From an uncultured Gammaproteobacteria bacterium (GTDB taxonomy: Bacteria; Pseudomonadota; Gammaproteobacteria; PS1; Pseudothioglobaceae): a stretch of 64,000 bases of DNA. Of this stretch, positions 1 to 64,000 are shown piece after piece. Both the position numbers and the translations under genes were made by a program. The stretch is taken from assembly GCA_963989885.1 (NCBI GenBank), contig CAXDLF010000002.1, positions 2,433 through 66,432 of the forward strand, given 5' to 3'. Under the pieces are notes generated by a model. The model had not been told where the DNA came from. It was given only the letters and a program-made list of their open reading frames with translations, and did no database searches. How positions within the stretch are numbered: the stretch's first letter is position 1; every line of letters begins with the position of its first letter.

Positions 1-291
1 TTACATAAAGCTGAACAGTACTTTAATACCTACGGAATTTGGATTATTCTGATTGCAGGTTTTAGTCCTATACCATACAAGCTTTTCACTATTAGTGCCG
101 GAATGATGTCAATGCCTCTCTTGCCCTTTGTGATTTTCTCTTTAGTGGCAAGGAGTGCCCGCTATTTGTTGATTGCTTTTCTTGTAAGAAAGTTTGGAAA
201 ACGTGCCGATGCATGGTTAAATAAATATATTGATAGATTAGGATACGCACTGATTGTTATTGTTGTTTTAGGGATATGGTATGCCTACTAA
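1..291 (+). CDS. YqaA/DedA (VTT-domain) family inner-membrane protein, C-terminal part; the 5' end lies outside the window
   Basis: Frame 1 is open from nt 1 (LHKAEQYFNTYGIWIILIAGFSPIPYKLFTISAGMMS...) and runs into the 103..291 ORF. The FSPIPYKLFTISAG motif plus hydrophobic C-terminal helices are typical of YqaA/DedA proteins. Confidence 0.6.
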   Translation, partial: LHKAEQYFNTYGIWIILIAGFSPIPYKLFTISAGMMSMPLLPFVIFSLVARSARYLLIAFLVRKFGKRADAWLNKYIDRLGYALIVIVVLGIWYAY

Positions 292-775
292 ATATTTGAT
301 TCTTCTTTTATCTTTAATCCTATCAGGTTGTTTGACCAATGAGCCTGGTCAAGTAACTGTTATTGAAAAGTCATTCAACAAGGTATTGGATGCCAATCAA
401 AACAATTCGAAAGCCAAAGTAGCAAATGACGATAAAAAATGGTCTCTTCCGGTTGCAGCCAATATACTCAAAAAGTTCTCAATAGAAGACAACCACCCAG
501 GATTGACCTATGATAATGTACTTGGTCAGGATGTTCGGGCTGTCAGAAAGGGTGAAGTGGTCTATAGCGGAGACAAAATGACAAGTTATGGAAAAATGAT
601 CATTATCAAACATGCCTACGGCTTTTATAGCGTTTACAATCAAAATCAAGAAATCTATGTCAGCGAGGGCGACAGTATCGAGAAAGGTCAAGTGATCGCT
701 GTTACAGGCAACAAGCCATTCTATTTTGAAATGAAAAAATATGAAGAACCTATTAATCCGTTAAAATACCTCTAA
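281..775 (+). CDS. Lipoprotein with a degenerate LytM (peptidase M23) domain, NlpD/EnvC-like probable amidase activator
   Basis: Lipobox LSGC (Cys17). The C-terminal half has the M23 fold pattern (GQDVRAVRKGEVVYSG..YGKMIIIKH..GDSIEKGQVIAVTG). The histidines of the YxH and HxH motifs are replaced (VYNQ, KPFYFEM). Confidence 0.75.
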   Translation: MPTKYLILLLSLILSGCLTNEPGQVTVIEKSFNKVLDANQNNSKAKVANDDKKWSLPVAANILKKFSIEDNHPGLTYDNVLGQDVRAVRKGEVVYSGDKMTSYGKMIIIKHAYGFYSVYNQNQEIYVSEGDSIEKGQVIAVTGNKPFYFEMKKYEEPINPLKYL

Positions 776-1812
776 TGAACGAATTCATCCAAAATATAAC
801 CCCAATCCAGATGACCGGCGTATTGCTTTTGTTGGCTGTTATTGCCCATTTTGCACTAGGCGTTATACTGAAACAAATAAAAAAACACACTGGTGGCACA
901 AAAACGCAGATAGATGACTATCTCATCAACTCACTATCGGCACCGCTAAAATTACTTATCTGGTATGGCTGGATATATTTTTCATTACACGAGCTTAAGG
1001 TTGAAATACTAACCCTTGGCAAAGTTGTCGAATATATAGACATTGCTCCTATCTTTATTCTGACCTGGGGAATTCTCAGACTAATATCAAGTATTGAAAG
1101 CTTTATGTTGGAAAAAGAAGGTAACGTTGATAAAGATTCCGTTAGATTGTTCACTCGTCTAATCAAGATACTGTTTGTTTTTGCAATCGTACTTGGTGTT
1201 GCACAATATTTTGGCTACTCTGTGTCTTCCATTTTAACCCTCGGTGGTGTCGGCGGTATCGTCGTTGGCTTTGCTGCCAAAGACATGCTTGCCAACGTTT
1301 TTGGTGGATTAATGATCCAGATGGACAAACCATTCTCAACCGGTGATTGGATTCGGACAACGGATAAAAGTATAGAAGGTGTAGTCGAAAAAATCGGCTG
1401 GAGAATGACTCGTCTCCGTACCTTTAACAAAAACCCCATTTATGTTCCCAACGGTATTTTTGCAACCATTCCTATTGAAACTCCTTCTAGAATGACTAAC
1501 CGTGAAATTAGCGCAGTTATCGGTATCCGTTATGAAGATATTGCGCAAATGCAAAGCATTATTGAAAAGGTTGAGAAGTTGTTGGCTGACCATGAGCATA
1601 TTGACCACAAAGAACCTTGTCGTGTGTATTTTGACCTGTTCAATGCCTCTTCACTTGATTTTGTGATTTGGGCTTTCAGTACGGTCACCGAGGGAGCAGA
1701 ATTTAAAAAAATTAAAGGCAAACTATTGCTCGATGTAGCGGATATTATTGCCGAGCATGGTGCAGAAATTGCATATCCAACGCAAACACTGCACATCCAA
1801 AAGCCAGCATAA
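775..1812 (+). CDS. MscS-family small-conductance mechanosensitive channel
   Basis: N-terminal TM helices are followed by the MscS pore/beta-domain signature [37 protein letters not shown]. The ATG overlaps the upstream TAA (TAATG). Confidence 0.85.
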
Positions 1813-3134
1813 TGGGGCTCTCTAAATTACACATCCGCACCTTTGGGTGTCAAATGAACGAATACGACTCGGATAAAATGAGTGATGTACTTAAACATTC
1901 TCACGGCCTCGAATTGACTGACAATATTGACCAAGCAGACGTGCTTTTAGTAAACACCTGCTCAATCCGTGAAAAGGCCGAGGAGAAACTGTTCCATCAA
2001 CTCGGACGTTGGAAAAAATTAAAGACCACCAAGCCAAACCTGGTAATCGGTGTTGGCGGCTGTGTTGCGACTCAAGAAGGTGATCTGATACTCAAAAGAG
2101 CACCCTACGTTGATCTGATTTTTGGCCCTCAAACCCTACATCGACTGCCCAACATGCTCAATGACGCTCTTGATAAAAATCAAGTAAGTATCGATATCTC
2201 TTTCCCGGAAATTGAAAAATTTGACCATTTGCCCGAACCTCACAGCGATGGCGCCTCTGCATTCGTTTCTGTAATGGAAGGTTGCAGTAAATATTGTACC
2301 TTTTGTGTTGTTCCCTATACACGCGGTGAAGAAATTTCCCGCCCATTCAACGATGTGATTCGTGAAGTCGAAGTCCTAGCTCAACAAGGCGTCAAAGAAA
2401 TTAACCTTTTAGGACAGAATGTTAACGCCTATCGAGGACTGATGGATGATGGGGAAATTGCTGATTTAGCTCTCCTTATTGCTATCGTCGCGCAGGTGTC
2501 AGGCGTGGAACGTATTCGCTATACGACTTCTCATCCTGTAGAATTTAGTGAACGCTTGATTCAAACTTATGCCGAAGTGCCTGAACTTGTTTCGCACGTG
2601 CATCTACCTGTACAGAGTGGCTCAGATAAAATACTCGGTTCAATGAAGCGAGGCCACACAGTGATTGAATATAAATCAAAGATTCGAAAGCTTAGAGAAA
2701 TTAGACCTGATATTTCTTTGTCGTCAGATTTCATTATTGGTTTCCCTGGAGAGACTGAAGAAGATTTCAATAACACAATGAAACTTATCGATGAAATAGG
2801 CTTTGACAAATCCTTTAGTTTTATTTATTCAAAACGACCTGGAACGATTGCAGCAAGTCTTCCCGATGATATCGACCAGACAGTCAAGAAGCAACGACTT
2901 GCAGTTATACAAGACAAACTCAATGAGAACACTGAAGAAATTTCCAGGTCAATGATTGGCAGTATCCAAAAAGTTCTTGTAGAAGGTCATTCAAAGAAAG
3001 GCAATACTTTGTCAGCCAGAACAGAAAACATGCGTACCACACACTTTTTAGGAAATGAGGACTTGATTGGCCAAATAGTCTCTGTAAGAATCACCGAAGG
3101 TTTTGCAAACTCTCTCCTGGGGGAGCTTCTCTAA
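1812..3134 (+). CDS. miaB: tRNA-2-methylthio-N6-dimethylallyladenosine synthase MiaB
   Basis: MTTase N-terminus [15 protein letters not shown], radical-SAM CSKYCTFC motif and a C-terminal TRAM-like segment. Length 440 aa. Confidence 0.95.
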
Positions 3135-4159
3135 CCGTTTAGCCTTAACCAGAGCTTTGAATACCAGTAATATCGCCCCGCCTCCTTCGATGGCATTGTA
3201 CAGTTATAACGACTCCTACCCTTTGGCAGCGCCTCTCTTGCTTTAATACTGACCTTATTAGAAGCCAGCCATATCAATTCGGGTTGATCTTGACCGGAAA
3301 CAAAACAGGAAAATTGTTGTCTTTCGTTTTTCGACAACTCGCGGGAAAAGTTGAGAGTTAAGGATGGCTTGAAGTTTTCAGAAATAATTAGAGACTGTGG
3401 GTCTTCGAATTCAATTGGCATTGGCAATGTTCTTATCTTTAAAGTAAAGCTCTCCATTTCTGCATAGGGCCCTGACATCGAAAATCTTGGTAAATTCAAA
3501 AAGTCGCTATTTCTATTTATAGCGCCAGAATGTTGTCCAAAACCGACATAACCAAGATCACTTATTAGACCATAAGTCTGGTCATCAAATTCGCCGTAAG
3601 GGTAAGCAAAATACTTCTTTTCAACACCTAATTCCTGTTGTATTCTTTTCTGTGCATGAGTGATTTCACCTCGCAATACCTCAAGATCTTGTTCAACCAG
3701 ATGAAGATGTTGCACACTGTGGTTATACACATCTACAAGGTCTGACATTTCTTGGAGCTGTTTCCAAGATAGCATCAGGCTATATTTCTTATCAATAGAT
3801 TCAGTAGAAACAAAGACCGACATCGGCATCTGGTATTTTTCAAGTAACGGATAAGCGTTAGTATAGATTGACAAGAAGCCGTCATCTGCAGTCAAACTGA
3901 CACATTTTTTGGGCAATATTGCTTGCCCTCTAAGAGACTCAATGACTTGATCTAAGGGAAGAACGTTATATCCGTTAACGTAAAGATACTCTAGGTGTTT
4001 CTCAAAGATTGCTGGAGAGGTGCTCGTAGACTGTGGTCCTTCGTCTGAAAAGCGGTGGTACAAAAGCAATACACATTGATTGTCATCTGCAATTGAGGTG
4101 TATGGCCATAATACAAATACCAAGAAAAAGGTATTGAAGATAAGTCGAACTCTTTTCAT
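3131..4159 (-). CDS. Secreted polysaccharide deacetylase (NodB/CE4 family)
   Basis: N-terminal signal peptide. NodB motifs TADDG and HSVQH (H-S/T-x-x-H). The stop codon overlaps the miaB stop on the opposite strand. Confidence 0.7.
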
Positions 4160-4240
4160 GTCATCAATGTTAAATTAAATGATGTAATAAATCATACAAC
4201 TTATCAATTGTTTTCAATCTAAAGCAGTAAAATATTGACA

Positions 4241-5158
4241 ATGAAATTTACTCTCGATATTAAAAGCACCGATCAGCTCGCAAATATTTGCGGTTCCCTA
4301 GACAAAAACCTCGATAACATTGCTAAAAACCTTAAGGTAAAGGTTTCTAATAAAGGCTCTGACTTTAATATCAAGGGAGACAACGCACCAATAGCGATTG
4401 GTGTTTTGCAAGAACTTCTATCATTATCAGAGAGTAAAACAATTGATTCTGGAGATATCGACCTTTGTATTAAATCTCAAAAAAGTGGCAATGGTTCTAC
4501 CAAATCAGTCACCATTAGGACAAGTCGCAAGCATATTAATGTTCGTAGCTCTAACCAACAAAACTATGTCAATGCTATTATTGAACATGATGCGGTTTTT
4601 GCCATAGGGCCAGCAGGTACAGGAAAAACATATCTTGCAGTGGCAAGAGCGGTTGAGGCTTTAGAGAACTCGAATATTAAAAGAATTATTTTGGTCAGAC
4701 CTGTTGTTGAGGCAGGAGAAAAACTGGGATTTTTACCCGGTGATCTGAGCGAAAAAGTTGACCCCTATTTGCGTCCTATTTATGATGCGCTTTATGAGTT
4801 TATCGGCTTTGAAAAGGTTAACAGATTAATAGAAAAACATGTCATTGAAGTTGCCCCACTTGCATTTATGAGAGGTCGCACTTTGAATGAATGCTACATT
4901 ATTCTTGATGAAGCTCAAAATACTACGATTCCTCAAATGAAAATGTTCCTGACTAGAATGGGTTTTGGTTCAAAGATGGTAATTACCGGTGATGTTACAC
5001 AAATTGATTTACCCAACCCTAATCAATCTGGACTTTTAGATGCAATAAAAATACTTGACGATATAGAACAAATTACGTTTTGTGAGTTAGACTCGCAAGA
5101 CATTGTCAGACATCGACTGGTTAAAAGAATTGTAAGCGCTTACGATCGAGAAAAATGA
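4241..5158 (+). CDS. ybeZ: PhoH-like ATPase (YbeZ)
   Basis: Walker A GPAGTGKTYLAVA, Walker B/PhoH signature IILDEAQN and ITGDVTQIDLP. The ATG at 4241 is preferred over the in-frame TTG at 4235 used by the ORF track. Confidence 0.9.
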   Translation: MKFTLDIKSTDQLANICGSLDKNLDNIAKNLKVKVSNKGSDFNIKGDNAPIAIGVLQELLSLSESKTIDSGDIDLCIKSQKSGNGSTKSVTIRTSRKHINVRSSNQQNYVNAIIEHDAVFAIGPAGTGKTYLAVARAVEALENSNIKRIILVRPVVEAGEKLGFLPGDLSEKVDPYLRPIYDALYEFIGFEKVNRLIEKHVIEVAPLAFMRGRTLNECYIILDEAQNTTIPQMKMFLTRMGFGSKMVITGDVTQIDLPNPNQSGLLDAIKILDDIEQITFCELDSQDIVRHRLVKRIVSAYDREK

Positions 5159-6246
5159 ACCCCTCTAATGAAAAAATAATTGTCGGCCTTTCTGGTGGAG
5201 TTGATTCATCTGTTGCCGCTCTCGTTTTACTTGAAAAAGGATTTCATGTGGAAGGCTTGTTCATGAAAAATTGGGATGAAGAGGATGATGACAAGTATTG
5301 CAATGCCACTGAAGACTTGCTGGACGCTCAACAAGTCGCGGATAAACTTGGAATCAAGCTTCATACAGTGAACTTTTCTCATGAATACTGGGAAGACGTA
5401 TTTGAACATTTTCTATCTGAGCATAAAAAAGGACGAACACCAAATCCCGATGTATTGTGCAACCAAAGAATCAAATTTAAAGCATTTTTAGATTATGCAA
5501 AGGACTTGGGCGCGAACAAAATAGCAACTGGTCATTATGCAAGAATTATCAATAATGATGGTCACTACCAACTGAAAGCTGGAGTTGATGGGAATAAAGA
5601 CCAAAGCTACTTTCTTCACCTACTTAATCAGGACCAACTCTCGCAGAGCCTCTTTCCACTTGGAGATTTACATAAAAAACAAGTACGCGAAATAGCACTA
5701 AAAAATGGCTTTGAAAACGCTGAAAAAAAAGACTCTACAGGCATCTGCTTTATTGGAGAAAGGCCATTTAAAGACTTTCTGACCACTTTTCTACCAAAAC
5801 AAAAGGGCGATATCATAGATGAGAATGGTCGCTTTATTAAACACCATCATGGGCTACCTTTCTATACTATCGGTCAGCGTAAAGGTTTGGAGATTGGTGG
5901 AGGATATAGCGATTCCTCCGAACCTTGGTTTGTTGCTGATAAATTGGTCGAGTCAAATGAGATTTTAGCTGTTCAAGGGGACCATCCATTGCTTTATCAC
6001 AATACACTTATTGCAGATAGTGTCCACTGGATTGATCAGTCACCCGCCCTACCCCACAAATGCAATGCTAAAATAAGATATCGTCAAGCATCCCAAGAGT
6101 GCCAGGTAATGGAGATAGATGGCGACTGTATCCAGGTTAATTTTATGGAGCCACAGAGAGCGATAACACCCGGACAGTCAATCGTCTTCTATGACCGTGA
6201 TGTTTGCTTAGGCGGAAGTGTAATCAAATCAAAATCGAATGAATAA
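5155..6246 (+). CDS. mnmA: tRNA-specific 2-thiouridylase MnmA
   Basis: PP-loop GLSGGVDSS and catalytic Cys region DSTGICFIGER. Length 363 aa. ATGA overlap with ybeZ. Confidence 0.95.
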   Translation: MNPSNEKIIVGLSGGVDSSVAALVLLEKGFHVEGLFMKNWDEEDDDKYCNATEDLLDAQQVADKLGIKLHTVNFSHEYWEDVFEHFLSEHKKGRTPNPDVLCNQRIKFKAFLDYAKDLGANKIATGHYARIINNDGHYQLKAGVDGNKDQSYFLHLLNQDQLSQSLFPLGDLHKKQVREIALKNGFENAEKKDSTGICFIGERPFKDFLTTFLPKQKGDIIDENGRFIKHHHGLPFYTIGQRKGLEIGGGYSDSSEPWFVADKLVESNEILAVQGDHPLLYHNTLIADSVHWIDQSPALPHKCNAKIRYRQASQECQVMEIDGDCIQVNFMEPQRAITPGQSIVFYDRDVCLGGSVIKSKSNE

Positions 6247-6844
6247 AGCAGCAAAACAAACTCTAGCGTTGGCAAGTATATTTCAAACAACTGCCCTAGT
6301 TCATCAACTTGCCTCTACAGGACAATGTGACAGCCATAGTAATAGAGCAAGTCTGAATAGCATTGTCAGCAAGAGTGACAATGTCGATGAAATTTTTTCC
6401 TCGCCCGAGGATTTGCGAGTCGGCTTTGAATCCCTCAAAATATTACTCGATAAGAAATCTATCAGTATGCAAAATATCATGTTCTATTCAACAGCGCTTA
6501 TTAATCTTGAAAAGAAATTAATGAAAAAACCTCAATTACTGACTCAAATTTCGGCTGAAATTGACCACTTAAAAAAACAAGATTTTTTCGATGTTCATCA
6601 CACTAACTCAATTGCCAGACTTGCCGAACTCTATAAAAATACCTTAGGCAGCCTCAACCCAACAATTATGGTTCGAGGTGAGCAGATCTATTTAACTAAC
6701 AGACAAACAGCAAACCATATCAGAGCCTTGCTTCTTGCTGGCATTCGAGCAGTTTCATTATGGAAATCTCAAGGTGGAAAGACATGGCACTTGCTACTTA
6801 ACAAGAAAAAAACGCTTCGCTATGTTAACTCCTTGGACGCATAA
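6239..6844 (+). CDS. hflD: High-frequency-of-lysogenization protein HflD
   Basis: Collinear by eye with E. coli HflD (LALASIFQTTALVHQLASTGQCD; LLAGIRAVSLW). It also has the conserved mnmA-hflD adjacency. Confidence 0.85.
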   Translation: MNKAAKQTLALASIFQTTALVHQLASTGQCDSHSNRASLNSIVSKSDNVDEIFSSPEDLRVGFESLKILLDKKSISMQNIMFYSTALINLEKKLMKKPQLLTQISAEIDHLKKQDFFDVHHTNSIARLAELYKNTLGSLNPTIMVRGEQIYLTNRQTANHIRALLLAGIRAVSLWKSQGGKTWHLLLNKKKTLRYVNSLDA

Positions 6845-6863
6845 ACAGGTGAAAAACAAATAC

Positions 6864-6892
6864 TTGCATTAATAGTAATGAGACTTTATAAT
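6864..6892 (+). promoter_or_regulatory. Candidate sigma70 promoter of rpsT (TTGCAT-17 nt-TATAAT)
   Basis: TTGCAT at 6864-6869 and TATAAT at 6887-6892, with exactly 17 nt between them. It lies about 40 nt upstream of the rpsT ATG. Confidence 0.45.
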
Positions 6893-6929
6893 TCCGTCTT
6901 TTGAAATTTAGCATTAAATTAAAGACAAT

Positions 6930-7190
6930 ATGGCCAATTCAGCAGGATCTAGAAAACGCGCAAGACAGGCAGTGAAACGTAATCAACATAATTCTCAAAT
7001 CCGAGCTAAAGCTCGTACTTTTGTGAAAAAGGTTGCTTATGCTGTTGCAGCTGGAGAAAAAAAAGAGGCTACTAGCGGTTTTGCAGCAATGCAAAAAAAC
7101 CTAGACCAAGCTGTTAGTAAAGGCTTAATCCACAAAAACCAAGCCGCCAGAAAAAAATCGCGGCTTAGTGCTCAAATTAAAGCCTTATAA
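6930..7190 (+). CDS. rpsT: 30S ribosomal protein S20
   Basis: 86-aa basic protein with the classic S20 N-terminus MANSAGSRKRARQAVKRN. Confidence 0.95.
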   Translation: MANSAGSRKRARQAVKRNQHNSQIRAKARTFVKKVAYAVAAGEKKEATSGFAAMQKNLDQAVSKGLIHKNQAARKKSRLSAQIKAL

Positions 7191-7260
7191 ATAACGTTTC
7201 TGTTCTCTAGTTCAGCTTTTACAAGGTTAATCTTTTAATAGTAAAAATCGTTGCTATAAT

Positions 7261-7285
7261 AAAAACCCTCCAAAAGGGTTTTTTT
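7261..7285 (+). terminator. Candidate rho-independent terminator downstream of rpsT
   Basis: AAAAACCCT (7261-7269) pairs with AGGGTTTTT (7275-7283) around a 5-nt loop and runs into a T tract. The stem is short and AT-rich. Confidence 0.45.
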
Positions 7286-7307
7286 ATGCATCATATTCAG
7301 CTTTATT

Positions 7308-7805
7308 ATGATTGATGAAAGCGATAAATCGTTGTTTAGAATTGCTGTTAATGAGCAAATGCCTATCGATAAGGATGGTGACAATGAAGAAATCTATGAC
7401 AACAAAAATCATTGTAATAAACCTTTTGAAGATTTTAGCTATTTAGCTAAACCCAACCTGTCAGCCTCGGACTCTGTAAACCATTCCCAATCGGGTGTAT
7501 CACCTAAAACATTAAAAAAAATGAAACAAGGCAGGATCGGCTATACACCTTCTGTCGATTTGCATGGACAAAAGGTTGAGGAGGCATGTCAATCTCTATC
7601 AAAATTTATTCACTACCATAGCGATGAACGTTTTATCCAAATCATTCACGGCAAAGGGTACAACTCTGATCAAAACCTATCTACCTTGAAATCACAGGTA
7701 GTACACTATCTCAAACAGCACCCTCAAGTACTTGCATTCTGCTCTTGTCCTCAAAATAGGGGCGGCACGGGAGCGGTGTTTGTTTATCTTAAAGGCAATG
7801 TTTAA
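7308..7805 (+). CDS. Smr-domain protein (SmrA/YdaL-like endonuclease)
   Basis: C-terminal Smr domain VDLHGQKVEEACQSL...IQIIHGKGYNS...GGTGAVFVYLK. Confidence 0.8.
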   Translation: MIDESDKSLFRIAVNEQMPIDKDGDNEEIYDNKNHCNKPFEDFSYLAKPNLSASDSVNHSQSGVSPKTLKKMKQGRIGYTPSVDLHGQKVEEACQSLSKFIHYHSDERFIQIIHGKGYNSDQNLSTLKSQVVHYLKQHPQVLAFCSCPQNRGGTGAVFVYLKGNV

Positions 7806-9063
7806 TCTAGACGAAGTTTACTCCGTTTCTGATTTTTTAAACTTGTGTAGAAATTCGGTTGAACAAAACATACCCCATTGCTGGGTCCAGGGTGAAATTT
7901 CAAATCTATCCAGACCCTCCTCAGGGCACTGCTATTTCTCACTAAAAGACTCCAAGGGGCAAATTCGTTGTGCTTTTTTTCGTCTCAATCAACGTAAGGT
8001 CCAGTTCACTCCAGAAAACGGCATCTCTGTTGTAATAAGGGGTGCGCCAACGCTATATGAAGTTAGGGGAGACTTCCAGCTGATTGTGCAACAAATGGAA
8101 CCTGCAGGTATAGGTAATCTGCAGATTGCCTTTGACCAGCTAAAAAATAAACTTAAGGCTGAGGGCTTGTTTGATGCGGAAAACAAAAAAAACCTCCCTG
8201 TATCTCCAAAAACCATCGGTGTCATCTCATCTTCTAGCGGCGCTGTAATACGTGATATCATCCACGTATTAAAAACAAGATATCCATTTTCCAATATTCT
8301 TCTTTACGATACTATAGTACAAGGTGAAGATGCCTACAAAAAAATTATCAAAGCACTTCGAATTGCGGATAAAGATAAACGTTGTGATGTTCTCATATTG
8401 GCAAGAGGTGGAGGCTCAATGGAAGATTTATGGTCTTTTAATGAAGAAGAGCTCGCGAGACAGATTTTTGCCTGTAAAACACCAATCATAAGCTCTATAG
8501 GTCATGAAACAGACACTACTATTGCAGATTTTGTAGCTGATGTTAGGGCTCCAACACCCAGCGCTGCTGCCGTTATCGCAACACCTGATCGACTTGCAAT
8601 AATCAATCAGGCAACAAAACTCAGAAAACAATTGCAGGATAGTGTCAATCAATCCCTTGACAAAATAAAGCTCTCCCTTGACCTACTTCAAACTAAAATC
8701 ATTGATCCCAGCCGACAACTGCAACGAAATGCACAGAAACTAGACGAATATGAGTTTCGACTTTTCAGACAGATAAAAAGAGCTCATCAACTATATCTAT
8801 CACAACTCCAACAGCTAAACATTCGTCTACGCAATAACGTGGAATATTTTCTTAAAGATCAGGCAAATCAATTTACCAACAAGGTCAACCGACTCAACCT
8901 ACTTTCACCTCTAAATACACTCTCTAGAGGCTACAGCATTACACATGATAAAGACGGCAAGGTTTTACTTTCATCAAAGAAGATCAATCTCGGAGACCAT
9001 ATCATTTCTCAACTTCATGATGGAAAAGTTACTTCAAAGGTGCTAAAGAAAGAGGATAATTAG
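7798..9063 (+). CDS. xseA: Exodeoxyribonuclease VII large subunit
   Basis: OB-fold N-terminus (VSDFLNLCRNSVEQNIPHCWVQGEISN), catalytic core ARGGGSMEDLWSFNEE and a coiled-coil tail. The ATG at 7798 overlaps the smr stop. The ORF-track start at 7732 would add a non-conserved extension. Confidence 0.9.
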   Translation: MFNLDEVYSVSDFLNLCRNSVEQNIPHCWVQGEISNLSRPSSGHCYFSLKDSKGQIRCAFFRLNQRKVQFTPENGISVVIRGAPTLYEVRGDFQLIVQQMEPAGIGNLQIAFDQLKNKLKAEGLFDAENKKNLPVSPKTIGVISSSSGAVIRDIIHVLKTRYPFSNILLYDTIVQGEDAYKKIIKALRIADKDKRCDVLILARGGGSMEDLWSFNEEELARQIFACKTPIISSIGHETDTTIADFVADVRAPTPSAAAVIATPDRLAIINQATKLRKQLQDSVNQSLDKIKLSLDLLQTKIIDPSRQLQRNAQKLDEYEFRLFRQIKRAHQLYLSQLQQLNIRLRNNVEYFLKDQANQFTNKVNRLNLLSPLNTLSRGYSITHDKDGKVLLSSKKINLGDHIISQLHDGKVTSKVLKKEDN

Positions 9064-9105
9064 TAGCCATTAATTGTGCATTATTAATGAAGCTAAAAAA
9101 CATAT

Positions 9106-9510
9106 ATGAAATCCAATGTCTCATTTCTACGTCGACTAGGTGCCATCATCTATGATTTTTTTCTTGTCTTTTCTTTTGTTTTTTTTATTGAAGGTGTGGT
9201 CATTATTATCAACAATAAACAAGCAATAACGAGTAGTCTGTTTTTCTATCTTCTAACCTTACCTCTTATTTATGTTTATTTTTCAATGTCTTGGATTAAA
9301 GGCAAACAAACACTTGGGATGAGGGCTTGGAAATTTGAAATCATACAAAAAGACGGTTCAAATGTCACTCAAAAACAGTCACTAATTAGGTTCTTATTGG
9401 CTATCATTTCGTTGTTGGGTATTGGCTTTATTTTTCAACTCTTTAACCAAAATAAGCTCCCTTTGCATGATTATTACTCAAAAACTTACCTGATATCAAC
9501 CCTGAAATAA
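9106..9510 (+). CDS. RDD-family membrane protein
   Basis: RRLGAIIYDFFLV N-terminus (RDD-type), three hydrophobic helices, 134 aa. Confidence 0.65.
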   Translation: MKSNVSFLRRLGAIIYDFFLVFSFVFFIEGVVIIINNKQAITSSLFFYLLTLPLIYVYFSMSWIKGKQTLGMRAWKFEIIQKDGSNVTQKQSLIRFLLAIISLLGIGFIFQLFNQNKLPLHDYYSKTYLISTLK

Positions 9511-9548
9511 TATGATAGAGAATTACCAAAAACCAAATAATAAAGTTT

Positions 9549-9908
9549 ATGCAAAATGACACCCATAAAGGCATAGTTGGTTTTGTTATTAAATACAAAA
9601 TCTCGTTAATACTAATTCTGATATTGATTGCACTAGTGAGGCAAAATATATTGATTAATGACTTTCCCAATATCATTTTCCAAAAACAAAAAACTATTAA
9701 GGATATGGAATTGATTAATAAACAATTGCAAAACGATAATAAAAAACTTCAGGAACAAATTAACGCCTACACAGAGGAGGATTTAAGCGTAATTGAATCA
9801 CAGGCACGATTTAAATACGGACTCATCAAAGACGGCGAGGTGTTTTATCAAATCAACACAACCGTGGAAACCGATAATGTAGCAGATTCTAGTGAGTCTA
9901 CTTTATAA
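9549..9908 (+). CDS. ftsB: Cell division protein FtsB
   Basis: One TM helix, then a coiled coil (NKQLQNDNKKLQEQINAY) and the conserved SQARFKYGLIKDGEVFYQI. It has the canonical position upstream of ispD-ispF. The exact start is uncertain. Confidence 0.8.
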   Translation: MQNDTHKGIVGFVIKYKISLILILILIALVRQNILINDFPNIIFQKQKTIKDMELINKQLQNDNKKLQEQINAYTEEDLSVIESQARFKYGLIKDGEVFYQINTTVETDNVADSSESTL

Positions 9909-9953
9909 TAAAGACGATAAATTTCTTACTCCTAAAAGGATCATTTAGCTGTC

Positions 9954-10652
9954 ATGCATGATGATAATTGTTTCTTAATCATTCCGGCCAGTGGCAAAGG
10001 TTCGCGCATGAATACAGTCATTCCTAAACAATATCTAAAGCTTGAGAACGGTTCAACCATTCTAGATCAAAGCTTGCAAACTCTTTTGGATATGGATCAG
10101 ATATCTGGCTGTGTCGTCGCCATCTCAGATAATGATGAGTATTTTATGACTTCACCTTATTATTCTCATCCAAAATTGCTTGCTACTGCTATAGGTGGTC
10201 CAGAACGTTTTCATTCTGTTTTGAATGCCCTAATCTCTCTAATTGAATTTGCAAAAGACGATGATTGGGTGCTCGTGCATGATGCGGTTCGACCCTGTAT
10301 AAAAAAAGAAGACGTAGAAAAATTAATAAACGAACTACAAAACCATCCTATTGGAGGTATTCTTGCCGTAGAAGTTGTTGATACATTAAAAAAAGTCGGA
10401 AATGAGGATGTTGTAAGGACAATTGAAAGAAATAAATTGTATCAAGCACAGACCCCACAGATGTTCCGAATTAAACTCCTAAAGAAAGCCCTAGAAAAAG
10501 TGGTCGAAGATAATGGCTACGTTACAGATGAGGCTGAAGCGATTGAACGTTTAGGACATTCTATAAAGATTGTATCAAACTCTAAAAGTAACATTAAAAT
10601 TACCCACAATGACGACCTCAAATTAGCCAATTATTACTTAAATAAACAATGA
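9954..10652 (+). CDS. ispD: 2-C-methyl-D-erythritol 4-phosphate cytidylyltransferase
   Basis: IIPASGKGSRM nucleotide-binding loop, VLVHDAVRPC and QTPQMF motifs. Confidence 0.9.
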   Translation: MHDDNCFLIIPASGKGSRMNTVIPKQYLKLENGSTILDQSLQTLLDMDQISGCVVAISDNDEYFMTSPYYSHPKLLATAIGGPERFHSVLNALISLIEFAKDDDWVLVHDAVRPCIKKEDVEKLINELQNHPIGGILAVEVVDTLKKVGNEDVVRTIERNKLYQAQTPQMFRIKLLKKALEKVVEDNGYVTDEAEAIERLGHSIKIVSNSKSNIKITHNDDLKLANYYLNKQ

Positions 10653-11125
10653 AAACAAAAACCGGCATCGGACAAGACTCTCACGCATTTGAAGAGACAC
10701 CAGGAAAACCTTTAATATTGGCTGGAATTAAACTTGAACACCCAACAGGACTCAAAGGTAATAGTGACGCCGACGTAGTATTGCATTCGATAACAAATGC
10801 CATTTCGAGTATTACAGGTCGCAATGTACTGGGTTCATTCGCCGACAAACTTTGTCAAGAAGGTGTGACTGATAGCAGCAACTATTTAAAACTAGCGCTT
10901 GATGATTTAGGAGATTGGAAAATTAGCCACATAGCAATTGCTATCGAATGTCTAAAACCGAAAATTTCATCCCAACTTGAGTCAATGAAAAAAAGCATCG
11001 CCAAACTATGTCATACCAATACAGCCGATGTAGGAATCACTGCAACGACTGGTGAGGGTTTGACGGCATTTGGCAAGGGAGAGGGAATCCAGGTAATAAC
11101 CATCATAACGGTCAATAAATCATGA
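10649..11125 (+). CDS. ispF: 2-C-methyl-D-erythritol 2,4-cyclodiphosphate synthase
   Basis: GIGQDSHAF Zn-site motif, GNSDADVVLHSI and ATTGEGLTAFGKGEGI. ATGA-type overlap with ispD. Confidence 0.9.
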   Translation: MKTKTGIGQDSHAFEETPGKPLILAGIKLEHPTGLKGNSDADVVLHSITNAISSITGRNVLGSFADKLCQEGVTDSSNYLKLALDDLGDWKISHIAIAIECLKPKISSQLESMKKSIAKLCHTNTADVGITATTGEGLTAFGKGEGIQVITIITVNKS

Positions 11126-12537
11126 CGCTAGTTGAGAACCCGACCCGCTCAAAAATCAAAAAAATTCACTTCATAGGCATTGGTGGCTCCGGAATGAGCG
11201 GTATAGCAGAAGTCCTAACCAATTTAGGTTACGAGATATCCGGTTCAGACATTGAGTCAAGCAATGCAACCAGAAAACTTGAAAAACTGGGCTGCACAAT
11301 TAGTTATCAGCATCAAGCAAAAAATGTGACTGGCAAGCAAGCAGTTGTCGTTTCTTCTGCTATCAAGAACAACAACTCGGAACTTCAAGAAGCCAAAAAA
11401 CAGCAACTTTTAATAGTTCCAAGGGCGGAAATGCTTGCAGAGTTGATGCGATTTCGTTTCGGTATTGCTGTTTCTGGTACTCATGGAAAGACAACAACTA
11501 CCAGCCTCATTGTGCACATATTGACTGAAGCTAAACTTGACCCGACTTATGTCATTGGTGGCATTATAAATGCCACAGGTAGGAACGCCAAGTTAGGGAA
11601 AAGTGACTACTTAATTGCAGAAGCGGATGAAAGTGACGCTTCATTTCTCCACCTCCAGCCGATGTTGAGCGTTGTTACCAATATTGATGAAGACCACATG
11701 GGAACCTACAAACATAGCTACAAAAAACTTACCGATGCCTTTATAAGTTTCACCTCAAATCTGCCCTTCTATGGAGTTTGCGTTGCTTGTATTGATGACC
11801 AAGGTGTACAAGATATTCTTAAAAAAGTACACCGCCCTATCATGAGCTATGGCTTTAGCGATGATGCCGACGTTAGAGCCTTTAATGTTGAACAGAAGAA
11901 GATGAAAATGTCGTTTGACGTTAGTTGTAGTAAATACAAAAAGAAATTTCCTGTAACGCTAAATTTAATAGGAAAACACAACATTTTGAACGCACTGGCA
12001 GCCATTAGTGTTGCTATCGAGCTTAATATTAAACCGAAAATTATTCAACAGGCTTTATCTAACTTTAGTGGCGTATCAAGAAGACTGGACTATCATAAAA
12101 ATTTGATAATCAACCAGAAACCGATACCATTATTTGATGACTATGGTCATCACCCCAATGAAGTTGCGGCTGTTCTAAGTACTCTAAGAAACACCTATCC
12201 AAAGAATCGCTTGGTTGTTATATTTCAACCTCACAGGTACTCTCGAACTAGAGATTTATTCAATGAATTTGTGAGTTGTTTATCCAAGGTAGATGTTTTG
12301 ATTTTATTAAATATTTATGCAGCCAACGAAACACCTATAAAGAAAATTAGTTCGTCAACACTGGCCGATTCGATTAGACAGAGAAGTACAATTGACCCTA
12401 TCGTCGTTAAAAATAGTGGTGAAATCATTGATGTACTGCCAAACGTTGCATCAGAAAATGATCTCATCCTTACGCTCGGCGCTGGCGATGTCCATAAAAT
12501 ACCTCAAAAATTAAAGAATCATTTTGCCATTAACTAG
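11122..12537 (+). CDS. murC: UDP-N-acetylmuramate--L-alanine ligase
   Basis: IHFIGIGGSGMSGIAEVL N-terminus and Mur ligase P-loop GTHGKTTTTS. Length 471 aa. Confidence 0.95.
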   Translation: MTLVENPTRSKIKKIHFIGIGGSGMSGIAEVLTNLGYEISGSDIESSNATRKLEKLGCTISYQHQAKNVTGKQAVVVSSAIKNNNSELQEAKKQQLLIVPRAEMLAELMRFRFGIAVSGTHGKTTTTSLIVHILTEAKLDPTYVIGGIINATGRNAKLGKSDYLIAEADESDASFLHLQPMLSVVTNIDEDHMGTYKHSYKKLTDAFISFTSNLPFYGVCVACIDDQGVQDILKKVHRPIMSYGFSDDADVRAFNVEQKKMKMSFDVSCSKYKKKFPVTLNLIGKHNILNALAAISVAIELNIKPKIIQQALSNFSGVSRRLDYHKNLIINQKPIPLFDDYGHHPNEVAAVLSTLRNTYPKNRLVVIFQPHRYSRTRDLFNEFVSCLSKVDVLILLNIYAANETPIKKISSSTLADSIRQRSTIDPIVVKNSGEIIDVLPNVASENDLILTLGAGDVHKIPQKLKNHFAIN

Positions 12538-12539
12538 AA

Positions 12540-13373
12540 ATGCTGAAGTACAACGAACCTATGTCAAAGCACTGTTCATTAAGATCAGGTGGACATACTC
12601 GTGAATTCTTTCTACCTGGAAATGTAACCGAACTCTCGGAATTTCTAAGTGATAACTCAAGACAAGTTTTATTTGTCGGACTGGGAAGCAACCTGCTTAT
12701 TCGAGATCATGGTTTCAACGGTGTCACCATTCATACCAAACACTTAAAAGAACTCACAATTTCAGAAGGCATCATTGATGCTGAGTCTGGAACAACACTG
12801 GCTAGATTGTCAAGATTTGCACAATTAAACAACAGACATGGTGCCGAATTTCTTAGCGCCATACCGGGAACTGTTGGTGGAGCACTTGCAATGAATGCGG
12901 GTGCGTTCGGTTCTGAGGTATGGCAATATGTAGTGTCCGTTAAGACTATCAATCTGAATGGAAAGGTGCATCAAAGAAAAAAGAGCGATTTTGTTATAGA
13001 TTATCGTTCAGTGTCTCATAAACATATTGACGAGTTTTTTCTCAGCGCTCGATTCGATTTCAACCTGCATCAACAAAATGACGATGTTCGCGACTTGCTT
13101 GAAAAAAGGAACTCTACCCAACCCATAGGACTGCCTAGTTGTGGCAGTGTATTTAAAAACCCAAAAAGTCATTATGCAGCTGAATTAATTGAGTCAAGCG
13201 GGCTGAAAGGTTTTTGCGTCGGTGGCGCCTGTGTTTCAGAAAAACACGCAAACTATATCATTAATCATGACAACGCGACCGCTGAAGATATTGAAAATTT
13301 AATTAATCACATCAAAAATACCGTAAAGTCGATACATAACGTTGAACTTGAGACTGAAATAATAATCATATGA
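12540..13373 (+). CDS. murB: UDP-N-acetylenolpyruvoylglucosamine reductase
   Basis: FAD-binding region VGLGSNLLIRD, IPGTVGGALAMNAGAFG, and the catalytic segment GSVFKNP. Confidence 0.9.
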   Translation: MLKYNEPMSKHCSLRSGGHTREFFLPGNVTELSEFLSDNSRQVLFVGLGSNLLIRDHGFNGVTIHTKHLKELTISEGIIDAESGTTLARLSRFAQLNNRHGAEFLSAIPGTVGGALAMNAGAFGSEVWQYVVSVKTINLNGKVHQRKKSDFVIDYRSVSHKHIDEFFLSARFDFNLHQQNDDVRDLLEKRNSTQPIGLPSCGSVFKNPKSHYAAELIESSGLKGFCVGGACVSEKHANYIINHDNATAEDIENLINHIKNTVKSIHNVELETEIIII

Positions 13374-14248
13374 TCGCAGTTTTAATGGGCGGCTATTCCG
13401 CCGAAAGAGAGATATCGCTAATGAGCGGTCAAGCCGTTTATAAGGCCTTACTAAAAAATAATGTTGAGTGTTTTCCTTTCGACTTGACCAAAGACAACCT
13501 TGATAAATTATGGATCCAAGAATTCGACAAAGCATTCATTATTCTGCATGGTCGTGGGGGTGAGGATGGCTACATACAATCCCTGCTAGGTAAAAGAAAG
13601 ATCCCATTCACAGGCTCCGGAGTTGAAGCCTCTAATCTTTGTATGAATAAAGCCGCTACTAAAGATGTTTGGCTGAAACACGCATTACCTTTATCACCCT
13701 CAATCGTTGCCACTCAGGGCAAGCCTATAGATCCAATAAACTTCCCGCTACCTTGGGCTGTAAAACCGACAATGGAGGGCTCAAGTATTGGAATCACCAA
13801 AGTAGAAAATAAAAATGAACTGGAAATGGCACTTGAAATTGCATGGCATTACAACAACGAAGCATTGATTGAACACTGGATTGAAGGTGATGAATACACC
13901 GTGGCAATTCTGGGTAATCAAGCACTACCGAGTATAAAGATAATCTCAGACCACGATATTTATGACTATCACTCTAAATATTTCAGCAATAAAACCGAGT
14001 ATCTATGCCCTTCAGATCTCACAGAACAACAAGAGAAAAATATTCAAGCGATCGCAATGAAAGCCTTCGCTCTAACTGGAGCTAAGGGCTGGTGTCGTGT
14101 TGATTTCATTTTGGATGAAGATAAAAATCCATACCTCTTGGAAATAAATACCGTACCCGGTATGACATCTCATTCACTCGTCCCTATGGCCGCAAAAGCC
14201 GCTGGTATGAACTTTGAACAACTAGTGCTAAAAATTCTAAATGGCTAA
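13370..14248 (+). CDS. ddl: D-alanine--D-alanine ligase
   Basis: ILHGRGGEDG, an ATP-grasp core and the C-terminal EINTVPGMTSHSLVP motif. Confidence 0.95.
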   Translation: MIAVLMGGYSAEREISLMSGQAVYKALLKNNVECFPFDLTKDNLDKLWIQEFDKAFIILHGRGGEDGYIQSLLGKRKIPFTGSGVEASNLCMNKAATKDVWLKHALPLSPSIVATQGKPIDPINFPLPWAVKPTMEGSSIGITKVENKNELEMALEIAWHYNNEALIEHWIEGDEYTVAILGNQALPSIKIISDHDIYDYHSKYFSNKTEYLCPSDLTEQQEKNIQAIAMKAFALTGAKGWCRVDFILDEDKNPYLLEINTVPGMTSHSLVPMAAKAAGMNFEQLVLKILNG

Positions 14249-14969
14249 AGAACGACTTAATCGCTTAATAGAGCCGAAGAAACCTTTCAAACTCCGAATA
14301 CTCGGCTATCTCAACAAACTAACCTATTTATTTGTATTTCTGTTATTTGCCGGCCTAATTTATGTCATTGACAGTTCTGATCTTTTTGAACCAAAAATCT
14401 CTTGGGAGGTCAACGGTAGTCTAACAACCGAAACTTCACAATATGACCGACTAATCGAACCACTTCTCAACAACAAATATTTGATTGACCTATCGCAGTT
14501 AAAAGAAAAAGTAGAGCAACACCCGTGGATATCCGGAGCTGAAGTCAGCCGACTATTCTGGAACAAGATTCGAATCGCTGTTGTTAGGCATGAAATTGCA
14601 ATGCGCTGGGGTTCTGAAGGTTATATTTCAACTCAGGGGGTATTGTTTAAACCGAACCTTTCAATCGACTCTGGAGCACCCATTGCTATCGTTTCAGAAG
14701 ACCAAATTGGACAGTTTTACGTCGACTTTTTGAACTATCAATCAATTCTAGGTCCATTAATCATCAAACAGTTTGAGAGATCACTTATTGATGAATTAAC
14801 TCTCGAACCAAACATGAAGGTTATTTTGGGCTACCAACAACAAAGCAAAAGATTAAAAGTCTTCATGAAAGCTTACGACCAGTTAAAGAGATCTTCAAAA
14901 ATTAGAGAAAGGGGTATTTTTGATATGCGCTATCCTAAAGGTTTTGCGCTGAGTTATTCGCCGCAATAA
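14241..14969 (+). CDS. ftsQ: Cell division protein FtsQ
   Basis: Single N-terminal TM helix, a POTRA-like region (VEQHPWISGAEVSRLFWNKIRIAV), and position directly after ddl. Confidence 0.85.
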   Translation: MAKERLNRLIEPKKPFKLRILGYLNKLTYLFVFLLFAGLIYVIDSSDLFEPKISWEVNGSLTTETSQYDRLIEPLLNNKYLIDLSQLKEKVEQHPWISGAEVSRLFWNKIRIAVVRHEIAMRWGSEGYISTQGVLFKPNLSIDSGAPIAIVSEDQIGQFYVDFLNYQSILGPLIIKQFERSLIDELTLEPNMKVILGYQQQSKRLKVFMKAYDQLKRSSKIRERGIFDMRYPKGFALSYSPQ

Positions 14970-15609
14970 CTCGATAGCACAATGCAAAGCTGATCGACAT
15001 CCAATATATTATGATAATCATGGATACCCAGAAAACAAACTCGGCGCCTATCAATATCACCAGAGCAACCAGAAAAGTAGGTATACCCAATTTAATCAAG
15101 AAGACACTTAACTGAACCCTTGCAGGTAATTTTATTTTTTTGTAGGGAATATCGTTGGCTATAGAAACCAAATTAAGGGCAAATGGAATTAAAAGAAAGT
15201 AAACCAACGGAATCAGAAGCGGCGAAATAAAGAATAATGGCAATTGTGTTGCTATAGACAAAAGCAAAAATAAAACGAAGAAGCGACCCAAACGAATGTT
15301 CGGCAAAACAACTCCAAACCTAGCGACGGAACCAGCCCCTGAAACCACCAATCGATAGACATTGATTAGTATTGCCATATAACCATAGTCAAACATTAAC
15401 AAGTAGAGTGGATAAAACTGGGGATAGGCTTGGACTTGGCCTACTCCGAATAATTGAGCTTGCAGAACAGCCATCATTTCTGGCAGAATGGTAACTAAAG
15501 GGAATGCCATCAGCAATGGAAACACGCTCACTTCTATTAACTTTTTCCAATTAGAGAACGCGAAAGCCAAACTGGCAAGAATGGTTTGTACAATCGGTAA
15601 AGTTGTCAT
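14935..15609 (-). CDS. Polytopic membrane protein of unknown function
   Basis: 224 aa that are almost entirely hydrophobic helices (about 6 TM). The ATG overlaps the mltD stop (ATGA). I recognised no family motif. Confidence 0.55.
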   Translation of the reverse strand: MTTLPIVQTILASLAFAFSNWKKLIEVSVFPLLMAFPLVTILPEMMAVLQAQLFGVGQVQAYPQFYPLYLLMFDYGYMAILINVYRLVVSGAGSVARFGVVLPNIRLGRFFVLFLLLSIATQLPLFFISPLLIPLVYFLLIPFALNLVSIANDIPYKKIKLPARVQLSVFLIKLGIPTFLVALVILIGAEFVFWVSMIIIIYWMSISFALCYRVIAANNSAQNL

Positions 15610-17144
15610 GATAAGTTTGAGTTTACTACACTAATTGTAATGGTCAATTTTTCACCTGGCTGTAAAACATGATCTGCATCTAAATTGTTCCATGAACGAA
15701 TATCAACAACTTTCACATTGTATTTACTGGCTATAACTGAAAGGTTGTCACCAGACCTCACTGTATAGACAATTTTTCGACTAATATCTATTCCTGTATT
15801 GGCTATATTGGCTAGCTCGGTTTTATTCTTATTGTCAAACCAAACAACCAATTCCTTTCCTATAGAAAGTGGCGCAGAAGGAATCAGCTGATTCCATCTC
15901 ACAAGGTTATTAACCGTTGTATTAAATTGTACTGCAATTTTCCACAAACTGTCACCAGAAACAACTTTATAAATGACTTTTTCAGCGTTTTTTTGAGTAT
16001 TCAGTCGGCTTTTCTCCCTCTGTTTCTCGGAAAGAGTATAGTACCCTTCTGTTTGCTGAGCCAAAGGTACAATCAGATAGTCACCAATCCTAATCAAATC
16101 GCTACGAAGTTCATTGACACTTTTAATTTGTTCAATAGTTGTCTTATATTTCTTTGCAAGGTAGCTCAAACTATCGCCAGATTTTACTTCATGGCGGACC
16201 CAACTAATTTGCGGCCTTTCTCCAGCTTGTGATAACTTGTTCTCAAAACGAGGAACCACATCCTCAGGAAGAAGGATTGTATATGGAAGAGTGACTGGCG
16301 TTGCCCAACGCCTGAGTCCGGGATTAAAGGTATATATTTGATCAATACTCAAACCTGTCCATTGGGCAATCAATGCAAGATCGAACTGCGAGTTAAGCTC
16401 AATGGCCTTGAGATAAGGATTACGATCTATCTTCAATAGGTTCTGATTATAACGCGATGGATTCTTAACAATCTTTGCCAAAGCTAATAACTTAGGTACA
16501 TATCTTGTAGTCTCTTTAGGTAAACTTAAATGCCAAAAATCTGTCTCTTCACCCTTTTCAATATTTACCTTGATAGCTTGTTGAATTCGACCAGGTCCTG
16601 CGTTGTATGCAGCTATTGATAAGAGCCAATCACCATTAAATAATTTATTCAGGTCTTTCATATATTTTACAGCTGCCCTAGTCGAGGCTAAAACGTCTCT
16701 CCTATCCTCATACCACCAGTCTTGATCCAAGCCATAAAGTTTTCCTGTTGAAGGTATAAACTGCCAAAGACCGACCGCAGTGCCGTGTGAAAAGGAAAAA
16801 GGGTAATAGTCTGACTCTACAATCGGCAACAAAGCAATTTCGATAGGTAAACCCTCTTTTTCAACTTCGGAAACGACAAGATAGAGGTAAGGCTGTGCCC
16901 TTTTGGAGATTCGAGTAAGGTAGTCAGGATGTTTTTGATACCAATCAATCTGCTCCAGAATCCTCGGATGGTTTTCAATTACAAGTTCTTGATGGCTCGC
17001 TATGTAGTTCCATAGGTTTGATTCATCAACATATTCAGTGCTACCAGTGGAGTTGACAACCTCATTTCCTAGCTTTTGCGAATTATCAATAATATTCTGG
17101 CAAGCAGAGAGCAGTAACACTGACAATAAAAGAACAAATTTCAC
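15606..17144 (-). CDS. mltD: Membrane-bound lytic murein transglycosylase D (SLT domain plus three LysM repeats)
   Basis: Lipobox LLSAC. SLT catalytic region ESDYYPFSFSHGTAVGLWQFIPSTG and AAYNAGPGRI. Three LysM repeats are present (e.g. HEVKSGDSLSYLAKKY). Confidence 0.9.
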   Translation of the reverse strand: MKFVLLLSVLLLSACQNIIDNSQKLGNEVVNSTGSTEYVDESNLWNYIASHQELVIENHPRILEQIDWYQKHPDYLTRISKRAQPYLYLVVSEVEKEGLPIEIALLPIVESDYYPFSFSHGTAVGLWQFIPSTGKLYGLDQDWWYEDRRDVLASTRAAVKYMKDLNKLFNGDWLLSIAAYNAGPGRIQQAIKVNIEKGEETDFWHLSLPKETTRYVPKLLALAKIVKNPSRYNQNLLKIDRNPYLKAIELNSQFDLALIAQWTGLSIDQIYTFNPGLRRWATPVTLPYTILLPEDVVPRFENKLSQAGERPQISWVRHEVKSGDSLSYLAKKYKTTIEQIKSVNELRSDLIRIGDYLIVPLAQQTEGYYTLSEKQREKSRLNTQKNAEKVIYKVVSGDSLWKIAVQFNTTVNNLVRWNQLIPSAPLSIGKELVVWFDNKNKTELANIANTGIDISRKIVYTVRSGDNLSVIASKYNVKVVDIRSWNNLDADHVLQPGEKLTITISVVNSNLS

Positions 17145-17146
17145 TT

Positions 17147-17440
17147 CTAAGACTTGCTAGAACATTCTGGAGACTCTGGTGCACTCTGGCGCTTTTGCCA
17201 TTCCTGAGGGGTATAGGTGTGCATAGCTAAGGCATGAATATGTCTAAGCTCTTCAGCGAAAAGTTTATTGATAAATCGATGTCGGTCTATAAGCTTCATT
17301 TCATTAAATTGCTCACTCACAACCACCAATTTAAAATGGGATTCAGTTGCTGGTCCTGAGTGTTGGTTAGACTCATTAACAACCTCACAATAATCGGGCT
17401 CTAGAGCTACCGCTAGTTGCGTTTTTAAATGGTTTTCCAT
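17147..17440 (-). CDS. bolA: BolA family transcriptional regulator / Fe-S trafficking factor
   Basis: Collinear with E. coli BolA by eye (EVVNESNQHSGPATESHFKLVVVSEQF..RHRFINKLFAEEL..HALAMHTYTPQEW). The ATG at 17440 lies 1 nt after the upstream stop. The longer ORF-track start at 17482 overlaps the upstream gene. Confidence 0.85.
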   Translation of the reverse strand: MENHLKTQLAVALEPDYCEVVNESNQHSGPATESHFKLVVVSEQFNEMKLIDRHRFINKLFAEELRHIHALAMHTYTPQEWQKRQSAPESPECSSKS

Positions 17441-17441
17441 G

Positions 17442-18458
17442 TTATTTGTCATCGCTACTCTCAAAAGCATATTCAAAGGCATCTGAAAAGAAGTTCTTCT
17501 TACTTAGGCCTTGCTCTATGCAGCCTTTTGCTGCAGCCTTAACCATCACTGGGGGGCCGCAAGCATAGACGTCATAATCCGACAAATCTTCAAAATCTCT
17601 CATCACAGATTCATGAACATAGCCAATCTCGCCTTGCCAAGACCCACTTGCTTGTGATAATACTGGAACGAAATGAATTTTTGGAGATTTTTCGGCCCAC
17701 TCACTTGGAAGCTTTGAATACATATCAACCTCATCTCTAACACCCCAATACAGATAAACAACTCTTTCTGAGTTGATGTTAATCAGATGTTCAATTATAG
17801 ACTTTATAGGGCCAAAACCCGTACCGCCAGCAATCATAATAATTGGCCTCTCACTGTCCTCTCTAAGGAAAAAATCACCCTTGGGTCCTTCAATCCTCAG
17901 AATGGATTTTTCAGCCAAGCTATTAAAAATAAAATTTGTAAATTTTCCATCTTCAACCAAACGAACATGAAGCTCAATTAAGTTTGAATTAGCTGGTGCA
18001 TTGGCAATCGAAAAGGCTCTCGGTTCGAAATCTGAATGCTCTAAGTCCAGGTATTGACCTGCCAGATATTGCAAAGACTGAGCGCCAGGAATCTTTAAAA
18101 TAATTTGAACAACGTCATGATTCAAATGATTTATTTGCTCAACCTTACAAGGAATGCTACGAACTTCAATACTGTCAAGCGCATCTAGCTCATCAACGGC
18201 GATGTATAAATCACTTTTTGCTCTGCATTGACATAGCAAAGCCATGTTCGCTTCAACCTCATCCTTGGTGATGGCTGACGGAATTTCACCGTCATATTCA
18301 ATTTCACCATTCAAGATAACGGCTTTGCATTTGCCGCAAAAACCGTTTTGACAGCCATAGGGGAAATTCAAACCACTCGAAAGTGCACCATCCAAAACAC
18401 TTACTTCACCATTACTTTGAAAGGACTTTCCACTAACCTGATTCAATACTGTAAACAT
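17442..18458 (-). CDS. Oxygenase-reductase-type flavoprotein: N-terminal plant-type 2Fe-2S ferredoxin fused to an FNR-like FAD/NAD(P)H module (BenC/AscD architecture)
   Basis: Cys cluster CQNGFCGKCK...C, flavin motif RAFSIAN (RxYS-type), and NAD(P)H glycine loop IAGGTGFGPIKS. Length 338 aa. Confidence 0.85.
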   Translation of the reverse strand: MFTVLNQVSGKSFQSNGEVSVLDGALSSGLNFPYGCQNGFCGKCKAVILNGEIEYDGEIPSAITKDEVEANMALLCQCRAKSDLYIAVDELDALDSIEVRSIPCKVEQINHLNHDVVQIILKIPGAQSLQYLAGQYLDLEHSDFEPRAFSIANAPANSNLIELHVRLVEDGKFTNFIFNSLAEKSILRIEGPKGDFFLREDSERPIIMIAGGTGFGPIKSIIEHLININSERVVYLYWGVRDEVDMYSKLPSEWAEKSPKIHFVPVLSQASGSWQGEIGYVHESVMRDFEDLSDYDVYACGPPVMVKAAAKGCIEQGLSKKNFFSDAFEYAFESSDDK

Positions 18459-18527
18459 TGTTTTGGAGCTAAATGCACAAAGCTGACATTATAATGTAGG
18501 TCTGAGTGTTATAAGCCTAGTATTCTT

Positions 18528-19445
18528 ATGAGAATATCTTCAAACGATTCAGTGGTTTTTTTGATGGGGCCAACAGCTTCTGGAAAAACTGAATTGGCAC
18601 TAGAAATATTTGATCGCTTTGATGTCTGCTTGATAAGTGTTGACTCTGCGTTAATCTATCGCGGCATGGATATTGGCACCGCCAAACCGAGCCCTGAAAT
18701 CCTCGCAAACTATCCACACGCACTGATCGATATTTGTGAACCAGAAGAGACTTTTTCAGTCAACCATTTTGTATCCCTTGCAAAAAAGCATATCGACTTA
18801 GCGCTGAAACAAAAAAAACTGCCAGTTTTGGTGGGCGGCACCTCTTTTTATTTCCATGCACTCGAACATGGACTATCCGAATTACCTGAGTCCACAAAAG
18901 ATTCGAGAAAACATTTTAATAATCTTTTAAAGAATAAAGGTAGTGAAAAATTACACTCACAATTGGTAAAAATTGACCCAAAGTCTGCTGAACGCATCCA
19001 CCCTAATGATTCACAAAGAATTACCCGGGCACTTGAAGTTTTTCACCTTTCGGGGCAAACATTGAGTGAACTTCAAGGCAATCAGGCTATAAATAAGCTG
19101 AATCATCGAATCAAAAAAATTATACTCATGCCTGACCGTTCAGAACTTCACCTGAGAATTGAAAAGCGCTTTATGAAAATGATGGAGAGCGGATTTCTTG
19201 ATGAAGTTGAAATACTCAGGAACAACAAAAAGTTGAGCCTAGATTTAGCTTCTATGCGTTGCGTTGGTTATCGTCAAGCTTGGAAATATTTTGATGGGGT
19301 CTATGACATGCAAGAAATGATTGATAAAGCAGTTATTGCTTCGAGACAACTGTGTAAACGCCAGTGCACCTGGCTAAAAGATGAAAACAATGCACTTGTC
19401 CTTAAAAATGCAAATTTTGAAGAGGTGATAAAGTTTCTTCAATAA
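18528..19445 (+). CDS. miaA: tRNA dimethylallyltransferase
   Basis: P-loop GPTASGKTELALE, DSALIYRGMDIGTAKP and DSQRITRALEV. Confidence 0.95.
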   Translation: MRISSNDSVVFLMGPTASGKTELALEIFDRFDVCLISVDSALIYRGMDIGTAKPSPEILANYPHALIDICEPEETFSVNHFVSLAKKHIDLALKQKKLPVLVGGTSFYFHALEHGLSELPESTKDSRKHFNNLLKNKGSEKLHSQLVKIDPKSAERIHPNDSQRITRALEVFHLSGQTLSELQGNQAINKLNHRIKKIILMPDRSELHLRIEKRFMKMMESGFLDEVEILRNNKKLSLDLASMRCVGYRQAWKYFDGVYDMQEMIDKAVIASRQLCKRQCTWLKDENNALVLKNANFEEVIKFLQ

Positions 19446-19484
19446 ATTCTAACTTTAACTAGATAAGGTAATGGCGAATTTCAG

Positions 19485-20018
19485 CTAACTACGACCCTTG
19501 CTGGTGAATTCTTCCATAGTGTGAAGCATTGTTCTTAAGCTGTCTATGGTAGTTTCGAATTCATCACTCGTTAGGTCGGATACAGCAACATCTTCGATTT
19601 CATGATATTTTGAAAAGACTTTTTCCATAAGCTCTTCACCAGCCTTGTTGATTTGAACAACAACTCGTCTAGCGTCATTTGGATGAGCGAGTCTTTGACA
19701 AAAACCATGTTTTTCTAGCGTTATCAAAATTCCTGTCAATGTACTTTTTGCAATGCCAGCATTTTTAGCCAGTTTTGCGGTTTCAAGATCTCCCCAAACC
19801 CACAATACCCACATAACAACAAAGCCAGAAAAGGATAGATTAAATTCCTTGAAAACATGCTTTTCTGCATAACTCCTAATAATTGATGTAAGTCTGAAAG
19901 CGTTTGAAATAATTGAGACTGATCTTCCATATAGTCCAACTGAAATTAAGTGTTTCTTAGCTTTCTCTTCAGCACTTGTAGCTTTTGGAGGTGTTTTATT
20001 TATAGATTTATCCATCAA
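19485..20018 (-). CDS. MarR-family transcriptional regulator
   Basis: Winged-HTH segment ETAKLAKNAGIAKSTLTGILITLEKHGFCQRLAHPNDARRVVVQINKAGEEL. Length 177 aa. It starts 27 nt downstream of the ADC-family gene on the same strand. Confidence 0.85.
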   Translation of the reverse strand: MMDKSINKTPPKATSAEEKAKKHLISVGLYGRSVSIISNAFRLTSIIRSYAEKHVFKEFNLSFSGFVVMWVLWVWGDLETAKLAKNAGIAKSTLTGILITLEKHGFCQRLAHPNDARRVVVQINKAGEELMEKVFSKYHEIEDVAVSDLTSDEFETTIDSLRTMLHTMEEFTSKGRS

Positions 20019-20045
20019 TGATTCTTATTACATAGTTAATTGGAG

Positions 20046-20846
20046 TTATGTTAAATTCTTTCTATCAAGAGTTTGACCGCCCTTCCAAGACACACCAACT
20101 TGACGGTAATAGCCCTGAATTAGTTCCTCAGGTTCGAGCAAATGAAATTCCTCAACCGGTGAAGAGAACAATTCAAGTTCAAAGGAACCTTTGAAGGTAA
20201 GACCAATCTCGGCATCAAAACCTGACATTGTTACTACTTCATTCAAACTGTCTTTACCATCGCATTCAATTGCCGGCATCCATCGGTTGTGAAGCATTGG
20301 TAAGGCATTGACAAACCCCGCATGATCTGATTCTGCCTCAATAGTGAACTTGGCTTGAACTAAGCGATGATCATAAGCAGCTAGAGTAGCCCCAAAAACA
20401 CCTCCAGGCGCAAGTCGAGGCCCTGCTTTTCCTACAGTTGTCGACCTTGTCAAATGAATGGAGCCAATTTTTTTCGGATATCCCTGAAATTGACCACGAG
20501 CAGCAGAAAAATCCTTGTCCACCCAAATATATATACAACGTGAGTAGGTTTTTCCTTTATATTTACAACGAACAACAAAGAACACCTCTTTATATTGGGC
20601 ACGAACAGGGTCTAATAATTCGTTAAAGTTATCGCTACAACTTTGCCAATCTGCCCAGATAACAGCGACAGCTCCGGGATCTTCTTCAGCCAACTCAATT
20701 CCATCTGGCAAGAGTTCTTCTACACGGTCAGGATTAGTTCGATATTCTAAGGTTAATAAGTCTCCCGAATAGTGCCAAGGTACATTGGGAATTAATGAAG
20801 AATTACCAGTGTGAGTTCTAGGAAAAAGAAAACCATTTAAAGACAT
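20046..20846 (-). CDS. Acetoacetate decarboxylase (ADC) family enzyme
   Basis: ADC-family pattern PWHYSGDLLTLEYRTNPDRVEELLP and adjacent lysines in GYPKK, matching the Lys115/Lys116 pair of clostridial ADC (from memory). The ATG at 20846 is preferred over the TTG at 20912. Confidence 0.75.
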   Translation of the reverse strand: MSLNGFLFPRTHTGNSSLIPNVPWHYSGDLLTLEYRTNPDRVEELLPDGIELAEEDPGAVAVIWADWQSCSDNFNELLDPVRAQYKEVFFVVRCKYKGKTYSRCIYIWVDKDFSAARGQFQGYPKKIGSIHLTRSTTVGKAGPRLAPGGVFGATLAAYDHRLVQAKFTIEAESDHAGFVNALPMLHNRWMPAIECDGKDSLNEVVTMSGFDAEIGLTFKGSFELELFSSPVEEFHLLEPEELIQGYYRQVGVSWKGGQTLDRKNLT

Positions 20847-20886
20847 ATATTCAACTATTTCAATTAATGTTATAAATATATGATAC

Positions 20887-20902
20887 CATTCGGGAGCGAA
20901 TG
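20887..20902. promoter_or_regulatory. Candidate operator CATTCG-GGAG-CGAATG (TTCG-N4-CGAA class) in the divergent ADC-marR / FAH-P450 control region
   Basis: Perfect 6+6 inverted repeat with a 4-nt spacer. It shares arm sequence and spacing with the 14-mers at 27320, 32822 and 35269. It lies 41 nt upstream of the ADC ATG. Confidence 0.5.
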
Positions 20903-21007
20903 AAATTATCAAAATTTAAATATACACCTTTGAAATTAAGTCATAATTCATAAATCATCGTATATAATATATAATCATTCGTACCCAAACGAAATATAGG
21001 ATTAAGT

Positions 21008-21898
21008 ATGCCAACCAAAGAATATCGGAAAATACTATTAAATGGAGAATCGGTTCAAGTTACTGTAGAGGGAGATGAACTGGTTACTAAAGACGGAAAA
21101 ATTGTTGACATCGAAGAAGCGCATCATCTGCCACCAACTCAACCCTCGAAGATTATTTGTGTTCATTTAAACTACGAAAGTCGCGTAAAGGAATATATAA
21201 CCAAGCTACCACCGGCCCCAACATATTTTCACAAACCCATCACTGCACTCAATAGTCACAAAGGTGATGTTGTTAGACCTGAACGCTGCAAATGGCTAAA
21301 CTATGAAGGCGAGATTGCCATAGTTATTGGTCGAAATTGTCGTAATATAAGCCCTGCTGAGGCGGGATCATATATTGAAGGTTATACAATAGCTAATGAT
21401 TACGGTTTGCATGATTTTAGAGATACAGATGCAGGATCAATGCTTAGAGTTAAGGGTTCAGACACTCTGTGTCCAGTCGGACCAGGTTTAGTTACTGGCT
21501 GGAATTTCCATAACAAAGGAATTCGCACAATTGTTAATGGGAAGGTTATGCAAGATGCGAATACTAGCGAGATGGAGTGGGATATGCACTACCTTGTCGC
21601 CGATATAGCCCGTAATATTACTTTAACACCCGGAGACCTGCTACTTTCAGGAACACCTGCAAATAGTCGCCCTGTCCAACCAGGTGATGTTGTCGAAGTT
21701 GAGGTAGAAGGTTTAGGTGTTTTATCCAACACAATCGTTAATGGTGTGGCTATTCGTGATGATGTCGGTGCCCAACCTTCTAGCTCTGAAGAAGTTGTTT
21801 CTACTGCTATGGGTGGTGACTGGGAATTTCGTGGACAAAGGGCAGCAGGCGGACAGGGTGCGAAACATTATAAATCCGCCGTAGAAACCAAAAAGTAG
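21008..21898 (+). CDS. Fumarylacetoacetate hydrolase (FAH) family enzyme (HpaG/MhpD-like hydratase, isomerase or decarboxylase) with a C-terminal low-complexity tail
   Basis: KIICVHLNYESR, NYEGEIAIVIGRN, GYTIANDYGLHDF and LLLSGTPANSRPVQPGDVVEVEVEGLGVLSN. About 55 extra C-terminal residues are rich in G/A/S/Q. Confidence 0.85.
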   Translation: MPTKEYRKILLNGESVQVTVEGDELVTKDGKIVDIEEAHHLPPTQPSKIICVHLNYESRVKEYITKLPPAPTYFHKPITALNSHKGDVVRPERCKWLNYEGEIAIVIGRNCRNISPAEAGSYIEGYTIANDYGLHDFRDTDAGSMLRVKGSDTLCPVGPGLVTGWNFHNKGIRTIVNGKVMQDANTSEMEWDMHYLVADIARNITLTPGDLLLSGTPANSRPVQPGDVVEVEVEGLGVLSNTIVNGVAIRDDVGAQPSSSEEVVSTAMGGDWEFRGQRAAGGQGAKHYKSAVETKK

Positions 21899-21924
21899 TT
21901 GAATATTAACCTTCAGAAAAAACA

Positions 21925-23202
21925 ATGATCAAAACAGTCAGCCCAAATAACAATGACGATATAAATGCAGATATTACTAGTCACGATACTTTTGAAAAAG
22001 GCTTCCCACATATGGCATTTAAAAGGATGCGTGATGAAGATCCCTGTGCTTGGATAGTTGAAACCGATGGCGGAAGTGGTTTCTGGGCTGTTACACGATA
22101 CAAGGATATTAAAGAGGTTAATGGTTTACCGAAAATTTTTAGCTCAGCACAGGGTATTCGTCTAGAAGAACAATCGAAAGAAGAATTTGAAGCTCGCAAG
22201 ACTTTCCAAGAAACTGACCCACCAGTCCATACTCGACAACGTATGATGTTCCATCGTGGATTTACTCGTAAACTTATTTCAACTTATGAACCAATGATTC
22301 GTGATATTTGTAACGATATTATTAATAAAGCAGTTGATTTGGGTGAGGTCGATGCTACTAAAGAGATTGCTAGAAAATTACCAATGAGAATGTTAGGTCG
22401 CGTTGTTGGAACTCCTGATGAGGATGCCGAGTGGCTAGTTTCAAGAGGTGACTCAATGATTGCTAACAGTGATCCAGATTTTACTGACTATGTTATCGAC
22501 AAGGTTGATACAGATGAATATCGATTTTTACCTTTTCGTTCCCCTGCTGGCAAGGAAATTTATGATTACGGAGAAAAACAAAGGAGACTTCGTGAAGATC
22601 ATGATATGGGTGATGTGATGTCAATGTTATTGCAACCAAACAAGCAGGGAGACAGACTTTCAGACCTCGAATTTAAAAACTTCTTTGCGCTCATGGTGGC
22701 TGCAGGAAATGATACAACGCGGTATTCGATGGCTTTTTCAATGCATGCTATAGCTAATAATCCTTATATTTTTGACTGTCTAAAATCCGCACCTGATGAT
22801 GCGCCGGTTTGGGCTAGCGCTACCGAAGAGTTTATCAGATGGGCTTCACCAACTATGCACTTTAGACGCACCGCAACAGAGGATTATAAACTTCATGGAA
22901 AGCAGATCAGAAAGGGAGAAAAAGTCGCCATTTGGTTTACTTCTGGAAATTACGATGAGCGAAAGTTTCCGGACCCATTCAATCTTATTTTAGAGAGAGA
23001 AAATAATCAACATATTGCTTTTGGTCAGGGCGGTCCTCATGCATGCTTGGGTATGTGGCTTGCACGATTGGAAGTTCGTGTGGCTATGCAGGAACTCCTT
23101 AAAAGGGTTTCGAAAATTGAGCAAATTGGTCCCGAAAAATACTTGCGCTCCAATTTTATTCGGGGAATAAAAAACTTGCCTGTTAAGTTAACATCGGCAT
23201 AA
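21925..23202 (+). CDS. Cytochrome P450 (class I, ferredoxin-dependent)
   Basis: I-helix AAGNDTTR, ExxR (EEFIRW) and heme-thiolate loop FGQGGPHACLG. Length 425 aa. Confidence 0.95.
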   Translation: MIKTVSPNNNDDINADITSHDTFEKGFPHMAFKRMRDEDPCAWIVETDGGSGFWAVTRYKDIKEVNGLPKIFSSAQGIRLEEQSKEEFEARKTFQETDPPVHTRQRMMFHRGFTRKLISTYEPMIRDICNDIINKAVDLGEVDATKEIARKLPMRMLGRVVGTPDEDAEWLVSRGDSMIANSDPDFTDYVIDKVDTDEYRFLPFRSPAGKEIYDYGEKQRRLREDHDMGDVMSMLLQPNKQGDRLSDLEFKNFFALMVAAGNDTTRYSMAFSMHAIANNPYIFDCLKSAPDDAPVWASATEEFIRWASPTMHFRRTATEDYKLHGKQIRKGEKVAIWFTSGNYDERKFPDPFNLILERENNQHIAFGQGGPHACLGMWLARLEVRVAMQELLKRVSKIEQIGPEKYLRSNFIRGIKNLPVKLTSA

Positions 23203-23233
23203 TATGGGATTAAATAATTAATTAAGGAGAATC

Positions 23234-24520
23234 ATGAAAGATTACAGAAGAGTTCGAGTGCTATTCTCAGATCATTTGGGTTTGGCGAGAGGAAAATATC
23301 AACCCATAAATACTGCAACTGGTGGTGAGGCAAGGTTTTGTATTAGCCTTTACGGCCTTACCTATGACAAGCAGTTATTACCAGTACCTGGTAGCGGTTT
23401 ACTTGATGGCTTGCCTGATGTAGTTGCTAAATTCAAAGAAAAAGACGTTCGCCCCTCCTGGGAGGCTGATACGGGTGTCGTTATACCGGATATTGAATTT
23501 AAGGGAAAACCTTTGGCACATTGTGGACGCAATGTATTGAAAAAGACAATAGCTCAGCTTGAAGGAATGGGTTTAACACCATATGTCGGAATCGAATTAG
23601 AAGCCTATGTTTTTCAAAAAGATAGTTCCGGCAACTGGGTTCCATACAACACTCCAGGAGCATATGTCTATGGTACTGGTTCAACGGTTGATCCTGCGGG
23701 TCTGATTGACGAAGTTTGGGAACAAGCTGAAGCTTGCGGTATTGAGCTAGAATCATTCAATTCAGAGTTTGATTCACCGCAATTTGAATTGACTCTAAAG
23801 TATGACATGGCTCTGGAAGCGGTTGATCAGATATTTCTATTCAAAGTCATGGCAAAAGAGATTTTTGAACAGAATGGCTACTTATTAAGTTTTATGCCAA
23901 AACCTTTATCGAAAACTGGTGGCAGTGGAATGCATGTTAATTTTAGTTTCAATAATAAAAAAGGCAATAATGCCATTTATGATAAGTCTTCCAAAGATGG
24001 CTTGTCTGATATTGCAAAAAAGGCTATTTCTGGTCTTGTAAAACACCATGAAGGTATGTCAGCTTTACTTGCGCCAACAGTTAATTCTTATCGAAGATTG
24101 TTGCCTGCAAGTCTTTCAGGATATTGGGCAAATTGGGGTTACGACCATCGAGGAGTGACAACAAGAATACCTGATGAACGTGGCGCAGGCACAAGAATTG
24201 AATTTAGAATGGCTGATTGTGCTGCTAATCCATATACTGCAGTTGCAACAGTTCTTCAAGCTGCTAAGTTGGGTATAGAGAATAATTATGAATTGCCTGA
24301 CGCAGAAACTCTAGACTGCCTTGAATCTCAAAGCACAGATAGACATGTTCCAGACAACTTGGCTCTTGCCTTGGAGGCTTTAAATGCTGATAAAGTTCTA
24401 TGTCAAGCGGTAGGCCAAGAGCTGGTAGATAATCATACTGCTATCAAGGAGCAAGAGTGGCAAGATTATGCTGCTCATACAACAGACTGGGAATTTGATC
24501 AATACCTGAAATATATCTAG
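23234..24520 (+). CDS. Glutamine-synthetase-like gamma-glutamyl-amine ligase (GmaS/IpuC/PuuA-type)
   Basis: GS catalytic-domain motifs GSGMHVNFS and NSYRRL, plus RIEFRMADCAANPY. Length 428 aa. Strong AAGGAG RBS. Confidence 0.85.
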   Translation: MKDYRRVRVLFSDHLGLARGKYQPINTATGGEARFCISLYGLTYDKQLLPVPGSGLLDGLPDVVAKFKEKDVRPSWEADTGVVIPDIEFKGKPLAHCGRNVLKKTIAQLEGMGLTPYVGIELEAYVFQKDSSGNWVPYNTPGAYVYGTGSTVDPAGLIDEVWEQAEACGIELESFNSEFDSPQFELTLKYDMALEAVDQIFLFKVMAKEIFEQNGYLLSFMPKPLSKTGGSGMHVNFSFNNKKGNNAIYDKSSKDGLSDIAKKAISGLVKHHEGMSALLAPTVNSYRRLLPASLSGYWANWGYDHRGVTTRIPDERGAGTRIEFRMADCAANPYTAVATVLQAAKLGIENNYELPDAETLDCLESQSTDRHVPDNLALALEALNADKVLCQAVGQELVDNHTAIKEQEWQDYAAHTTDWEFDQYLKYI

Positions 24521-24529
24521 GATTGGGTG

Positions 24530-25993
24530 ATGTCAAATAGAATTTCCATAAAAGGTGTCAAGGTTTCTACAGATCACTATATTAATGGAAAGCGAGTTTC
24601 GTCCGATAAAAAATTTAGCGTCATCAATCCAAATAATCCTAGCGAGATTCTCGCTGAAGTGTCAAGAGGTGATGCAAAAATAGCTAAACTCGCAGTTTCT
24701 GCTGCTCGAGAAGGATTTAATGTTTGGTCAGAAATGAGTGTTGAGGAGCGTGCATTGATTATGCACAGGCTAGCCGATCTTATCGAGTCTAATATTGACG
24801 ATATTTCCCTTATTGAGTGCTTAGATATGGGTATGCGCCATGAAAGTCTAAGAAACCGAGTCATTCCACGGGGTGCTAGAAATTTTCGTTCGTATGCAGA
24901 TATTGCTAAAGAATATAAACCAAGGAAATGGCATTCAAATACTACCAAGAATGAAATCCAACGTATGCCTAGCGGGATTAGCGTCATTATTACTCCTTGG
25001 AACGCTCCATTTATGTTGTCTACATGGAAGTGTGCGCCCGCCCTCGCTGCAGGCAATAGTGTGATTTTGAAGCCAGCTGAATGGTCACCATTATCAGCAT
25101 CATTGTTGGCTGATTTGATTGATGAAGCATGTTTTCCAGCTGGAGTCTTTAATATTGTCCAAGGCATTGGTGAAGAAGTTGGAGCGTTGCTAGTATCAAA
25201 CCCAAATGTGAATCGTGTTTCATTTACTGGCTCCCCTGAGGCGGCACGCCATATCGGTAAATCGGCCGCTGAAAATATCACCCCATTCACTGGTGAGTTG
25301 GGTGGAAAAAGTCCATTAATCATCTTTCCAGATGCGGATCTAGAATCGGCTGTTGCAAAGGCAGTAGGACAGTTTGATGACTCCGGTCAGATTTGTCTTG
25401 CAGGAACTAGATTATTGGTACATTCATCCATAAAAAATGAATTTTTAAATCGCTTCTTAGAACTGACTGCCGAACAAAAATTAGGTGCAAGTTTTGATGA
25501 CGAAACTGAAATTACCCCGATGATCCATCCAGAACATCTTCAAAGTGTTGCTGGCTTTGTTGACCGAGCTAGAATCAATGGAGACAAGATTCTGTGCGGT
25601 GGAAAGGTTTTTAAAAATGGCAAATTGTGGTATGAGCCAACTTTAATTGAACCTGTTTCTAATCAATCTGAAGTGGTTCAAAAAGAAATTTTTGGTCCAG
25701 TTTTGACACTTCAAACATTCGACACTGAATCAGAAGCGATTGAATTGGCAAACAGTACAGAATACGGCCTTGCCGGAATGCTCTATACCAAGAATCGTGA
25801 CATCGCTGAACGAGTTGGACGAGCAATTCGTGCAGGCACGGTTTGGGTTAACTGTTTTCTTATTCGTGACCTGACAGCACCATTTGGTGGTTTTGGAATT
25901 AGTGGTATTGGTCGAGAAGGTGGTGATTATGGAATTGATTTTCATAGTGACTTAAAAACCTTTCAAATACTTGATGATTCTTTATCTGAATAG
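24530..25993 (+). CDS. NAD(P)-dependent aldehyde dehydrogenase (resembles the hydroxymuconic-semialdehyde DH / ALDH8 group)
   Basis: FTGELGGKSP with the catalytic Glu, catalytic Cys in GQICLAGTR, and the EIFGPV motif. IPRGARNFRSYA resembles the HMSADH-type motif (from memory). The GTG at 24527 is an alternative start. Confidence 0.9.
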   Translation: MSNRISIKGVKVSTDHYINGKRVSSDKKFSVINPNNPSEILAEVSRGDAKIAKLAVSAAREGFNVWSEMSVEERALIMHRLADLIESNIDDISLIECLDMGMRHESLRNRVIPRGARNFRSYADIAKEYKPRKWHSNTTKNEIQRMPSGISVIITPWNAPFMLSTWKCAPALAAGNSVILKPAEWSPLSASLLADLIDEACFPAGVFNIVQGIGEEVGALLVSNPNVNRVSFTGSPEAARHIGKSAAENITPFTGELGGKSPLIIFPDADLESAVAKAVGQFDDSGQICLAGTRLLVHSSIKNEFLNRFLELTAEQKLGASFDDETEITPMIHPEHLQSVAGFVDRARINGDKILCGGKVFKNGKLWYEPTLIEPVSNQSEVVQKEIFGPVLTLQTFDTESEAIELANSTEYGLAGMLYTKNRDIAERVGRAIRAGTVWVNCFLIRDLTAPFGGFGISGIGREGGDYGIDFHSDLKTFQILDDSLSE

Positions 25994-26020
25994 TATTTTT
26001 ATTTTATTAGGATGCAGTAA

Positions 26021-26350
26021 ATGACAACCGTCAAATATATATTAGAAGATGACTCTGAAGTCCTGATTGAAGCAGATGTAGGGCAAAATTTAATGCAATT
26101 GGCCCTTGATAATAATCTTGATGGTATTGAGGGCGCCTGTGGTGGTTCCTGTATGTGCGGCACTTGCCATGTTCTAATTGAATCGGTTAAAGGAAAACAG
26201 CTTAAAGAAAGAGATGAAATGGAAACAATAATAATAGAAATGGAAATCGATGAGCTTGCTCCTCCTAATAGTCGCTTGGGATGTCAGATTACTATAGATG
26301 AAGGGATGGAGTCAATCACGGCACGTATTGCCAATCTTAGTAATTTCTAA
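26021..26350 (+). CDS. Adrenodoxin/putidaredoxin-type 2Fe-2S ferredoxin
   Basis: Cys pattern C-x5-C-x2-C (GACGGSCMCGTCHV) plus a distal SRLGCQI. It is 109 aa, acidic, and the last gene of the P450 operon. Confidence 0.9.
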   Translation: MTTVKYILEDDSEVLIEADVGQNLMQLALDNNLDGIEGACGGSCMCGTCHVLIESVKGKQLKERDEMETIIIEMEIDELAPPNSRLGCQITIDEGMESITARIANLSNF

Positions 26351-26365
26351 TATCTGGTGTAATAT

Positions 26366-27238
26366 TTAAGTCCAGCCCTCAACAGGTTGGTCAAACCAAA
26401 GATGGACTTGACCGGTTCCTGTGGCGTTTTCGTAGTCACCAAACTGACGGCCTTTGGCTCGACAATTCACTCCACCAATCGCCTCTGCCATAATTAAGTA
26501 GTGTCCAAATTTACCTTCTGGAGCGTATTTTTTATATTCATCCATTCCCTCAAATACAGAACGATGGTCACCTTTTTTTAACCAAGCAATTCTCTTCTCA
26601 TCGGCCTTCCTTGCTTCTGGTGTAATGACGTGAATAGGGTCAGATGCTTCATGTTTCTCGAGCTCATCAAGTGGCCAAAACCTATGACTTAATCCTCCAC
26701 TTGCTAATAGTACTACACGCTTATCAAATTGCTCTATTGCTTCTTTCAAGCCCCTACCAACCTCCATAAAATGCTCTTTCTTAGCTGTACCACAAATACT
26801 CATTGAAAGCCACTGTTCATTACCTTGGAGATACTCAAGTAAATTAACAGTGGGATAATGTATTGGTAGGTGTTCATTGTCGTTGGCAGAGCAACGCACA
26901 CCATTTTCATTGACACGTTCTACAATATTATTTGCTAATTCAGGATTACCAGTTATATCGAATGGAATGCTGTTCATAGTCCGAGGTAACTCCTCCGATG
27001 TATAAAAACCTCGACGCCTTTGATGACTCGTGACAATGAATTCAACGATCGTAAACCAATGAGTATCAATAACAATAACAACATCGGGATTAAGTGGTTC
27101 TAAGATTTCACGTCGCATGTCTTGAAGACCGGTCACTAATGAGATTTCTTTGCCATCATTTAGAGCATATCGTTGCTCTTTAGACATCATAATTGTTGGT
27201 ACATGAGATACCAATCCAACCCCTACTATTTCACCCAA
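26366..27238 (-). CDS. Class III extradiol ring-cleavage dioxygenase (LigB family catalytic subunit)
   Basis: VGLVSHVPTIM N-terminus, DTHWF and SGGLSHRF (His-containing LigB motifs). The TTG start at 27238 is preceded by GGAG at 7 nt. The ORF-track ATG at 27271 adds a hydrophobic, non-conserved extension. Confidence 0.8.
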   Translation of the reverse strand: MGEIVGVGLVSHVPTIMMSKEQRYALNDGKEISLVTGLQDMRREILEPLNPDVVIVIDTHWFTIVEFIVTSHQRRRGFYTSEELPRTMNSIPFDITGNPELANNIVERVNENGVRCSANDNEHLPIHYPTVNLLEYLQGNEQWLSMSICGTAKKEHFMEVGRGLKEAIEQFDKRVVLLASGGLSHRFWPLDELEKHEASDPIHVITPEARKADEKRIAWLKKGDHRSVFEGMDEYKKYAPEGKFGHYLIMAEAIGGVNCRAKGRQFGDYENATGTGQVHLWFDQPVEGWT

Positions 27239-27319
27239 ATTTATTCTCCAAAAAAAAATCCAAAAAAACATTCTAACTACATCAACTTACTTCAACAAGG
27301 AATCAAAGAGCAAAAATTT

Positions 27320-27333
27320 GTTCGTATACGAAC
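27320..27333. promoter_or_regulatory. Candidate operator GTTCGTATACGAAC (perfect 14-bp palindrome) upstream of the LigB-type dioxygenase gene
   Basis: Perfect palindrome, identical to the 14-mer at 35269-35282. It lies 10 nt downstream of a candidate -10 element and 82 nt upstream of the TTG start. Confidence 0.6.
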
Positions 27334-27343
27334 GTTTTTAATC

Positions 27344-27372
27344 AATATACTATAACCTCAACTTTGAGTCAA
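27344..27372 (-). promoter_or_regulatory. Candidate sigma70 promoter of the dioxygenase gene (TTGACT-17 nt-TATATT on the minus strand)
   Basis: The reverse complement of 27367-27372 is TTGACT and that of 27344-27349 is TATATT. The spacer is exactly 17 nt. Confidence 0.45.
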
Positions 27373-27376
27373 GAAA

Positions 27377-28096
27377 CTAAGAGCAAAAAAACTCCATAAT
27401 CCACTGAGCCCAAATACTGGAATCAGATTTACCATTTTCAATACGTAGCCTAGCTTTTTGAAGTTCTTTTTCGGTTAACACTTTTTTAGTAACTTCAAGA
27501 AAGTTATACATTGCGCGTTTTGGTTGTTCTGGATGTCCCTGAAGACAAGCGATATTTTTACCAAGAGTATAGGCAAAGTCTGGATAGTCTTCAGTGCGAG
27601 CAAAACTTATTGCACTATCAGGTAATTTAGTCACCCTCTCTTTATTAAAATGATACAGGTCGGTAGTGTCTAATTTATTTTTCATCCAAGGAAATTTTTT
27701 ATTGATTTCTAGGGGGAAGCTCCCTATCATCCAGCCTTTTTCATTATTACCAACAACACCGCCAAAATGCTCTGCAATGAGTTGATGACCAAAACACACT
27801 CCAACGATCGGTTTATTTTTATTGTCTGCATGGCCCACAAATTCCGAAAGCATTTTTATCCAATCATAATTATCGTGAACACTAACTGGACTTCCTGTCA
27901 ATAAGTAGCCATCGTAACTCTCAATAATTTCAGGAAACTCGTATTCCGACACATAAAAAATATCAAATTTTGCATTGTCGTTTTCAGGCGCTAGCAAGTC
28001 AACAAATTTCTGACCGTCAGTAACACCATTATCATCACGCCAATGAAATTTCGGCACAGAATCAAGTATTGCAATTTTGATTGGCTGTTCGTTCAT
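27377..28096 (-). CDS. Class I glutamine amidotransferase-like protein (stand-alone; probable gamma-glutamyl-amide hydrolase)
   Basis: Nucleophile elbow GVCFGHQ and His-Glu in LQGHPE. Length 239 aa. Its ATG directly abuts the sulfatase TAG (TAGATG). Confidence 0.8.
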   Translation of the reverse strand: MNEQPIKIAILDSVPKFHWRDDNGVTDGQKFVDLLAPENDNAKFDIFYVSEYEFPEIIESYDGYLLTGSPVSVHDNYDWIKMLSEFVGHADNKNKPIVGVCFGHQLIAEHFGGVVGNNEKGWMIGSFPLEINKKFPWMKNKLDTTDLYHFNKERVTKLPDSAISFARTEDYPDFAYTLGKNIACLQGHPEQPKRAMYNFLEVTKKVLTEKELQKARLRIENGKSDSSIWAQWIMEFFCS

Positions 28097-29665
28097 CTAC
28101 CATCTACCAATAATAATTCCTGCCTTCTCGTCTGCTTCAGGCGAGCGTTTATAAAGCTCATCTAAATGAACCACGGTTCTTTGCTTTCTTTGTCTTAGCC
28201 AAGCAAATAATTGCTTTTCAAAGTCAGCTAAACACTTAGATTGGTCTGGATTTTCAGCGAGATCATTGAACTCATTAGGGTCATTCAACAAGTCAAACAA
28301 TTGTGCTCGAAAGCCTTCCCAATAAATATACTTCCAACGAGTATTTTTTATCATGTAGCCTCGACACTTGTAAGGGTGATGATCAAGGATTTGTCTAGCA
28401 CCACGATCGCTATAATCTATTTCGGCAAAAACCGTATCACGCCAAGCTGTGTTATCACCAAAAAGCAATGGGACAAGCGATCGACCCTCCATTCTATTAG
28501 ATGCATATGAACCTCCCATCGTTTCGACAAGGGTCGGCACTATATCAACTGATTCAGTCATTCTATTTTCAGAAGTTCCACGAAGATTTTCCGGCATTTC
28601 AGGCTCAACAATAATTAGTGGAATGCGAATTGAGGGCTCATGAAATAAATCCTTCTCACCAAGCCAATGATCACCAAGATAGTCGCCATGGTCGCTGGTA
28701 AAAATAATTAAAGTATTTCTACTTAAATTATTTTCATCTAAAAACGTTATAAGTCTACCAATATGATGGTCAATTTCACTTATCAGACCCATATAGGTTG
28801 GAATTACGTGTCTACGTTTTTTCTCGTCTGTGTAGTTTCGAGAATATTCAAGCTGCTGAAAAGCAGAAAAGACGGGGTGAGGATTTTTCTGCTCGATCTT
28901 ATCCTTAACAACCCCTACAACATCACTGTCTTTATACATTTTGTGGTACGGCGAGGGAGCAAGCAAAGGCCAATGAGGATTAAAATAACTCAAATGTAAA
29001 CACCATGGGGTATCCTTATTTCGAGTAGAAATATACTCCATTGCACGATTGGTTAGAAAAGCTGTTTCTGAATGCTGTGCTTCGATATCTGAAGGCAAAT
29101 GAGCATTCCTCATCTCCCAGCCGCTACATTTCAAACCAGACTTTTTAGTAGCAGTATTAGCTGCGTTTTCCCAAGGATTATGCATCTCATAGCCTTGAGA
29201 CAATAAATAATCGTTATAGCCAACTCCATCATAGACAATAGGCTCTGGATATAAACCTCCATAATGCTCAAAAGGGGTAAAACCATTGTCATGACGATTT
29301 AGAGCTATTTCAGAATCTAGTGGTACGTTCAGACGCGATAAGCCTTCTGTATTAGGACGTCCTTCGCTTTTACCTACAACATGCGCTTCAATACCCAACT
29401 CACGCATGTAATCACCCAAGGTAACTTCGTCGACTTTTATTGGGTCGTCATTAGCCATCACTCCGTGACTAGTCATATAACGACCAGTATAAAAACTTGC
29501 CCTGCTAGGACCGCACAGTGAGGCATTACAATAGCTGTTCTCAAACAACATACCTCGACTGGCAAGTTTATCAATATTCGGTGTGTTTATGCTGGGATGA
29601 CCAGTACAACCAAGATAATCATGCCTTAGCTGGTCACACATAATAAATAAGATATTTTTATTCAC
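28097..29665 (-). CDS. Cys-type sulfatase without a signal peptide (predicted cytoplasmic)
   Basis: NILFIMCDQL N-terminus directly at the start, formylglycine motif CGPSRASFYTGR, and SDHGD metal site. GTG start. Length 522 aa. Confidence 0.9.
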   Translation of the reverse strand: MNKNILFIMCDQLRHDYLGCTGHPSINTPNIDKLASRGMLFENSYCNASLCGPSRASFYTGRYMTSHGVMANDDPIKVDEVTLGDYMRELGIEAHVVGKSEGRPNTEGLSRLNVPLDSEIALNRHDNGFTPFEHYGGLYPEPIVYDGVGYNDYLLSQGYEMHNPWENAANTATKKSGLKCSGWEMRNAHLPSDIEAQHSETAFLTNRAMEYISTRNKDTPWCLHLSYFNPHWPLLAPSPYHKMYKDSDVVGVVKDKIEQKNPHPVFSAFQQLEYSRNYTDEKKRRHVIPTYMGLISEIDHHIGRLITFLDENNLSRNTLIIFTSDHGDYLGDHWLGEKDLFHEPSIRIPLIIVEPEMPENLRGTSENRMTESVDIVPTLVETMGGSYASNRMEGRSLVPLLFGDNTAWRDTVFAEIDYSDRGARQILDHHPYKCRGYMIKNTRWKYIYWEGFRAQLFDLLNDPNEFNDLAENPDQSKCLADFEKQLFAWLRQRKQRTVVHLDELYKRSPEADEKAGIIIGRW

Positions 29666-29679
29666 TCAATTAATGTAGA

Positions 29680-31161
29680 TTAGTTAGCTTGACTTCTGTA
29701 TTGGCGCCATATTGACCAAAAATGAATTAATAGTGCTATCACAATTATCGCAAAAATTATGCCTGAAATGGGTCTATTTATATAGTCAAATAAAGTATCG
29801 ATACGTGCCTGACTAGCACGAAACTTTAGTTCCATGATGTTACCTAATACCATTCCAAGAATGATTGGCACAATAGGTAGATTGAGTCGCTTTAAAGCAT
29901 AACCAAGTACACCAAAAACAGCACACATTATGCAATCAATCATAGAATTTCTTAGCGTATAAACACCAACAAATGAGAGTCCCAAAATTGAGGCACCCAA
30001 AAAACGCTGTGGTATCTGAATTATTTTGAGTAGAGATTTTGTAGCAATAAGCAAGAAAATTATCACAATAATATTAATTAAAATTAAACTTGCGTATAGT
30101 CCATACACAAAATCAATATGTTTTACAAACAAATCTGGGCCAGGAATGATGCTATGAACATAAAAAACTGATAGCATCATTGCTGTTAAAGCTTCGCCAG
30201 GAATACCAAGTGCTAAGAGTGGAATCATGGCTGCAGCTGGAACGGCATTATTGGCAGCTTCAGCGGCGATAATACCTTCTGGAGCCCCTTTACCAAATCT
30301 TTCAGGTTTGTCAGAAATGCCTCTGGCTATATTGTAAGAAAAAAATTGTGCTAGGAACTCACCTACACCAGGAATAATTCCCATTATCACTCCCATACCT
30401 GAAGAAATGAGAGCAATAGTTTTATATTTGATTAGATCGAATAAGCCTTCACTTTTTTTACCTTTTAAACTAGGCATTGAGACACGTTTATCTTTACCAA
30501 TAAGCAGTATGAAAGCCTGAGAAACCGCAAATAAACCGAGCAATACGGTAATTAAATCAAAGCCTGATAAGAGCCATGATTGGTCAAAAGTAAATCGCTT
30601 TGTATATCTGACATTTTCCATTCCGATGGTGCTTATAAACATTCCAAAAAAAACTAGCATTCCAGCTATTAGGGTTTGTTTTCTATGTGAGATAACAACC
30701 AATACCAATCCCAACAAGGCTGCCATCAGAATATCTCTAGAGCCAAACAGTGGAGCCACCTTGGCTATTAAAGATGTCATAAAAACAAGACTCATAATTG
30801 AGAAAATACCTCCAGTAAACGAAGACCAATAAGCCAGAGTGATGGCTCGCCTTGCTTTATTATCTTTCGTCATGCTGTAGCCATCATAAGTAGTCAATGC
30901 ATTGACGGGTGTACCAGGAGTATTAATCAAAATTGCTGGTATGGCGCCACCATACATTGCAGAACCATAAATACCCAATAGCACAGTAATACCAATAATT
31001 GGCTCCATACTGTAGGTTGCAGGAAGCAAAATAGCAATCGCCACGGCCGGCCCAACTCCTGGAATCGCGCCAATAATCACCCCACCTATTGAACCAACTA
31101 ATATAGCTACCCAGACATCCCATCTAAGGAATATGTCAAAACTTGAAAGAATTAAGTCCAT
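29680..31161 (-). CDS. tctA: Tripartite tricarboxylate transporter large permease TctA
   Basis: 493 aa and about 12 TM helices. It has TctA-type repeated GxIPGVG motifs (GAIPGVGPAVAIA; GIIPGVGEFLAQF). Confidence 0.9.
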   Translation of the reverse strand: MDLILSSFDIFLRWDVWVAILVGSIGGVIIGAIPGVGPAVAIAILLPATYSMEPIIGITVLLGIYGSAMYGGAIPAILINTPGTPVNALTTYDGYSMTKDNKARRAITLAYWSSFTGGIFSIMSLVFMTSLIAKVAPLFGSRDILMAALLGLVLVVISHRKQTLIAGMLVFFGMFISTIGMENVRYTKRFTFDQSWLLSGFDLITVLLGLFAVSQAFILLIGKDKRVSMPSLKGKKSEGLFDLIKYKTIALISSGMGVIMGIIPGVGEFLAQFFSYNIARGISDKPERFGKGAPEGIIAAEAANNAVPAAAMIPLLALGIPGEALTAMMLSVFYVHSIIPGPDLFVKHIDFVYGLYASLILINIIVIIFLLIATKSLLKIIQIPQRFLGASILGLSFVGVYTLRNSMIDCIMCAVFGVLGYALKRLNLPIVPIILGMVLGNIMELKFRASQARIDTLFDYINRPISGIIFAIIVIALLIHFWSIWRQYRSQAN

Positions 31162-31168
31162 GAATTAA

Positions 31169-31696
31169 TCAAAAATAAACCATAAAAAATGTTGCCCAAC
31201 CATCTGGAAGATAATCATAAATTGCGCCACTGGGTATCTTTACTTGTAATAAAGATTTAAATACAACCACAATTCCAAATCCCGTCACTAAACTAACCCA
31301 GAACATGGAAAGAGTTCGATAACCTGATCTAATGGTCAGTAGCGAGAAAAACAATAAGGTCGAAAGTAAATAGCCTACTAAGGGAACAAACCAAACATAC
31401 AATACAAAATAAAAAACAAACTCTAAAGTTCTTGACCAGGATGATAATTCATTTAATTCACCCTGAACCTGGCCTAGTTGCAATTTATAACTTCGCCAGA
31501 TCTGCATACTATAAAGCAAACCGAACAGAGCCATTCCGACTAGACAAAATGTGGGCCAAAGCCTTGGTTGTTTAACTAATGGGACGCCATCAAACCACTT
31601 TGTTTCAAAGGGAATTGATACTAGTAAAACCAATACAATAAGAAGCATCAGAATTACAAAGACTAAATCACCTGCTTGGTATTCTTCTTTACCCAT
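31169..31696 (-). CDS. tctB: Tripartite tricarboxylate transporter small subunit TctB
   Basis: 175 aa with four hydrophobic helices. It sits between tctC and tctA, so the assignment rests mostly on context. Confidence 0.65.
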   Translation of the reverse strand: MGKEEYQAGDLVFVILMLLIVLVLLVSIPFETKWFDGVPLVKQPRLWPTFCLVGMALFGLLYSMQIWRSYKLQLGQVQGELNELSSWSRTLEFVFYFVLYVWFVPLVGYLLSTLLFFSLLTIRSGYRTLSMFWVSLVTGFGIVVVFKSLLQVKIPSGAIYDYLPDGWATFFMVYF

Positions 31697-31734
31697 AAAG
31701 ATCTATAAAATTATGATTACTTTACATTTTATAT

Positions 31735-31764
31735 AAAAAAAAGGAAGGTTAATTAACCTTCCTT
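31735..31764 (-). terminator. Intra-operon rho-independent terminator/attenuator between tctC and tctB
   Basis: Perfect palindrome AAGGAAGGTTAATTAACCTTCCTT (31741-31764), followed on the minus strand by a T tract (A run 31735-31740 on plus). Confidence 0.55.
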
Positions 31765-31785
31765 TTCTTTGTAGTTTTGTCTCTA

Positions 31786-32724
31786 CTAAAGACTACCAAT
31801 AGTAGCCATAGTCGCCCTGTCTTTATTGATTTGTGCAGTTGAAGCATCAGCATCCATCCAGTAGATTAATGCACCGCTGTTGGCCGCGACTTCTTGCGCC
31901 CTATCACTTAGCATTGATTTCTTGGCAACAGCAATAATCTTATCTTTAACATCCTGTGGTGTGCCTTCTCCGACAAATAAGCCGTTCCATAAAAATATAT
32001 CTAACTCAGGTATCAATTCACCAATTGCTGGTGTGTTCGGTACCTTAGATATACGCTCATTTGTTATAGAAACCAAAACTTTAACATCATTTAAGCATGG
32101 CAGGATTAGCTGAATCGTTGTATTAATAACGTCTGCATCACCTGAAGCTAAAGTATTACAGTCCAGCATATCAAAGGCAGCGTCCGAACCCCATTCGAAG
32201 CCATATATCTTAGCTGCAGCTTTGGTCACCTGGGTTGGTGCCAGTGGGTCACCAAAGTGACCTAGCGTTACCTTGTTACTTTTAGCATGATAAGCTAATT
32301 GTTGAAATGAACTATATGGAGCATCGCCTGCTACAGCTATCACAAATGGATAGGTTAGGAAAATCCCTAGAGGCTCGAAAGTGTCTTCAGTCAAACCTTC
32401 TATTCCAAGATTTGGTCCTACAACCGGTACACCGATTACAAATGAACCTACCATGGAACCATCAGGATCTGCTGCCGCTACTTCCATCGCACCAGGGAAT
32501 GGACCACCGCCACCGCCTGGTTTATTAACAACCGCTGCTGCAACACCATATTCAGCCTGAAAGTCTTCTGCAATCATCCTGGTTAAAACATCTTCAAGAT
32601 CACCAGGAGGCCATGGCACAACAAAAGTCACAGGTTTATCAGGATAATCAGCCTGTGCAATTGGCATACCTACCATAAAAGCTGAAAGTGCAAAAAGCAC
32701 TCCAATCAAAGTTTTTTTCATCAT
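31786..32724 (-). CDS. tctC: Tripartite tricarboxylate transporter periplasmic substrate-binding protein (TctC/Bug family)
   Basis: Signal peptide ending AQA, followed by DYPDKPVTFVVPWPPG and VVNKPGGGG (Bug-family N-terminal pattern). Length 312 aa. Confidence 0.85.
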   Translation of the reverse strand: MMKKTLIGVLFALSAFMVGMPIAQADYPDKPVTFVVPWPPGDLEDVLTRMIAEDFQAEYGVAAAVVNKPGGGGGPFPGAMEVAAADPDGSMVGSFVIGVPVVGPNLGIEGLTEDTFEPLGIFLTYPFVIAVAGDAPYSSFQQLAYHAKSNKVTLGHFGDPLAPTQVTKAAAKIYGFEWGSDAAFDMLDCNTLASGDADVINTTIQLILPCLNDVKVLVSITNERISKVPNTPAIGELIPELDIFLWNGLFVGEGTPQDVKDKIIAVAKKSMLSDRAQEVAANSGALIYWMDADASTAQINKDRATMATIGSL

Positions 32725-32821
32725 TTATCTCCTTTTTTAAGTTAATTCCATTATAAAAAAACGTCTCAAAATAACCGATAGATTATTCTTTCTTAACTCA
32801 ATTAGGTTGCACTAAAGAGAC

Positions 32822-32835
32822 GTTCGTATACAAAC
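32822..32835. promoter_or_regulatory. Candidate operator GTTCGTATACAAAC (one mismatch to the 14-bp palindrome) upstream of tctC
   Basis: 13/14 identical to the sites at 27320 and 35269. It lies 6 nt downstream of a candidate -10 element and 98 nt upstream of the tctC ATG. Confidence 0.55.
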
Positions 32836-32841
32836 AATCCA

Positions 32842-32870
32842 AATATAACATAATACTTTTAAATAATCAA
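32842..32870 (-). promoter_or_regulatory. Candidate sigma70 promoter of the tctCBA-sulfatase-GATase operon (TTGATT-17 nt-TATATT on the minus strand)
   Basis: The reverse complement of 32865-32870 is TTGATT and that of 32842-32847 is TATATT. The spacer is exactly 17 nt. Confidence 0.45.
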
Positions 32871-32963
32871 TTTATTCAATTTAAATTTACAAAGCTTTTT
32901 TCAATAATCAAGAACGTAATCTAGTTCTCTCAAGATAATAAACTGGCGTCGCTACAATTTTAG

Positions 32964-35117
32964 CTAATGGTATGGTTTAACCAATAAAGTTTCAGCATCA
33001 AGTTGATAATCCTTTTCTGTCGCATTTATTAAACGACGTTCACGAATGAATGGCTTATGTTGGTCGGGGTTATCCGCATCAAATTCTCTTGCAAGACGAG
33101 TTCCAGAAAAAGTTGCCTGTGCAATTACGTTTGGCGTGTGAGCGTCACCGATTAAATGTATAGACTTAATTCCAGCATTGGACATTTCATCAGGCGATCC
33201 TTGTAGTTGATCATATAAATCACAATTAGAAGTTCTGTGCGTGACTAACATAACACTATCGTATTCAACAGTCATTTCCTCACCTTTCCATATATCCACA
33301 AGGGTTGCATTTCCATTTTCAACAGCTACTGCGACATGCTGATGAATCGTTTTAACACCGAGTTCAAGAAGTCTCATTAACATTCGTTGCTCTTCCAAAA
33401 CTAGGCGGAGGTATGGGCCAACGGTTTCTCCATAAGTAGCGTAAGTTACTTCATGACCGTTTTCTGCAATAAGTTCCGCCATAGCAGAACCCATATAATA
33501 TGGATCATTGTCGATTACTAATACTCTTTTTCCGAGTTTTTTCCCATATACACAATACTGTTCTGGAGTAGTAATTTCTGGTTTTGAAGCGTCAGCTCCA
33601 GCTATATAATCATGAAGCGGTGATGACATACCCGTTTCGTCCCAATTAGAACCGGTTGCGAAAACAATGCGCTCAGCTCCACATTCAAGAACATCTTTAT
33701 AATTAAGCCGATTATTTAAGATAATTTGTACATTGGTTTTTGTTCTAATTTGAGTTTCCCGCCAATCAATAACTCTCTTCCAAGCCCCAAAATTAGGCAG
33801 TTTAGAAACCCAACGTAAATGACCACCTATTTCAGCTTCAGCTTCAATTAAATGAACGGTATTATAACCACGAAGACCAAGAGTCATAGCACACTCAAGT
33901 CCAGCAGGCCCTGCCCCAACAACAACAATTGGAAGATCAGGATTGTTTGTTGGAACATATTTTTCAGGATGCCAACCTCTACGATATTCTTCACCGGAGG
34001 TTGGATTTTGAGTGCACCAAATTGGCGGCCCACCTTTTTCCCATCGAGAAACACAAATGTTGCAACCAATACACTCTCGGATATCATTGTATCGACCTTC
34101 CTCTATTTTTTTTGGTAAAAATGGATCAGAAATTGATGGACGAGCTGCCCCAATAATATCGCACTGGCCAGAATTTATTACTTTGATCATAATCTCAGGA
34201 TCTGTAAATCGACCAACATTTATAACCGGTTTTTTGGAAGCTTTTTTTGCATGATGGGTATACTGTGCTTGATGGTTTGAATCAAAGAATCGGGAAGATC
34301 CCGCATCCTCTCCCCAATTAAGAGTACCAATATTTATATCCCAATAGTCAACCAAATCATCCATTGCTTTGATGAAGGCTATACCCTCATCTTCAGCTTT
34401 TATACCTAAATCTCCAAAACCAAAAGGTTCAGATAACGTATCAATTGGAAAACGAATTCCAATTGCACAGTCATCAATTTCCTCTCTCATCATCTCTAAC
34501 AATTCTCGAGTAAAACGACATCGGTTTTCAAAGGAACCGCCGTATTCGTCAGTACGTTTGTTGTGATAACGGTACAAGAAATTCTGGGGTATTGTCGAAA
34601 GACCAACATAAACAGTCAGCAAATCAAAACCTGCTGCTCTTGCTCTTAAAGCTCCATCCACATGTTCACGTTGTATTTGTCGAATTTCTTTAATTGTCAT
34701 TGCCCTGGCACTTGCCATAGGTTCAAATTCATGTGGTATTTGCGAGGGTGCTCGAGTTGGTTCACGGGTTTCTGCATTCAGGCCAAAGGTAGTAGCATGG
34801 GTAAGTTCCACTCCAGCAAGACCACCATGAGCGTGGATACTATCGCACATCAAAGATAAATTCCTAACGTCACCTTCATCAATAATCTTACTTCCAACCC
34901 ATGGATGAATATCACTATCATGCGTTATAAAACAAACTTCCGTAAAAACTGCTCCCCAACCACCTTCAGCTTTCATTCCTCGAAAAGATGCCTGCATTCC
35001 TGGTTTGTCTGATCCAGCTCCATTACAGTGAGGCACTTGCCAGAATCGGTTTTTAAGAACTTTCGGACCAAGTTTGATTGGTTCAAAAAGAATATCGTGA
35101 CGTTTTTCTCTAGCCAT
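32964..35117 (-). CDS. Trimethylamine/dimethylamine/histamine dehydrogenase family iron-sulfur flavoprotein
   Basis: The N-terminus HDILFEPIKLGPKVLKNRFWQVPHC carries the Cys that forms 6-S-cysteinyl-FMN in TMADH. The 4Fe-4S motif CIGCNICVSRWEKGGPPIWC and ADP-binding VVGAGPAGLE are present. Length 717 aa. AGGAGG RBS. Confidence 0.9.
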   Translation of the reverse strand: MAREKRHDILFEPIKLGPKVLKNRFWQVPHCNGAGSDKPGMQASFRGMKAEGGWGAVFTEVCFITHDSDIHPWVGSKIIDEGDVRNLSLMCDSIHAHGGLAGVELTHATTFGLNAETREPTRAPSQIPHEFEPMASARAMTIKEIRQIQREHVDGALRARAAGFDLLTVYVGLSTIPQNFLYRYHNKRTDEYGGSFENRCRFTRELLEMMREEIDDCAIGIRFPIDTLSEPFGFGDLGIKAEDEGIAFIKAMDDLVDYWDINIGTLNWGEDAGSSRFFDSNHQAQYTHHAKKASKKPVINVGRFTDPEIMIKVINSGQCDIIGAARPSISDPFLPKKIEEGRYNDIRECIGCNICVSRWEKGGPPIWCTQNPTSGEEYRRGWHPEKYVPTNNPDLPIVVVGAGPAGLECAMTLGLRGYNTVHLIEAEAEIGGHLRWVSKLPNFGAWKRVIDWRETQIRTKTNVQIILNNRLNYKDVLECGAERIVFATGSNWDETGMSSPLHDYIAGADASKPEITTPEQYCVYGKKLGKRVLVIDNDPYYMGSAMAELIAENGHEVTYATYGETVGPYLRLVLEEQRMLMRLLELGVKTIHQHVAVAVENGNATLVDIWKGEEMTVEYDSVMLVTHRTSNCDLYDQLQGSPDEMSNAGIKSIHLIGDAHTPNVIAQATFSGTRLAREFDADNPDQHKPFIRERRLINATEKDYQLDAETLLVKPYH

Positions 35118-35268
35118 GCTAGACCTCCTATTTTTTTAAAGTTATGTGGCCGTCAATTGAGGGCTTTATATTAATATAAACAACTCCAATATTCAACAAC
35201 AAACTTTCTTGACTAATTAACACCTCATTAAATTGATTATTTAAGTGGATTATGATATTCTGTAACTT

Positions 35269-35282
35269 GTTCGTATACGAAC
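35269..35282. promoter_or_regulatory. Candidate operator GTTCGTATACGAAC (perfect 14-bp palindrome) upstream of the TMADH-family gene
   Basis: Identical to 27320-27333. A TATAGT hexamer (reverse complement of 35281-35286) overlaps its edge. It lies 152 nt upstream of the ATG. Confidence 0.6.
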
Positions 35283-35326
35283 TATATTCAGATCGTTAAT
35301 TTACAATTAGTATTGCTTCTCTCTAT

Positions 35327-36643
35327 CTACGGAAAATCCTTGTTTTCTTCAAGAACGTAACGCTTAAATAGTTCACCGCGTTCATTAAAATCAACAAACA
35401 TATCAAAACTCGCACAACCAGGTGAAAGCAATATTGCTCCTTCCTTAGTAATAGCTTTTGAAGAGATGACTGCTTGCTTCATTGATTCAACAATACTTAC
35501 AGGACAACCATTAATCTGTTGAGAAAATAATGTTGCAGATTCTCCAATCAAAATGACAGCATCAATCTTTTCACTTATTAACTTAAAAAGTTTTGAATAG
35601 TCTTCTTTTTTTGCAATCCCGCCGGCAATTAAAACTATCGATTTATATCTATCTGAAAGAGCCTCAATAGCTGTAACAGTAGAAATTGCATTGGTAGATT
35701 TGGAGTTATTGAAGTAATCTACTCCACTAAGATTTGCAACCCACTCCAATCTGTGCGGTAAACCTGTAAAGGACTTTGCGACCTGTGCCATCTCCTGTAC
35801 CGATAGTCCTGCTTGTTGACCAAGCGTTAATGCTGCAAGCACATTTTCAACATTGTGTCGCCCAACCACTATCAGGTCATCACTTGTCATTAGAATATCT
35901 TTACTCTGGTATAGGGTATAGACACTACCAACTTTCTTGGCACTGAATTCACAACTTTGAGTGATCTCTCCAATCGCGTAGTGACTATCACCCTTGATAC
36001 CTTTAACCAAGGATTCATTAAGGTTAACAACCGAATACTGGCAGTATTCATAAAGTTTCAATTTAGAAGCAATATAGATATCATAATTTGGATATCTATC
36101 TAGATGGTCCGGAGTGATATTGGTCACTACCCCAGTTAATAAATTAAGACTGTTTGTATAATCAAGCTGGTAACTAGACATTTCAACAACGTATAGCTCA
36201 GCTTCGTCGCTCAAACTCTCCATAACTGGTTTTCCAATGTTGCCGCAAATGACAGCATTTTTCCCACTACCTATGGCCATTTCTCCCAGTAATTGAGTCA
36301 CTGTAGATTTACCGTTAGAGCCCGTTATGCCAACAATTGGCGCCTTTGTGTATCGGCCAAAAAGCTCAATATCACTGATAACGGGGATTTTTCGCTGTCG
36401 CGCCCAAACAACAATTGATTCCGTTTCCGCAATTCCAGGACTGATGACAACTTCGCTGATATCGTCAAGCAATGATTCTTTCCATTCACCAAGATGACAA
36501 TCTGAGAGTAGGTTTTCTTGTTTACATGTTTCTTGCATTGGTGGAGACAAACGGGAATCCGCAATACGGTAGTCAATATTATTTGATGAAAAGAAACGCG
36601 CAACCGACAAACCGGTCAGCCCCATACCCAAAATAAGTTTCAT
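35327..36643 (-). CDS. murD: UDP-N-acetylmuramoylalanine--D-glutamate ligase
   Basis: GMGLTGLSVARF N-terminus and Mur ligase P-loop GITGSNGKSTV. Length 438 aa. Confidence 0.9.
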   Translation of the reverse strand: MKLILGMGLTGLSVARFFSSNNIDYRIADSRLSPPMQETCKQENLLSDCHLGEWKESLLDDISEVVISPGIAETESIVVWARQRKIPVISDIELFGRYTKAPIVGITGSNGKSTVTQLLGEMAIGSGKNAVICGNIGKPVMESLSDEAELYVVEMSSYQLDYTNSLNLLTGVVTNITPDHLDRYPNYDIYIASKLKLYEYCQYSVVNLNESLVKGIKGDSHYAIGEITQSCEFSAKKVGSVYTLYQSKDILMTSDDLIVVGRHNVENVLAALTLGQQAGLSVQEMAQVAKSFTGLPHRLEWVANLSGVDYFNNSKSTNAISTVTAIEALSDRYKSIVLIAGGIAKKEDYSKLFKLISEKIDAVILIGESATLFSQQINGCPVSIVESMKQAVISSKAITKEGAILLSPGCASFDMFVDFNERGELFKRYVLEENKDFP

Positions 36644-36705
36644 GAAACCCTTGTATTTTCAGTCAAAATTGACTATATTTTACACTTTTACTTAACTTTA
36701 AGATT

Positions 36706-37365
36706 ATGCGTACAAACGTTCAAACAACAACAAATACGATTGTTATAAATCGTACATTGAGAAACACCTATCAGCTACTTTCAGCAACACTACTTTTTAG
36801 TGGCTTGATGGCGTTCTTATCAATGTCTCTTAATTTCCCTTACTTAGGGATATGGATTACCTTGGGCGGCTATTTTGGTCTCTTATTCTTGGTGGCAAAA
36901 CTGAGGAATTCAGCGGCTGGAATATTTGCGGTTTTTGCCCTAACCGGATTTATGGGCTTAACCTTGGGTCCCATTATTGGAATCTATACGACAGCTTTTT
37001 CGAATGGCACCGAGTTGGTCGCAATGGCGATGACCGGAACTGCCACTATCTTTTTGTCACTGTCTTTCTATGCTCTTTATTCGCAGAAAGATTTTAGCTT
37101 TATGTCTGGCTTTTTGACTGCAGGCATCTTGGTTGCATTTTTGGCAGGTCTTGCTGCTTACTTTTTCCAGATACCAACTTTGGCGTTGACAGTATCTGCA
37201 GCATTTATTCTGTTAATGAGTGGTTTGATATTGTTCGAAACAAGCAATATCATTCGTGGCGGAGAAACGAATTACATCATGGCAACCGTGACCCTATATG
37301 TTTCCATTTACAACTTGTTCCTAAGCCTGATTCACCTTTTGGGTGTTTTTTCAGGCGATGACTAG
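36706..37365 (+). CDS. yccA: BAX inhibitor-1/YccA family membrane protein
   Basis: 219 aa with seven hydrophobic helices. N-terminus RNTYQLLSATLLFSG and C-terminal YVSIYNLFLSLIHLLG are typical of BI-1/YccA. Confidence 0.85.
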   Translation: MRTNVQTTTNTIVINRTLRNTYQLLSATLLFSGLMAFLSMSLNFPYLGIWITLGGYFGLLFLVAKLRNSAAGIFAVFALTGFMGLTLGPIIGIYTTAFSNGTELVAMAMTGTATIFLSLSFYALYSQKDFSFMSGFLTAGILVAFLAGLAAYFFQIPTLALTVSAAFILLMSGLILFETSNIIRGGETNYIMATVTLYVSIYNLFLSLIHLLGVFSGDD

Positions 37366-37898
37366 TGATAGATAGTGAAGGTTATCGAGCTAATATTGGC
37401 ATTGTAATTACAAACGAAAAAAAACAAATCCTCTTAGCAAAGCGATACAGACAAGATGCTTGGCAGCTTCCTCAAGGTGGTATCGACAAGGGTGAAACTG
37501 AATTAGAAGCTCTCTATAGAGAGCTTGAGGAGGAGGTTGGGCTTGCACCAGAACAGGTCAGTCTGGTTGCTAAAACCCCAAAATGGCTGCGCTACGAATT
37601 ACCCATGGAGCATATAAGACGTAAACAAAAACCGACCTGTATTGGTCAAAAACAGGTTTGGTATTTGTTAAAGCTAGTTTCTAGCGAAACCGATATTTCC
37701 CTTAATTTGCACAATAAGGTGGAATTCGATGATTGGAAATGGGTTGATTACTGGGCTCCTGTTGATGAGGTAATCAATTTTAAAAAAGAGGTTTATGAAG
37801 ACATGCTCAAAGCTTTGGCACCTGTTCTTTTTGAGAATGAACATAGCATTCCATCAAAACTCTCACGCCCTTTGCAGTTCAGTGCAATCAAACTATAA
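37365..37898 (+). CDS. rppH: RNA pyrophosphohydrolase (Nudix)
   Basis: GYRANIGIVI N-terminus and Nudix box GGIDKGETELEALYRELEEEVGL. The GTG start overlaps the yccA TAG by 1 nt. Confidence 0.9.
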   Translation: MIDSEGYRANIGIVITNEKKQILLAKRYRQDAWQLPQGGIDKGETELEALYRELEEEVGLAPEQVSLVAKTPKWLRYELPMEHIRRKQKPTCIGQKQVWYLLKLVSSETDISLNLHNKVEFDDWKWVDYWAPVDEVINFKKEVYEDMLKALAPVLFENEHSIPSKLSRPLQFSAIKL

Positions 37899-38053
37899 TT
37901 GAGATTGACTCCTTTTATTCATCTCTACTGCTGTCAAAATGTGGACTTTTATGAGAGTTGTCTCTTCAGGGAGGTTTTCTTTGAAAATACCCGTTATGAA
38001 ATCAACAATAAAGTGTAACCTTTGTTTTATTTTTTAGTTTCCAAACTGGCCAA

Positions 38054-39256
38054 ATGTACGACTACATAGTTATTGGTGGCGGAATTATAGGGGTTTCAAC
38101 CGCACTATCGCTCATTACCCAAAACCCCGATAAACGCATTCTTTTATTGGAGAAAGAAAACGCCTTTGGTGATCACCAGACAGGCCATAACTCTGGTGTC
38201 ATGCATGCCGGAGTCTACTATCAACCAGGCAGCCTAAAGGCTAAGTTTTGCAAGGAAGGTTTAAAGGAAACTATCAAATTTTGTTCAACTCATCAGATTC
38301 CCTATAATCAATGCGGTAAGTTAATAGTCGCCACCTCTGATGAAGAATTACCACGTATGCATGACTTGTATGAGCGCTGTAAAGAAAATGAAATTGAAGC
38401 TGAAATTTTAGACCAACAGCAGCTTCTCGAAACTGAACCCAATATTCAAGGAGTCGGCGCTATCTTAGTGAAATCATCTGGCATTGTCAGTTATCGAACT
38501 GTTACCGAAAAAATGGCCGAGCAATATGAAGCATTGGGTGGAGAGTACCTTCTTGATACTGAAATAATTAACCTTAAGGAAGACTTAGACGAGATTAAAG
38601 TTTTCTCTAAAAATGAAACCTTTGTTTCAAAGTATTTAATCTGCTGTGCTGGCTTAATGGCAGACAGAATGGCCAACTTACTTGATATTAAAAAAAACTT
38701 TCAAATCATTCCATTTCGTGGTGAATACTTTAAATTACCAGAGAAATACAATACACTAGTCAAACACTTAATCTATCCTATACCAAATCCTAAATTACCT
38801 TTCCTGGGGATACATTTGACTCGCATGATTGACGGTAGCATTACTGTTGGGCCAAATGCCGTTATTGGATTTAAACGAGAAGGATATGGTTTTGTCAATT
38901 TCAGCTTTAAGGATACCTTTGAAATGTTCACTTTTAAAGGTTTTGGAGGAGTTCTTAAGAATCATTTTAGGTCTGGAATGAAGGAAATGCTGAACTCTTT
39001 TTACAAACGTGGCTATTTGAAACAAGTTCAAAAATATGCTTTCTCAATTACCCTCAGAGATCTTCAACCATACCCTGCTGGAGTCCGTGCAATGGCAGTT
39101 TCAAAAGATGGGTCATTGATTGACGATTTCCTGTTTGAGGAGACAAGGCGCTCTATCCATGTTTGTAACGCACCCTCCCCAGCTGCAACCTCAGCCATAC
39201 CTATTGGTAGATATGTCACTGAAAAAGCACAAACGGCATTCAATAAGCTAGACTAG
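38054..39256 (+). CDS. lhgO: L-2-hydroxyglutarate oxidase
   Basis: Collinear by eye with E. coli LhgO/YgaF (YDYIVIGGGIIGVSTA; HQTGHNSGVMHAGVYY; FRGEYFKLP; CNAPSPAATSAIPIG). Confidence 0.85.
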   Translation: MYDYIVIGGGIIGVSTALSLITQNPDKRILLLEKENAFGDHQTGHNSGVMHAGVYYQPGSLKAKFCKEGLKETIKFCSTHQIPYNQCGKLIVATSDEELPRMHDLYERCKENEIEAEILDQQQLLETEPNIQGVGAILVKSSGIVSYRTVTEKMAEQYEALGGEYLLDTEIINLKEDLDEIKVFSKNETFVSKYLICCAGLMADRMANLLDIKKNFQIIPFRGEYFKLPEKYNTLVKHLIYPIPNPKLPFLGIHLTRMIDGSITVGPNAVIGFKREGYGFVNFSFKDTFEMFTFKGFGGVLKNHFRSGMKEMLNSFYKRGYLKQVQKYAFSITLRDLQPYPAGVRAMAVSKDGSLIDDFLFEETRRSIHVCNAPSPAATSAIPIGRYVTEKAQTAFNKLD

Positions 39257-39975
39257 TTCAAGAAAAAACGTCGAATAGTCTCGGCGAAGTGTTTCGACTC
39301 AACTCGACTAGGATTTTCTTCAAGACCATATATAGCCTTGTCAACAACCTCTTGTGGAATATAACCTCCCTCATCTTCACTTCGAAAATTTAGAAGGTCT
39401 TTCGTAAAATCAACCAAAAATTCAGGATGTGCCTGCATAGTTAAAACCTTATCTTTGATAAAAAAGCCCGCACACTTACAAAAATCAGACTGAGCATAAA
39501 CGACAGCCCCTTGAGGAGGCCTAATCACTTGGTCTTGATGACAAATATTTAAGGTGATTTTTTCAGCTAAATTACCCATATAATCAGTTTTATTGTCAAT
39601 TTGATAGGTGTGTAAACCTAGGCCCCAACCTTTCTTTGATTTTTCAACATCTCCTCCTAATGCTTGGGCAATTATTTGATGACCAAAACACACACCCAGA
39701 AGAGGCTTACCTGCATCATAAATATCATTAATTAACTTACTGAGGCGTTTAATCCAAGAAAGTTCTTCGTATACACCATGCTTAGATCCGGTAATAATCC
39801 AACCATCACACTCGAGATGGTCTTTAGGAAATTCGTTATCCAAAATTTCAAATGTTTTAAATTCAAATAATTTCTCCTCAGAATTAATTAGAGCTATCAA
39901 CATTTCAGCATAAGTGCCATACTGGACAGCTAATTCCTCATGATTTTTTCCAGTTTGAAGAATTCCTATTATCAT
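39253..39975 (-). CDS. Class I glutamine amidotransferase-like protein (paralogue of 27377..28096; candidate gamma-glutamyl-GABA hydrolase function)
   Basis: GVCFGHQ nucleophile elbow and His-Glu in MQAHPEF. Length 240 aa. Its stop overlaps the lhgO stop (shared CTAG). Confidence 0.75.
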   Translation of the reverse strand: MIIGILQTGKNHEELAVQYGTYAEMLIALINSEEKLFEFKTFEILDNEFPKDHLECDGWIITGSKHGVYEELSWIKRLSKLINDIYDAGKPLLGVCFGHQIIAQALGGDVEKSKKGWGLGLHTYQIDNKTDYMGNLAEKITLNICHQDQVIRPPQGAVVYAQSDFCKCAGFFIKDKVLTMQAHPEFLVDFTKDLLNFRSEDEGGYIPQEVVDKAIYGLEENPSRVESKHFAETIRRFFLN

Positions 39976-40018
39976 TATATTATTTTGAATTGAAATTATC
40001 TAAAGTAGCCTTAGACTG

Positions 40019-40981
40019 TTACATATCACTCATTTTCTGCTTTGCACGAAGAACCAAATAGTCATGAGCTATAGTTGCTGCAGCAATAGCTGTGATTTCG
40101 GAATGGTCATAGGCAGGAGCTACCTCAACAACATCTGCTCCGATAAAATTTAAACCATCTAGCCCTCTGATAATCGATAGAGCTTGTGCGGAAGTTAGAC
40201 CTCCAGCCACTGGTGTGCCAGTTCCTGGAGCATATGCAGGGTCAAGGCCGTCTATATCGAAAGTTAGATATGCTGGTCGATCTTTAACGACTGCAATTAT
40301 TTTTTTAATAACCTTATCAACACCATTCTTATGAACCCACGGGGCGTCAAGAATAGTGACACCCTTGGTGTTGCTATTATGCGTTCTGATACCAACCTGA
40401 ATAGAATGCTTAGTATCAATCAGATCTTCTTTTATAGCTCTAGAAAACATAGTTCCATGGTCTAACCGACCATCTTCATCAGGCCAGGTATCTGTATGTG
40501 CATCAAAATGTACAAGTGCTATCGGTCCGAACTTTTCAGCGTGAGCACGTAAAAGAGGGTAAGTAATAAAATGGTCGCCACCAAAAGTCAGCATCTCGGC
40601 TCCAGAATCCAAAATAGTCCTAGCATGTGCTTCAATCTGAGAAACGACATTATTATGAAACCCGTAATCCAGTTCACAGTCGCCGTAATCAGTAACCGCC
40701 AAAGTCTTGAAAGGGTCGATACCGTCAGGATACGCCAATAACTCAGCAAGTTGGACAGAAGCCTCTCTTATCGCTTTAGGCCCAAATCTTGCGCCGGGAC
40801 GGAAGCTCGTTGCAGCATCGAATGGAATACCACTAACAACAATATCAACACCCTCTAATGCTTTGGTATATTTGCGCCTTAAAAAACTAAGAGCGCCGCC
40901 ATAGGTCATCTCTCCATCTCTACCATAGAGAGTGTTTTTAGTAAACGCCTGGTCTGTAGTTACATCTTTAAAATCGCTCAT
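40019..40981 (-). CDS. speB: Agmatinase / guanidino-acid ureohydrolase (arginase family)
   Basis: Mn-binding motifs GGDHFITYP, HFDAHTDT and LTFDIDGLDPAYAPGTGTP. Length 320 aa. Substrate specificity within the family is not resolvable by eye. Confidence 0.8.
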   Translation of the reverse strand: MSDFKDVTTDQAFTKNTLYGRDGEMTYGGALSFLRRKYTKALEGVDIVVSGIPFDAATSFRPGARFGPKAIREASVQLAELLAYPDGIDPFKTLAVTDYGDCELDYGFHNNVVSQIEAHARTILDSGAEMLTFGGDHFITYPLLRAHAEKFGPIALVHFDAHTDTWPDEDGRLDHGTMFSRAIKEDLIDTKHSIQVGIRTHNSNTKGVTILDAPWVHKNGVDKVIKKIIAVVKDRPAYLTFDIDGLDPAYAPGTGTPVAGGLTSAQALSIIRGLDGLNFIGADVVEVAPAYDHSEITAIAAATIAHDYLVLRAKQKMSDM

Positions 40982-41052
40982 TAACTTCGTTCTTTGTCAT
41001 ATAAATTTTGCTGATAAGAGTCTTCATTATATTAGATTTTCTTAGCCATTCA

Positions 41053-42321
41053 CTAAAGGCGGTCAAGCATAGCGTGATAAAACATTCCAACCCTCATAGT
41101 AGGATTTCTTAGAAACCTGCCACCAGGAAAGCTTCTCATTGGAATATTGGCCATTGTGTCAAATATCTCTCCATCACCAGTAATCTTTTCTGCAATTACC
41201 TTACCAGCATAGCTTGCTAATGCCACTCCCTGTCCTGAATAGCCTTGCGCACTCAACACCTTTCCTTGATTCATTTCCTTATAGAACGGTAACCTATTCA
41301 TCGTTAATGCGAGCTTACCACCCCAAGCATAGTCAATCTTAACACCCCTCAAGAATGGATAAATCTTTTCAAGTGGTTTTATAACGATAGGAATAATATT
41401 TTTACTAAGTTCTTGTGAGTAATTTTCACCACCACCAAAAAGTAGACGCTTATCGGCACTCAATCGAAAATAATTGATAACGAACCTTGAATCGGCAAAA
41501 GCGATATCTCTTGGATTAATCTTTGCAACAGTTTCATTATCCAGAGGTTTGGTGGCAACTATATAGTTATTCATTGGTAATAATTTCGAATTTAAACGTT
41601 TCTCAAGATTGCCCAAATAGCCGTTACACGCAAGCACCACTCGTTCAGCTTTAACGGAACCTGATTTGGTATTCACTTTAACATGACCGTTAGACAAATC
41701 ATAACTCGATACGGTACTATTTTCATACATCTTTGCATTTGCCGATAGTGCCGCCTGTGCAATACCTAGAGCGTAATTAAGCGGGTGACAGTGCGCCTCA
41801 CCTTTGTCATAACTGCCACCGAAATAGGTCTCGGAACCAGTTGCCTCTTTCATCTCATCGTCATTCAGATACTCAATATCATGGTAATCGTAATTCTGGT
41901 TCAAATGTTCGACATAGCGTCGAGAATCTTCACAAAATTTTTGCTTGTGATTGGGGTGTGCGATACCCTTTTTATAGTCACACTGAATTTCATATTCATC
42001 CATTAAGTGCTTGGCATGATATTTGGCTTTCTCGCCTATATCCCACAAAACACGTGCATATTCTTTGCCTAGAGCTTTTTCTATATAAAACTGATCTCTT
42101 CGCATCCCTCCAGACACTTGACCTCCGTTAGCACCTGATGCCCCGGATGCCAACTTATTTGCTTCGAGTAGTACAACATTTAGACCCTCTTTTGCCAAAT
42201 AAAGAGCGCTCGATAGGCCAGTATAGCCACCACCAACAATACAGATGTCTGCTTCAATGTCTCCTGACAGTTGAGGCTGACTTATTTCTAGATTGCGACT
42301 GGCTTGGTAATAAGATTGCAC
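41053..42321 (-). CDS. puuB: FAD-dependent oxidoreductase, gamma-glutamylputrescine oxidase-like
   Basis: Dinucleotide fold DICIVGGGYTGLSSALYLA and DAO-family length (422 aa). It sits inside a puu/spu-type cluster. Confidence 0.75.
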   Translation of the reverse strand: MQSYYQASRNLEISQPQLSGDIEADICIVGGGYTGLSSALYLAKEGLNVVLLEANKLASGASGANGGQVSGGMRRDQFYIEKALGKEYARVLWDIGEKAKYHAKHLMDEYEIQCDYKKGIAHPNHKQKFCEDSRRYVEHLNQNYDYHDIEYLNDDEMKEATGSETYFGGSYDKGEAHCHPLNYALGIAQAALSANAKMYENSTVSSYDLSNGHVKVNTKSGSVKAERVVLACNGYLGNLEKRLNSKLLPMNNYIVATKPLDNETVAKINPRDIAFADSRFVINYFRLSADKRLLFGGGENYSQELSKNIIPIVIKPLEKIYPFLRGVKIDYAWGGKLALTMNRLPFYKEMNQGKVLSAQGYSGQGVALASYAGKVIAEKITGDGEIFDTMANIPMRSFPGGRFLRNPTMRVGMFYHAMLDRL

Positions 42322-42334
42322 GCGAAGGATTAAA

Positions 42335-43714
42335 CTACTTTGTGGATTGAGCAGTCAAGTCAAGACACTTCCATACCTTTTCAATAATTTCATCTATATG
42401 CTCGTTGGAACAGATTAATGGCGGTGCAATAACCATCTTGTTGACTATTGCTCTCATGACTAAACCAGTGTCATAGCAATAGTCTCGACACCTTGTGACA
42501 ACCTCTTTACTATTTTCGAAACGCTTATATTTGTTTTTATCTTCGACTATCTCCAAGGATGCAAGCATTCCAAGACAACGAGCCTCGCCCACTAATGGAT
42601 GCTCATCCAATACTTTCCACTTACTGGCTAGATAAGGAGCCGTTTGACTCTGTACTTGGTGCAAAATATTTGTTTCTTTCATCAATTCGAGATTGGCAAT
42701 TCCTGCAGCCATACAGGTTGGATGACCGGAATAAGTATAACCGTGAGCAAATTCTTGTCCTGCGGAGACTATAACATCCACTATATCATCACGCACAATG
42801 ACTCCACCTACAGGAAGATATCCTGAAGTCACCGCTTTTGCAAAAAGCATCAGGTCTGGCTCAATATCATAATAATCAGTCCCGAACCACTCACCTGTCC
42901 TTCCAAATCCACAAATGACTTCATCAGCGACCAATAGAATGTTGCGTTCTTGACAAATTCGGCTGATTTCCGGCCAATAGGTTTTTGGCGGGATAATAAC
43001 GCCACCTGCACCCTGTACAGGTTCGGCTATAAATGCTGCAACTCTATCCTCACCCAGTTCATCAATTTTATTTGCCAGACTCTGTGCAGCCTTTCTTCCA
43101 AACTCATCAGCATCAATCTTCTCTCCAGCTTCAACGCATGCTTCAAAATAGTAAGGCTGATCTACATGTTCAATGTCAGGTATAGGAAGTCCTCCCTGAG
43201 CGTGCATGGTGCTCATACCACCCAGACTAGCTCCGGCCATGGTCGAACCATGATAAGCATTTTTTCGACTTATGATGACTGACTTAGTCGGCTTACCTTT
43301 AGCTGCCCAGTAATGCCTTACAAGCCTAATCATCGTGTCATTTGCCTCAGAACCTGAACCTGTAAAATAGATCTTATTCAATCCTTCAGGAGTTAAATCT
43401 GTAATCATTTCAGATAACTTGATAGCTGAAGGGTGGCTTGTACCAAAAAAATTATTATAGTAAACAAGCTCTTTCATCTGATGATTGACTGCGTTGATAA
43501 TTGATTGCTGACCATAACCCATATTAACGCACCATAACCCTGACATACTATCTAGTATTTGATGACCATCACTATCATAAATATAAACACCATCTGCACG
43601 AGTAATAATGTGTGTAGCTGATGGGTTCTTTGTGTAGGCGAAATCGCTAAATGATTGCATGTGATGTTGTGCATTGCGATTTTGAAGGTTTAAAGTGGTG
43701 TCAGTCATAATCAT
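42335..43714 (-). CDS. spuC: Class III PLP aminotransferase, putrescine/polyamine:pyruvate aminotransferase-like
   Basis: Collinear by eye with P. aeruginosa SpuC (GLWCVNMGYG; FTGSGSEANDTMIRLVRHYW; DEVICGFGRTGEWFG). Confidence 0.85.
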   Translation of the reverse strand: MIMTDTTLNLQNRNAQHHMQSFSDFAYTKNPSATHIITRADGVYIYDSDGHQILDSMSGLWCVNMGYGQQSIINAVNHQMKELVYYNNFFGTSHPSAIKLSEMITDLTPEGLNKIYFTGSGSEANDTMIRLVRHYWAAKGKPTKSVIISRKNAYHGSTMAGASLGGMSTMHAQGGLPIPDIEHVDQPYYFEACVEAGEKIDADEFGRKAAQSLANKIDELGEDRVAAFIAEPVQGAGGVIIPPKTYWPEISRICQERNILLVADEVICGFGRTGEWFGTDYYDIEPDLMLFAKAVTSGYLPVGGVIVRDDIVDVIVSAGQEFAHGYTYSGHPTCMAAGIANLELMKETNILHQVQSQTAPYLASKWKVLDEHPLVGEARCLGMLASLEIVEDKNKYKRFENSKEVVTRCRDYCYDTGLVMRAIVNKMVIAPPLICSNEHIDEIIEKVWKCLDLTAQSTK

Positions 43715-43892
43715 TCCTTATATAAACAAATATAAATAAAATCTTTAACGAACTAGATTGCCAAAAGCAATTAAGTGATATAGTGTAATCCATTTTTGCT
43801 TTTTGACAATAATTAATTTAATATTATCCGTTCAAGATTTTAATACTGTTTAGTAATAACAATCAAAATAAATGATTAGTGAAAGTTAATCT

Positions 43893-45251
43893 ATGAAAAA
43901 CATTGCAAAAAAATTTCTAGATTCACATCCAGATTTGGAAAAAATTGAGTTTATATTTGTAGACTTTAACGGCATACCAAGAGGAAAAAACGCCTCACCA
44001 AAAACTCTAATAAAAGCATTTGATGGTGGTCTTAGGATGCCTATTTCAAGCTTTGTTCTGGATATTTGGGGCGATAATCCTAAGGGAACTGGATTGATTA
44101 TGACAGGTGATGGTGATGCAATATGTAGACCCGTTGCAAACTCCCTTGCAGTAACGCCATGGAATTCCCGCAACACAGCTCAATGCTTGGTGAGTATGGA
44201 GGATGGTGATGGTAAAGCTATTTTCGCCGATCCAAGACATATACTCAGCAACGTTTTGGACCGTTTTACTAAGTTAGGTCTTAGACCAGTTATAGCTCCG
44301 GAGATGGAGTTTTATCTTGTCGACAATAAGCTTCAAGCCAATGGTCACCCTCAAACTCCATTAATTCCTGGAACCCATAGACGTTACCAGGATGTTCAAT
44401 TACTCAACTTAAGCGAAATGGATGATTTTGAAGGTTTCTTTACTCTCGTTGAAAAGAGTGCTCATTCGCTAAGAATTCCTGCAGAAACTGCAATCAAGGA
44501 ATGTGCTCCTGGGCAATTTGAGATCAACCTACTACACCATGATGACGCTCTATTGATGGCTGACCAAACTTTTTTACTAAAACGCCTAATCAAAAATTGC
44601 GCCAGACAATTTAATATGAATGCCACCTTTATGGCGAAACCATTTTCTGATGAAGCTGGAAACGGTATGCATGTTCATCTAAGTGTTGTCGATAAAGATG
44701 GCAATAATTTGTTTACTATGGATAAGAATAAACAACCTCAGGGTCTCTTTTCAAATGCTATTGCAGGTCTTCTGAAAACGACTCCTGACTTTCTATCTTT
44801 TTACGCCCCTCACTCAAACTCCTATAGACGTCTAGTTCATAACGCTGATCACGCACCAACAACTTTAAGTTGGGGTAATGAGAATAGAACCGCTCTAATA
44901 AGGCTACCAGAAGCTTCCGCTGAAGCGACTAGACTGGAGTTTCGTGTCGCTAGTGCTGACTCCAATCCCTATTTAGTATTTGCATCAGTGCTTGCGAGCG
45001 TGTATGCTGGCATACAGGGTAAACTTCGACATGATAAAGAAACTATCGGTAATGCCCATGCACAACACCCGCCATCATTAGGTGTTACATGGAGGGAAGC
45101 TGTGGAGAAAACAAGTGTATCATCATTAGTAAAGGATTTTTTTGGAGAACAGTTTCAACAATGCTATAAATGCGTTAAAGAATCGGAAATAAAGAGATTT
45201 GAATCAACAATAACAGATTTTGAATACCACTCTTATTTGAGGTGTCTTTGA
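43893..45251 (+). CDS. puuA: Gamma-glutamylputrescine (polyamine) synthetase, GS-like
   Basis: GS motifs GNGMHVHLS, NSYRRL and RLEFRVASADSNPY. Length 452 aa. It is divergent from spuC. Confidence 0.85.
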   Translation: MKNIAKKFLDSHPDLEKIEFIFVDFNGIPRGKNASPKTLIKAFDGGLRMPISSFVLDIWGDNPKGTGLIMTGDGDAICRPVANSLAVTPWNSRNTAQCLVSMEDGDGKAIFADPRHILSNVLDRFTKLGLRPVIAPEMEFYLVDNKLQANGHPQTPLIPGTHRRYQDVQLLNLSEMDDFEGFFTLVEKSAHSLRIPAETAIKECAPGQFEINLLHHDDALLMADQTFLLKRLIKNCARQFNMNATFMAKPFSDEAGNGMHVHLSVVDKDGNNLFTMDKNKQPQGLFSNAIAGLLKTTPDFLSFYAPHSNSYRRLVHNADHAPTTLSWGNENRTALIRLPEASAEATRLEFRVASADSNPYLVFASVLASVYAGIQGKLRHDKETIGNAHAQHPPSLGVTWREAVEKTSVSSLVKDFFGEQFQQCYKCVKESEIKRFESTITDFEYHSYLRCL

Positions 45252-45331
45252 TGACGACATCTGGATTGTGGTTACAAAAGAGTCTTTTAATTAGCAATAA
45301 TTAAAAGTTTGATTAATAAAGGAGAGAAACA

Positions 45332-46426
45332 ATGAAAGTAAAAATCAAAAGTCTGCTCATTGCGAGTGCACTGACCTGCTCAGCGCAAATCGCGGTGGCA
45401 GAAGAAAATGTAGTACATGTTTATAATTGGTCGGACTATATCGACGAACAGGTGAACACTGATTTTACAGCCGCAACCGGTATTAAAGTGGTCTATGACG
45501 TGTTTGATTCCAACGAAGTACTAGAAGCTAAACTCTTAGCAGGTGGCTCGGGCTACGATGTAGTTGTGCCTTCAGCTGGATTCTTGGCAAGACAAATTCA
45601 AGCAGGTGTTTTCCAGAAGTTGGACAAATCCAAACTTCCAAACATCGTTAATATGTGGGATGTTGTTGAACAGCGTGTAGAACAGTTTGGACCTCTCAAT
45701 GAATATTCTGTCAATTGGATGTGGGGTACGACTGGCATTGGCTATAACGAAGGCATGATCAATGAAAGAATGGAGAACGCTCCAACCACTTCTCTGGCAA
45801 TGATCTTCGACCCAGATGTTGTATCTAAATTTGCTGATTGTGGTATTCATTTATTGAATGCACCGACAGAAATCATTCCTGCAGCTTTGGCTTATATCGG
45901 TGAAGATCCATCAACATCAGATGCCGAGGTGTTAAAAAAAGCTGAGCCTGTTATAGAAGCAATTCGTCCATATATTCAGAAATTTCATTCATCGCAATAT
46001 ATTGATGCACTTGCCAATGGCGACATCTGTTTAGTTATTGGTTGGTCAGGTGATATCTTTATGGCTCAATATGCAGCCTGGGATGCTGATAATGGCGTTG
46101 AAATTGTTTATTCAATACCTGATGAAGGTGCGCTTATGTGGTTTGATCAGTTGGCCATTCCGAAGGATGCCCCTCACCCTGATAACGCCCACAAGTACAT
46201 CAACTGGACAATGGATCCTCAGCAGATTGCTACAGCAACAAACTATGTTTGGTATGCTAATGGTAATTTAGCTTCTCAGCCACTTCTAGATGAAGAGCTG
46301 TTCAATGATCCAGCAGTCTACCCAACACCTGAAGTTCTTGAAGGTTTGTATACTGTTCCAACTTACGATGCTGCAACACAACGTGTTGTAACTCGTCTTT
46401 GGACCAAGATTACAACAGGAAACTAA
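45332..46426 (+). CDS. potF: Putrescine/spermidine ABC transporter periplasmic binding protein
   Basis: Signal peptide and the PotF/PotD pattern VHVYNWSDYI. Length 364 aa. It is followed by potGHI. Confidence 0.9.
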   Translation: MKVKIKSLLIASALTCSAQIAVAEENVVHVYNWSDYIDEQVNTDFTAATGIKVVYDVFDSNEVLEAKLLAGGSGYDVVVPSAGFLARQIQAGVFQKLDKSKLPNIVNMWDVVEQRVEQFGPLNEYSVNWMWGTTGIGYNEGMINERMENAPTTSLAMIFDPDVVSKFADCGIHLLNAPTEIIPAALAYIGEDPSTSDAEVLKKAEPVIEAIRPYIQKFHSSQYIDALANGDICLVIGWSGDIFMAQYAAWDADNGVEIVYSIPDEGALMWFDQLAIPKDAPHPDNAHKYINWTMDPQQIATATNYVWYANGNLASQPLLDEELFNDPAVYPTPEVLEGLYTVPTYDAATQRVVTRLWTKITTGN

Positions 46427-46440
46427 AACTGCGCTATCTT

Positions 46441-46478
46441 TACCTCCATGGTCTTTTTGCCATGGAGGTATTTTTTTT
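46441..46478 (+). terminator. Rho-independent terminator/attenuator between potF and potG
   Basis: An 11-bp stem TACCTCCATGG / CCATGGAGGTA with an 8-nt loop, followed by T8 (46471-46478). Confidence 0.65.
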
Positions 46479-46490
46479 ATGTTATAGGTT

Positions 46491-47621
46491 ATGACAGAGA
46501 CTAATACAACTGAACCGTGGCTGGATTCAAGCCAGAAACCCTATATTCAAATAGAAAACGTTACAAAAAAATTTGGCGACTTTAAAGCCATAGATAATTT
46601 ATCCTTAGATATATATAAAAATGAGTTCTTCTCATTGTTAGGACCTTCAGGATGTGGAAAAACAACGTTACTCCGAATGCTCGCTGGGTTTGAAAGATTT
46701 ACCGAAGGAAGAGTTCTTGTTGATGGTGAAGATATATCTGAAATCCCACCTCATCTTAGACCAATCAATATGATGTTTCAGTCTTATGCACTGTTTCCAC
46801 ATCTGACTGTTGAAAAGAATATTGCGTTTGGTTTAAAGCAAGACAAATTACCAGATAACATCATCAATGAAAGGGTTGAGGAAATGTTGCAATTAGTTGA
46901 ACTGACTGATTTTGCCAAACGTAAGCCTGGACAACTTTCTGGTGGTCAAAGTCAACGTGTTGCACTCGCAAGAAGCCTAGCTAAACAACCTAAATTGCTC
47001 CTTTTAGATGAACCATTAGGTGCACTAGATAAACGCCTGAGAGAGCAAACACAGTTCGAGTTGATGGACATTCAGGAAAAATTAGAGGTGACTTTTGTTA
47101 TCGTTACTCATGATCAAGAAGAGGCAATGACTGTATCTAGTAGGATAGGTGTAATGGATTCAGGGAAATTGATTCAAGTTGCAACACCTACGCAGATTTA
47201 TGAAGCACCGATCAACAGAGAAGTTGCGGACTTTATTGGTGACGTTAATATCTTCAAAGGTATCTACAAGGGTCAAGATGAAAAGGGAACCCAATTACTC
47301 TCTGAAGATTCAAAGTCGATTATCTATGCAACTCAAAAAGTTGATGTGCCAGTTGGTAATACAATATGGTTTGCATTAAGACCAGAAAAACTTGAAATAA
47401 CAAGAAAATCACCAAAACTTGATTTCAATATTTTGAAAGGAAAAATTGAAGATATCGGTTATGGAGGTAGCTTTTCAACCTATCACGTTAAACTCGAAAA
47501 CGGTAGACAACTTACCGCCATTCGTGCTAACCGTGAACGAACCGCTGAGCACCATTTAACCTGGGGAGATGAGGTTTATCTTCATTGGTCGCCTGACTCT
47601 GCGGTTGTACTTCTTTCTTAG
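46491..47621 (+). CDS. potG: Putrescine ABC transporter ATP-binding protein
   Basis: Walker A GPSGCGKTT, signature LSGGQSQR and Walker B LLLLDEP. It has a C-terminal TOBE-like domain. Confidence 0.9.
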   Translation: MTETNTTEPWLDSSQKPYIQIENVTKKFGDFKAIDNLSLDIYKNEFFSLLGPSGCGKTTLLRMLAGFERFTEGRVLVDGEDISEIPPHLRPINMMFQSYALFPHLTVEKNIAFGLKQDKLPDNIINERVEEMLQLVELTDFAKRKPGQLSGGQSQRVALARSLAKQPKLLLLDEPLGALDKRLREQTQFELMDIQEKLEVTFVIVTHDQEEAMTVSSRIGVMDSGKLIQVATPTQIYEAPINREVADFIGDVNIFKGIYKGQDEKGTQLLSEDSKSIIYATQKVDVPVGNTIWFALRPEKLEITRKSPKLDFNILKGKIEDIGYGGSFSTYHVKLENGRQLTAIRANRERTAEHHLTWGDEVYLHWSPDSAVVLLS

Positions 47622-47635
47622 TTATATCTAATTTT

Positions 47636-48547
47636 ATGACCAATCAAGTAAAAAAGAGTTTATTTAAACGCACTTTTAATGGAAGGAATGCAGCCATTTC
47701 AATTCCCTATCTTTGGCTACTCTTATTGTTTTTATTTCCATTTGTTATTGTTCTGAAAATTAGTCTTGCTCAGCCTGTTATCGCCATGCCTCCTTATACA
47801 CCACTTTTTAGTTGGGGCGATTCATTATGGCCAAAAATACAAGCAGGCTTAGATAGTTATCTTTTCCTTTTTAGTGACTCACTCTATATCAAGGCCTATC
47901 TTTCTAGTATAAAAATTGCAACGATCTCAACAGTTTTGACCCTCATCATTGGTTATGCGATAGCTTATAGTATTGCTAGGGCACCGACACGTTGGCGAGG
48001 TATTTTATTGATGTTGGTCATTCTTCCTTTCTGGACGTCATTCCTTATACGTGTCTATGCTTGGATAGGTATTTTAAAGACTGAAGGCTTGTTAAATTTA
48101 GCCTTAATGACATTAGGGATAATCGAAAAACCTCTCATTATTATGAATACCGACCTCGCGGTCTATATCGGCATCGTCTATTCCTACTTGCCGTTTATGA
48201 TCTTGCCACTCTATGCAAATCTAGAAAAAATGGATATGAATCTGTTAGAGGCAGCAGCTGATCTAGGTTGTCGACCATTTAAAACTTTCTGGACTGTAAC
48301 GATACCTTTATCTTTACCGGGAATACTTGCTGGCTGTTTTCTTGTCTTTATTCCTGTTATTGGCGAATTTGTTATTCCAGACCTACTAGGTGGAACAAAA
48401 ACCCTCATGATTGGTAAAGTTCTTTGGGGTGAATTCTTCTATAACAGAGACTGGCCGGTAGCATCTGCTGTTGCTATTATTATGCTATTGCTTCTAATAG
48501 TTCCAATTATTTTCTATCAAAAATCGCAAGAAAAGGCCATATCATGA
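47636..48547 (+). CDS. potH: Putrescine ABC transporter permease
   Basis: Six TM helices and EAA loop LEAAADLGCRPFKTFWTVTIP. Confidence 0.9.
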   Translation: MTNQVKKSLFKRTFNGRNAAISIPYLWLLLLFLFPFVIVLKISLAQPVIAMPPYTPLFSWGDSLWPKIQAGLDSYLFLFSDSLYIKAYLSSIKIATISTVLTLIIGYAIAYSIARAPTRWRGILLMLVILPFWTSFLIRVYAWIGILKTEGLLNLALMTLGIIEKPLIIMNTDLAVYIGIVYSYLPFMILPLYANLEKMDMNLLEAAADLGCRPFKTFWTVTIPLSLPGILAGCFLVFIPVIGEFVIPDLLGGTKTLMIGKVLWGEFFYNRDWPVASAVAIIMLLLLIVPIIFYQKSQEKAIS

Positions 48548-49338
48548 CAAGGTTCAGTAAATTTAATGTATCAGCCATAATCTTAGGATTTACGTTTCTT
48601 TATTTGCCGATCATCCTTTTGATTTTGTTTAGTTTTAATGAATCTAGATTGGTCACCGTTTGGGCAGGATTTTCAACAAAATGGTATGTTGAACTGATGC
48701 AAAACCAAGGCATCAAAGATGCAGCTTGGGTAACCTTCAAGGTTGCCTTGATTTCTTCTACAGTAGCTACATTCTTAGGAACTATTGCAGGACTTGTAAT
48801 GACGCGTTTTGGTAAATTTAGGGGTAGAACTCTTTTTTCTGGAATGATTTATGCGCCTATGGTAATGCCAGAGGTTATATTAGGCTTATCAACCCTCCTT
48901 ACATTTATAACATTAGCTATTGATAGAGGCGTTTTAACAGTAACACTGGCTCATATAACTTTTTCGATGTGCTATGTTTCGGTCATTATTCAGTCCAGAA
49001 TGACCAGTTATGATGATAGCATTACTGAAGCAGCACTCGATTTGGGTTGTACACCCTTTCGTACTTTCTTGTTAATCACATTCCCAATTATATTACCGGC
49101 AGTTGTGGCGGGTTGGCTATTATCATTCACCATGTCACTTGATGACCTCGTCATAGCAAGCTTTACTTCTGGCCCTGGTTCAACCACACTACCAATGAAA
49201 ATATATTCAATGGTCAGGCTTGGAGTTACCCCAGAGATTAACGCCGTCTCTACAATCTTAGTTGGCTTGGTTGCAGCCGGCGTTATCACTGCATCTTTCA
49301 TTGGCAAAAGGCAAAAACAGCAACTGGCTCAAAGCTAA
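48544..49338 (+). CDS. potI: Putrescine ABC transporter permease
   Basis: EAA loop TEAALDLGCTPFRTFLLITFP. ATGA overlap with potH. Confidence 0.9.
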   Translation: MTRFSKFNVSAIILGFTFLYLPIILLILFSFNESRLVTVWAGFSTKWYVELMQNQGIKDAAWVTFKVALISSTVATFLGTIAGLVMTRFGKFRGRTLFSGMIYAPMVMPEVILGLSTLLTFITLAIDRGVLTVTLAHITFSMCYVSVIIQSRMTSYDDSITEAALDLGCTPFRTFLLITFPIILPAVVAGWLLSFTMSLDDLVIASFTSGPGSTTLPMKIYSMVRLGVTPEINAVSTILVGLVAAGVITASFIGKRQKQQLAQS

Positions 49339-49422
49339 TAAAGTTAAATATCATAAAAATATAATTAAGGGTATTATAATTTGCGACTTCTAAAACATTA
49401 ACTGGACAATTTGGATAAACAT

Positions 49423-50877
49423 ATGCTGAACAATACTGAGCTCTTAAAAACTGCTGGATATATCAACGGTCAATGGCTGGGTTTCGACTCCAACAATAGA
49501 TTTGAAGTAAAGAACGCTTACACCAAAGAAGTCATCTGTACGCTTCCAGAAATGGGTGCAAAAGAAACAAATATGGCTATTGATGCTGCAAACCAGGCCT
49601 GGCCAAGTTGGCGAAGTATGACTGCCAAAGAAAGAGCTGGTGTTTTAAAAAATTGGTTTGATTTGGTTATGAAGAATCTGGAAGACTTGGCTACCTTGAT
49701 GACATTGGAGCAAGGCAAACCATTGGCAGAGGCTAGAGGTGAAGTCGGATATGGTGCTTCATTTATCGAGTGGTTTGCTGAGGAAGGGAAAAGAACCTAT
49801 GGCGATGTTATCCCTACACCTGCTAATGACCGTAGAATTTTAGTCATCAAACAACCTATAGGCGTTGTTGCCGCGATTACACCATGGAATTTTCCGATTG
49901 CAATGATTACAAGAAAGTGTGCTCCCGCACTCGCTGCCGGCTGTCCAGTGGTAATTAAACCTGCCGCTGAAACCCCTCTCTCAGCTTTGGCGTTAGCAGA
50001 ACTTGCGGACCAGGCAGGCATTCCAAAAGGCATTCTTAATGTGGTTGTGGGAACTAAAGCAAGCGAAATTGGTACCGCACTAACTGACAGTCCGATTGTA
50101 CGAAAACTCTCTTTTACTGGCTCCACATCAGTGGGCAAAATTCTGACTCGAAACTGTGCAGATACAATGAAAAAGGTCTCTATGGAGTTAGGAGGCAACG
50201 CTCCATTTATTGTTTTTGATGATGCTGACTTGGATTCGGCAGTAGCAGGTGCTATGACATCAAAATTTCGCAACACCGGACAAACATGCGTTTGTAGTAA
50301 TCGTATCCTAGTACAGGAAGGTATTTACGATAAATTTGTCGCTAAATTGTCTGAAGCGGTTAAAACACTTAAGGTTGGAAATGGCATGAATGAAGGAATT
50401 AATCAAGGCCCTTTAATTAATGAAAGCGCGCTCAAAAAAGTCCAGGATCATATCTCGGATGCTGTCGATAAGGGTGCAGTTATTGTCACTGGAGGTAAAC
50501 CACACTCGAGCGGCGGTACGTTGTTCGAGCCAACCGTGATTGGCAATGTAACAACTTCGATGAAGGTTGCATCTGAAGAAACCTTTGGACCTCTAGCACC
50601 TGTTTTTAAGTTTTCAACCGAAAAACAGGCGATTGAGATGGCCAACGACACCGAGTTTGGTCTAGCATCTTTCTTTTATACAAACGACGTAAATCGAATT
50701 TGGCGGGTTTCAGAAGCCTTGGAGTACGGAATGGTCGGTGTCAATGAGGGCATTATTTCCAACGAAGTTGCCCCTTTTGGTGGGGTTAAAGAGTCCGGCC
50801 TAGGTCGAGAAGGTTCTCATTACGGAATTGAAGATTTCCTTGAACTAAAATATATCTGTATGGGTGGTTTAAGCTAG
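49423..50877 (+). CDS. gabD: Succinate-semialdehyde dehydrogenase (NADP+)
   Basis: Collinear by eye with E. coli GabD (TLEQGKPLAEARGEV; ITPWNFPIAMITRK; ELGGNAPFIVFDDADL; GQTCVCSNR). The ATG at 49423 is preferred over the TTG at 49411. Confidence 0.9.
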   Translation: MLNNTELLKTAGYINGQWLGFDSNNRFEVKNAYTKEVICTLPEMGAKETNMAIDAANQAWPSWRSMTAKERAGVLKNWFDLVMKNLEDLATLMTLEQGKPLAEARGEVGYGASFIEWFAEEGKRTYGDVIPTPANDRRILVIKQPIGVVAAITPWNFPIAMITRKCAPALAAGCPVVIKPAAETPLSALALAELADQAGIPKGILNVVVGTKASEIGTALTDSPIVRKLSFTGSTSVGKILTRNCADTMKKVSMELGGNAPFIVFDDADLDSAVAGAMTSKFRNTGQTCVCSNRILVQEGIYDKFVAKLSEAVKTLKVGNGMNEGINQGPLINESALKKVQDHISDAVDKGAVIVTGGKPHSSGGTLFEPTVIGNVTTSMKVASEETFGPLAPVFKFSTEKQAIEMANDTEFGLASFFYTNDVNRIWRVSEALEYGMVGVNEGIISNEVAPFGGVKESGLGREGSHYGIEDFLELKYICMGGLS

Positions 50878-50963
50878 AAAATAACTACTTTGTAAAGTTA
50901 AAAACAACTCAACAATTCTGACAATATTTTTAAACATGATTGATAGTGGGGCTTTTAACTGCT

Positions 50964-50972
50964 TGGTATAAT
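50964..50972 (+). promoter_or_regulatory. Candidate extended -10 promoter (TGgTATAAT) for hom-thrC
   Basis: TGGTATAAT lies 31 nt upstream of the hom ATG. There is no convincing -35 element. Confidence 0.3.
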
Positions 50973-51002
50973 GCTGTTTTTCGTATTTATTAAAAGAAGC
51001 AG

Positions 51003-52280
51003 ATGAAAGTTGGAATTCTCGGTCTTGGAACTGTCGGTGGTGGCGTTGTCAATCTACTTCAAAAAAATGGCGCATCGATAGAGCGTCGCACAGGAGTAAA
51101 CATTGAGGTTATTTTGGCAGGTGTTCGAGACATCAAGCAAGATCGTATTTGTGATACCTCGAATATCAAGCTTACTGAAGACCCATTCGAGGTAGTCAAT
51201 CACCCCGAAATCGATGTAGTTTTAGAGCTCATCGGAGGAACTGGTGTGACCAAGAAATTGATTGAAACTGCTATTAACAATGGCAAGCATGTCATTACCG
51301 CCAACAAGGCGCTTATTGCCAAACATGGTAATAAGCTAATCCAATCAGCCAATAAAAACAAAGTTCGACTTCTATTCGAAGCCTCTGTCGCAGGTGGAAT
51401 TCCAATCATTAAATCATTGGAACAGGGACTTAGCGCCAATAAAATTGAATCACTTGCTGGCATCATTAATGGAACAGGGAACTTTATCCTTACTGAAATG
51501 AAAGAGAAAGGCAGAGATTTTGATGATGTCCTTAAGGAAGCTCAAGCATTAGGCTACGCTGAAGCAGACCCAACCTTTGATGTGGAGGGTATCGATGCTG
51601 CGCACAAATTATCTATACTTGCAGCAATTGCCTTTGGCACTGAGCTTCAATTTGACAAAGTTTTTACCAAAGGCATTAGCAACATCACCACTGAAGATAT
51701 TAAATATGCCACTGAATTGGGTTATACGATTAAGCACCTAGGTATTGCTAAGAGAGTTGGTAATGGAATCGAATTAAGGGTCCACCCTACCTTGATTTCT
51801 AACGAACAGCTTATCGCCAATGTCAATGGCGTGATGAATGCCGTTCTCGTTAAAGGCGACGCTTTAGGAACAAGCCTATACTATGGAGCAGGTGCTGGTG
51901 AAGAAGCAACTGCATCCTCTGTTATTGCAGACCTCGTAGATATCATTAACAATCAAACCAGTAACCATATCTTAGGCTGGAAATCACAAGAAAAGCTCAC
52001 TGTCATTGACACCGAATCAATAGACAGCGAATTTTATTTACGCCTCCTGGTAAGTAATATGAAAGGTGTACTTGCTCAAATTACTGGTATTTTTCATAAA
52101 TATAATGTAAGCATCGAGGAACTCATTCAAAAACAAATAGATGAGAACAATAACGCTCATATTGCCATCATTACCAATAAAGTTAACACTCAAGACATTA
52201 TGGGCATTAAAGCAGCCATAGAAGCTAGTGAATTTAATCAACTTGATATGCAAATTATTCACGTTGAATCAATTGACTAG
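51003..52280 (+). CDS. hom: Homoserine dehydrogenase (with C-terminal ACT domain)
   Basis: NAD fold VGILGLGTVGGGV and catalytic region ANKALIA...EASVAGGIPII. Length 425 aa. Confidence 0.9.
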   Translation: MKVGILGLGTVGGGVVNLLQKNGASIERRTGVNIEVILAGVRDIKQDRICDTSNIKLTEDPFEVVNHPEIDVVLELIGGTGVTKKLIETAINNGKHVITANKALIAKHGNKLIQSANKNKVRLLFEASVAGGIPIIKSLEQGLSANKIESLAGIINGTGNFILTEMKEKGRDFDDVLKEAQALGYAEADPTFDVEGIDAAHKLSILAAIAFGTELQFDKVFTKGISNITTEDIKYATELGYTIKHLGIAKRVGNGIELRVHPTLISNEQLIANVNGVMNAVLVKGDALGTSLYYGAGAGEEATASSVIADLVDIINNQTSNHILGWKSQEKLTVIDTESIDSEFYLRLLVSNMKGVLAQITGIFHKYNVSIEELIQKQIDENNNAHIAIITNKVNTQDIMGIKAAIEASEFNQLDMQIIHVESID

Positions 52281-52295
52281 ATAAAAAGAATCGAT

Positions 52296-53363
52296 ATGAG
52301 ATACACAGGTCTAATTGAAAAATACCGAGATAGACTACCGATCGGTGATAGCACTCGTATCATCAGCCTAGGTGAAGGCAATACGCCACTCATAAAGCTA
52401 CAAAACATTCCAAAAGAACTAGGCAAAGAAGTCCATCTATACGTGAAATATGAAGGACTAAACCCTACAGGCTCATTTAAAGATCGTGGCATGACGATGG
52501 CGGTTACAAAGGCTGTCGAAAGTGGCTCTGAAGCAATTATTTGCGCCTCGACAGGCAACACCTCAGCAGCAGCAGCAGCTTACGCAGCTCGTGCAGGCAT
52601 CAAAGCATTTGTTATTATTCCTGAGGGCAAGATTGCGCTCGGAAAATTGGCCCAAGCTATGATACATGGCTCTACTATTATTCAGATCAAAGGAAACTTT
52701 GATGACGGCATGCAGATTGTCAAAGAGATTGCCGAGCATGCTCCAGTTTCAATAGTGAATTCGATTAATCCGTTTCGTCTTCAAGGTCAAAAAACAGCCG
52801 CATTTGAGATTATTGAAGAACTAGGTTCTGCACCAGACTATCACTGCTTGCCGGTTGGCAATGCAGGAAATATTACCGCATACTGGATGGGTTATACCGA
52901 ATATCATGAGATTGGTAAATCAGATTCAACTCCAACAATGCTTGGCTATCAAGCGGAAGGTGCAGCGCCATTTATAAAAGGGTCTAAGGTTGACAATCCT
53001 GAAACGATTGCGACTGCTATTAGAATCGGCAACCCACAGAGCTGGGATCAGGCCCTCAAACTAAGCAAAGAGTCTAATGGTTGGTTTGATGCCTTTTCGG
53101 ATAAGGAAATTTTATCTACCCAAAAAATGTTGACCGAGGAGGAAGGTATTTTTTGTGAACCCGCTTCAGCGACCTCTGTTGCCGGCGCCTTGAAAGATAT
53201 TAAATTAGGTAAAATACCCGAAGGTTCCAGTGTTGTATGCACACTTACAGGTCACGGTCTCAAAGACCCAGATACTGCTATTTCTCAATGCGATCAAAAT
53301 GCAATGATTAATGTTAATCCAACTCTGGAGGAAGTTAAAAAGGCCATATTAGACCAAATGTAG
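52296..53363 (+). CDS. thrC: Threonine synthase
   Basis: PLP-lysine motif NPTGSFKDRG and ASTGNTSAAAAAYAA. Length 355 aa. It directly follows hom. Confidence 0.9.
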   Translation: MRYTGLIEKYRDRLPIGDSTRIISLGEGNTPLIKLQNIPKELGKEVHLYVKYEGLNPTGSFKDRGMTMAVTKAVESGSEAIICASTGNTSAAAAAYAARAGIKAFVIIPEGKIALGKLAQAMIHGSTIIQIKGNFDDGMQIVKEIAEHAPVSIVNSINPFRLQGQKTAAFEIIEELGSAPDYHCLPVGNAGNITAYWMGYTEYHEIGKSDSTPTMLGYQAEGAAPFIKGSKVDNPETIATAIRIGNPQSWDQALKLSKESNGWFDAFSDKEILSTQKMLTEEEGIFCEPASATSVAGALKDIKLGKIPEGSSVVCTLTGHGLKDPDTAISQCDQNAMINVNPTLEEVKKAILDQM

Positions 53364-53412
53364 TTCTAGTAGAGGCTTTATAGAATAATTATTAAACTAG
53401 AGCTATCAATTT

Positions 53413-54312
53413 ATGAGTAACCGGCATTACAAAACCATCGATCAATTTGTTGGCGATACTCCATTAGTTCGCCTTCAAAGGTTAAATCCTAATCCATCCA
53501 ATACTATTCTTGCCAAACTAGAGGGCGATAACCCTGCAGGTTCAGTCAAAGACCGTGCCGCTCTCAATATGATTACCGAAGCCGAGAAAAGAGGTGAAAT
53601 TAGTCCTGGTGATACGCTCATAGAGGCGACCAGTGGCAATACAGGTATCGCACTTGCGATGATAGCTGCAATTAAAGGATATAAAATGATCCTGGTGATG
53701 CAAGAAAACCTCTCCCAAGAAAGAAGAGATGCGATGACAGCCTATGGTGCTGAATTAATTCTCGTTTCTGAAGAACAGGGAATGGAAGGAGCGCGTGACC
53801 TCGCTAACCAAATGAGTACAGAAAAAAAAGGCACCCAACTTAACCAATTTTCTAATCAAGACAACCCGAAAGCTCATTTAAAAACCACCGCAAAAGAAAT
53901 TTGGCAAGACACAAATGGTGAAATCACTCACTTTGTCAGTTCAATGGGAACCACTGGAACGATTATGGGAGTCTCTAAGTACTTAAAAAAGAAAAACCCA
54001 AAAATTCAGATTGTGGGGATTCAACCTGACGGTGATTCACATATACCAGGCATTCGACGTTGGCCTGAGGGCTATCTTCCCAGCATTTTTGAGGCTTCCA
54101 GAGTCGATACAATAATGGATGTTTCTCAAAATAGCGCAGAACAAACAACCAGAGATTTAGCGACCCAAGAGGGTATTTTTGCAGGCGTTTCCTCTGGAGG
54201 AGCGGTCGCCTGTGCCATCAGACTTTCAAAAAAAATCAACGATGCTGTAATTGTCACCGTTATTTGTGATCGAGGAGATAGATACCTGTCTACAGGCATT
54301 TTTAAAGATTAA
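53413..54312 (+). CDS. cysM: Cysteine synthase B-type (O-acetylserine sulfhydrylase)
   Basis: NPAGSVKDRAA PLP-lysine motif and TSGNTGIALA. Length 299 aa. Confidence 0.8.
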   Translation: MSNRHYKTIDQFVGDTPLVRLQRLNPNPSNTILAKLEGDNPAGSVKDRAALNMITEAEKRGEISPGDTLIEATSGNTGIALAMIAAIKGYKMILVMQENLSQERRDAMTAYGAELILVSEEQGMEGARDLANQMSTEKKGTQLNQFSNQDNPKAHLKTTAKEIWQDTNGEITHFVSSMGTTGTIMGVSKYLKKKNPKIQIVGIQPDGDSHIPGIRRWPEGYLPSIFEASRVDTIMDVSQNSAEQTTRDLATQEGIFAGVSSGGAVACAIRLSKKINDAVIVTVICDRGDRYLSTGIFKD

Positions 54313-54421
54313 TTAAGAGAATTTCAGGTTAAAGTTTTACCAACTTTGACACAAATAATCTAACTATTCATTCCCCAAAGATGTGTACAATAATACTCTC
54401 ATAAATAAAAAGGAGAAGTAA

Positions 54422-55279
54422 ATGAATATTAAGTTTGGCCTTAAAAAGGCAACTATAGTTCTTACAGCTGCCTTATTGTCATTGAACATGTCAGCTAAGG
54501 CTGGCGCTGTTTATGATTACATTAAAGCAAACAACGAACTAATGATTGCCACTGATGCAAACTGGGCTCCATTCTCGTACATTGACGATAATGGTGAGAT
54601 GCAGGGATTCGATGTCGAAGTGGGCAGAGAAATTGCAAAACGTATGGGTGTTGAAGCTCGTTTCATAACACCTGCATGGGACGTTATCACTTCAGGAAAT
54701 TGGAACATGCGTTGGGATGTCTCTGTTGGATCTATGACGCCAACTGAAAGTCGTTCTGAAGTATTGAACTTTCCAGCAACCTACTACTACACCCCGGCAA
54801 GTTTCGCTGTACACACAGATTCACCAATAACAACACTAGCTGGACTGAATGGAAAAACTATCTGTACCACTGCAGCATCAACTTGGGAGATGTATCTTCA
54901 GGGCAACCTAGATATGCTTAATGCTCCTGCGTTCACTTATGACGTGACACCGGGCGCAATTACCTCATTGGTAGACGGTGCGGCATGTTTGGATGATGTT
55001 CGTTTAGGTGCAGGCGTTCGAAATGATGGTTTTATTGATTCAGTGCCAATGATACAAGGAGCTATAGAAGCTGGTTATCCGATTCGTTTCTTAGGAGATC
55101 CTGCTTTCTATGAACCTCTTTCATTAGCGACTGACAAGGGTAATGATGACCCTGAACTAGATGCAGAACTTGCTAGAATCATTGCTGAAATGCAGAAAGA
55201 CTACACTTTGAGTTTGTTGTCAATTCAGCACTTTAAAAATGCAGACGGCAGTGCTGAAGACTACACTGTTGCCTTCTAA
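54422..55279 (+). CDS. Polar amino-acid ABC transporter substrate-binding protein (family 3)
   Basis: Signal peptide and SBP_bac_3 pattern LMIATDANWAPFSYIDDNGEMQGFDVEVGREIAKRMG. Confidence 0.85.
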   Translation: MNIKFGLKKATIVLTAALLSLNMSAKAGAVYDYIKANNELMIATDANWAPFSYIDDNGEMQGFDVEVGREIAKRMGVEARFITPAWDVITSGNWNMRWDVSVGSMTPTESRSEVLNFPATYYYTPASFAVHTDSPITTLAGLNGKTICTTAASTWEMYLQGNLDMLNAPAFTYDVTPGAITSLVDGAACLDDVRLGAGVRNDGFIDSVPMIQGAIEAGYPIRFLGDPAFYEPLSLATDKGNDDPELDAELARIIAEMQKDYTLSLLSIQHFKNADGSAEDYTVAF

Positions 55280-55321
55280 TAGGATTTGTAAGTTAGTTTT
55301 AGTTAGAGTATAGAAAAAGGT

Positions 55322-56287
55322 ATGTTCGTCGATACCGTTATTGAAGATAAGTCGCTGCACAAACCAGCATTCCTTATCGGACTTTTGATAGCGGTATTGG
55401 CGGTTTTTTTTGCCTTTGACTTCACCAATACATTTTTTGGTGAGCTCCTTAGGCCTGTTATAGGAGAGCCCAAAGAGAGTGGTATTTTTGGTAGATTCGC
55501 CGTTTCTTTTGTTCTCGCAGTTCTATTTGTCCTTAATTTATTTGTAATTAGTTTCTTTAAATTAAAAGTTCAAATTGCAATTGTCTGGGTTGAATTATTT
55601 TTGCTTTTCTTGGCATTTGCCTATTCTTTTGATCTCAAAATGTCGTTCATCCAGAGTAGGCTACCGCTCATGATCTCTCAGGGGCTATTTACGACCATCT
55701 ATATTTCGGCAATCTCAATCGTTATTGCGACCGTAATTGCCATTGTAGGTGCCATTGCAAAACTTTCGAATAACGGCTTTGCTTATGCGATTGCCAGTTT
55801 TTATACCTCTCTATTTCGAGGACTTCCGCTTCTTTTGCAGGTTTACTTGATTTACAAGGGTCTGCCACAACTCGGTTTTATGGTCGACGCAGTTCCTGCC
55901 GGTATTACTGCGCTATCACTTTGTTATGGCGCCTACATGACAGAAATTTTCCGTGCCGGTATCCAGAGCATCCCTAGGGGTCAATGGGAGGCTTCGAGAG
56001 CTCTTGGTTTTAAGTTCGGTCTTATTATGCGAAAAATAATACTACCCCAGGCTGTACCCATCATCGTCCCTCCAACAGGCAATCAATTTATTGCCATGTT
56101 AAAAGATAGTTCTCTTGTCTCTGTTCTTGGGGTTTGGGAATTAATGTATCTTGCTAGAACCTTAGGGCAAAGAGATTTCAGACATATGGAAATGCTCCTA
56201 ACGGCTGCTATGATTTACTGGGCCCTAACAATCGTACTCGAGGTGATTCAATCTCGAATCGAAGAAAAATACAAACAAAAAAGTTAA
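55322..56287 (+). CDS. Polar amino-acid ABC transporter permease (HisM/HisQ type) with an extra N-terminal membrane extension
   Basis: The C-terminal 220 aa have the His/Glu/Gln/Arg/opine permease pattern ([14 protein letters not shown]; EASRALGF). About 100 extra hydrophobic residues precede it. Confidence 0.85.
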
Positions 56288-57060
56288 TGATGGACACAAA
56301 AATCAATACCCCAAACAATAATGAAATGACTCCAGTCATTTCTCTTAAGGGGGTTAATAAGTGGTATGGTGATTTTAAAGCCCTTTCGAACATTGATCTC
56401 GAGATTAAACTCAAGGAGAAGATTGTAATTTGTGGCCCTTCTGGTTCTGGAAAGTCTACCCTTATTCGTTGCCTTAACCGTTTAGAAGCACACCAAGAGG
56501 GCACCATTCAGGTTAGCGGTATAGAGTTACATGAAAGAATGAAGGATATTGATGTTGTTCGCCAAGATATCGGAATGGTCTTTCAGAGTTTTAACTTGTT
56601 TCCCCATATGACGGTCTTAGAAAACTGTATGGCGGGTCCAAATTGGGTTCGCGGTATCGATAAGAGTGAGGCTAAAGAAAGAGCCATTGCAATGCTGGAG
56701 CAAGTCAAGATACCTGAGCAGGCAGACAAGTATCCAGAACAACTTTCGGGCGGTCAGCAACAACGAGTCGCCATTGCAAGAAGCCTGTGTATGCAACCTA
56801 AGGTTATGTTGTTCGATGAACCTACTTCAGCGCTTGACCCTGAAATGGTTTCAGAGGTCTTGGATACAATGATTGAATTAGCAAAAAGCGGAATGACAAT
56901 GATTTGTGTAACCCACGAGATGGGTTTCGCCCGTCAGGTTGCGGATAGAATTGTATTTATGGCAGATGGCGAGATTGTGGAACAAAGCTCACCCGACGAA
57001 TTTTTCAATAACCCACAACATGAACGCACTAAAGTCTTTTTGGATCAAATATTAGAATAA
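56287..57060 (+). CDS. Polar amino-acid ABC transporter ATP-binding protein
   Basis: Walker [10 protein letters not shown], signature [13 protein letters not shown] and Walker [12 protein letters not shown]. Confidence 0.9.
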
Positions 57061-57064
57061 ATCA

Positions 57065-58132
57065 CTATTGGTTCTTAAAGTACTCTCGAAATACTTCAAT
57101 AACAGACCTAATATCCTTTTCAGTGATGCCTAGATGACATACTAGTCTGCCTCTGTCAAGGCTTGAGATTCGAATATGGTTATCAAACAGATACTGCTCA
57201 AGAGGTGCACGATGCTCTTCTGGACAAATAACAAAAAGCATGTTGGTTTGGTTTTCACCATAATTCACTTCAATCTCCGGTATTTCAGACAAACCTTGAG
57301 CCAAAAGCTGTGTATTGTCATGGTCTTCTTGAAGTCTTTCAATATTGTTCTTGAGGGCATACATCCCGCAAGCAGCCAAAACTCCAACTTGTCTCATACT
57401 GCCACCTAGGATTTTTCTTATGCGTTTCGCCTTAGCGATTATCTCATGGCTACTTACTAGTAATGTCCCTGCTGGTGCACCCAGACCTTTCGACAGACAA
57501 ATAGAAACGCTGTCACAGTGTTTGGTTAGCTCTTTGGGAGATAAGCCAGTATGGATGTGGGCATTGAATAAACGAGCACCATCTAGATGAACTCTCAAGT
57601 CTCTTTCGTGGGCAGCTTTTGCTAAGTCATCAATTTGAGACTGTGGCTGAACTTGTCCTGAAACGGGATTTTCCAAACAAAGCAACTTGGTGACCGCATA
57701 ATGAGGATCATCTTCCTTGATTTGATTGATCATATCTTCTACCGCCATTCCACCTGATTCATTAATATCGATAGGGCAAATACCAACTCCGCCAAGAACC
57801 GATGCACCACGCGCTTCATATAAATTGGTATGGTATTCACACCCAATCAGCACCTCATCTCCACGTTGGCAGTGGGAAAGTATTGCGGTTAAATTGCTCT
57901 GGGTGCCACTAGGGAAAAACAAGCTCGCCTCCTTACCTAGCAACTCTGCTGCATATTGCTGTAGTTCTAGTACTTCAACATCCTCATCATATACATCATC
58001 ACCAAGCTTAGCTTTTGGAATGGCCTCAAACATGCCTGTAGTTGGCAATGTGACTGTATCACTACGAAGGTCGATGGGTTTATGCTCTGAATAAACCGGT
58101 AATTTAGCGCTACTTTTCTTATAGTTTCCCAT
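57065..58132 (-). CDS. ltaE: Low-specificity L-threonine aldolase
   Basis: DLRSDTVTLPT N-terminal motif and PLP-lysine region CLSKGLGAPAG. Length 355 aa. Confidence 0.85.
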   Translation of the reverse strand: MGNYKKSSAKLPVYSEHKPIDLRSDTVTLPTTGMFEAIPKAKLGDDVYDEDVEVLELQQYAAELLGKEASLFFPSGTQSNLTAILSHCQRGDEVLIGCEYHTNLYEARGASVLGGVGICPIDINESGGMAVEDMINQIKEDDPHYAVTKLLCLENPVSGQVQPQSQIDDLAKAAHERDLRVHLDGARLFNAHIHTGLSPKELTKHCDSVSICLSKGLGAPAGTLLVSSHEIIAKAKRIRKILGGSMRQVGVLAACGMYALKNNIERLQEDHDNTQLLAQGLSEIPEIEVNYGENQTNMLFVICPEEHRAPLEQYLFDNHIRISSLDRGRLVCHLGITEKDIRSVIEVFREYFKNQ

Positions 58133-58140
58133 ATTTTTTT

Positions 58141-58797
58141 CTAAGGCTGATACTCTGAATAAGCCAGTGTTGCCACTAGATGAACTCTTGGCTTGACACC
58201 CCCATTAAGAGCTGTGTGATAGCCTCGAGTATCAGTAAAATAAACAGAACCATCTGCGGGTAGATGAGTGCAGTGGTGGTTGATAATTAGCAAGGCTCCA
58301 GGGTTAGTATAAATTGGAATATGGATTCGAGGTTCAGGATCTCTATGCCAGGAGTTGCAATTAAAGCTATCTTTTTCTAGAATGCGAACCCTTCCAATTG
58401 GGTAACGAGCCGTTAATTCTTTGTAAATTGTTTCAAAATAGGTCCCTTTAAAGACATCCACTAATTCAGTAAATTCAGATTCGTCAATCAATTCATCTTT
58501 TGCTACTTCCTTGTAACTCTCATCAATTCGAGTGTAATAGCGTCCAACTAGGTCTATATCTGATTCCACGCTATGGTTTTTTCTTCGAGTCATGGCTAGA
58601 GCATGAAAACCCGATGCGGCAGTTTTAAATTCAGACTTGGCACTCACTTCATCGAGTGCTTTACGTATTTTTTTAATATCGAACTTCAGTTTAAGTCGAA
58701 CTATGTGTTCGTTTCCTTTGAAGGATGCAACTGAGTGAATGTCAACCTTTCTGTCGATATAAGAATTCAACTCTCTTGTGTCTTCAGTAATACTCAT
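58141..58797 (-). CDS. Aspartyl/asparaginyl beta-hydroxylase-like cupin (Fe(II)/2-oxoglutarate oxygenase fold), substrate unknown
   Basis: WHRDPEPRIHIPI ... GSVYFTDTRGYHTALNGG ... RVHLV mirrors the ASPH/LpxO-family pattern (H..G..R.R.H.G.; FDDSFEHEV.N), with both iron-binding His positions present. Length 218 aa. Confidence 0.6.
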   Translation of the reverse strand: MSITEDTRELNSYIDRKVDIHSVASFKGNEHIVRLKLKFDIKKIRKALDEVSAKSEFKTAASGFHALAMTRRKNHSVESDIDLVGRYYTRIDESYKEVAKDELIDESEFTELVDVFKGTYFETIYKELTARYPIGRVRILEKDSFNCNSWHRDPEPRIHIPIYTNPGALLIINHHCTHLPADGSVYFTDTRGYHTALNGGVKPRVHLVATLAYSEYQP

Positions 58798-58806
58798 AAA
58801 ATCAAT

Positions 58807-59256
58807 TTAAAAAGGCTTAACAACAGCAAAAATTATGATACCAATCAGAAGTGGAACTGGAAGTTCATTGAACCAACGATAAAAAGTGTCAGACCGTGTA
58901 TTTTTATCATCAGCAAAAACACCTACCAAATAGCCACAGTAAAAATGATACACAATCAATAGTCCCACCAATATTAACTTGGCTTTAAGCCAAAACTGAT
59001 TGCTATAGATTTCCCAAGCATAGTTTTGCACCATCCATAAACCAAACACAGTTGTGATGATAAAGCTTGGCATCATGATTCGCCTATAGAGTCTTCGTTC
59101 CATTAACTTGAAACGTTCAATGCTAATTTTATCATTCGCCATAGAATGATAAACAAACAGTCGCGGCAGGTAAAACATACCAGCAAACCATGTAATAAAA
59201 CTTAAAATATGTATAGCCTTAACCCAAAGCATCAAAACTCCAGAAAATAGATACAT
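58807..59256 (-). CDS. hemJ: Protoporphyrinogen IX oxidase HemJ
   Basis: WVKAIHILSFITWFAGMFYLPRLFVYH signature and four TM helices. The true start may be the internal Met (MLWVKAIH). Confidence 0.8.
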   Translation of the reverse strand: MYLFSGVLMLWVKAIHILSFITWFAGMFYLPRLFVYHSMANDKISIERFKLMERRLYRRIMMPSFIITTVFGLWMVQNYAWEIYSNQFWLKAKLILVGLLIVYHFYCGYLVGVFADDKNTRSDTFYRWFNELPVPLLIGIIIFAVVKPF

Positions 59257-59385
59257 AATACCGTTTCAACGACATTAATGTCCAAGATTCATTAAAGAAG
59301 TCATTTGAAATAATGAGCCATTGATTTGTACTTCTTTTGTTCAATCACATAGTAAAATTTGCCTACTATCTAAAATCAGTTCAGT

Positions 59386-60339
59386 ATGCTCAACTTTTTT
59401 AAGAAAAATCAAAACAAAGATATAAAAACTGATACAAAAAAGACATCTCTAAAGGAAAGGCTATCTAAATCAAAACGTCGCCTTGGAGACGGACTTTTTT
59501 CAATACTGATTGGCAAAAAGCAAATCGATGACGAACTTCTGGATGAGTTAGAAATGCTTATGATAAGTGCTGATATTGGTATTCAAACGACCGACAAGAT
59601 TATCGAGTCGGTTCGAAAGAAAGCTTCTCGTAAAGAGCTTAAAGACGGTGACAGTTTATATCAACTTATTAAAATTGAATTAGAAACACTTCTTGTAGAT
59701 AAAAACCTATTGGAGCCTATTAGTGACAGCACTTTTGTAATCCTTGTTGTTGGCATCAATGGAGCGGGAAAAACCACCACGATAGGGAAACTTGCTAAAT
59801 CATTTCAAAGTCAAGGAAAGTCGGTAATGCTGGCTGCAGGTGATACTTTTAGAGCAGCGGCAGTAGAACAACTTCAGATATGGGGTGAGAGGAACGAAAT
59901 ACCCGTAATTGCTCAAAAAATTGGCGCTGATGCAGCTTCGGTTGTCTATGACGCATACCAGTCTGCAGTCGCAAAAAATATTGACATACTGATTGCAGAT
60001 ACAGCGGGACGACTCCATACCCAAGATAACCTCATGCAAGAGTTGGAAAAAATTAAACGGGTTCTGAAAAAACATCATGAAAATGCGCCTCACGAAACTT
60101 TACTAGTGATAGATGGCGGATCCGGTCAGAATGCTGTTCAGCAAGCCAATGAATTCCATAAATCTATCGAACTTTCTGGAATCGCGGTGACTAAACTCGA
60201 CGGCACCGCTAAGGGTGGTGTGTTATTTGCCATATCAGATTCACTAAATTTACCTATACGCTACATCGGCATTGGTGAAGCTATTGATGATCTAAAACCT
60301 TTTCACGCTAAAGATTTTATTAATGCCCTGTTTGATTAA
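59386..60339 (+). CDS. ftsY: Signal recognition particle receptor FtsY (short A-domain)
   Basis: SRP-GTPase motifs GINGAGKTTTIGKLA, DTAGRLH and TKLDGTAKGG. Length 317 aa. Confidence 0.9.
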   Translation: MLNFFKKNQNKDIKTDTKKTSLKERLSKSKRRLGDGLFSILIGKKQIDDELLDELEMLMISADIGIQTTDKIIESVRKKASRKELKDGDSLYQLIKIELETLLVDKNLLEPISDSTFVILVVGINGAGKTTTIGKLAKSFQSQGKSVMLAAGDTFRAAAVEQLQIWGERNEIPVIAQKIGADAASVVYDAYQSAVAKNIDILIADTAGRLHTQDNLMQELEKIKRVLKKHHENAPHETLLVIDGGSGQNAVQQANEFHKSIELSGIAVTKLDGTAKGGVLFAISDSLNLPIRYIGIGEAIDDLKPFHAKDFINALFD

Positions 60340-60373
60340 TACCTGGATTGGGGCAATTTTCTGAATAAATGAT

Positions 60374-60670
60374 TTAATCTGAGGATTGCATTGAATGATT
60401 AATGGTGTCAATTTTCATGGCCAACTCTTTGTCCAGTATGGTAATTCCGCCCTCGCTGTGAGTTGATAAATTAATAATAACCCTGTTGTAAACATTTGAC
60501 CACTCAGGATGGTGATCCATGGTTTCTGCTGTAATCGCTACCTCAGTCATAAAACCAAAGGCCTGAATAAATCCCTTAAATTTAAATTCTTTTGATAATT
60601 GCTTATCAACAATTTTCCAACCATCAAGCTCCTTGAGAACTTCATTTAACTCTGAATTAGTTAATATCAT
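60374..60670 (-). CDS. phhB: Pterin-4-alpha-carbinolamine dehydratase
   Basis: LDGWKIV..., FMTEVAITAETMDHHPEWSNVYNRV signature. Length 98 aa. Confidence 0.85.
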   Translation of the reverse strand: MILTNSELNEVLKELDGWKIVDKQLSKEFKFKGFIQAFGFMTEVAITAETMDHHPEWSNVYNRVIINLSTHSEGGITILDKELAMKIDTINHSMQSSD

Positions 60671-60673
60671 GAT

Positions 60674-61591
60674 CTAAACTCCTTCTAATAATTTTCCTGC
60701 GCCGATAGCAAGAAGTTGGTTTGCAACCAATTCACCTAAAGCTCCGGGCTGAGAAATAGAACCAGAACTCTCTGCTCTTAATATAGAGCCTGACTCCACG
60801 TTACCCACTAAACCTTTCAGCAATAATTCCTCTTCCATTGTTGCAGCATAACCACCGATTGCAACCGAGCAACTACCTTCAAGAGTCGCATTCATCGCTC
60901 TTTCAGCTAAAACTTCAGTCATAGTCTTGCTGTCGATGAGAGGCCTAATCAGTTCAATGATAGCCTCATCACCCTTTCTATTCTCTATACCTAAGGCACC
61001 TTGGCCAACAGCAGGTAAAGAGGTTTCTGCATCAAGGGGTTGTTTAATTCTGTCTTCAAAACCAAGCCTAATGAGACCTGCACAGGCCAAAATAATAGCG
61101 TCATATTCTCCATTATCCAATTTCATTAATCTGGTATTGATATTGCCACGCAAATCAAGAATCTCCAAATCCGGTCTAAGTGCTTTTAATTGAACAATGC
61201 GACGTAAGCTACATGAACCAACCCTTGCATTATGAGGAAGTTCATTTATTTCATTAAAATGATTTGAAACAAAAGCATCAAAAGGATTCTCACGAGCCAA
61301 TATCGCCCCAATTTCAAATTCATCCGGTAATTTGTAAGGAACATCCTTCATGGAATGCACAGCGATATCAGCCCTACCCTCCAACATACCAACCTCTAGC
61401 TCTTTCATAAATAGACTCTTTCCACCAATCTTTGATAGAGGTGAATTAAGCATCTGGTCACCCTGAGTGCTCATTTTGACCAACTCAATGTCAAGTTCAG
61501 GGAAATAAAGCTTTAGCTGCGACCTTACGAATTCAGCTTGCCATAAGGCTAATGGGCTTTTACGTGTTGCAATTTTAAGTGCTCTATCCAT
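60674..61591 (-). CDS. hemC: Porphobilinogen deaminase (hydroxymethylbilane synthase)
   Basis: LKIATRKSPLALWQAEFV N-terminus and cofactor-Cys region LEGSCSVAIG. Length 305 aa. Confidence 0.95.
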   Translation of the reverse strand: MDRALKIATRKSPLALWQAEFVRSQLKLYFPELDIELVKMSTQGDQMLNSPLSKIGGKSLFMKELEVGMLEGRADIAVHSMKDVPYKLPDEFEIGAILARENPFDAFVSNHFNEINELPHNARVGSCSLRRIVQLKALRPDLEILDLRGNINTRLMKLDNGEYDAIILACAGLIRLGFEDRIKQPLDAETSLPAVGQGALGIENRKGDEAIIELIRPLIDSKTMTEVLAERAMNATLEGSCSVAIGGYAATMEEELLLKGLVGNVESGSILRAESSGSISQPGALGELVANQLLAIGAGKLLEGV

Positions 61592-61808
61592 GATTCCAAT
61601 TCAGATCTTTTGCTATTATTATTTTATCGAGTGTTGATTGGCAATGTTGCTTATCGGTAGGATTAATATCTCGTAAAACAGTTGAATTGGTGTATTTTCT
61701 GAAACGGAAAAATTAGGTTTTATTGTATTTTCAATAATTTATCATCGATATAGTGGAATAATGTGCTCTGAAAACGAAATTTGCTTTAATGATTTTAATA
61801 ATAGAATA

Positions 61809-63194
61809 ATGAACTCTGATAAAAACCATTTATGGGGTGGACGCTTTAGTAAGCCTACCGACGAATTTGTAAAAATTTTTGGCGCTTCCATTTCCTTTGA
61901 CAAAATTTTAGCCCTCTACGACATTGAGGGTTCTCAAGCACATGCGACTATGCTTAGTGAGGTAGGCGTATTGACTAGCAAAGAATTAAAGCAAATATCT
62001 GAAGGCTTGGAACAAATTAAACATGAAATAACCAATGACCAATTTGAATGGTCTGTTGATTTGGAAGATGTTCATATGAATATTGAATCTCGGTTGACCG
62101 AAATCTGTGGTGACCCGGGCAAAAAACTCCATACTGGTCGTTCACGAAATGATCAGATTGCAACTGATATTCGACTCTATCTACGTGATAAAGTTCGCAA
62201 TATTACCACTGAAATTGAACGATTACTGAATGCTCTACTTGATCTTGCAGATCAAGAAAAGGAAACCATCATGCCTGGCTTTACTCACCTTCAGGCTGCC
62301 CAACCTGTGAGTTTCGGTCACCACTTGTTGGCTTACTTTGAAATGTTTAAACGCGATCATGAACGACTTCAAGATGGATATAAACGTATCAACACAATGC
62401 CATTAGGAAGTGGTGCTCTTGCGGGTACAAGTTACCCAATCAATCGTGAACGAACCGCTGAAATTTTAGGCTTTGAGCGAATTTGCCTAAATTCGATTGA
62501 TGCAGTTAGTGACCGTGATTTTGCCATTGAATTCACTGCTATTGCAAGCCTAATGATGATGCACCTCTCGCGATTTTCTGAAGAACTTATCCAGTGGTCA
62601 AGTGCACAATTTGATTTTGTCTCTCTTCCAGATAGTTTTTGTACGGGCTCGTCAATCATGCCACAAAAGAAAAACCCTGACGTCCCTGAATTGGTTCGAG
62701 GTAAAGCAGGCAGAGTTAACGGCAATCTGGTTGCATTACTGACATTAATGAAAGGACAACCTTTGGCTTATAACAAGGATAACCAAGAGGATAAAGAGCC
62801 GCTATTTGATACTGTTGAAACCCTACATGCTTGTCTTCGTGTTTTTTCTGATATGGTGCCAACTATTAAAGCAAAAAAGGAAAATATGTATCACTCTGCC
62901 CTAAAAGGTCATACCACAGCCACAGATTTGGCGGACTATCTTGTCAAAAAAGGAATGACATTTAGGGATGCCCATGAAATTGTTGGCCAAGCTGTCTCTC
63001 ATGCAATCAATCAAAACAAGGACTTAAGTGAATTAAGCTTGAAGGAATTGAAAGTATTTAATTCTTCAATTGAGAATGATGTTTTTGATGCTATCTCGCT
63101 AGAGGGATCAGTTAATGTTAGAAATCATTTGGGTGGCACTTCACCAAAGCAAGTCTCTCTTGCTATCAAAGCTGCTCGTAAATCAATTAAATAA
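61809..63194 (+). CDS. argH: Argininosuccinate lyase
   Basis: [11 protein letters not shown]-terminus and fumarate-lyase signature [12 protein letters not shown]. The ATG at 61809 is preferred over the ORF-track start at 61761. Confidence 0.9.
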
Positions 63195-64000
63195 TGCGCA
63201 TTGTTTTTGCTGGAACACCAAAATTTGCTGTTAAAGCGCTCTCCGTTTTAAATCAATCAGAACACGAAGTTGTCGCAGTTTATTGTCAACCAGACAGACC
63301 CAAAGGCAGGGGCAAGGTATTGACCGCTTGTCCGGTAAAGATTTTTGCTGAAAAAAATAATCTGTTAGTAATCCAGCCAGAGGATTTAAAGGATAAGCAA
63401 AACCAAAAACAGCTCACTTTATTAAATCCAGACATTATGGTGGTGGTTGCTTATGGACAAATCTTGCCCAAAGCTGTATTACAAATTCCTAAACTAGGAT
63501 GTCTTAATATTCACGCCTCCCTGTTGCCGCGTTGGCGAGGTGCGGCTCCTATAGAGAGAGCTATTCTCGAAGGTGATAGGGAAACAGGGATTTCGATTAT
63601 GAAAATGAATGAAGGACTCGATACAGGAGACATCCTGCTTGAAAAAAAATGCACAATCTCTAATCATGAAACAGCGCAAACTCTCCATGATACTTTATCA
63701 AACATAGGCGCCAATGCCATTCTTGAAACCTTAAACATGTTGCCTACATTGAAAGCTAGACCACAACAAAACAATGACGCGACTTATGCTGAAAAGGTAA
63801 CAAAAGATGAAGCACAAATAGATTGGCATCAAAGTGCTGAACAAATTAGTCGTGTGATTCGAGCGTTCAACCCTCGTCCTATTGCATACACCAATGCCTT
63901 GGCCAAACAATTTGAAAACAGAGTGCTTAGAATTATAGAAGCAGAAGTTGTGAAAAGACAAACCACTAGCTCTCCCGGAAAGGTTATTAAATATGACAAA
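63194..64000 (+). CDS. fmt: Methionyl-tRNA formyltransferase, N-terminal 269 codons (3' end outside the window)
   Basis: The frame is open from the ATG at 63194 to the window end. [27 protein letters not shown] and ETGISIMKM motifs are present. It is absent from the ORF track because no stop falls in the window. The ATG overlaps the argH TAA (TAATG). Confidence 0.9.
   Translation, partial: MRIVFAGTPKFAVKALSVLNQSEHEVVAVYCQPDRPKGRGKVLTACPVKIFAEKNNLLVIQPEDLKDKQNQKQLTLLNPDIMVVVAYGQILPKAVLQIPKLGCLNIHASLLPRWRGAAPIERAILEGDRETGISIMKMNEGLDTGDILLEKKCTISNHETAQTLHDTLSNIGANAILETLNMLPTLKARPQQNNDATYAEKVTKDEAQIDWHQSAEQISRVIRAFNPRPIAYTNALAKQFENRVLRIIEAEVVKRQTTSSPGKVIKYDK

Follow-up and report, generated by a model that had tools for sequence, protein, structure and literature searches.

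MarR-family proteins are winged-helix homodimers that read a short palindrome or pseudo-palindrome through Lys/Arg residues of the recognition helix and are autoregulatory (e.g., PMC12541388). In E. coli W and Yersinia pseudotuberculosis, the family member HpaR represses the homoprotocatechuate hpa-meta operon. HpaR binds 4-bp arms placed 4 bp apart (TTAA-N4-TTAA), with two operators in its promoter region, one of which overlaps the -10 hexamer, and the outcome is repression (PMC7180172). Like HpaR, the MarR protein of the Thioglobus-clade gene island analyzed here, contained in a 64-kb stretch of DNA (the window), is encoded with a predicted extradiol ring-cleavage pathway, whose enzymes have HpaD-, HpaE-, and HpaG-type best models. 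Unlike in the HpaR system, however, the arms of the island sites are TTCG/CGAA rather than TTAA/TTAA, the island MarR, LigB, ALDH, and FAH proteins all fall far below the equivalog cut-offs, and the predicted regulon adds a P450/GS-like/GATase module, an ADC-fold enzyme, a TTT transporter, and a sulfatase. HpaF, HpaH, and HpaI are absent beside the island MarR, and the ADC-fold enzyme is present instead. The island protein shares its MarR domain with E. coli MarR, which acts at marO, and with the A. baumannii HpaR–DNA complex (PDB 7EL3), but in contrast to MarR/marO its operator sequence is specific to its own MarR subfamily. A literature search found no paper on this regulon or gene cluster.

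Pfam analysis confirmed the assignment of the MarR, ADC, FAH, P450, GS-like, ALDH, ferredoxin, LigB, GATase, sulfatase, TctABC, and OYE/TMADH-like proteins, and MarR is the sole regulator among the 14 island genes, as a preliminary description of this DNA had held. The MarR domain (PF01047) scored 52.7 bits against a cut-off of 24.6, placing the protein in the family, and 37 MarR-family structures matched it at E ≤ 1e-3; the closest solved relative is Tm0710 (2a61, E = 5e-12), and none is close. The best NCBIfam model was HpaR (TIGR02337), at 47.7 bits and thus below the equivalog cut-off of 121.2. The best models for three enzymes were likewise below cut-off, namely HpaD_Fe for LigB (142 of 316 bits), HpaE for ALDH (478 of 638), and HpaG-C for FAH (197 of 276). 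The subfamily is marked by an FxVxWVLWVWG...ET motif and a GIAKSTLTG helix, and the recognition helix GI(A/S)K(S/G)TLTG together with the wing D-x-R is kept in all homologues with sites. In the island, marR is probably co-transcribed with the ADC gene, which marR orthologues also follow in actinobacterial and other loci. The coordinates of genes, predicted promoters, and predicted operators are collected in Table 1.

Table 1. Genes, predicted promoters, and predicted operators of the island (window positions).
Feature	Position	Strand	Details
marR	19485-20018	-	MarR-family, HpaR-like; 27-bp gap to ADC
ADC-family gene	20046-20846	-	MppR-like; likely start ATG at 20846
FAH-P450-GS-like-ALDH-ferredoxin operon	21008-26350	+	gaps 6-31 bp
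LigB-family extradiol dioxygenase gene	26366-27271	-	HpaD-like; start codon uncertain
tctC-tctB-tctA-sulfatase-GATase operon	27377-32724	-	
TMADH-like OYE flavoprotein gene	32964-35117	-	regulon membership doubtful
ADC-marR promoter, predicted	20905-20934	-	TTCAAA-18-GATAAT; 9/12 matches
FAH-P450-GS-like-ALDH-Fdx promoter, predicted	20947-20975	+	TTCATA-17-TATAAT; 10/12 matches, joint best in island
LigB promoter, predicted	27344-27372	-	TTGACT-17-TATATT; 10 nt to 14-mer
tctCBA-sulfatase-GATase promoter, predicted	32842-32870	-	TTGATT-17-(TGt)TATATT; 6 nt to 14-mer
Operator A, predicted	20975-20992		TCATTCGTACCCAAACGA = TCATTCGT-AC-CCAAACGA; FAH operon
Operator B, predicted	20886-20903		CCATTCGG-GA-GCGAATGA; ADC-marR, autoregulatory position
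LigB operator, predicted	27318-27335		core 27320-27333, GTTCGTATACGAAC
tctC operator, predicted	32820-32837		core 32822-32835, GTTCGTATACAAAC; 13/14 identical to GTTCGTATACGAAC
Inverted, diverged copy of tctC promoter-operator module	35229-35284	+	
TetR-type palindrome relic	35150-35163		CCGTCAATTGAGGG; in TMADH's own promoter region

The four palindromes quoted in the preliminary description are all present in the sequence where it placed them. Within the window, to which the scan of this genome was confined, the 14-mer GTTCGTATACGAAC occurs exactly at the LigB site and at 35269-35282 and with one mismatch at 32822, and no exact copy lies in the other 49 kb. Three matches with at most two mismatches were found against 0.06 expected, a number reached in none of 100 shuffles. 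The looser pattern TTCG-N4-CGAA gave four matches against 0.67 expected, a number reached in 1 of 100 shuffles, and one of the four, at 54608, is unrelated; the fourth site (operator B), taken alone, is therefore weak evidence. Counts of the looser pattern over all loci are uninformative in high-GC DNA.

The 14-mer forms the central part of a longer element, the 18-bp pseudo-palindrome TCRTTYGK-NN-MCRAAYGA, which consists of two 8-bp half-sites at fixed spacing. TTCG-N4-CGAA, first proposed as the motif, is its best-kept part, while the true motif is the 18-mer around the 14-mer. The Thioglobus 14-mer GTTCGT-AT-ACGAAC aligns with the 18-mer core column for column, and five window sites were assigned to the consensus, three of them with a perfect 14-bp core; the 14-mers are those without the outer TC/GA. 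The four sites originally reported, one per intergenic region, were confirmed, but the divergent ADC/FAH region has two, operator A having been missed. Operator A is the top match of the window (21.0 bits with a matrix built from actinobacteria only), with 15 nt left between its end and the FAH ATG; it is kept in all Thioglobus loci, with two copies in L005 and L045, and near-identical relatives lie upstream of FAH in the Acidimicrobiales loci L038 and L043. Operator B is the second-best match (13.4 bits), and a Dermacoccus site (L040, 8238) has exactly the same core, TTCGGGAGCGAA. L001-L003 retain operator B; in L005 and L045 an A-type copy takes its place. The same position ahead of ADC-marR is also occupied in L036, L037, and L053-L056. 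The most likely ADC start, at 20846, makes operator B intergenic. With the actinobacterial matrix the 14-mers scored only 9.6-10.9 bits, values that the best matches of shuffled windows can attain (mean best 13.0); their assignment rests on location, perfect symmetry, and conservation, not on score. The 89-bp gap between tctC and tctB holds no site and has a hairpin with a 12-bp stem instead.

At four of the sites, the position relative to promoter-like hexamers, here consensus matches to sigma70-type hexamers, is that expected of repressor operators. The first base of operator A is also the final base of the FAH -10 hexamer, and the gaps from the predicted -10 to the 18-mer are 0 nt for FAH, 1 nt for ADC, 8 nt for LigB, and 4 nt for tctC; in L004, L005, and L045 the LigB gap is also 0 nt. 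The 10-nt and 6-nt distances previously given for the LigB and tctC 14-mers, and the TATAGT hexamer (35286-35281, minus strand) that overlaps the edge of the 35269 palindrome, were correct by promoter scan and sequence. With only 0-10 nt between the -10 hexamer and the operator that follows it at the FAH, ADC-marR, LigB, and tctC promoters, the transcription start would lie beneath a bound dimer.

In orthologous loci, where the preliminary description had proposed that conservation be checked, six Thioglobus-clade genomes have the motif at the orthologous promoters although the surrounding sequence has diverged; the 18-bp architecture is also found with MarR orthologues in other phyla and is absent where marR is absent. 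At the LigB site, the operator, -35, and -10 are invariant in seven genomes amid diverged flanks, and at the LigB and tctC promoters together the invariant elements are the -35, the -10, and the palindrome, in genomes whose LigB proteins are 77-95% identical. The position orthologous to the tctC site carries a perfect palindrome copy in L002, L003, and L005, and in L045 it carries two tandem 18-mers, TCGTTTGTACACGAAACA and TCGTTCGTACACGAACTA. Exact copies of the 14-mer in Thioglobus-clade DNA are confined to promoters of the island. Among the 80 matches listed in metagenome contigs, two copies occur only in L107, an island copy with the same 14-mer spacing; the other listed matches are single chance occurrences in unrelated DNA. 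The marine contig L080 has an iteron-like tandem array that includes the 14-mer, without island genes nearby, and was judged unrelated.

The earlier suggestion that the 35269 palindrome is an operator of the TMADH gene fared poorly. This copy belongs to an inverted module composed of TTGATT (35233-38), 17 nt, (TGa)TATTCT (35256-61), 7 nt, and GTTCGTATACGAAC (35269-82), which matches the tctC module over 30 nt at 87% identity and faces the 3' end of murD, away from TMADH. The palindrome is ~110 bp away from the likely TMADH start site, on its upstream side, and lacks repressor geometry for this gene. The inverted module is probably a relic; in L045, a leftward gene encoding a signal-peptide protein has the equivalent inverted copy (128 nt, 89%) as its promoter. 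The window copy has probably ceased to drive any gene, which leaves its control of TMADH uncertain. TMADH's own promoter region contains the relic of a TetR-type palindrome, of which a perfect version, CCGTCAATTGACGG, adjoins a divergent tetR gene in L003. When the DNA upstream of TMADH was compared with related loci by BLAST, only the palindrome itself was returned, and the homology of the TMADH proximal promoter to the tetR-TMADH region was seen only by explicit alignment.

The pairing of MarR with the 18-mer was further assessed across phyla. With the actinobacteria-only matrix (10 sites), whose training sites (TCGT-N10-ACGA) were chosen with the window motif as guide but whose inner columns were unselected, the five island sites were the top five matches of the 64-kb window. 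Conversely, a Thioglobus-only matrix gave 18 matches scoring 12 bits or more within 119 kb of marR-containing actinobacterial loci, compared with 14 across 613 kb of Novosphingobium-type loci that lack marR. In further loci with MarR homologues of 41-51% identity, 5 of 6 were positive, with a best match within 12-20 kb of 18.1-21.6 bits that was reached by 0-1 of 300 shuffles; these best matches lie either between the divergent FAH and ADC-marR units or 27 bp ahead of the P450 operon. The sixth locus, that of the paralogue P0045, had no site. A score of at least 18 bits was reached in none of 28 marR-less Novosphingobium loci with the same enzymes. The Novosphingobium loci, considered as orthologous islands, share the enzymes but lack both marR and the motif, and they were kept as a negative control. 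The orthologous MarR-operator pairs from Acidimicrobiales, Marmoricola, Dermacoccus, Jatrophihabitans, and uncultured metagenome contigs are uncharacterized; they share with the Thioglobus island the ADC-marR, FAH, LigB, ALDH, P450, and GS-like neighborhood, and the corresponding promoters carry this 18-bp operator as well. These pairs keep the full 18-mer with G/C-rich centers, whereas the Thioglobus LigB and tctC sites are A/T-centered 14-bp cores, and unlike them Thioglobus has recruited transporter, sulfatase, and GATase genes.

Taken together, this comparative evidence argues for the view put forward at the outset of repressor operators at promoters, forming one regulon under the island MarR: the palindromes are very probably operators of this HpaR-like protein, acting as a repressor. 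An improbable alternative is that the 14-mers are bound by an outside regulator (GntR-, IclR-, or TetR-type, or a second MarR paralogue) and that the island MarR binds only the two divergent-region 18-mers. The 14-mers lack the outer TC/GA and score below those two sites, but they match the 18-mer core in every column, and an intermediate exists at the L045 tctC promoter, where TCGTTCGTACACGAACTA retains the outer TC. Although related low-GC contigs encode a 55%-identical MarR paralogue, the paralogue's own locus (P0045; L049/L050) contains no 14-mer or 18-mer, and its recognition helix reads GLANSTITG, with K changed to N, which makes P0045 a putative specificity variant. Similarly, a TetR gene adjoins TMADH in L003 and L045, but the 14-mers persist without a tetR gene in the window, L001, L002, and L005. 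A GntR regulator, allowed for in the preliminary description, is disfavored in that no GntR domain or IclR gene was found among the island genes and the central 4 nt vary (TATA, TGTA, TACA, GGAG, ACCC) while the TTCG/CGAA arms are conserved. Moreover, the marR-less Novosphingobium clusters have quite different conserved motifs.

It is less likely still, indeed very unlikely, that the palindrome acts as RNA, either as a 5'-terminal mRNA-stabilizing stem-loop or as a weak bidirectional terminator that separates operons. A terminator scan flagged 27319-27334 on both strands (5-6 bp stem followed by a T-run), but the T-run is present only after the 27320 copy and lacking at two of three sites, which does not amount to a terminator, and the stems are only 5 bp, with folding energies of -4.8 to -8.0 kcal/mol and z-scores of -1.0 to -2.9. 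At 32832, the C-to-T change leaves a G-U pair in the transcribed strand; however, it is the sequence of loop and arms that is conserved, and compensatory changes were not seen. The divergent-region 18-mers and the actinobacterial sites share half-sites but no common hairpin, and the sites co-vary with the presence of marR. Least credible is a small repeated or mobile element, or chance likeness, with no regulatory role: an inverted duplicate of the promoter-operator module exists and the same 14-mer occurs in the unrelated L080 array, but exact Thioglobus-clade copies sit only at island promoters, only the island copy L107 has two among the 80 metagenome matches listed, and conservation is restricted to 14-18 bp plus the promoter hexamers.

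With MarR as the repressor, a dimer would bind each operator and block open-complex formation or promoter escape, thereby repressing rather than activating the FAH-P450-GS-like-ALDH-Fdx, ADC-marR (autoregulation), LigB, and tctCBA-sulfatase-GATase units. The effector that releases the repressor would be an aromatic substrate or an intermediate of the pathway, and the protein would switch a pathway for the breakdown of aromatic compounds on or off. More tentatively, the MarR-operator pair may mark an uncharacterized, horizontally spread pathway that combines compact homoprotocatechuate-type meta-cleavage (LigB, ALDH, FAH, and the ADC-fold enzyme) with an Ipu-like gamma-glutamylation/P450 module. 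The regulon might then have grown, in the abundant marine Arctic96BD-19/SUP05 heterotrophs, by the copying of a portable ~57-bp promoter-operator cassette before newly gained genes (the TTT transporter, the arylsulfatase, the GATase, and the L045 binding protein), with the operator shortened to its 14-bp core. If this possibility holds, the sites would permit identification of the substrate, which might be an aromatic amine or a sulfated aromatic of phytoplankton origin, and would constitute a ready-made biosensor.

As a standard MarR repressor system, the island offers no new principle; the gain lies in annotation and experimental leverage. It provides a predicted regulon for an uncharacterized catabolic island in the very abundant marine Thioglobus/Arctic96BD-19 clade, where regulators and cultured members are both scarce, and supplies five predicted operators, a half-site consensus, a candidate repressor, and its recognition helix. 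Since the same MarR-operator pair occurs in Actinobacteria and other phyla, culturable hosts could reveal the effector and hence the pathway substrate.

Within the window, where the island is flanked by miaA and murD, the 14-mer palindrome core was matched three times with up to two mismatches, against 0.06 expected, and none of 100 shuffles reached three; a third mismatch added only one match, in a coding region and within chance. The looser definition TTCG-N4-CGAA, which admits the fourth site of the preliminary description, is much weaker than the 14-mer count, giving four matches against 0.67 expected, one of which (at 54608) is unrelated. All four sequences of that description were found at their coordinates, its promoter hexamers and gaps were correct on checking, and its gene calls were borne out by Pfam. 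Pfam also agreed that MarR is the sole regulator, with no other among the 14 island genes.

Coordinates of the features discussed (in the window unless a comparison locus, L, is named)
Feature	Position	Sequence	Remark
Island	19485-35117		
Site at the promoter match facing ADC-marR (18-mer)	20886-20903		TTCG-N4-CGAA at 20889-20900
Best-conserved element of the ADC/FAH region	20975-20992	TCATTCGTACCCAAACGA	Read on plus strand; alignment
14-mer upstream of LigB	27320-27333	GTTCGTATACGAAC	Exact
Insertion between LigB -10 and operator	27334-27343		10 bp
Hairpin between tctC and tctB	31739-31766	AAAAGGAAGGTTAATTAACCTTCCTTTT	
14-mer variant upstream of tctC	32822-32835	GTTCGTATACAAAC	
tctC promoter-operator module	32822-32874		
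TMADH-like gene	32964-35117		
TetR-type palindrome	35150-35163	CCGTCAATTGAGGG	
Inverted copy of the tctC module	35229-35282		
14-mer in the inverted copy	35269-35282	GTTCGTATACGAAC	Exact
Inverted copy of the tctC module, L045	124-251		Versus 4405-4532
tetR and gcvT-like genes, L003	298-942 and 3256-4362		Flank TMADH region
tetR and gcvT-like genes, L045	335-982 and 3292-4398		Flank TMADH region
TCGT-N10-ACGA site, L036	7022		Immediately upstream of marR
TCGT-N10-ACGA site, L037	13229		Immediately upstream of marR
Dermacoccus site, L040	8238		
P0045 gene, L049/L050	10001-10570		
Longer palindrome near P0045, L049/L050	9715-9742	TCGATTGCGGCCCCGGGCACCAAATCGA	
Iteron-like array, L080	1-270		

A scan with the LigB protein assigned the window to the SUP05/Arctic96BD-19 clade (Candidatus Thioglobus) and recovered six related loci of this clade (L001-L005 and L045), with LigB identities of 77-95%. 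All six share the miaA-island-murD placement and a marR gene after ADC. The 14-mer or a one-mismatch variant (GTTCGTGTACGAAC, GTTCGTACACGAAC) occurred some 50 bp ahead of LigB in every locus, and upstream of tctC in the five loci that cover this region. Moreover, the alignments of both promoters give a classic footprint, with -35, -10, and palindrome invariant and the neighbouring DNA diverged or carrying indels. Conservation in orthologous islands, which had been proposed as a check, was thereby evident at both promoters. The palindrome follows the LigB -10 without a gap in the more distant relatives L004, L005, and L045, and the insertion of one helical turn separates the two in the window clade. 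L001 and L003 do not share the listed LigB ATG at 27271 (MFFWIFFW...; 27240-27271); orthologues start near residue 11-12 (..GEIVG), a place at which the window lacks a canonical start codon, and the true LigB start is uncertain.

When the divergent ADC/FAH region was aligned, an element other than the site described previously proved to be the best conserved. This element was present in every genome aligned and occurred in two copies in L005 and L045, where the second takes the place of the GGAG version of the window clade. It begins on the last base of TTCATA-17-TATAAT, the island's best promoter match, and the previously described site lies 1 nt past the -10 hexamer of a promoter match on the minus strand that faces ADC-marR. 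The four sites of the preliminary description are present, but the total is five with this addition.

The enzyme core (P450, GS-like, ALDH, LigB, FAH, and ADC) was also found in Novosphingobium without marR, and in several actinobacteria together with a homologue of marR, placed immediately after ADC in L038, L042, and L043. A TCGT-N10-ACGA palindrome with the consensus TCGTWYGG-NN-CCRWACGA recurs in intergenic DNA of the actinobacterial loci. The window 14-mer corresponds to the inner 14 columns of this motif (nnGTTCGT-AT-ACGAACnn), and the fourth site of the preliminary description (cCATTCGG-GA-GCGAATGa) is identical in its core to the Dermacoccus site. In addition, the tctC operators of L045 (TCGTTCGTACACGAACTA and TCGTTTGTACACGAAACA) retain the outer TC and are intermediates. 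The TTCG/CGAA palindrome noticed initially is real, but the full motif is the 18-mer.

A matrix derived from ten actinobacterial sites alone was scanned over the 64-kb window. The five island sites were the top five matches (21.0, 13.4, 10.9, 10.2, and 9.6 bits; next 8.5), all within some 0.7 kb of intergenic DNA in the island, with the scores of the three 14-mers not exceptional relative to shuffles. A Thioglobus-only matrix gave 15 matches per 100 kb in marR-containing actinobacterial loci versus 2.3 per 100 kb in marR-less loci, and the actinobacterial matches lay ahead of P450, ALDH, FAH, ADC, and marR. Furthermore, a protein search for more distant MarR homologues led to six new contexts, and in five of these the top match of the locus scored 18.1-21.6 bits, a level reached by 0-1 of 300 shuffles, and was located between the divergent FAH and ADC-marR units or 27 bp ahead of a P450-GS-like-Fdx operon. 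A match of 18 bits or more was found in none of 28 marR-less loci. The sole exception was the sixth context, with no canonical 18-mer near the stand-alone gene of P0045, a MarR paralogue of 55% identity. Its recognition helix is GLANSTITG, against G(I/V)(A/S)KSTLTG in all site-associated homologues, and the replacement of the invariant K by N would fit an altered specificity. Its gene lies among EamA, ETF, Fe-S oxidoreductase, TMADH-like, and GcvT genes, near a longer palindrome. The main proposal of the preliminary description, a MarR regulon with operators at the promoters, is supported by this comparative genomics, with the island palindromes as operators predicted from sequence.

The FAH of the Novosphingobium-type clusters (L006-L035, L044, and L046-L048) shares 74-81% identity with its gammaproteobacterial counterpart, suggesting horizontal transfer. 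The intergenic DNA of these clusters has other conserved motifs: TTGGCCGCTGCGGCCAA in the FAH-ADC interval, and GGACTTGGCAtaaccGGACAGA, which resembles a sigma54-type -24/-12 element, in the P450-LigB interval.

The TMADH-like gene is variable: it is missing from L005, and in L001 and L002 it directly follows the murD end after a 19-bp gap without the palindrome. In L045 it is 95% identical and its neighbours are 72-88% identical, and it looks recently exchanged. In L003 and L045 a tetR gene diverges from it and a gcvT-like gene follows it; the window DNA just upstream of TMADH is homologous to this tetR-TMADH region and lacks both genes. A TetR-type palindrome follows closely on a weak promoter match there, about 35 bp before the TMADH ATG. 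Its counterpart, between TMADH and tetR in L003 and L045, is perfect in L003 (CCGTCAATTGACGG); the window copy would be an operator-like relic after loss of the tetR and gcvT-like genes. The MarR-type palindrome at 35269 belongs to a diverged, inverted copy of the tctC promoter-operator module. In L045, the equivalent inverted copy (128 nt, 89% complementary) lies ahead of a leftward gene whose product starts MSRIKKFMNLGKV... and has a signal peptide; this copy would drive the gene, which probably encodes another binding protein. The window copy has no gene to drive. Because it is inverted and faces the murD 3' end, while its L045 equivalent appears to drive a gene, we regard the window module as a likely relic, or possibly an antisense promoter. 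The suggested control of TMADH by MarR through this palindrome is doubtful: the palindrome does lie upstream, but it is about 110 bp from the likely start and faces murD, and the gene has its own TetR-type relic.

Action of a second regulator on the 14-mers is disfavoured, as the 14-mer fits the 18-mer column for column, intermediate operators occur in L045, and the 14-mers persist where tetR is absent. A role as an RNA hairpin or terminator is a weak alternative given stems of 5 bp, energies of -4.8 to -8.0 kcal/mol, and a T-run at one site only. A repeat element is not supported, since the matches listed from an exact 14-mer metagenome scan were mostly chance plus one island copy (L107). A marine metagenome contig (L080, Ga0098052_1095373) carries an iteron-like tandem array of about 30-bp units with TTCGTTAGCGAA and ACGTATACGAAC and the exact 14-mer at its end, upstream of small ORFs without assigned function; it probably represents a phage or plasmid origin with no relation to the island.

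For the MarR to which we assign these operators, the best NCBIfam model was HpaR, at 47.7 bits far below the cut-off of 121.2. LigB, ALDH, and FAH matched HpaD, HpaE, and HpaG, each below cut-off, and ADC resembled MppR. Characterised HpaR, which represses the hpa-meta operon, has two sites with 4-bp arms and 4-bp spacing (TTAA-N4-TTAA), one of which overlaps the -10 (PMC7180172). The island sites share this geometry but have TTCG/CGAA arms instead of TTAA/TTAA. Because the operator geometry is shared and the NCBIfam score is below cut-off, the system would be HpaR-like in working but not an HpaR equivalog.

Judged by its genes, the island joins a compact meta-cleavage set of the homoprotocatechuate type (LigB, ALDH, and FAH resembling HpaD, HpaE, and HpaG), in which an MppR-like ADC-fold enzyme perhaps replaces the hydratase/aldolase, with an Ipu-like module for gamma-glutamylation (GS-like, P450, ferredoxin, and GATase-type hydrolase) and an arylsulfatase-like enzyme plus TTT transporter. 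Our guess at the substrate is an aromatic amine or a sulfated aromatic. The 89-bp tctC-tctB gap contains a strong hairpin with a 12-bp stem, which might act within the operon as an attenuator or stabiliser, raising binding-protein expression relative to the membrane subunits. A literature search on this regulon and cluster found no paper, and the system is a so far uncharacterised example of a well-known MarR repressor type. The regulon offers a way in to the substrate of a widespread, unstudied catabolic cluster.

Follow-up and report, generated by a model that had tools for sequence, protein, structure and literature searches.

The locus under study raises the question of what a bacterium might oxidize with an operon that joins a cytochrome P450 to a glutamine-synthetase-like (GS-like) ligase, a ferredoxin and an aldehyde dehydrogenase (ALDH). 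The window, i.e., the whole 64 kb stretch of DNA analysed, comes from a Thioglobus-like marine bacterium. A previous, sequence-only reading described five closely spaced genes, and their positions and tight packing are borne out: the genes for the FAH-family enzyme, P450, GS-like ligase, ALDH and ferredoxin lie on the + strand, with intergenic gaps of 26, 31, 6 and 27 nt (Table 1). This operon is one part of a three-operon island of ~13 kb (positions 19485–32724) that also holds genes for an ADC-family (MppR-like) enzyme, a MarR regulator, a LigB dioxygenase, a sulfatase and a TctCBA transporter. The earlier reading overlooked all of these, including the ring-cleavage module that the LigB dioxygenase and the MppR-like enzyme make up with FAH and ALDH.

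Table 1. Coordinates of the genes and predicted regulatory sites of the island and of a neighbouring gene.
Feature	Position	Strand	Evidence or remark
MarR-family regulator	19485..20018	-	Pfam MarR
ADC-superfamily enzyme, MppR-like	20046..20912	-	Pfam ADC 5e-52
Promoter-like site TTCATA-17-TATAAT, then operator ATTCGT-N6-ACGAAT (20977-20994)	20947..20994	+	upstream of FAH
FAH-family enzyme, HpcE/HpaG C-domain-like	21008..21898	+	Pfam FAA_hydrolase 2.7e-56
Class I cytochrome P450, GS-linked family	21925..23202	+	Pfam p450 1.5e-21
Glutamine-synthetase-like ligase	23234..24520	+	Pfam Gln-synt_C 2.5e-86
Aldehyde dehydrogenase, HpaE-like, ALDH1 orthogroup	24527..25993	+	Pfam Aldedh 2.3e-146
[2Fe-2S] ferredoxin (Fdx)	26021..26350	+	Pfam Fer2 1.5e-09; motif CGGSCMCGTC...C
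Fdx-LigB junction, 15 nt between stop codons	26351..26365	.	relatives carry 403-aa ferredoxin reductase gene there
LigB-type extradiol dioxygenase, HpaD-like	26366..27271	-	Pfam LigB 1.5e-32
Promoter TTGACT-17-TATATT and palindromic operator GTTCGTATACGAAC (27320-27333)	27320..27372	-	upstream of LigB
Class I glutamine-amidotransferase-like protein (GATase)	27377..28096	-	Pfam GATase
Cys-type sulfatase, arylsulfatase/PehA type, cytoplasmic	28097..29665	-	Pfam Sulfatase 5.8e-50
TctA, TctB, TctC tripartite tricarboxylate-type (TTT) transporter	29680..32724	-	Pfam TctA 1.2e-127, TctB, TctC
Operator copy GTTCGTATACAAAC, one mismatch	32822..32835	.	upstream of tctC
FadH/OYE-type Fe-S flavoenzyme, 717 aa	32964..35282	-	Pfam Oxidored_FMN + Pyr_redox_2

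The P450 carries the previously reported Cys-ligand motif FGQGGPHACLG, together with the I-helix motif AAGNDTT and an EEFIR motif. The family assignment that had been called for gives a divided answer: the closest PDB entries (CYP125/124/268) are similar at clan level only, while the true relatives, 53–96% identical, all belong to the GS-linked P450s, and a GS-like gene comes directly after nearly every one of their genes. In a search that matched ~600 GTDB species representatives, the two genes form a conserved adjacent pair, kept together in 80 of 82 complete loci; the P450 is an obligate genomic partner of the ligase. The pair occurs in three contexts: (i) alone with ferredoxin, ferredoxin reductase (FdR) and MarR genes (loci L001 and L014-16), (ii) with ALDH, GATase and aminotransferase genes, and (iii) with ring-cleavage genes. 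The branches of the three contexts interleave in the tree, and in Ruegeria sp. TM1040 the pair adjoins paaABCD.

The ligase was rightly set apart from true GlnA. It reaches none of the GlnA, type III or GGput cut-offs, and where true GS has the flap GYEAP, all 81 family members have ASLSG; its metal, ATP and glutamate ligands align with those of Bacillus subtilis GS. Since the ATP, metal and glutamate sites are kept without the ammonium-handling flap Glu, the expected product is the gamma-glutamyl amide of an amine. We propose that the ligase is a gamma-glutamyl-amine synthetase, and that the P450 oxidizes the resulting amide.

Gamma-glutamyl-amide oxidation had been likened to the isopropylamine (ipu) pathway, which is documented with a P450 system for Paenarthrobacter aurescens TC1 (PMC6776027; L091 in our locus set). 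The logic of the ligase/P450/ferredoxin trio stands, but kinship does not: the TC1 P450 is 29% identical to that of the window and IpuC 31% identical to the GS-like ligase, while the TC1 GATase belongs to a different subfamily, unrelated to the window GATase. By these comparisons the cluster is an analogue of ipu only, alike in logic. Nor is ipu the sole precedent, as had been supposed; pipA/morA-type P450 genes also adjoin GS genes (PMC9477822).

An ipu-type amine-pathway role for FAH and ALDH was considered and ruled out: FAH matches HpcE/HpaG best and ALDH matches HpaE best, and both travel with LigB and the MppR-like enzyme. FAH matches HpcE (PDB 1gtt, 1.3e-58) and scores 197 bits against TIGR02303 (HpaG-C; cut-off 276), with 71–88% identity across phyla. 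Its unusual C-terminal tail exists and is not low-complexity filler: residues ~245–296 (~50 residues) are strongly conserved in 31 orthologues from several phyla, with the motif IRDDVGAQPxxSEEVxSTAMGGDWEFRGxRA..G.GA.HYKS. ALDH reaches 478 bits against TIGR02299 (HpaE; cut-off 638), ~50 bits above the next family; its ALDH1 orthogroup shows 48–78% identity across related loci, from which the second ALDHs are distinct (33–39% identical). LigB, whose true start codon probably lies a few codons downstream of 27271, scores 142 bits against TIGR02298 (HpaD_Fe; cut-off 316), and matches an HPC 2,3-dioxygenase (PDB 8iq8, 2e-23) ahead of 2-aminophenol dioxygenases (1e-9 to 1e-7). The ADC-family enzyme matches MppR (PDB 4jm3, 5e-52) and Sbi00515 (4zbo, 2e-37) and keeps the catalytic lysine (MppR K156, motif GxPKK); MppR acts on gamma-hydroxy-alpha-keto acids via a Lys and has aldolase activity (PMC10367076, PMC7820114).

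Together, these four enzymes appear to be a variant homoprotocatechuate-type meta-cleavage set, with proposed roles for ALDH as ring-fission semialdehyde dehydrogenase, for FAH as isomerase/decarboxylase of the ring-fission diacid, and for the ADC-family enzyme as Schiff-base hydratase/aldolase in the final steps. Unlike the homoprotocatechuate pathway, the set has no HpaF, HpaH or HpaI. Their absence and the unique conserved FAH tail hint that the true substrate is not homoprotocatechuate itself, and the scores, well under the HpaD, HpaE and HpaG-C equivalog cut-offs, also count against the route proposed below.

We compared 29 non-redundant loci of this type (T1; Thioglobaceae, Arenicellales, Kordiimonas, Novosphingobium, Anaerolineae, Acidimicrobiales and others). 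P450 and ADC genes are present in all 29, FAH in 27, ALDH and LigB in 26 each, GS in 24 (a count limited by contig ends), sulfatase in 15 and TctA in 13; no further recurring genes emerged. A search from the FAH side retrieved the same gene set in freshwater loci, with GS only ~33% and P450 ~40% identical. We found no experimental study of this gene combination in the literature.

The ferredoxin, encoded in 11 of the 29 loci, is the proposed redox partner of the P450. That the operon encodes no ferredoxin reductase is confirmed: a tblastn search of the 64 kb with the cognate FdRs of two relatives gave no match, the top alignment being a 39-aa Rossmann motif at E 7e-4. The comparison does not bear out this absence as a design feature. 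FdR lies between the ferredoxin and LigB genes in L006, L011 and L012 and is missing in the window and L009; Thioglobus relatives with FdR at exactly that junction have P450s of 87–89% identity. These comparisons show a recent, clean, lineage-specific deletion. Only 8 of the 29 clusters encode FdR, and most lack ferredoxin or FdR. With the reductase lost in this lineage, electrons must come from one encoded elsewhere.

The island's control is likely exerted by MarR as a repressor. The top NCBIfam match of the protein is HpaR, though weak (47.7 bits; cut-off 121). Of the 29 related clusters, 14 have a MarR gene, and L006 has two copies in tandem. The promoter-like site upstream of FAH has 10 of 12 consensus matches, and the motif CATTCGTACCCAAA(C/T)GAA in that region is kept in five Thioglobaceae lineages, where overall identity is only ~77%. 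Across five lineages the LigB promoter and operator show either no change or a single-base change. At the corresponding position upstream of tctC, locus L009 has the operator without mismatch; in the window, an exact copy (35270-35281) precedes the flavoenzyme gene, a possible regulon member. Three operator matches were observed in the 64 kb, against 0.32 expected.

Uptake genes offer a clue to the substrate. The sulfatase (PehA 316 bits, arylsulfatase 269 bits) has a CGPSR motif and no signal peptide, while TctC carries one; sulfatase orthologues (46–53% identity) lie inside the sulfatase-bearing T1 loci, where they co-occur with the transporter. Loci with the sulfatase have TTT transport, and L002, L045 and L058, without it, have an APC amine permease instead, as would be expected if the former took up a sulfated amine and the latter a free cationic one. 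The GATase does lie outside the five-gene operon, as reported. It shares 30–31% identity with two other GATases, one in the window's polyamine cluster and one encoded upstream of P450 in type 2 loci, and 24 of 29 T1 loci have no GATase; it is a candidate accessory gamma-glutamyl-amide hydrolase or glutaminase.

Gene context makes sulfated dopamine- or tyramine-like amines the most likely substrates. On family and neighbourhood, (i) TctCBA would import the sulfate ester, (ii) the cytoplasmic sulfatase would remove the sulfate, and (iii) the ligase would gamma-glutamylate the amine. The P450 would then hydroxylate the carbon adjoining the amide nitrogen of gamma-glutamyl-dopamine, and the carbinolamide would collapse to glutamine and 3,4-dihydroxyphenylacetaldehyde, which an ALDH would convert to homoprotocatechuate. 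After ring opening by LigB, the ALDH, FAH and ADC-family enzymes would yield pyruvate and succinic semialdehyde; a succinate-semialdehyde dehydrogenase gene lies at 49411-50877. GATase may serve salvage or glutamate regeneration. The suggestion of gamma-glutamylmethylamide finds no support in gene context; its N-dealkylation chemistry is retained, for an aromatic amine.

We prefer such N-dealkylation because one chemistry would explain all three P450/GS contexts; in its favour, 24 of 29 ring-cleavage loci encode no hydrolase, fuller clusters add a second ALDH, and paaABCD adjoins the pair in Ruegeria sp. TM1040. Against it, two aldehyde oxidations are needed, yet only one ALDH is encoded in the window, as in most minimal clusters; three freshwater loci hold GS, GATase and ring-cleavage genes without a P450 within 10 kb; L031 has P450 and ring-cleavage genes without GS; and among solved P450s the nearest ones hydroxylate terminal C-H bonds and are not N-dealkylases. 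The P450 may instead hydroxylate the ring, an order that the gene blocks LigB / P450-GS-ALDH1 and ADC / FAH-ALDH2 fit better.

We give a probability of roughly 0.4 to the whole reading, namely that the MarR-controlled island degrades a phenolic or catecholic arylethylamine (dopamine/tyramine type), taken up as its sulfate ester, by the route with N-dealkylation. The P450 step would release glutamine, and thus the amine nitrogen would be captured directly in that form. The gene combination is spread over many ocean and lake bacteria.

The five plus-strand reading frames described from the sequence alone lie exactly where they had been placed, with spacers of 26, 31, 6 and 27 nt, and each gives an unambiguous Pfam match to the family assigned to it: an FAH-family enzyme, a P450 carrying the heme-ligand loop FGQGGPHACLG, a glutamine synthetase (GS)-like ligase, an aldehyde dehydrogenase (ALDH) and a ferredoxin. 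The GATase gene that had been assigned to a different operon is likewise real. Together with its neighbours, the operon forms an island of three operons, the whole of which is contained in a stretch that is collinear with L006 (a contig from a Thioglobus-like relative) at 77% DNA identity. The island sulfatase is of the cytoplasmic Cys-type (CGPSR motif, signal peptide absent), while a signal peptide was found in TctC. The longest reading frame of LigB, the extradiol dioxygenase, opens with an implausible MFFWIFFWRINLGE; since its orthologues are 290-298 aa long, the real start probably lies around ten codons downstream, near LGEIVGVG.

Positions of the island genes, putative operators and neighbouring features in the window
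Feature	Position	Strand	Remarks
Fer2-FAD-NAD (Fer2-FNR) fusion reductase	17442-18458	-	BenC/Fre type
MarR gene	19485-20018		divergent from FAH
Acetoacetate-decarboxylase-superfamily (ADC) gene	20046-20912		divergent from FAH; MppR-like
Palindrome variant ATTCGT-N6-ACGAAT	20977-20994		upstream of FAH
FAH	21008-21898	+	HpcE/HpaG-C-like
P450	21925-23202	+	heme-ligand loop FGQGGPHACLG
GS-like ligase	23234-24520	+	
ALDH	24527-25993	+	HpaE best model
Ferredoxin	26021-26350	+	Fer2
LigB extradiol dioxygenase	26366-27271	-	convergent on ferredoxin gene
Palindrome GTTCGTATACGAAC	27320-27333		upstream of LigB
GATase	27377-28096	-	upstream of LigB, same strand
Sulfatase	28097-29665	-	upstream of LigB, same strand
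tctCBA	29680-32724	-	upstream of LigB, same strand
Palindrome GTTCGTATACGAAC, one mismatch	32822-32835		upstream of tctC
FadH/OYE-type Fe-S flavoenzyme	32964-35117	-	717 aa; adjoins tctC
Palindrome GTTCGTATACGAAC, exact copy	35269-35282		upstream of FadH/OYE-type gene
Polyamine cluster (whole)	38054-50877		
Polyamine-cluster GATase	39253-39975		30% identical to island GATase
Polyamine-cluster DAO-family oxidase	41053-42321		
Polyamine-cluster second GS-like ligase	43893-45251		28% identical to island GS-like protein
Polyamine-cluster succinate-semialdehyde dehydrogenase	49411-50877		

Among the matches listed, the closest P450 is encoded by Gamma proteobacterium SCGC AAA007-O20 (96% identity), followed by those of Candidatus Thioglobus and related single-cell and metagenome-assembled genomes (86-89%). 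Together with a G+C content of 39%, these matches place the window in the SUP05/ARCTIC96BD-19 group.

The identities of the ring-cleavage proteins point to the homoprotocatechuate (Hpa/Hpc) pathway, which serves tyramine and dopamine catabolism in Pseudomonas putida U. Four types of protein are shared with it: (i) the FAH-family enzyme, for which HpaG-C is the best NCBIfam model (197 bits, cut-off 276) and the C-terminal domain of HpcE the best solved relative (1gtt, 1.3e-58), (ii) the ALDH, for which HpaE is the best model (478 bits against 638, about 50 bits above the next family), (iii) LigB, which matches HpaD_Fe best (142 bits against 316) and, among structures, HPC 2,3-dioxygenase (8iq8, 2e-23), and (iv) the MarR regulator, with HpaR as its best match. 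All four fall below the equivalog cut-offs. The island further differs from Hpa/Hpc in its entry, which is via a ligase and a P450 rather than an amine oxidase, and in lacking the HpaBC hydroxylase. Genes for the HpaF isomerase, HpaH hydratase and HpaI aldolase are absent from the island, and none recurs in the 29 related loci surveyed below, while an MppR-like ADC-superfamily gene is present in all 29. In the island, this enzyme probably takes the place of the hydratase and the aldolase. The Hpa-type family matches, together with the lack of HpaF, HpaH and HpaI, indicate a variant meta-cleavage route of the homoprotocatechuate type, in which hydration and retro-aldol cleavage are probably the work of the MppR-like enzyme. 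Its best structural match is MppR (4jm3, 5e-52), and the Schiff-base lysine is kept: in the GxPK motif, QGYPKK of the window aligns with QGMPKQ of MppR (K156) and QGFPKK of Sbi00515. The protein is not MppR itself, because it scores 193 against an MppR equivalog cut-off of 380. MppR acts through this lysine on a gamma-hydroxy-alpha-keto acid and has aldolase activity (PMC10367076, PMC7820114), and for Saccharolobus grown on phenol, it has been suggested that ADC-superfamily proteins serve as aldolase of the meta pathway (PMC7820114).

No protein of the cluster is more conserved than the FAH-family enzyme (71-88% identity across phyla), which is therefore no bystander. Unlike its Hpa/Hpc counterpart it is a single-domain protein with a new, conserved tail. 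The sequence-only reading had noticed this tail and described it as G/A/S/Q-rich; the tail exists, but it is a conserved 50-residue extension rather than low-complexity filler (consensus IRDDVGAQPxxSEEVxSTAMGGDWEFRGxRA..G.GA.HYKS).

The GS-like protein falls below the cut-offs for GlnA (TIGR00653, 226 bits against 429; PRK09469, 104 against 845), type III GS and gamma-glutamylputrescine synthetase. In true GS, a flap glutamate (E327 in Salmonella GS, motif GYEAP) closes the ammonium site and is catalytic. Alignment shows that PGYEAP of Bacillus subtilis GS (4lnf) has become PASLSG in the window protein, and the same swap of GYEAP for ASLSG is found in every one of the 81 P450-linked family members collected. 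The metal, ATP and glutamate ligands of the B. subtilis enzyme are kept (ExE, the NSE/QFE Glu, the GSGMH His, NSYxR and RIP..R.E.R), which points to a protein predicted to be an active ATP-dependent gamma-glutamyl ligase. In a PDB search it matches GSI-alpha and GmaS at 1e-52 to 1e-47 (GmaS at 1e-47).

The P450 displays the features of a class I enzyme: the Cys-ligand loop, the I-helix motif AAGNDTT and the ExxR motif EEFIR, all invariant in the P450 alignment, and a [2Fe-2S] ferredoxin encoded alongside. Its nearest solved relatives are CYP125, CYP124 and CYP268. The high score to an ancestral CYP125 reconstruction (8vxi, 6e-91) is a clan-level similarity only, natural CYP125 proteins matching at about 1e-58. 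The sequence-only reading had named clustering of the P450 with fatty-acid or steroid hydroxylases, combined with no turnover of gamma-glutamyl amides, as grounds for rejecting its own proposal. Clustering with steroid hydroxylases is not what we find: the P450 is probably not a CYP125 member, and its context consists of a GS-like ligase and ring-cleavage genes, with no steroid genes. From the protein families and the conserved gene neighbourhood, we infer a pathway, and an order of steps, in which an amine would be gamma-glutamylated, the P450 would act on the product, and a catechol-type ring would be opened by an HPC-like route.

Relatives of the P450 number in the thousands, and at least about 600 GTDB species representatives were matched in the P450 search. 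A GS-like gene directly follows the P450 gene in 80 of the 82 loci with enough downstream sequence; the clear exception, L031, has a P450 and ring-cleavage genes with no GS. The neighbour-joining trees of the two proteins look congruent. Three contexts of the P450/GS pair were seen: the pair is (i) joined to ring-cleavage genes (type 1), (ii) found, in Limnohabitans, Rhodobacteraceae and Rhizobiales, with a GATase, a class III aminotransferase and an ALDH that differs from that of type 1 (type 2), or (iii) alone with ferredoxin, ferredoxin reductase (FdR) and MarR genes (type 3). Type 3 loci contain the nearest relatives of the Thioglobus pair (65-67% identity), and type 1 loci are spread over several separate branches of the tree. 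As the ring-cleavage context is not monophyletic, tree position cannot predict substrate.

A census of 29 non-redundant type 1 loci related to the island gave P450 and ADC genes in all 29, FAH in 27, ALDH and LigB in 26 each, and GS in 24, the last count being limited by contig ends. Sulfatase (15), MarR (14), TctA (13), ferredoxin (11) and FdR (8) genes are less regular, and no further recurring gene families were seen in these loci. The sulfatase and the TTT transporter co-occur; three loci (L002, L045 and L058) have neither, and encode an APC-family permease instead. This pattern would be expected if an amine were imported either as its sulfate ester (anionic or zwitterionic) or as the free cation, and in Thioglobus and Arenicellales the imported form is likely to be the sulfate ester. 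In fuller clusters (Kordiimonas marina, a Novosphingobium sp. EMRT-2 plasmid and the freshwater contig L168), a second ALDH gene right after FAH, a GATase and an FdR are added. An FAH-seeded scan of metagenome contigs recovered the same enzyme set from lakes and soils, with GS and P450 proteins only about 33% and 40% identical, respectively, to those of the window. Recurrence of the ring-cleavage set with such distant homologues indicates that the functional link between ligase, P450 and ring cleavage survives replacement of the partners.

Three side observations concern these neighbourhoods. Firstly, in freshwater and soil clusters a luciferase-like flavin monooxygenase gene adjoins the tailed FAH gene (L125 and L138 at 10980-11921; L119, L161, L096 and L124); L125 and L138 also contain an aldo/keto reductase gene, and a P450 is sometimes present and sometimes absent. 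Secondly, on the Ruegeria sp. TM1040 megaplasmid (L090, 6505-14698), a type 2 GATase-P450-GS set is the immediate neighbour of paaABCD and a gene for a PaaE-like protein (phenylacetyl-CoA epoxidase), with genes for a TTT transporter, an ALDH, a Tm-1-like ATP-binding protein and a PaaI thioesterase downstream; this layout hints at a link of the pair to phenylethylamine or phenylacetate metabolism. Thirdly, upstream of the type 1 cluster on the Novosphingobium plasmid (L089, 1327-9885) are genes for a tannase/feruloyl esterase, a carboxylesterase, a TonB-dependent receptor, a CocE/NonD hydrolase and a DUF3237 protein, which suggests that the substrate there is freed from an ester or amide conjugate.

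It could be argued that an amine-oxidation module (P450, GS and ferredoxin) has merely come to lie beside an unrelated module for meta-cleavage of aromatic acids, sulfated hydroxyphenylacetates for instance. The pair is indeed also found without ring-cleavage genes; in L098, ADC, FAH, second ALDH and ferredoxin genes occur with P450 and GS absent within 10 kb; and TTT transporters usually carry carboxylates. However, five or more separate branches of the P450 tree show the combination, in many phyla and in shuffled gene order, it is found again where the P450 and GS lineages share only 33-42% identity, and in the window the P450 and GS genes sit between the FAH and ALDH genes of a single operon with 6-31 nt gaps. 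Chance juxtaposition strikes us as highly improbable.

If the two modules do form one pathway, the question becomes what the P450 does to the gamma-glutamyl amide. The reading that we prefer, with a probability of roughly 0.4, is that nitrogen is removed from gamma-glutamyl-dopamine as glutamine before the ring is cleaved. The P450 would hydroxylate the carbon adjoining the amide nitrogen; the resulting carbinolamide would fall apart into glutamine and 3,4-dihydroxyphenylacetaldehyde, and the aldehyde would be oxidised to homoprotocatechuate, which would then be cleaved. This single chemistry would explain all three contexts of the pair, and would give the second ALDH, where present, a use. 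It would also explain why 24 of the 29 type 1 loci have no GATase-type hydrolase, a count that favours nitrogen removal.

Alternatively, the glutamyl group may stay on during ring cleavage, as a protecting group that keeps the amine from cyclising onto the ring-fission aldehyde. The ligase would then make gamma-glutamyl-tyramine, the P450 would hydroxylate ring C3 to give gamma-glutamyl-dopamine, and LigB, ALDH, the tailed FAH and the MppR-like hydratase-aldolase, all as variant HPC enzymes, would turn this into pyruvate, CO2 and gamma-glutamyl-4-aminobutanal (by carbon counting along the homoprotocatechuate scheme), the ADC-family enzyme releasing pyruvate and gamma-glutamyl-4-aminobutanal. 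This aldehyde is the PuuC substrate of the putrescine pathway, where the two routes would merge; a second ALDH and a GATase would yield GABA and glutamate. The Puu/Pau systems resemble the island in that gamma-glutamylation provides a handle, after which an aldehyde dehydrogenase and a gamma-glutamyl hydrolase act, but Puu employs a flavin oxidase on the free distal amine, and has neither P450 nor ring cleavage. Several observations agree with a protected amine. Gene blocks follow the pathway order, with LigB and P450-GS-ALDH early and ADC and FAH-second ALDH late (Kordiimonas, Novosphingobium, L098, L108 and L115), and a single ALDH is enough for the ring-cleavage part. All of the ring-cleavage enzymes diverge from canonical Hpa, with the extra FAH tail conserved and HpaF, HpaH and HpaI missing. 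The fullest clusters contain both a GATase and a second ALDH (L168 an aminotransferase as well), the second ALDHs being as similar to aminoaldehyde dehydrogenases as to anything else. Three loci (L125, L138 and L154) have GS and GATase genes with no P450 nearby, as expected if a catechol amine needs no ring hydroxylation. In the window itself, a Puu-like polyamine cluster encodes a paralogous GATase, an aminotransferase and a succinate-semialdehyde dehydrogenase, and the ipu P450 hydroxylates a carbon remote from the nitrogen (PMC6776027).

We nevertheless regard the protected-amine route as somewhat less likely than nitrogen removal. It requires a gamma-glutamyl hydrolase, and none is encoded nearby in most ring-cleavage loci; minimal loci with P450, GS, ferredoxin and FdR would yield a dead-end product; and P450s from loci with and without ring-cleavage genes share about 55% identity and interleave in the tree, so that two chemistries would be demanded of one P450 lineage. 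Two further features do little to separate it from nitrogen removal as glutamine: the second ALDHs are non-orthologous between lineages and thus uninformative, and clusters that lack a P450 and have a luciferase-like monooxygenase give mixed signals. The polyamine cluster of the window is, in its own right, a second and classical gamma-glutamyl/polyamine cluster, which also includes an L-2-hydroxyglutarate-oxidase-like DAO, an agmatinase, a class III aminotransferase and a polyamine-type ABC transporter.

A third possibility is that the ligase gamma-glutamylates a ring-attached amino group, as do AtdA1, TdnQ and NpaA1. The P450, in place of a Rieske dioxygenase, would produce an ortho-hydroxylated anilide, from which the GATase would free 2-aminophenol; LigB would cleave this as AmnAB does, and an aminomuconate-type route would follow. 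FAH-family decarboxylases and hydratases are part of aminophenol pathways too, and LigB is weakly similar to 2-aminophenol 1,6-dioxygenase subunits (1e-9 to 1e-7). The pairing of a GS-like protein with a GATase recalls the aniline and 1-naphthylamine systems AtdA1-A5, TdnQTA1A2B and NpaA1-A5, in which an aromatic amine is gamma-glutamylated before ring oxidation with a GATase-like partner (PMC11335346). Those systems, however, use a two-subunit Rieske dioxygenase and lead into catechol- or naphthalene-type routes, whereas the island has a P450, no Rieske domain among its proteins and an HPC-type route. The PDB search places the island ligase far from NpaA1 (1e-26) and PA5508 (1e-23), and nearer to GSI-alpha and GmaS. 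LigB is far closer to HPC dioxygenase than to AmnA or AmnB, just one LigB subunit and no deaminase are encoded, the GATase that the route requires is absent from most loci, and APC permeases and sulfatases suit biogenic amines better than anilines. An aniline-type substrate is accordingly improbable.

The sequence-only reading had likened the operon to the ipu pathway for isopropylamine, a small aliphatic amine, and had raised, as a speculation, gamma-glutamylmethylamide that is split into glutamine and formaldehyde. With a small aliphatic amine as substrate, the ALDH would oxidise an amino- or alkyl-aldehyde, and the FAH-family enzyme would be a bystander. The shared logic stands. In ipu of Pseudomonas sp. 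KIE171 and Paenarthrobacter aurescens TC1, a GS-like ligase forms a gamma-glutamyl amide at the expense of ATP, a class I P450 with a ferredoxin oxidises it (PMC6776027), and a GATase-type hydrolase and aldehyde dehydrogenases are encoded nearby, all five types of gene being present in the TC1 cluster. Orthology does not: the TC1 P450 (L091) is 29% identical to that of the island, and so belongs to a different CYP family by the usual 40% identity rule, the IpuC ligase is 31% identical, and the TC1 GATase matches the window GATase at only E 0.016 over 24 residues, which places the latter in another subfamily than the IpuF-type hydrolase. The suggested comparison of the ligase with known clades thus gives a match to GmaS among solved structures and no orthology with IpuC. 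Moreover, a dioxygenase, FAH, an ADC-family enzyme, a sulfatase and a TTT transporter are all missing from ipu, and the ipu ALDH acts on an aminoaldehyde, not a ring-fission product. Given that the orthogroup of the island ALDH is HpaE-like and invariably accompanied by LigB, FAH and ADC, that the FAH-family enzyme is so well conserved, and that the window genes examined include none for handling formaldehyde, we hold an aliphatic amine, methylamine included, to be a very improbable substrate.

Nor is ipu the only precedent, as had been supposed. In the pip cluster of Pseudomonas sp. KU43P, for piperidine, a P450 gene lies beside genes for a GS-family protein, a ferredoxin and a reductase. P450 genes of the pipA/morA type (CYP151; mycobacteria, Gulosibacter) likewise adjoin a GS-family gene, with a ferredoxin and a reductase, in amine catabolism (PMC9477822). 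These P450s are of other families (32-34% identity to that of the window for the listed mycobacterial and Rhodococcus plasmid proteins); they act on saturated N-heterocycles, and genes for aromatic ring cleavage are absent from their clusters. Type 2 loci, which encode relatives of the window P450 in the gene order GATase-P450-GS-Fdx-ALDH-aminotransferase, have the gene content expected of a pipA/morA-like route.

That the operon has no FdR, as had been observed, extends to the whole window: tblastn with the cognate reductases of two relatives found no homologue anywhere in the 64 kb. In L006, L011, L012 and the metagenome contigs L093-L095, a 403-aa reductase (Pyr_redox_2/Reductase_C) is encoded exactly between the ferredoxin and LigB genes, where the window and SCGC AAA007-O20 have a gap of just 15 nt. 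The absence is a clean and recent loss in one sublineage. L006 also carries two tandem MarR genes (1608-2773), both of which align to the one in the window; the window lineage is a reduced version, having one MarR gene and lacking the FdR. As the ferredoxin and FdR counts of the census show, clusters of this kind have often lost their redox partners. A Fer2-FNR fusion reductase, encoded beside bolA and miaA 2.5 kb from the island, may donate electrons to the reductase-less P450 system. As a specific replacement for the FdR it was rejected, being syntenic in L006, which keeps its own FdR.

LigB is preceded by a promoter (TTGACT-17-TATATT) and the palindrome GTTCGTATACGAAC, both kept in five lineages that are otherwise about 77% identical in DNA. 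The palindrome is found again upstream of tctC (exact in L009, but with a single mismatch in the window) and, as an exact copy, upstream of a FadH/OYE-type gene, giving three matches in 64 kb where 0.32 are expected. Upstream of FAH, a promoter-like site is followed by a variant with the same arms, which is also conserved in relatives. The palindromes are probable MarR operators, and suggest a single regulon, which may include the FadH/OYE-type flavoenzyme (Oxidored_FMN and Pyr_redox_2 domains, an architecture common to enoate reductases and to trimethylamine and histamine dehydrogenases). The family assignment of MarR is too weak to help choose between nitrogen removal as glutamine and cleavage of a protected amine.

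The island is real and widespread and, as far as we found, uncharacterised: a gamma-glutamylation-dependent amine catabolism fused to a variant meta-cleavage pathway. Our literature searches found no described P450/GS-like pair joined to extradiol cleavage, no bacterial catabolism of gamma-glutamyl-tyramine or -dopamine, and nothing relevant on aromatic catabolism in Thioglobus. Either of the two mechanisms for an arylethylamine would be new. If nitrogen leaves as glutamine, the P450 would strip the amine from its carbon skeleton as a ready-made amino acid, assimilating nitrogen without free ammonia and at no ATP cost beyond that of ordinary assimilation. If the amine is instead protected, the cluster would represent a previously unknown degradation of tyramine or dopamine, with ring-cleavage enzymes acting on an N-acylated substrate. 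Family names are all that the P450/GS pair, the tailed FAH and the MppR-like enzyme carry at present; assigning them a function would sharpen the annotation of thousands of genes. Among the carriers are very abundant ocean bacteria, of the SUP05/ARCTIC96BD-19 group (Thioglobus) and the Arenicellales. The pair is also present in Roseobacters and in lake Limnohabitans, though in the loci fetched it is not joined to ring-cleavage genes. Should the cluster degrade biogenic arylethylamines, sulfated or not, it would be a sink for dissolved organic nitrogen and sulfur compounds from algae and animals, and would add aromatic-amine heterotrophy to the traits of bacteria best known as sulfur oxidisers.

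Follow-up and report, generated by a model that had tools for sequence, protein, structure and literature searches.

The five genes tctC, tctB, tctA, a Cys-type sulfatase gene and a GATase gene are read here, with confidence that is about even, as that part of a regulon-like catabolic island in Candidatus Thioglobus which serves uptake and deconjugation. The operon would import an O-sulfated compound of the tyrosine, DOPA or hydroxyphenylacetate type and desulfate it in the cytoplasm, a proposal held at the same, roughly balanced level. They lie in the window, by which we mean the entire 64,000-nucleotide stretch that was analysed.

Operon and catabolic island

ORF calls on the minus strand gave the order tctC, tctB, tctA, sulfatase (522 aa) and GATase (239 aa), with intergenic gaps of 89, 7, 14 and 0 nt (Table 1). 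These coordinates agree with the first-pass annotation, a note made from the sequence alone, which had placed all five genes on one strand with gaps of 0-14 nt after tctB. The contiguity of the sulfatase stop and the GATase start that it had described was confirmed as well: the junction reads TAG followed directly by ATG, and the two genes are contiguous in seven of seven Thioglobus loci. All five Pfam domains (TctC, TctB, TctA, Sulfatase and GATase) scored above their cut-offs.

Table 1. Positions in the window of the operon, of the other island genes and of putative regulatory sites.
Feature	Position	Strand	Remarks
tctC	32724..31786	-	Periplasmic binding protein, N-terminal signal peptide; Pfam TctC 52.1 bits
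tctB	31696..31169	-	Small membrane subunit; Pfam TctB 46 bits
tctA	31161..29680	-	Large membrane subunit; Pfam TctA 426.5 bits
Sulfatase	29665..28097	-	Cys-type (formylglycine), SpAS1 aryl-sulfatase clade; PF00884 170.7 bits (cut-off 25)
GATase	28096..27377	-	Stand-alone class-I GATase-fold hydrolase, GGP1-like; PF00117 52 bits
LigB-type extradiol dioxygenase	26366..27271	-	Homoprotocatechuate-dioxygenase-like; Pfam LigB 113 bits, HpaD_Fe 142 bits
Operon: FAH (HpaG-like), P450 (CYP125/124-like), GS-like gamma-glutamyl ligase, ALDH (HpaE-like), 2Fe-2S ferredoxin	21008..26350	+	
ADC-family enzyme and MarR/HpaR-like regulator	19485..20912	-	
TMADH-family flavoprotein	32964..35117	-	Optional island member
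Operator-like palindrome upstream of tctC	32822..32835	.	One mismatch from GTTCGTATACGAAC, about 100 nt 5' of tctC
Operator-like palindrome between GATase and LigB genes	27320..27333	.	GTTCGTATACGAAC; conserved in relatives
Operator-like palindrome of TMADH gene	35269-35282		Perfect
Variant palindrome, ADC/FAH divergent region	20889-20900		
Promoter-like site 5' of tctC	32842..32870	-	TTGATT-17-TATATT; consensus scan, pattern match only
Hairpin between tctC and tctB	31739..31766	.	Perfect 12 bp plus T-run; attenuator or terminator

The operon is covered in full by contigs from three metatranscriptome studies, which also run across the junctions of tctA with the sulfatase gene and of the sulfatase gene with the GATase gene; in one RNA run (X14) the stretch was covered in parts only. 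This presence in RNA libraries is consistent with transcription and is no proof of expression. One RNA-library contig bridges the hairpin between tctC and tctB. In two RNA runs the word depth of contigs over tctC was 30-100 times that over the downstream genes, and this contrast, taken from contigs by which genes cannot be ranked by expression, hints at attenuation at the hairpin.

Flanked by miaA and murD, a 16-kb island contains the operon. Among solved structures, the LigB enzyme of this island comes closest to 3,4-dihydroxyphenylacetate 2,3-dioxygenase (PDB 8IQ8, 86 bits), while the P450 is closest to CYP125/124-type terminal hydroxylases and not to known ring hydroxylases. An HpaD-like LigB, an HpaE-like ALDH, an HpaG-like FAH and an HpaR-like MarR are shared with the homoprotocatechuate (hpa) meta-cleavage pathway. 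However, all of these hpa matches score below the equivalog cut-offs, and the HpaBC hydroxylase, HpaF, HpaH and HpaI are lacking; an ADC-family enzyme may take the last steps. A palindrome common to the tctC, LigB and TMADH units, with a variant at ADC/FAH, is kept in relatives, which suggests co-regulation; perfect TTCGTATACGAA copies occupy the tctC-upstream position in six Thioglobus relatives.

Importer and its ligand

The importer was assigned to the TTT family by the TctC, TctB and TctA domains encoded in one operon and by the signal peptide of TctC, whose N-terminus is hydrophobic and ends in AQA. With the characterised TTT systems (TctC for citrate, BugD for aspartate, TphC for terephthalate, AdpC for adipate) it shares the order tctC-tctB-tctA, a periplasmic binding protein with a signal peptide and the expectation of an anionic substrate. 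In contrast, similarity of the present TctC to any solved binding protein is low, the best being BugD at 82 bits; it is 63-79% identical to the TctC of distant lineages that carry the cluster. SlcHFG is a TTT system for sulfolactate. In the literature searched, no paper connects sulfate esters or sulfatases with a TTT system.

It is rather unlikely that what TctCBA takes up is an aromatic amino or carboxylic compound free of sulfate, the sulfatase and GATase being add-ons for other conjugates that enter by a different route and the operon reflecting co-regulation without a substrate common to enzymes and importer. This reading draws on 14 TctC-anchored metagenome loci (67-74% identity) that encode P450, GS and ferredoxin but no sulfatase, because of which the TTT ligand would not need to be sulfated, and on other lineages in which the sulfatase follows an Opp-type ABC importer. 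Yet in every sufficiently long Thioglobus contig the sulfatase lies directly after tctA at a distance of 14-18 nt, the adjacency of TTT and sulfatase genes recurs in unrelated gene orders, and TctCBA is the sole transporter of the island. Carriage of the sulfated form by TctCBA remains the preferred, if conditional, reading.

Sulfatase identity and maturation

By its sequence, the enzyme is a member of the signal-peptide-less SpAS1 aryl-sulfatase clade within the AS/PMH group of S1 sulfatases. It matched SpAS1 (PDB 4UPI) with 503 bits (E=1e-149, 55% identity along its full length) and SpAS2 with 451 bits. SpAS1 and SpAS2 are dimeric arylsulfatases of Ruegeria (Silicibacter) pomeroyi (PDB 4UPI and 4UPL) that belong to the AS/PMH group of the alkaline-phosphatase superfamily. 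Common to these and to the present protein are the lack of a signal peptide, the CxPxR nucleophile motif, the metal ligands, the sulfate-binding Lys/Asn and the His-Lys general-acid pair, the last three in conserved columns throughout; unlike SpAS1 and SpAS2, the present sulfatase has a genetic setting that is defined, among importer and catabolic genes.

The formylglycine motif, previously described as intact, reads C51-G-P-S-R55 followed by ASFYTGR, and C51 and R55 are kept in at least 97% of 83 homologues. Mapping onto the SmCS residues taken from PMC5870055 showed 10 of 11 AS-type active-site positions to be kept (D11, Q12, C51, R55, N72, K99, H231, D325, H326 and K338), H231 being placed tentatively, by alignment offset. 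The His that contacts the nucleophile (SmCS His104; GKxH) is replaced by Glu101 (GKSE), whereas SpAS1 and SpAS2 have GKTH; among the 83 homologues this column holds His in 53, Glu in 27 and Asp in three.

An in-frame TGA (29668-29666) abuts the GTG start at 29665, so that an N-terminal extension with a signal peptide is impossible, and the same start codon is ATG in six Thioglobus relatives. From residue 2 on, the protein aligns with the SpAS1 crystal chain, beginning at the first strand of the latter. From the stop codon and the shared start it follows that the sulfatase is cytoplasmic and that its ester must be imported, which bears out the earlier argument that a cytoplasmic Cys-type sulfatase behind an importer needs uptake of the intact ester. 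The missing signal peptide is nothing peculiar to this gene but a property of the whole AS/PMH clade.

That the enzyme is mainly a phosphonate-monoester or phosphodiester hydrolase (PMH/PehA-like), or acts on N-sulfo groups (sulfamates) rather than on aryl O-sulfates, is improbable. PehA is its top NCBIfam match, but the 315.8 bits reached with this model (NF045661, S1_0) fall far below the cut-off of 900, and similarity to SpAS1 is twice that to PMHs. One of the two positions that part arylsulfatases (K..H) from PMHs (Y..T) is altered, giving K..E in a clade known as promiscuous (PMC5870055); however, Lys99 is retained, so that the pair is K99/E101 and not Y/T, and Glu and His variants share the TTT/P450/LigB context. 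Genes for phosphorus scavenging are not found nearby.

Neither FGE (PF03781) nor anSME (TIGR03942) had a match in the whole genome (1.62 Mb, 94.6% complete), which extends to genome scale what the first-pass annotation had stated for the window. Scans of three related island-bearing Thioglobus genomes gave no match either, although absence cannot be demonstrated from genomes that are incomplete, and the two enzymes were likewise not found in a complete Arenicellales genome with a homologue of the sulfatase. Because neither enzyme was found, sulfatase activity putatively depends on another maturation route or on the unmodified Cys. The same search results, from four Thioglobus genomes and the Arenicellales genome together, would also fit a sulfatase that is catalytically dead or weakly active, which is nevertheless highly improbable: the gene is under strong purifying selection (dN/dS 0.06-0.09), its motif is invariant across the 83 homologues, and it was found in RNA libraries. 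Moreover, AS and PMH enzymes acquire their formylglycine in E. coli, through an enzyme as yet unknown (PMC5870055). With two conserved Cys-type sulfatases, a 1.6-Mb genome free of recognisable FGE and anSME offers a tractable setting for studying formylglycine formation without the known enzymes.

The lead idea of the first-pass annotation, a BetC-type choline-O-sulfatase feeding a quaternary amine to the TMADH-family enzyme, is scarcely credible. Like the present enzyme, BetC (SulfAtlas S1_12) is a Cys-type S1 sulfatase that resides in the cytoplasm, has a similar length and comes from the wider AS/PMH neighbourhood (PMC5870055), the TMADH-family gene carries the shared operator, and the island ALDH also resembles betaine-aldehyde dehydrogenase. 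However, the sulfatase reached 216 bits with the BetC model (TIGR03417; cut-off 433.45), the best stretch covering residues 199-486 only, and 138 bits with BetC structures as against 503 with SpAS1; bet genes are lacking from its context, and choline-sulfatase activity was undetectable in its closest characterised relatives, SpAS1, SpAS2 and RlPMH (PMC5870055). On these scores and published activity data the BetC identity was dropped. The TMADH-family gene, which the first-pass annotation had connected with the BetC product, was rejected as a core partner, being present in part of the island copies only: it occurs in L011, L012 and L016 but not in L004 and L014, and roughly half of the Thioglobus copies lack it, as do four of five sponge-symbiont genomes with the cluster.

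Proposed pathway and its occurrence in other lineages

In the pathway we infer, TctC would bind the anionic O-sulfated tyrosine-, DOPA- or hydroxyphenylacetate-type aromatic in the periplasm, and the intact ester would enter the cell via TctBA. The SpAS1-type formylglycine sulfatase would then free the phenol or catechol in the cytoplasm, and the gamma-glutamyl-peptidase-like GATase would cleave a gamma-glutamyl (amide) bond that was either made by the GS-like ligase of the island, thereby enabling the P450 (a logic like that of ipu), or already present on the imported compound. The catechol would finally pass through the LigB dioxygenase, the HpaE-like ALDH, the FAH-family enzyme and the ADC-family enzyme. 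Gene identities, the cytoplasmic location, conserved linkage, shared operator sites and purifying selection are observed, whereas the substrate class and the order of steps are proposals. Speaking against the pathway are the sulfatase-less TctC loci, the P450 type, the ambiguous partner of the GATase, the missing decarboxylase step, the Glu in place of the nucleophile-contacting His, and the failure to find FGE or anSME.

Arabidopsis GGP1, gamma-glutamyl peptidase 1 (PDB 9K7I, E=2e-24), is the best solved relative of the GATase, which has the triad Cys101, His188 and Glu190, no synthase partner domain within its 239 aa, and thus the make-up of a gamma-glutamyl peptidase (dN/dS 0.08-0.12). Since the island holds a GS-like gamma-glutamyl ligase, amine or amide chemistry appears to be involved, and the earlier suggestion of a gamma-glutamyl-amide-type hydrolase coupled to amine chemistry holds up. 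In part, the island resembles the isopropylamine (ipu) pathway, which comprises the IpuC ligase, a P450 system and the amidotransferase-type hydrolase IpuF (PMC6776027), in that it brings together a GATase-fold hydrolase, a ferredoxin, a P450 and a GS-like ligase. Unlike its ipu counterpart, the present hydrolase follows a sulfatase by translational coupling, the pair being placed behind a TTT importer, and the island adds genes for aromatic ring cleavage. Homologues of the GATase adjoin P450 and GS genes in sulfatase-less clusters, and the sulfatase in SAR324 and other gammaproteobacteria; its partner is ambiguous, because orthologues in other lineages occur also where a GS-like ligase is lacking. 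An obligatory link between it and the GS/P450 module was not borne out: no orthologue was found in four of five sponge-symbiont genomes that hold the rest of the cluster with ligase and P450.

The 83 sulfatase loci include 32 with a TTT gene, a GATase gene or both as neighbours, and all of these 32 fell into one of the two main clades of a quick sulfatase tree with SH-aLRT support only, on which neighbour labels cluster. TTT, LigB, P450, GS, ALDH, FAH and ADC genes recur with the sulfatase, rearranged, in Arenicellales, Poriferihabitaceae and Acidiferrobacteraceae-type genomes. Elsewhere, orthologous sulfatases adjoin the TTT/P450/ligase/LigB set, an Opp-type ABC importer with this GATase and a Tyr/DOPA decarboxylase, or an amidase with this GATase. 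One contig (L130) unites amidase, LigB, GATase, Tyr/DOPA decarboxylase (510 bits against 6EEI), sulfatase and TctCBA in a single same-strand run, and six further loci have an AADC-type decarboxylase no more than 10 kb from the sulfatase. Together with the LigB, HpaE and HpaG neighbours, these decarboxylases beside orthologues fit the alternative named in the first-pass annotation, sulfated phenolic acids or amines. The tyrosine-to-tyramine step is missing here, as no group-II PLP decarboxylase was found in this genome.

The cluster was seen in free-living Thioglobus, SAR324, Arenicellales and sponge symbionts. It is possible, and proposed tentatively, that these loci represent an undescribed, widespread marine pathway for O-sulfated, amide-conjugated tyrosine- or DOPA-type compounds. 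Its shared enzymes would be the SpAS1-type sulfatase, the GGP1-like GATase and sometimes an amidase and a Tyr/DOPA decarboxylase, served by interchangeable TTT or Opp-type ABC importers; the sulfatase, partly a Lys-x-Glu variant, would be matured without FGE or anSME in streamlined genomes. If so, 1.6-Mb genomes would be a narrow search space for a long-sought third formylglycine-generating system, and the cluster may mark an unrecognised source of carbon and nitrogen in the ocean. Thioglobus is a dark-ocean sulfur-oxidiser lineage, and animal excretions contain sulfated phenolics. Such compounds are also a common constituent of marine algae and of seagrasses (PMC12432060, PMC6278426). The literature searched contained no bacterial route that combines TTT uptake with intracellular desulfation of sulfated phenolic esters; nor did searches on tyrosine or dopamine sulfate in seawater, or on gamma-glutamyl-tyramine or -dopamine catabolism, turn up work on such a pathway.

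A plasmid search with the GATase gave matches of 25-34% identity only. A ferredoxin reductase gene, missing from the island of this strain, is present in that of L004, and a paralogue of the GATase (30% identical) is encoded elsewhere in the window.

Operon layout and absence of a leader on the sulfatase

Five open reading frames, each above the cut-off of its Pfam family, make up the minus-strand operon of a TTT importer (tctC, tctB, tctA), a sulfatase and a GATase. The intergenic gaps measure 89, 7, 14 and 0 nt, and the sulfatase stop codon is contiguous with the GATase start (TAG|ATG), as it is in six of six relatives. The first-pass annotation, which had described a single-strand operon with gaps of 0-14 nt after tctB and a TAGATG junction, was thus borne out.

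Features of the operon and the surrounding catabolic island
Feature	Position	Strand	Assignment or remark
miaA	18528..19445		island flank
MarR/HpaR-like regulator			island gene
ADC-family enzyme			island gene
HpaG-like FAH enzyme			island gene
P450			island gene; closest to CYP125, CYP124, CYP268
GS-like ligase			island gene; closest to GS and glutamate-methylamine ligase
HpaE-like ALDH			island gene
2Fe-2S ferredoxin			island gene
HpaD-like LigB dioxygenase			island gene; closest to 3,4-dihydroxyphenylacetate 2,3-dioxygenase
Palindrome	27320		perfect copy, 5' of LigB gene
GATase	28096..27377	minus	239 aa; Pfam GATase
Sulfatase	29665..28097	minus	522 aa; Pfam Sulfatase
tctA	31161..29680	minus	Pfam TctA
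tctB	31696..31169	minus	Pfam TctB
Hairpin and T-run	31739-31766		perfect 12-bp stem, directly 3' of tctC
tctC	32724..31786	minus	Pfam TctC
Palindrome	32822		one mismatch, ~100 nt 5' of tctC
TMADH-family flavoprotein			island gene beyond the operon
Palindrome	35269		perfect copy, 5' of TMADH gene
murD	35327..36643		island flank
Stand-alone GATase	39253..39975	minus	paralogue of operon GATase

The sulfatase frame cannot be extended upstream because an in-frame TGA abuts its GTG start, which also excludes an upstream start that would restore a signal peptide. In six relatives ATG occupies the same position, and the N-termini read M-[T/N/K]-K-N-[I/V]. As residue 2 onward aligns with the first strand of the crystal chain of SpAS1, a dimeric arylsulfatase of Ruegeria pomeroyi, the enzyme has no signal peptide, as had been proposed; TctC, unlike the sulfatase, carries one. 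The formylglycine motif (C51-G-P-S-R55, with ASFYTGR) is intact, in agreement with the earlier reading. Homologues number in the thousands and nearly all are 521-530 aa long; the absent leader is therefore a family trait.

The palindrome GTTCGTATACGAAC recurs near several of the genes. Its mismatched copy lies just past a promoter-like site (TTGATT-17-TATATT), a variant is present in the ADC/FAH divergent region, and relatives keep perfect copies 5' of tctC and of the LigB gene. The entire operon stretch is represented, at 90-99% identity, among contigs of three metatranscriptome studies. These span the tctC-hairpin-tctB region and the tctA/sulfatase and sulfatase/GATase junctions; as contigs they are no proof of a single transcript or of relative expression levels. 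In two RNA libraries word depth of the contigs, an unreliable measure, was far higher over tctC than over the downstream genes. Attenuation at the hairpin, over-producing the binding protein, would fit this depth.

Relationship and active site of the sulfatase

The closest solved structures were SpAS1 (4UPI; 503 bits, 55% identity) and SpAS2 (4UPL; 451 bits), compared with 222-231 bits for phosphonate monoester hydrolases (PMHs) and ~138 bits for choline sulfatases. Its scores against two NCBIfam models, PehA (316 bits, cut-off 900) and choline sulfatase (216 bits, cut-off 433, partial match), fell far short of the thresholds. Choline-sulfatase activity was undetectable in SpAS1, SpAS2 and RlPMH (PMC5870055). 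The suggestion that the enzyme is BetC-like was rejected on these scores and on the lack of such activity in its relatives.

Residues named for the choline sulfatase SmCS were transferred onto an alignment of 83 sulfatase homologues. D11, Q12, C51, R55, N72, K99, H231, D325, H326 and K338 form conserved columns. The sole exception among the mapped positions is residue 101, where the nucleophile-contacting His of SpAS1 (GKTH) is replaced in the window sulfatase (GKSE). In canonical S1 sulfatases the equivalent His contacts formylglycine. Among the homologues His occurs 53 times, Glu 27 times and Asp three times (Glu/Asp in 30 of 83). PMHs differ from arylsulfatases exactly at the Lys and His positions, which are Tyr and Thr in PMHs (PMC5870055). 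Because His-type and Glu-type sulfatases share the same neighbour genes, we regard Glu101 as probably serving as an alternative base, rather than as evidence of decay.

Distribution and gene neighbourhoods

The nearest loci belong to Candidatus Thioglobus MAGs and the single-cell genome SCGC AAA007-O20 (sulfatase identity 80-96%). Of 41 genomes sampled from the genus, 10 carried the sulfatase; 79 genomes representing 18 other genera of the family yielded no copy. The island, ~16 kb between miaA and murD, is therefore accessory. In locus L004 (sulfatase 86% identical) the island likewise lies between murD and miaA, with an extra ferredoxin reductase and without the TMADH gene. A TMADH orthologue (75% identical) adjoins the cluster in only one of five class-B genomes (see below), an Arenicellales chromosome (L038:34-1571), followed by a gene for a GcvT-like folate-binding aminomethyltransferase. 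A core role for the TMADH gene, to which the operon had been linked, was accordingly rejected. The L038 gene pair hints at possible N-demethylation of a methylated amine. In our strain and its closest relatives L011 and L012 the P450 system has a ferredoxin but no ferredoxin reductase in the island; a reductase of ~400 aa adjoins the ferredoxin in L004 (L004:13339-14550, compared with window 26350-26366), L019 and L025.

From the 83 sulfatase loci, neighbourhood classes A-D and an alphaproteobacterial clade were drawn. Class A (8 loci) comprises Thioglobus with the full gene set. Class B (14 loci, several gene orders; Arenicellales, Poriferihabitaceae and Acidiferrobacteraceae-type genomes) has TTT, LigB, P450, GS, ALDH, FAH and ADC without the GATase, of which no orthologue was found in four of five class-B genomes. 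In class C (6 gammaproteobacterial loci) an Opp-type ABC importer lies directly upstream of the sulfatase and a 51-53% identical GATase nearby; four of these loci also encode a PLP decarboxylase of the AADC type, and L057 was seen to have a ferredoxin reductase. In class D (4 loci; SAR324 and Lambdaproteobacteria) the GATase is directly upstream of the sulfatase, preceded by an amidase in at least two loci; an annotated SAR324 contig reads amidase-GATase-sulfatase-TetR. The alphaproteobacterial clade (33 loci) has no TTT or GATase neighbours. Context labels cluster strongly on a quick sulfatase tree; kinship contributes to this clustering. In another gammaproteobacterium (L008:10904-15463) a homologue lies a few kb from BMC and EutN/CcmL shell genes, an aldehyde dehydrogenase and a class-III aminotransferase.

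One contig, L130, joins these classes: it carries amidase, LigB, GATase, decarboxylase, sulfatase, tctC, tctB and tctA on one strand, alongside an Opp-type importer. Against tyrosine decarboxylase the score of its decarboxylase was 510 bits, and against DOPA decarboxylase 484 bits. Besides the four class-C loci, AADC-type genes lie near the sulfatase in L061 and L081; none was found in our strain's genome.

Proposed pathway and sulfatase maturation

Since the sulfatase is cytoplasmic, its ester must be imported, and the adjacent TTT system, whose position is conserved, would be the obvious carrier. It may import an intact aryl sulfate, a task that an Opp-type system would take over in other lineages. 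From the neighbour genes we infer a tyrosine/DOPA/hydroxyphenylacetate-type substrate, which would be desulfated in the cytoplasm; the LigB enzyme would cleave the resulting catechol, and the GATase would remove a gamma-glutamyl or related amide. Which compound exactly is used, in what order the steps run and what the P450 does are likewise inferences, not observations.

The GATase has a Cys101-His188-Glu190 triad; among solved structures, Arabidopsis gamma-glutamyl peptidase 1 is the closest to it. Its stand-alone paralogue in the window is 30% identical. The ipu pathway combines a ligase, a P450 and an amidotransferase-type hydrolase (PMC6776027), a logic shared with the island. The operon's parts are individually of known kinds; no description of a TTT-sulfatase link, or of the combination, was found in the literature searched.

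The main rival explanation is that the TTT ligand is a non-sulfated compound. A metagenome scan with TctC as query bears on both readings. All Thioglobus-type contigs of sufficient length had the sulfatase immediately 3' of tctA, and TctC 73-79% identical accompanied class-B-like clusters. The rival is favoured by 14 loci with TctC 67-74% identical, in which P450, GS and ferredoxin are present and the sulfatase is absent; some have a 33% identical GATase adjoining the P450, and distant ALDH, LigB and FAH relatives. Because of these 14 loci, TTT, ligase and P450 seem to form the oldest link, with the sulfatase a probable later addition in some lineages. Import and cytoplasmic desulfation of an intact ester, as first proposed, retain the support of the leaderless enzyme and the conserved tctA-sulfatase adjacency; choline sulfate as the ester is not supported.

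No FGE or anSME had been seen in the window. Neither FGE (PF03781) nor anSME (TIGR03942) was found in the genome as a whole (1.62 Mb, 144 contigs, 94.6% complete), in three other island-bearing Thioglobus genomes, or in Arenicellales nBUS_45, whose complete genome (2.7 Mb) encodes a sulfatase homologue. FGE is present in SAR324 genomes. AS and PMH enzymes in E. coli receive formylglycine from an unknown host enzyme (PMC5870055). A second leaderless Cys-type sulfatase (523 aa, ~27% identical; motifs C-Q-P-N-R, i.e. CxPxR, and GKAH) is encoded on another contig of our strain's genome (L003:1171-2742, minus strand), which thus has two such enzymes with no FGE or anSME found. Comparison with four relatives gave dN/dS values of 0.06-0.09 (sulfatase) and 0.08-0.12 (GATase), which indicates that selection maintains both genes.
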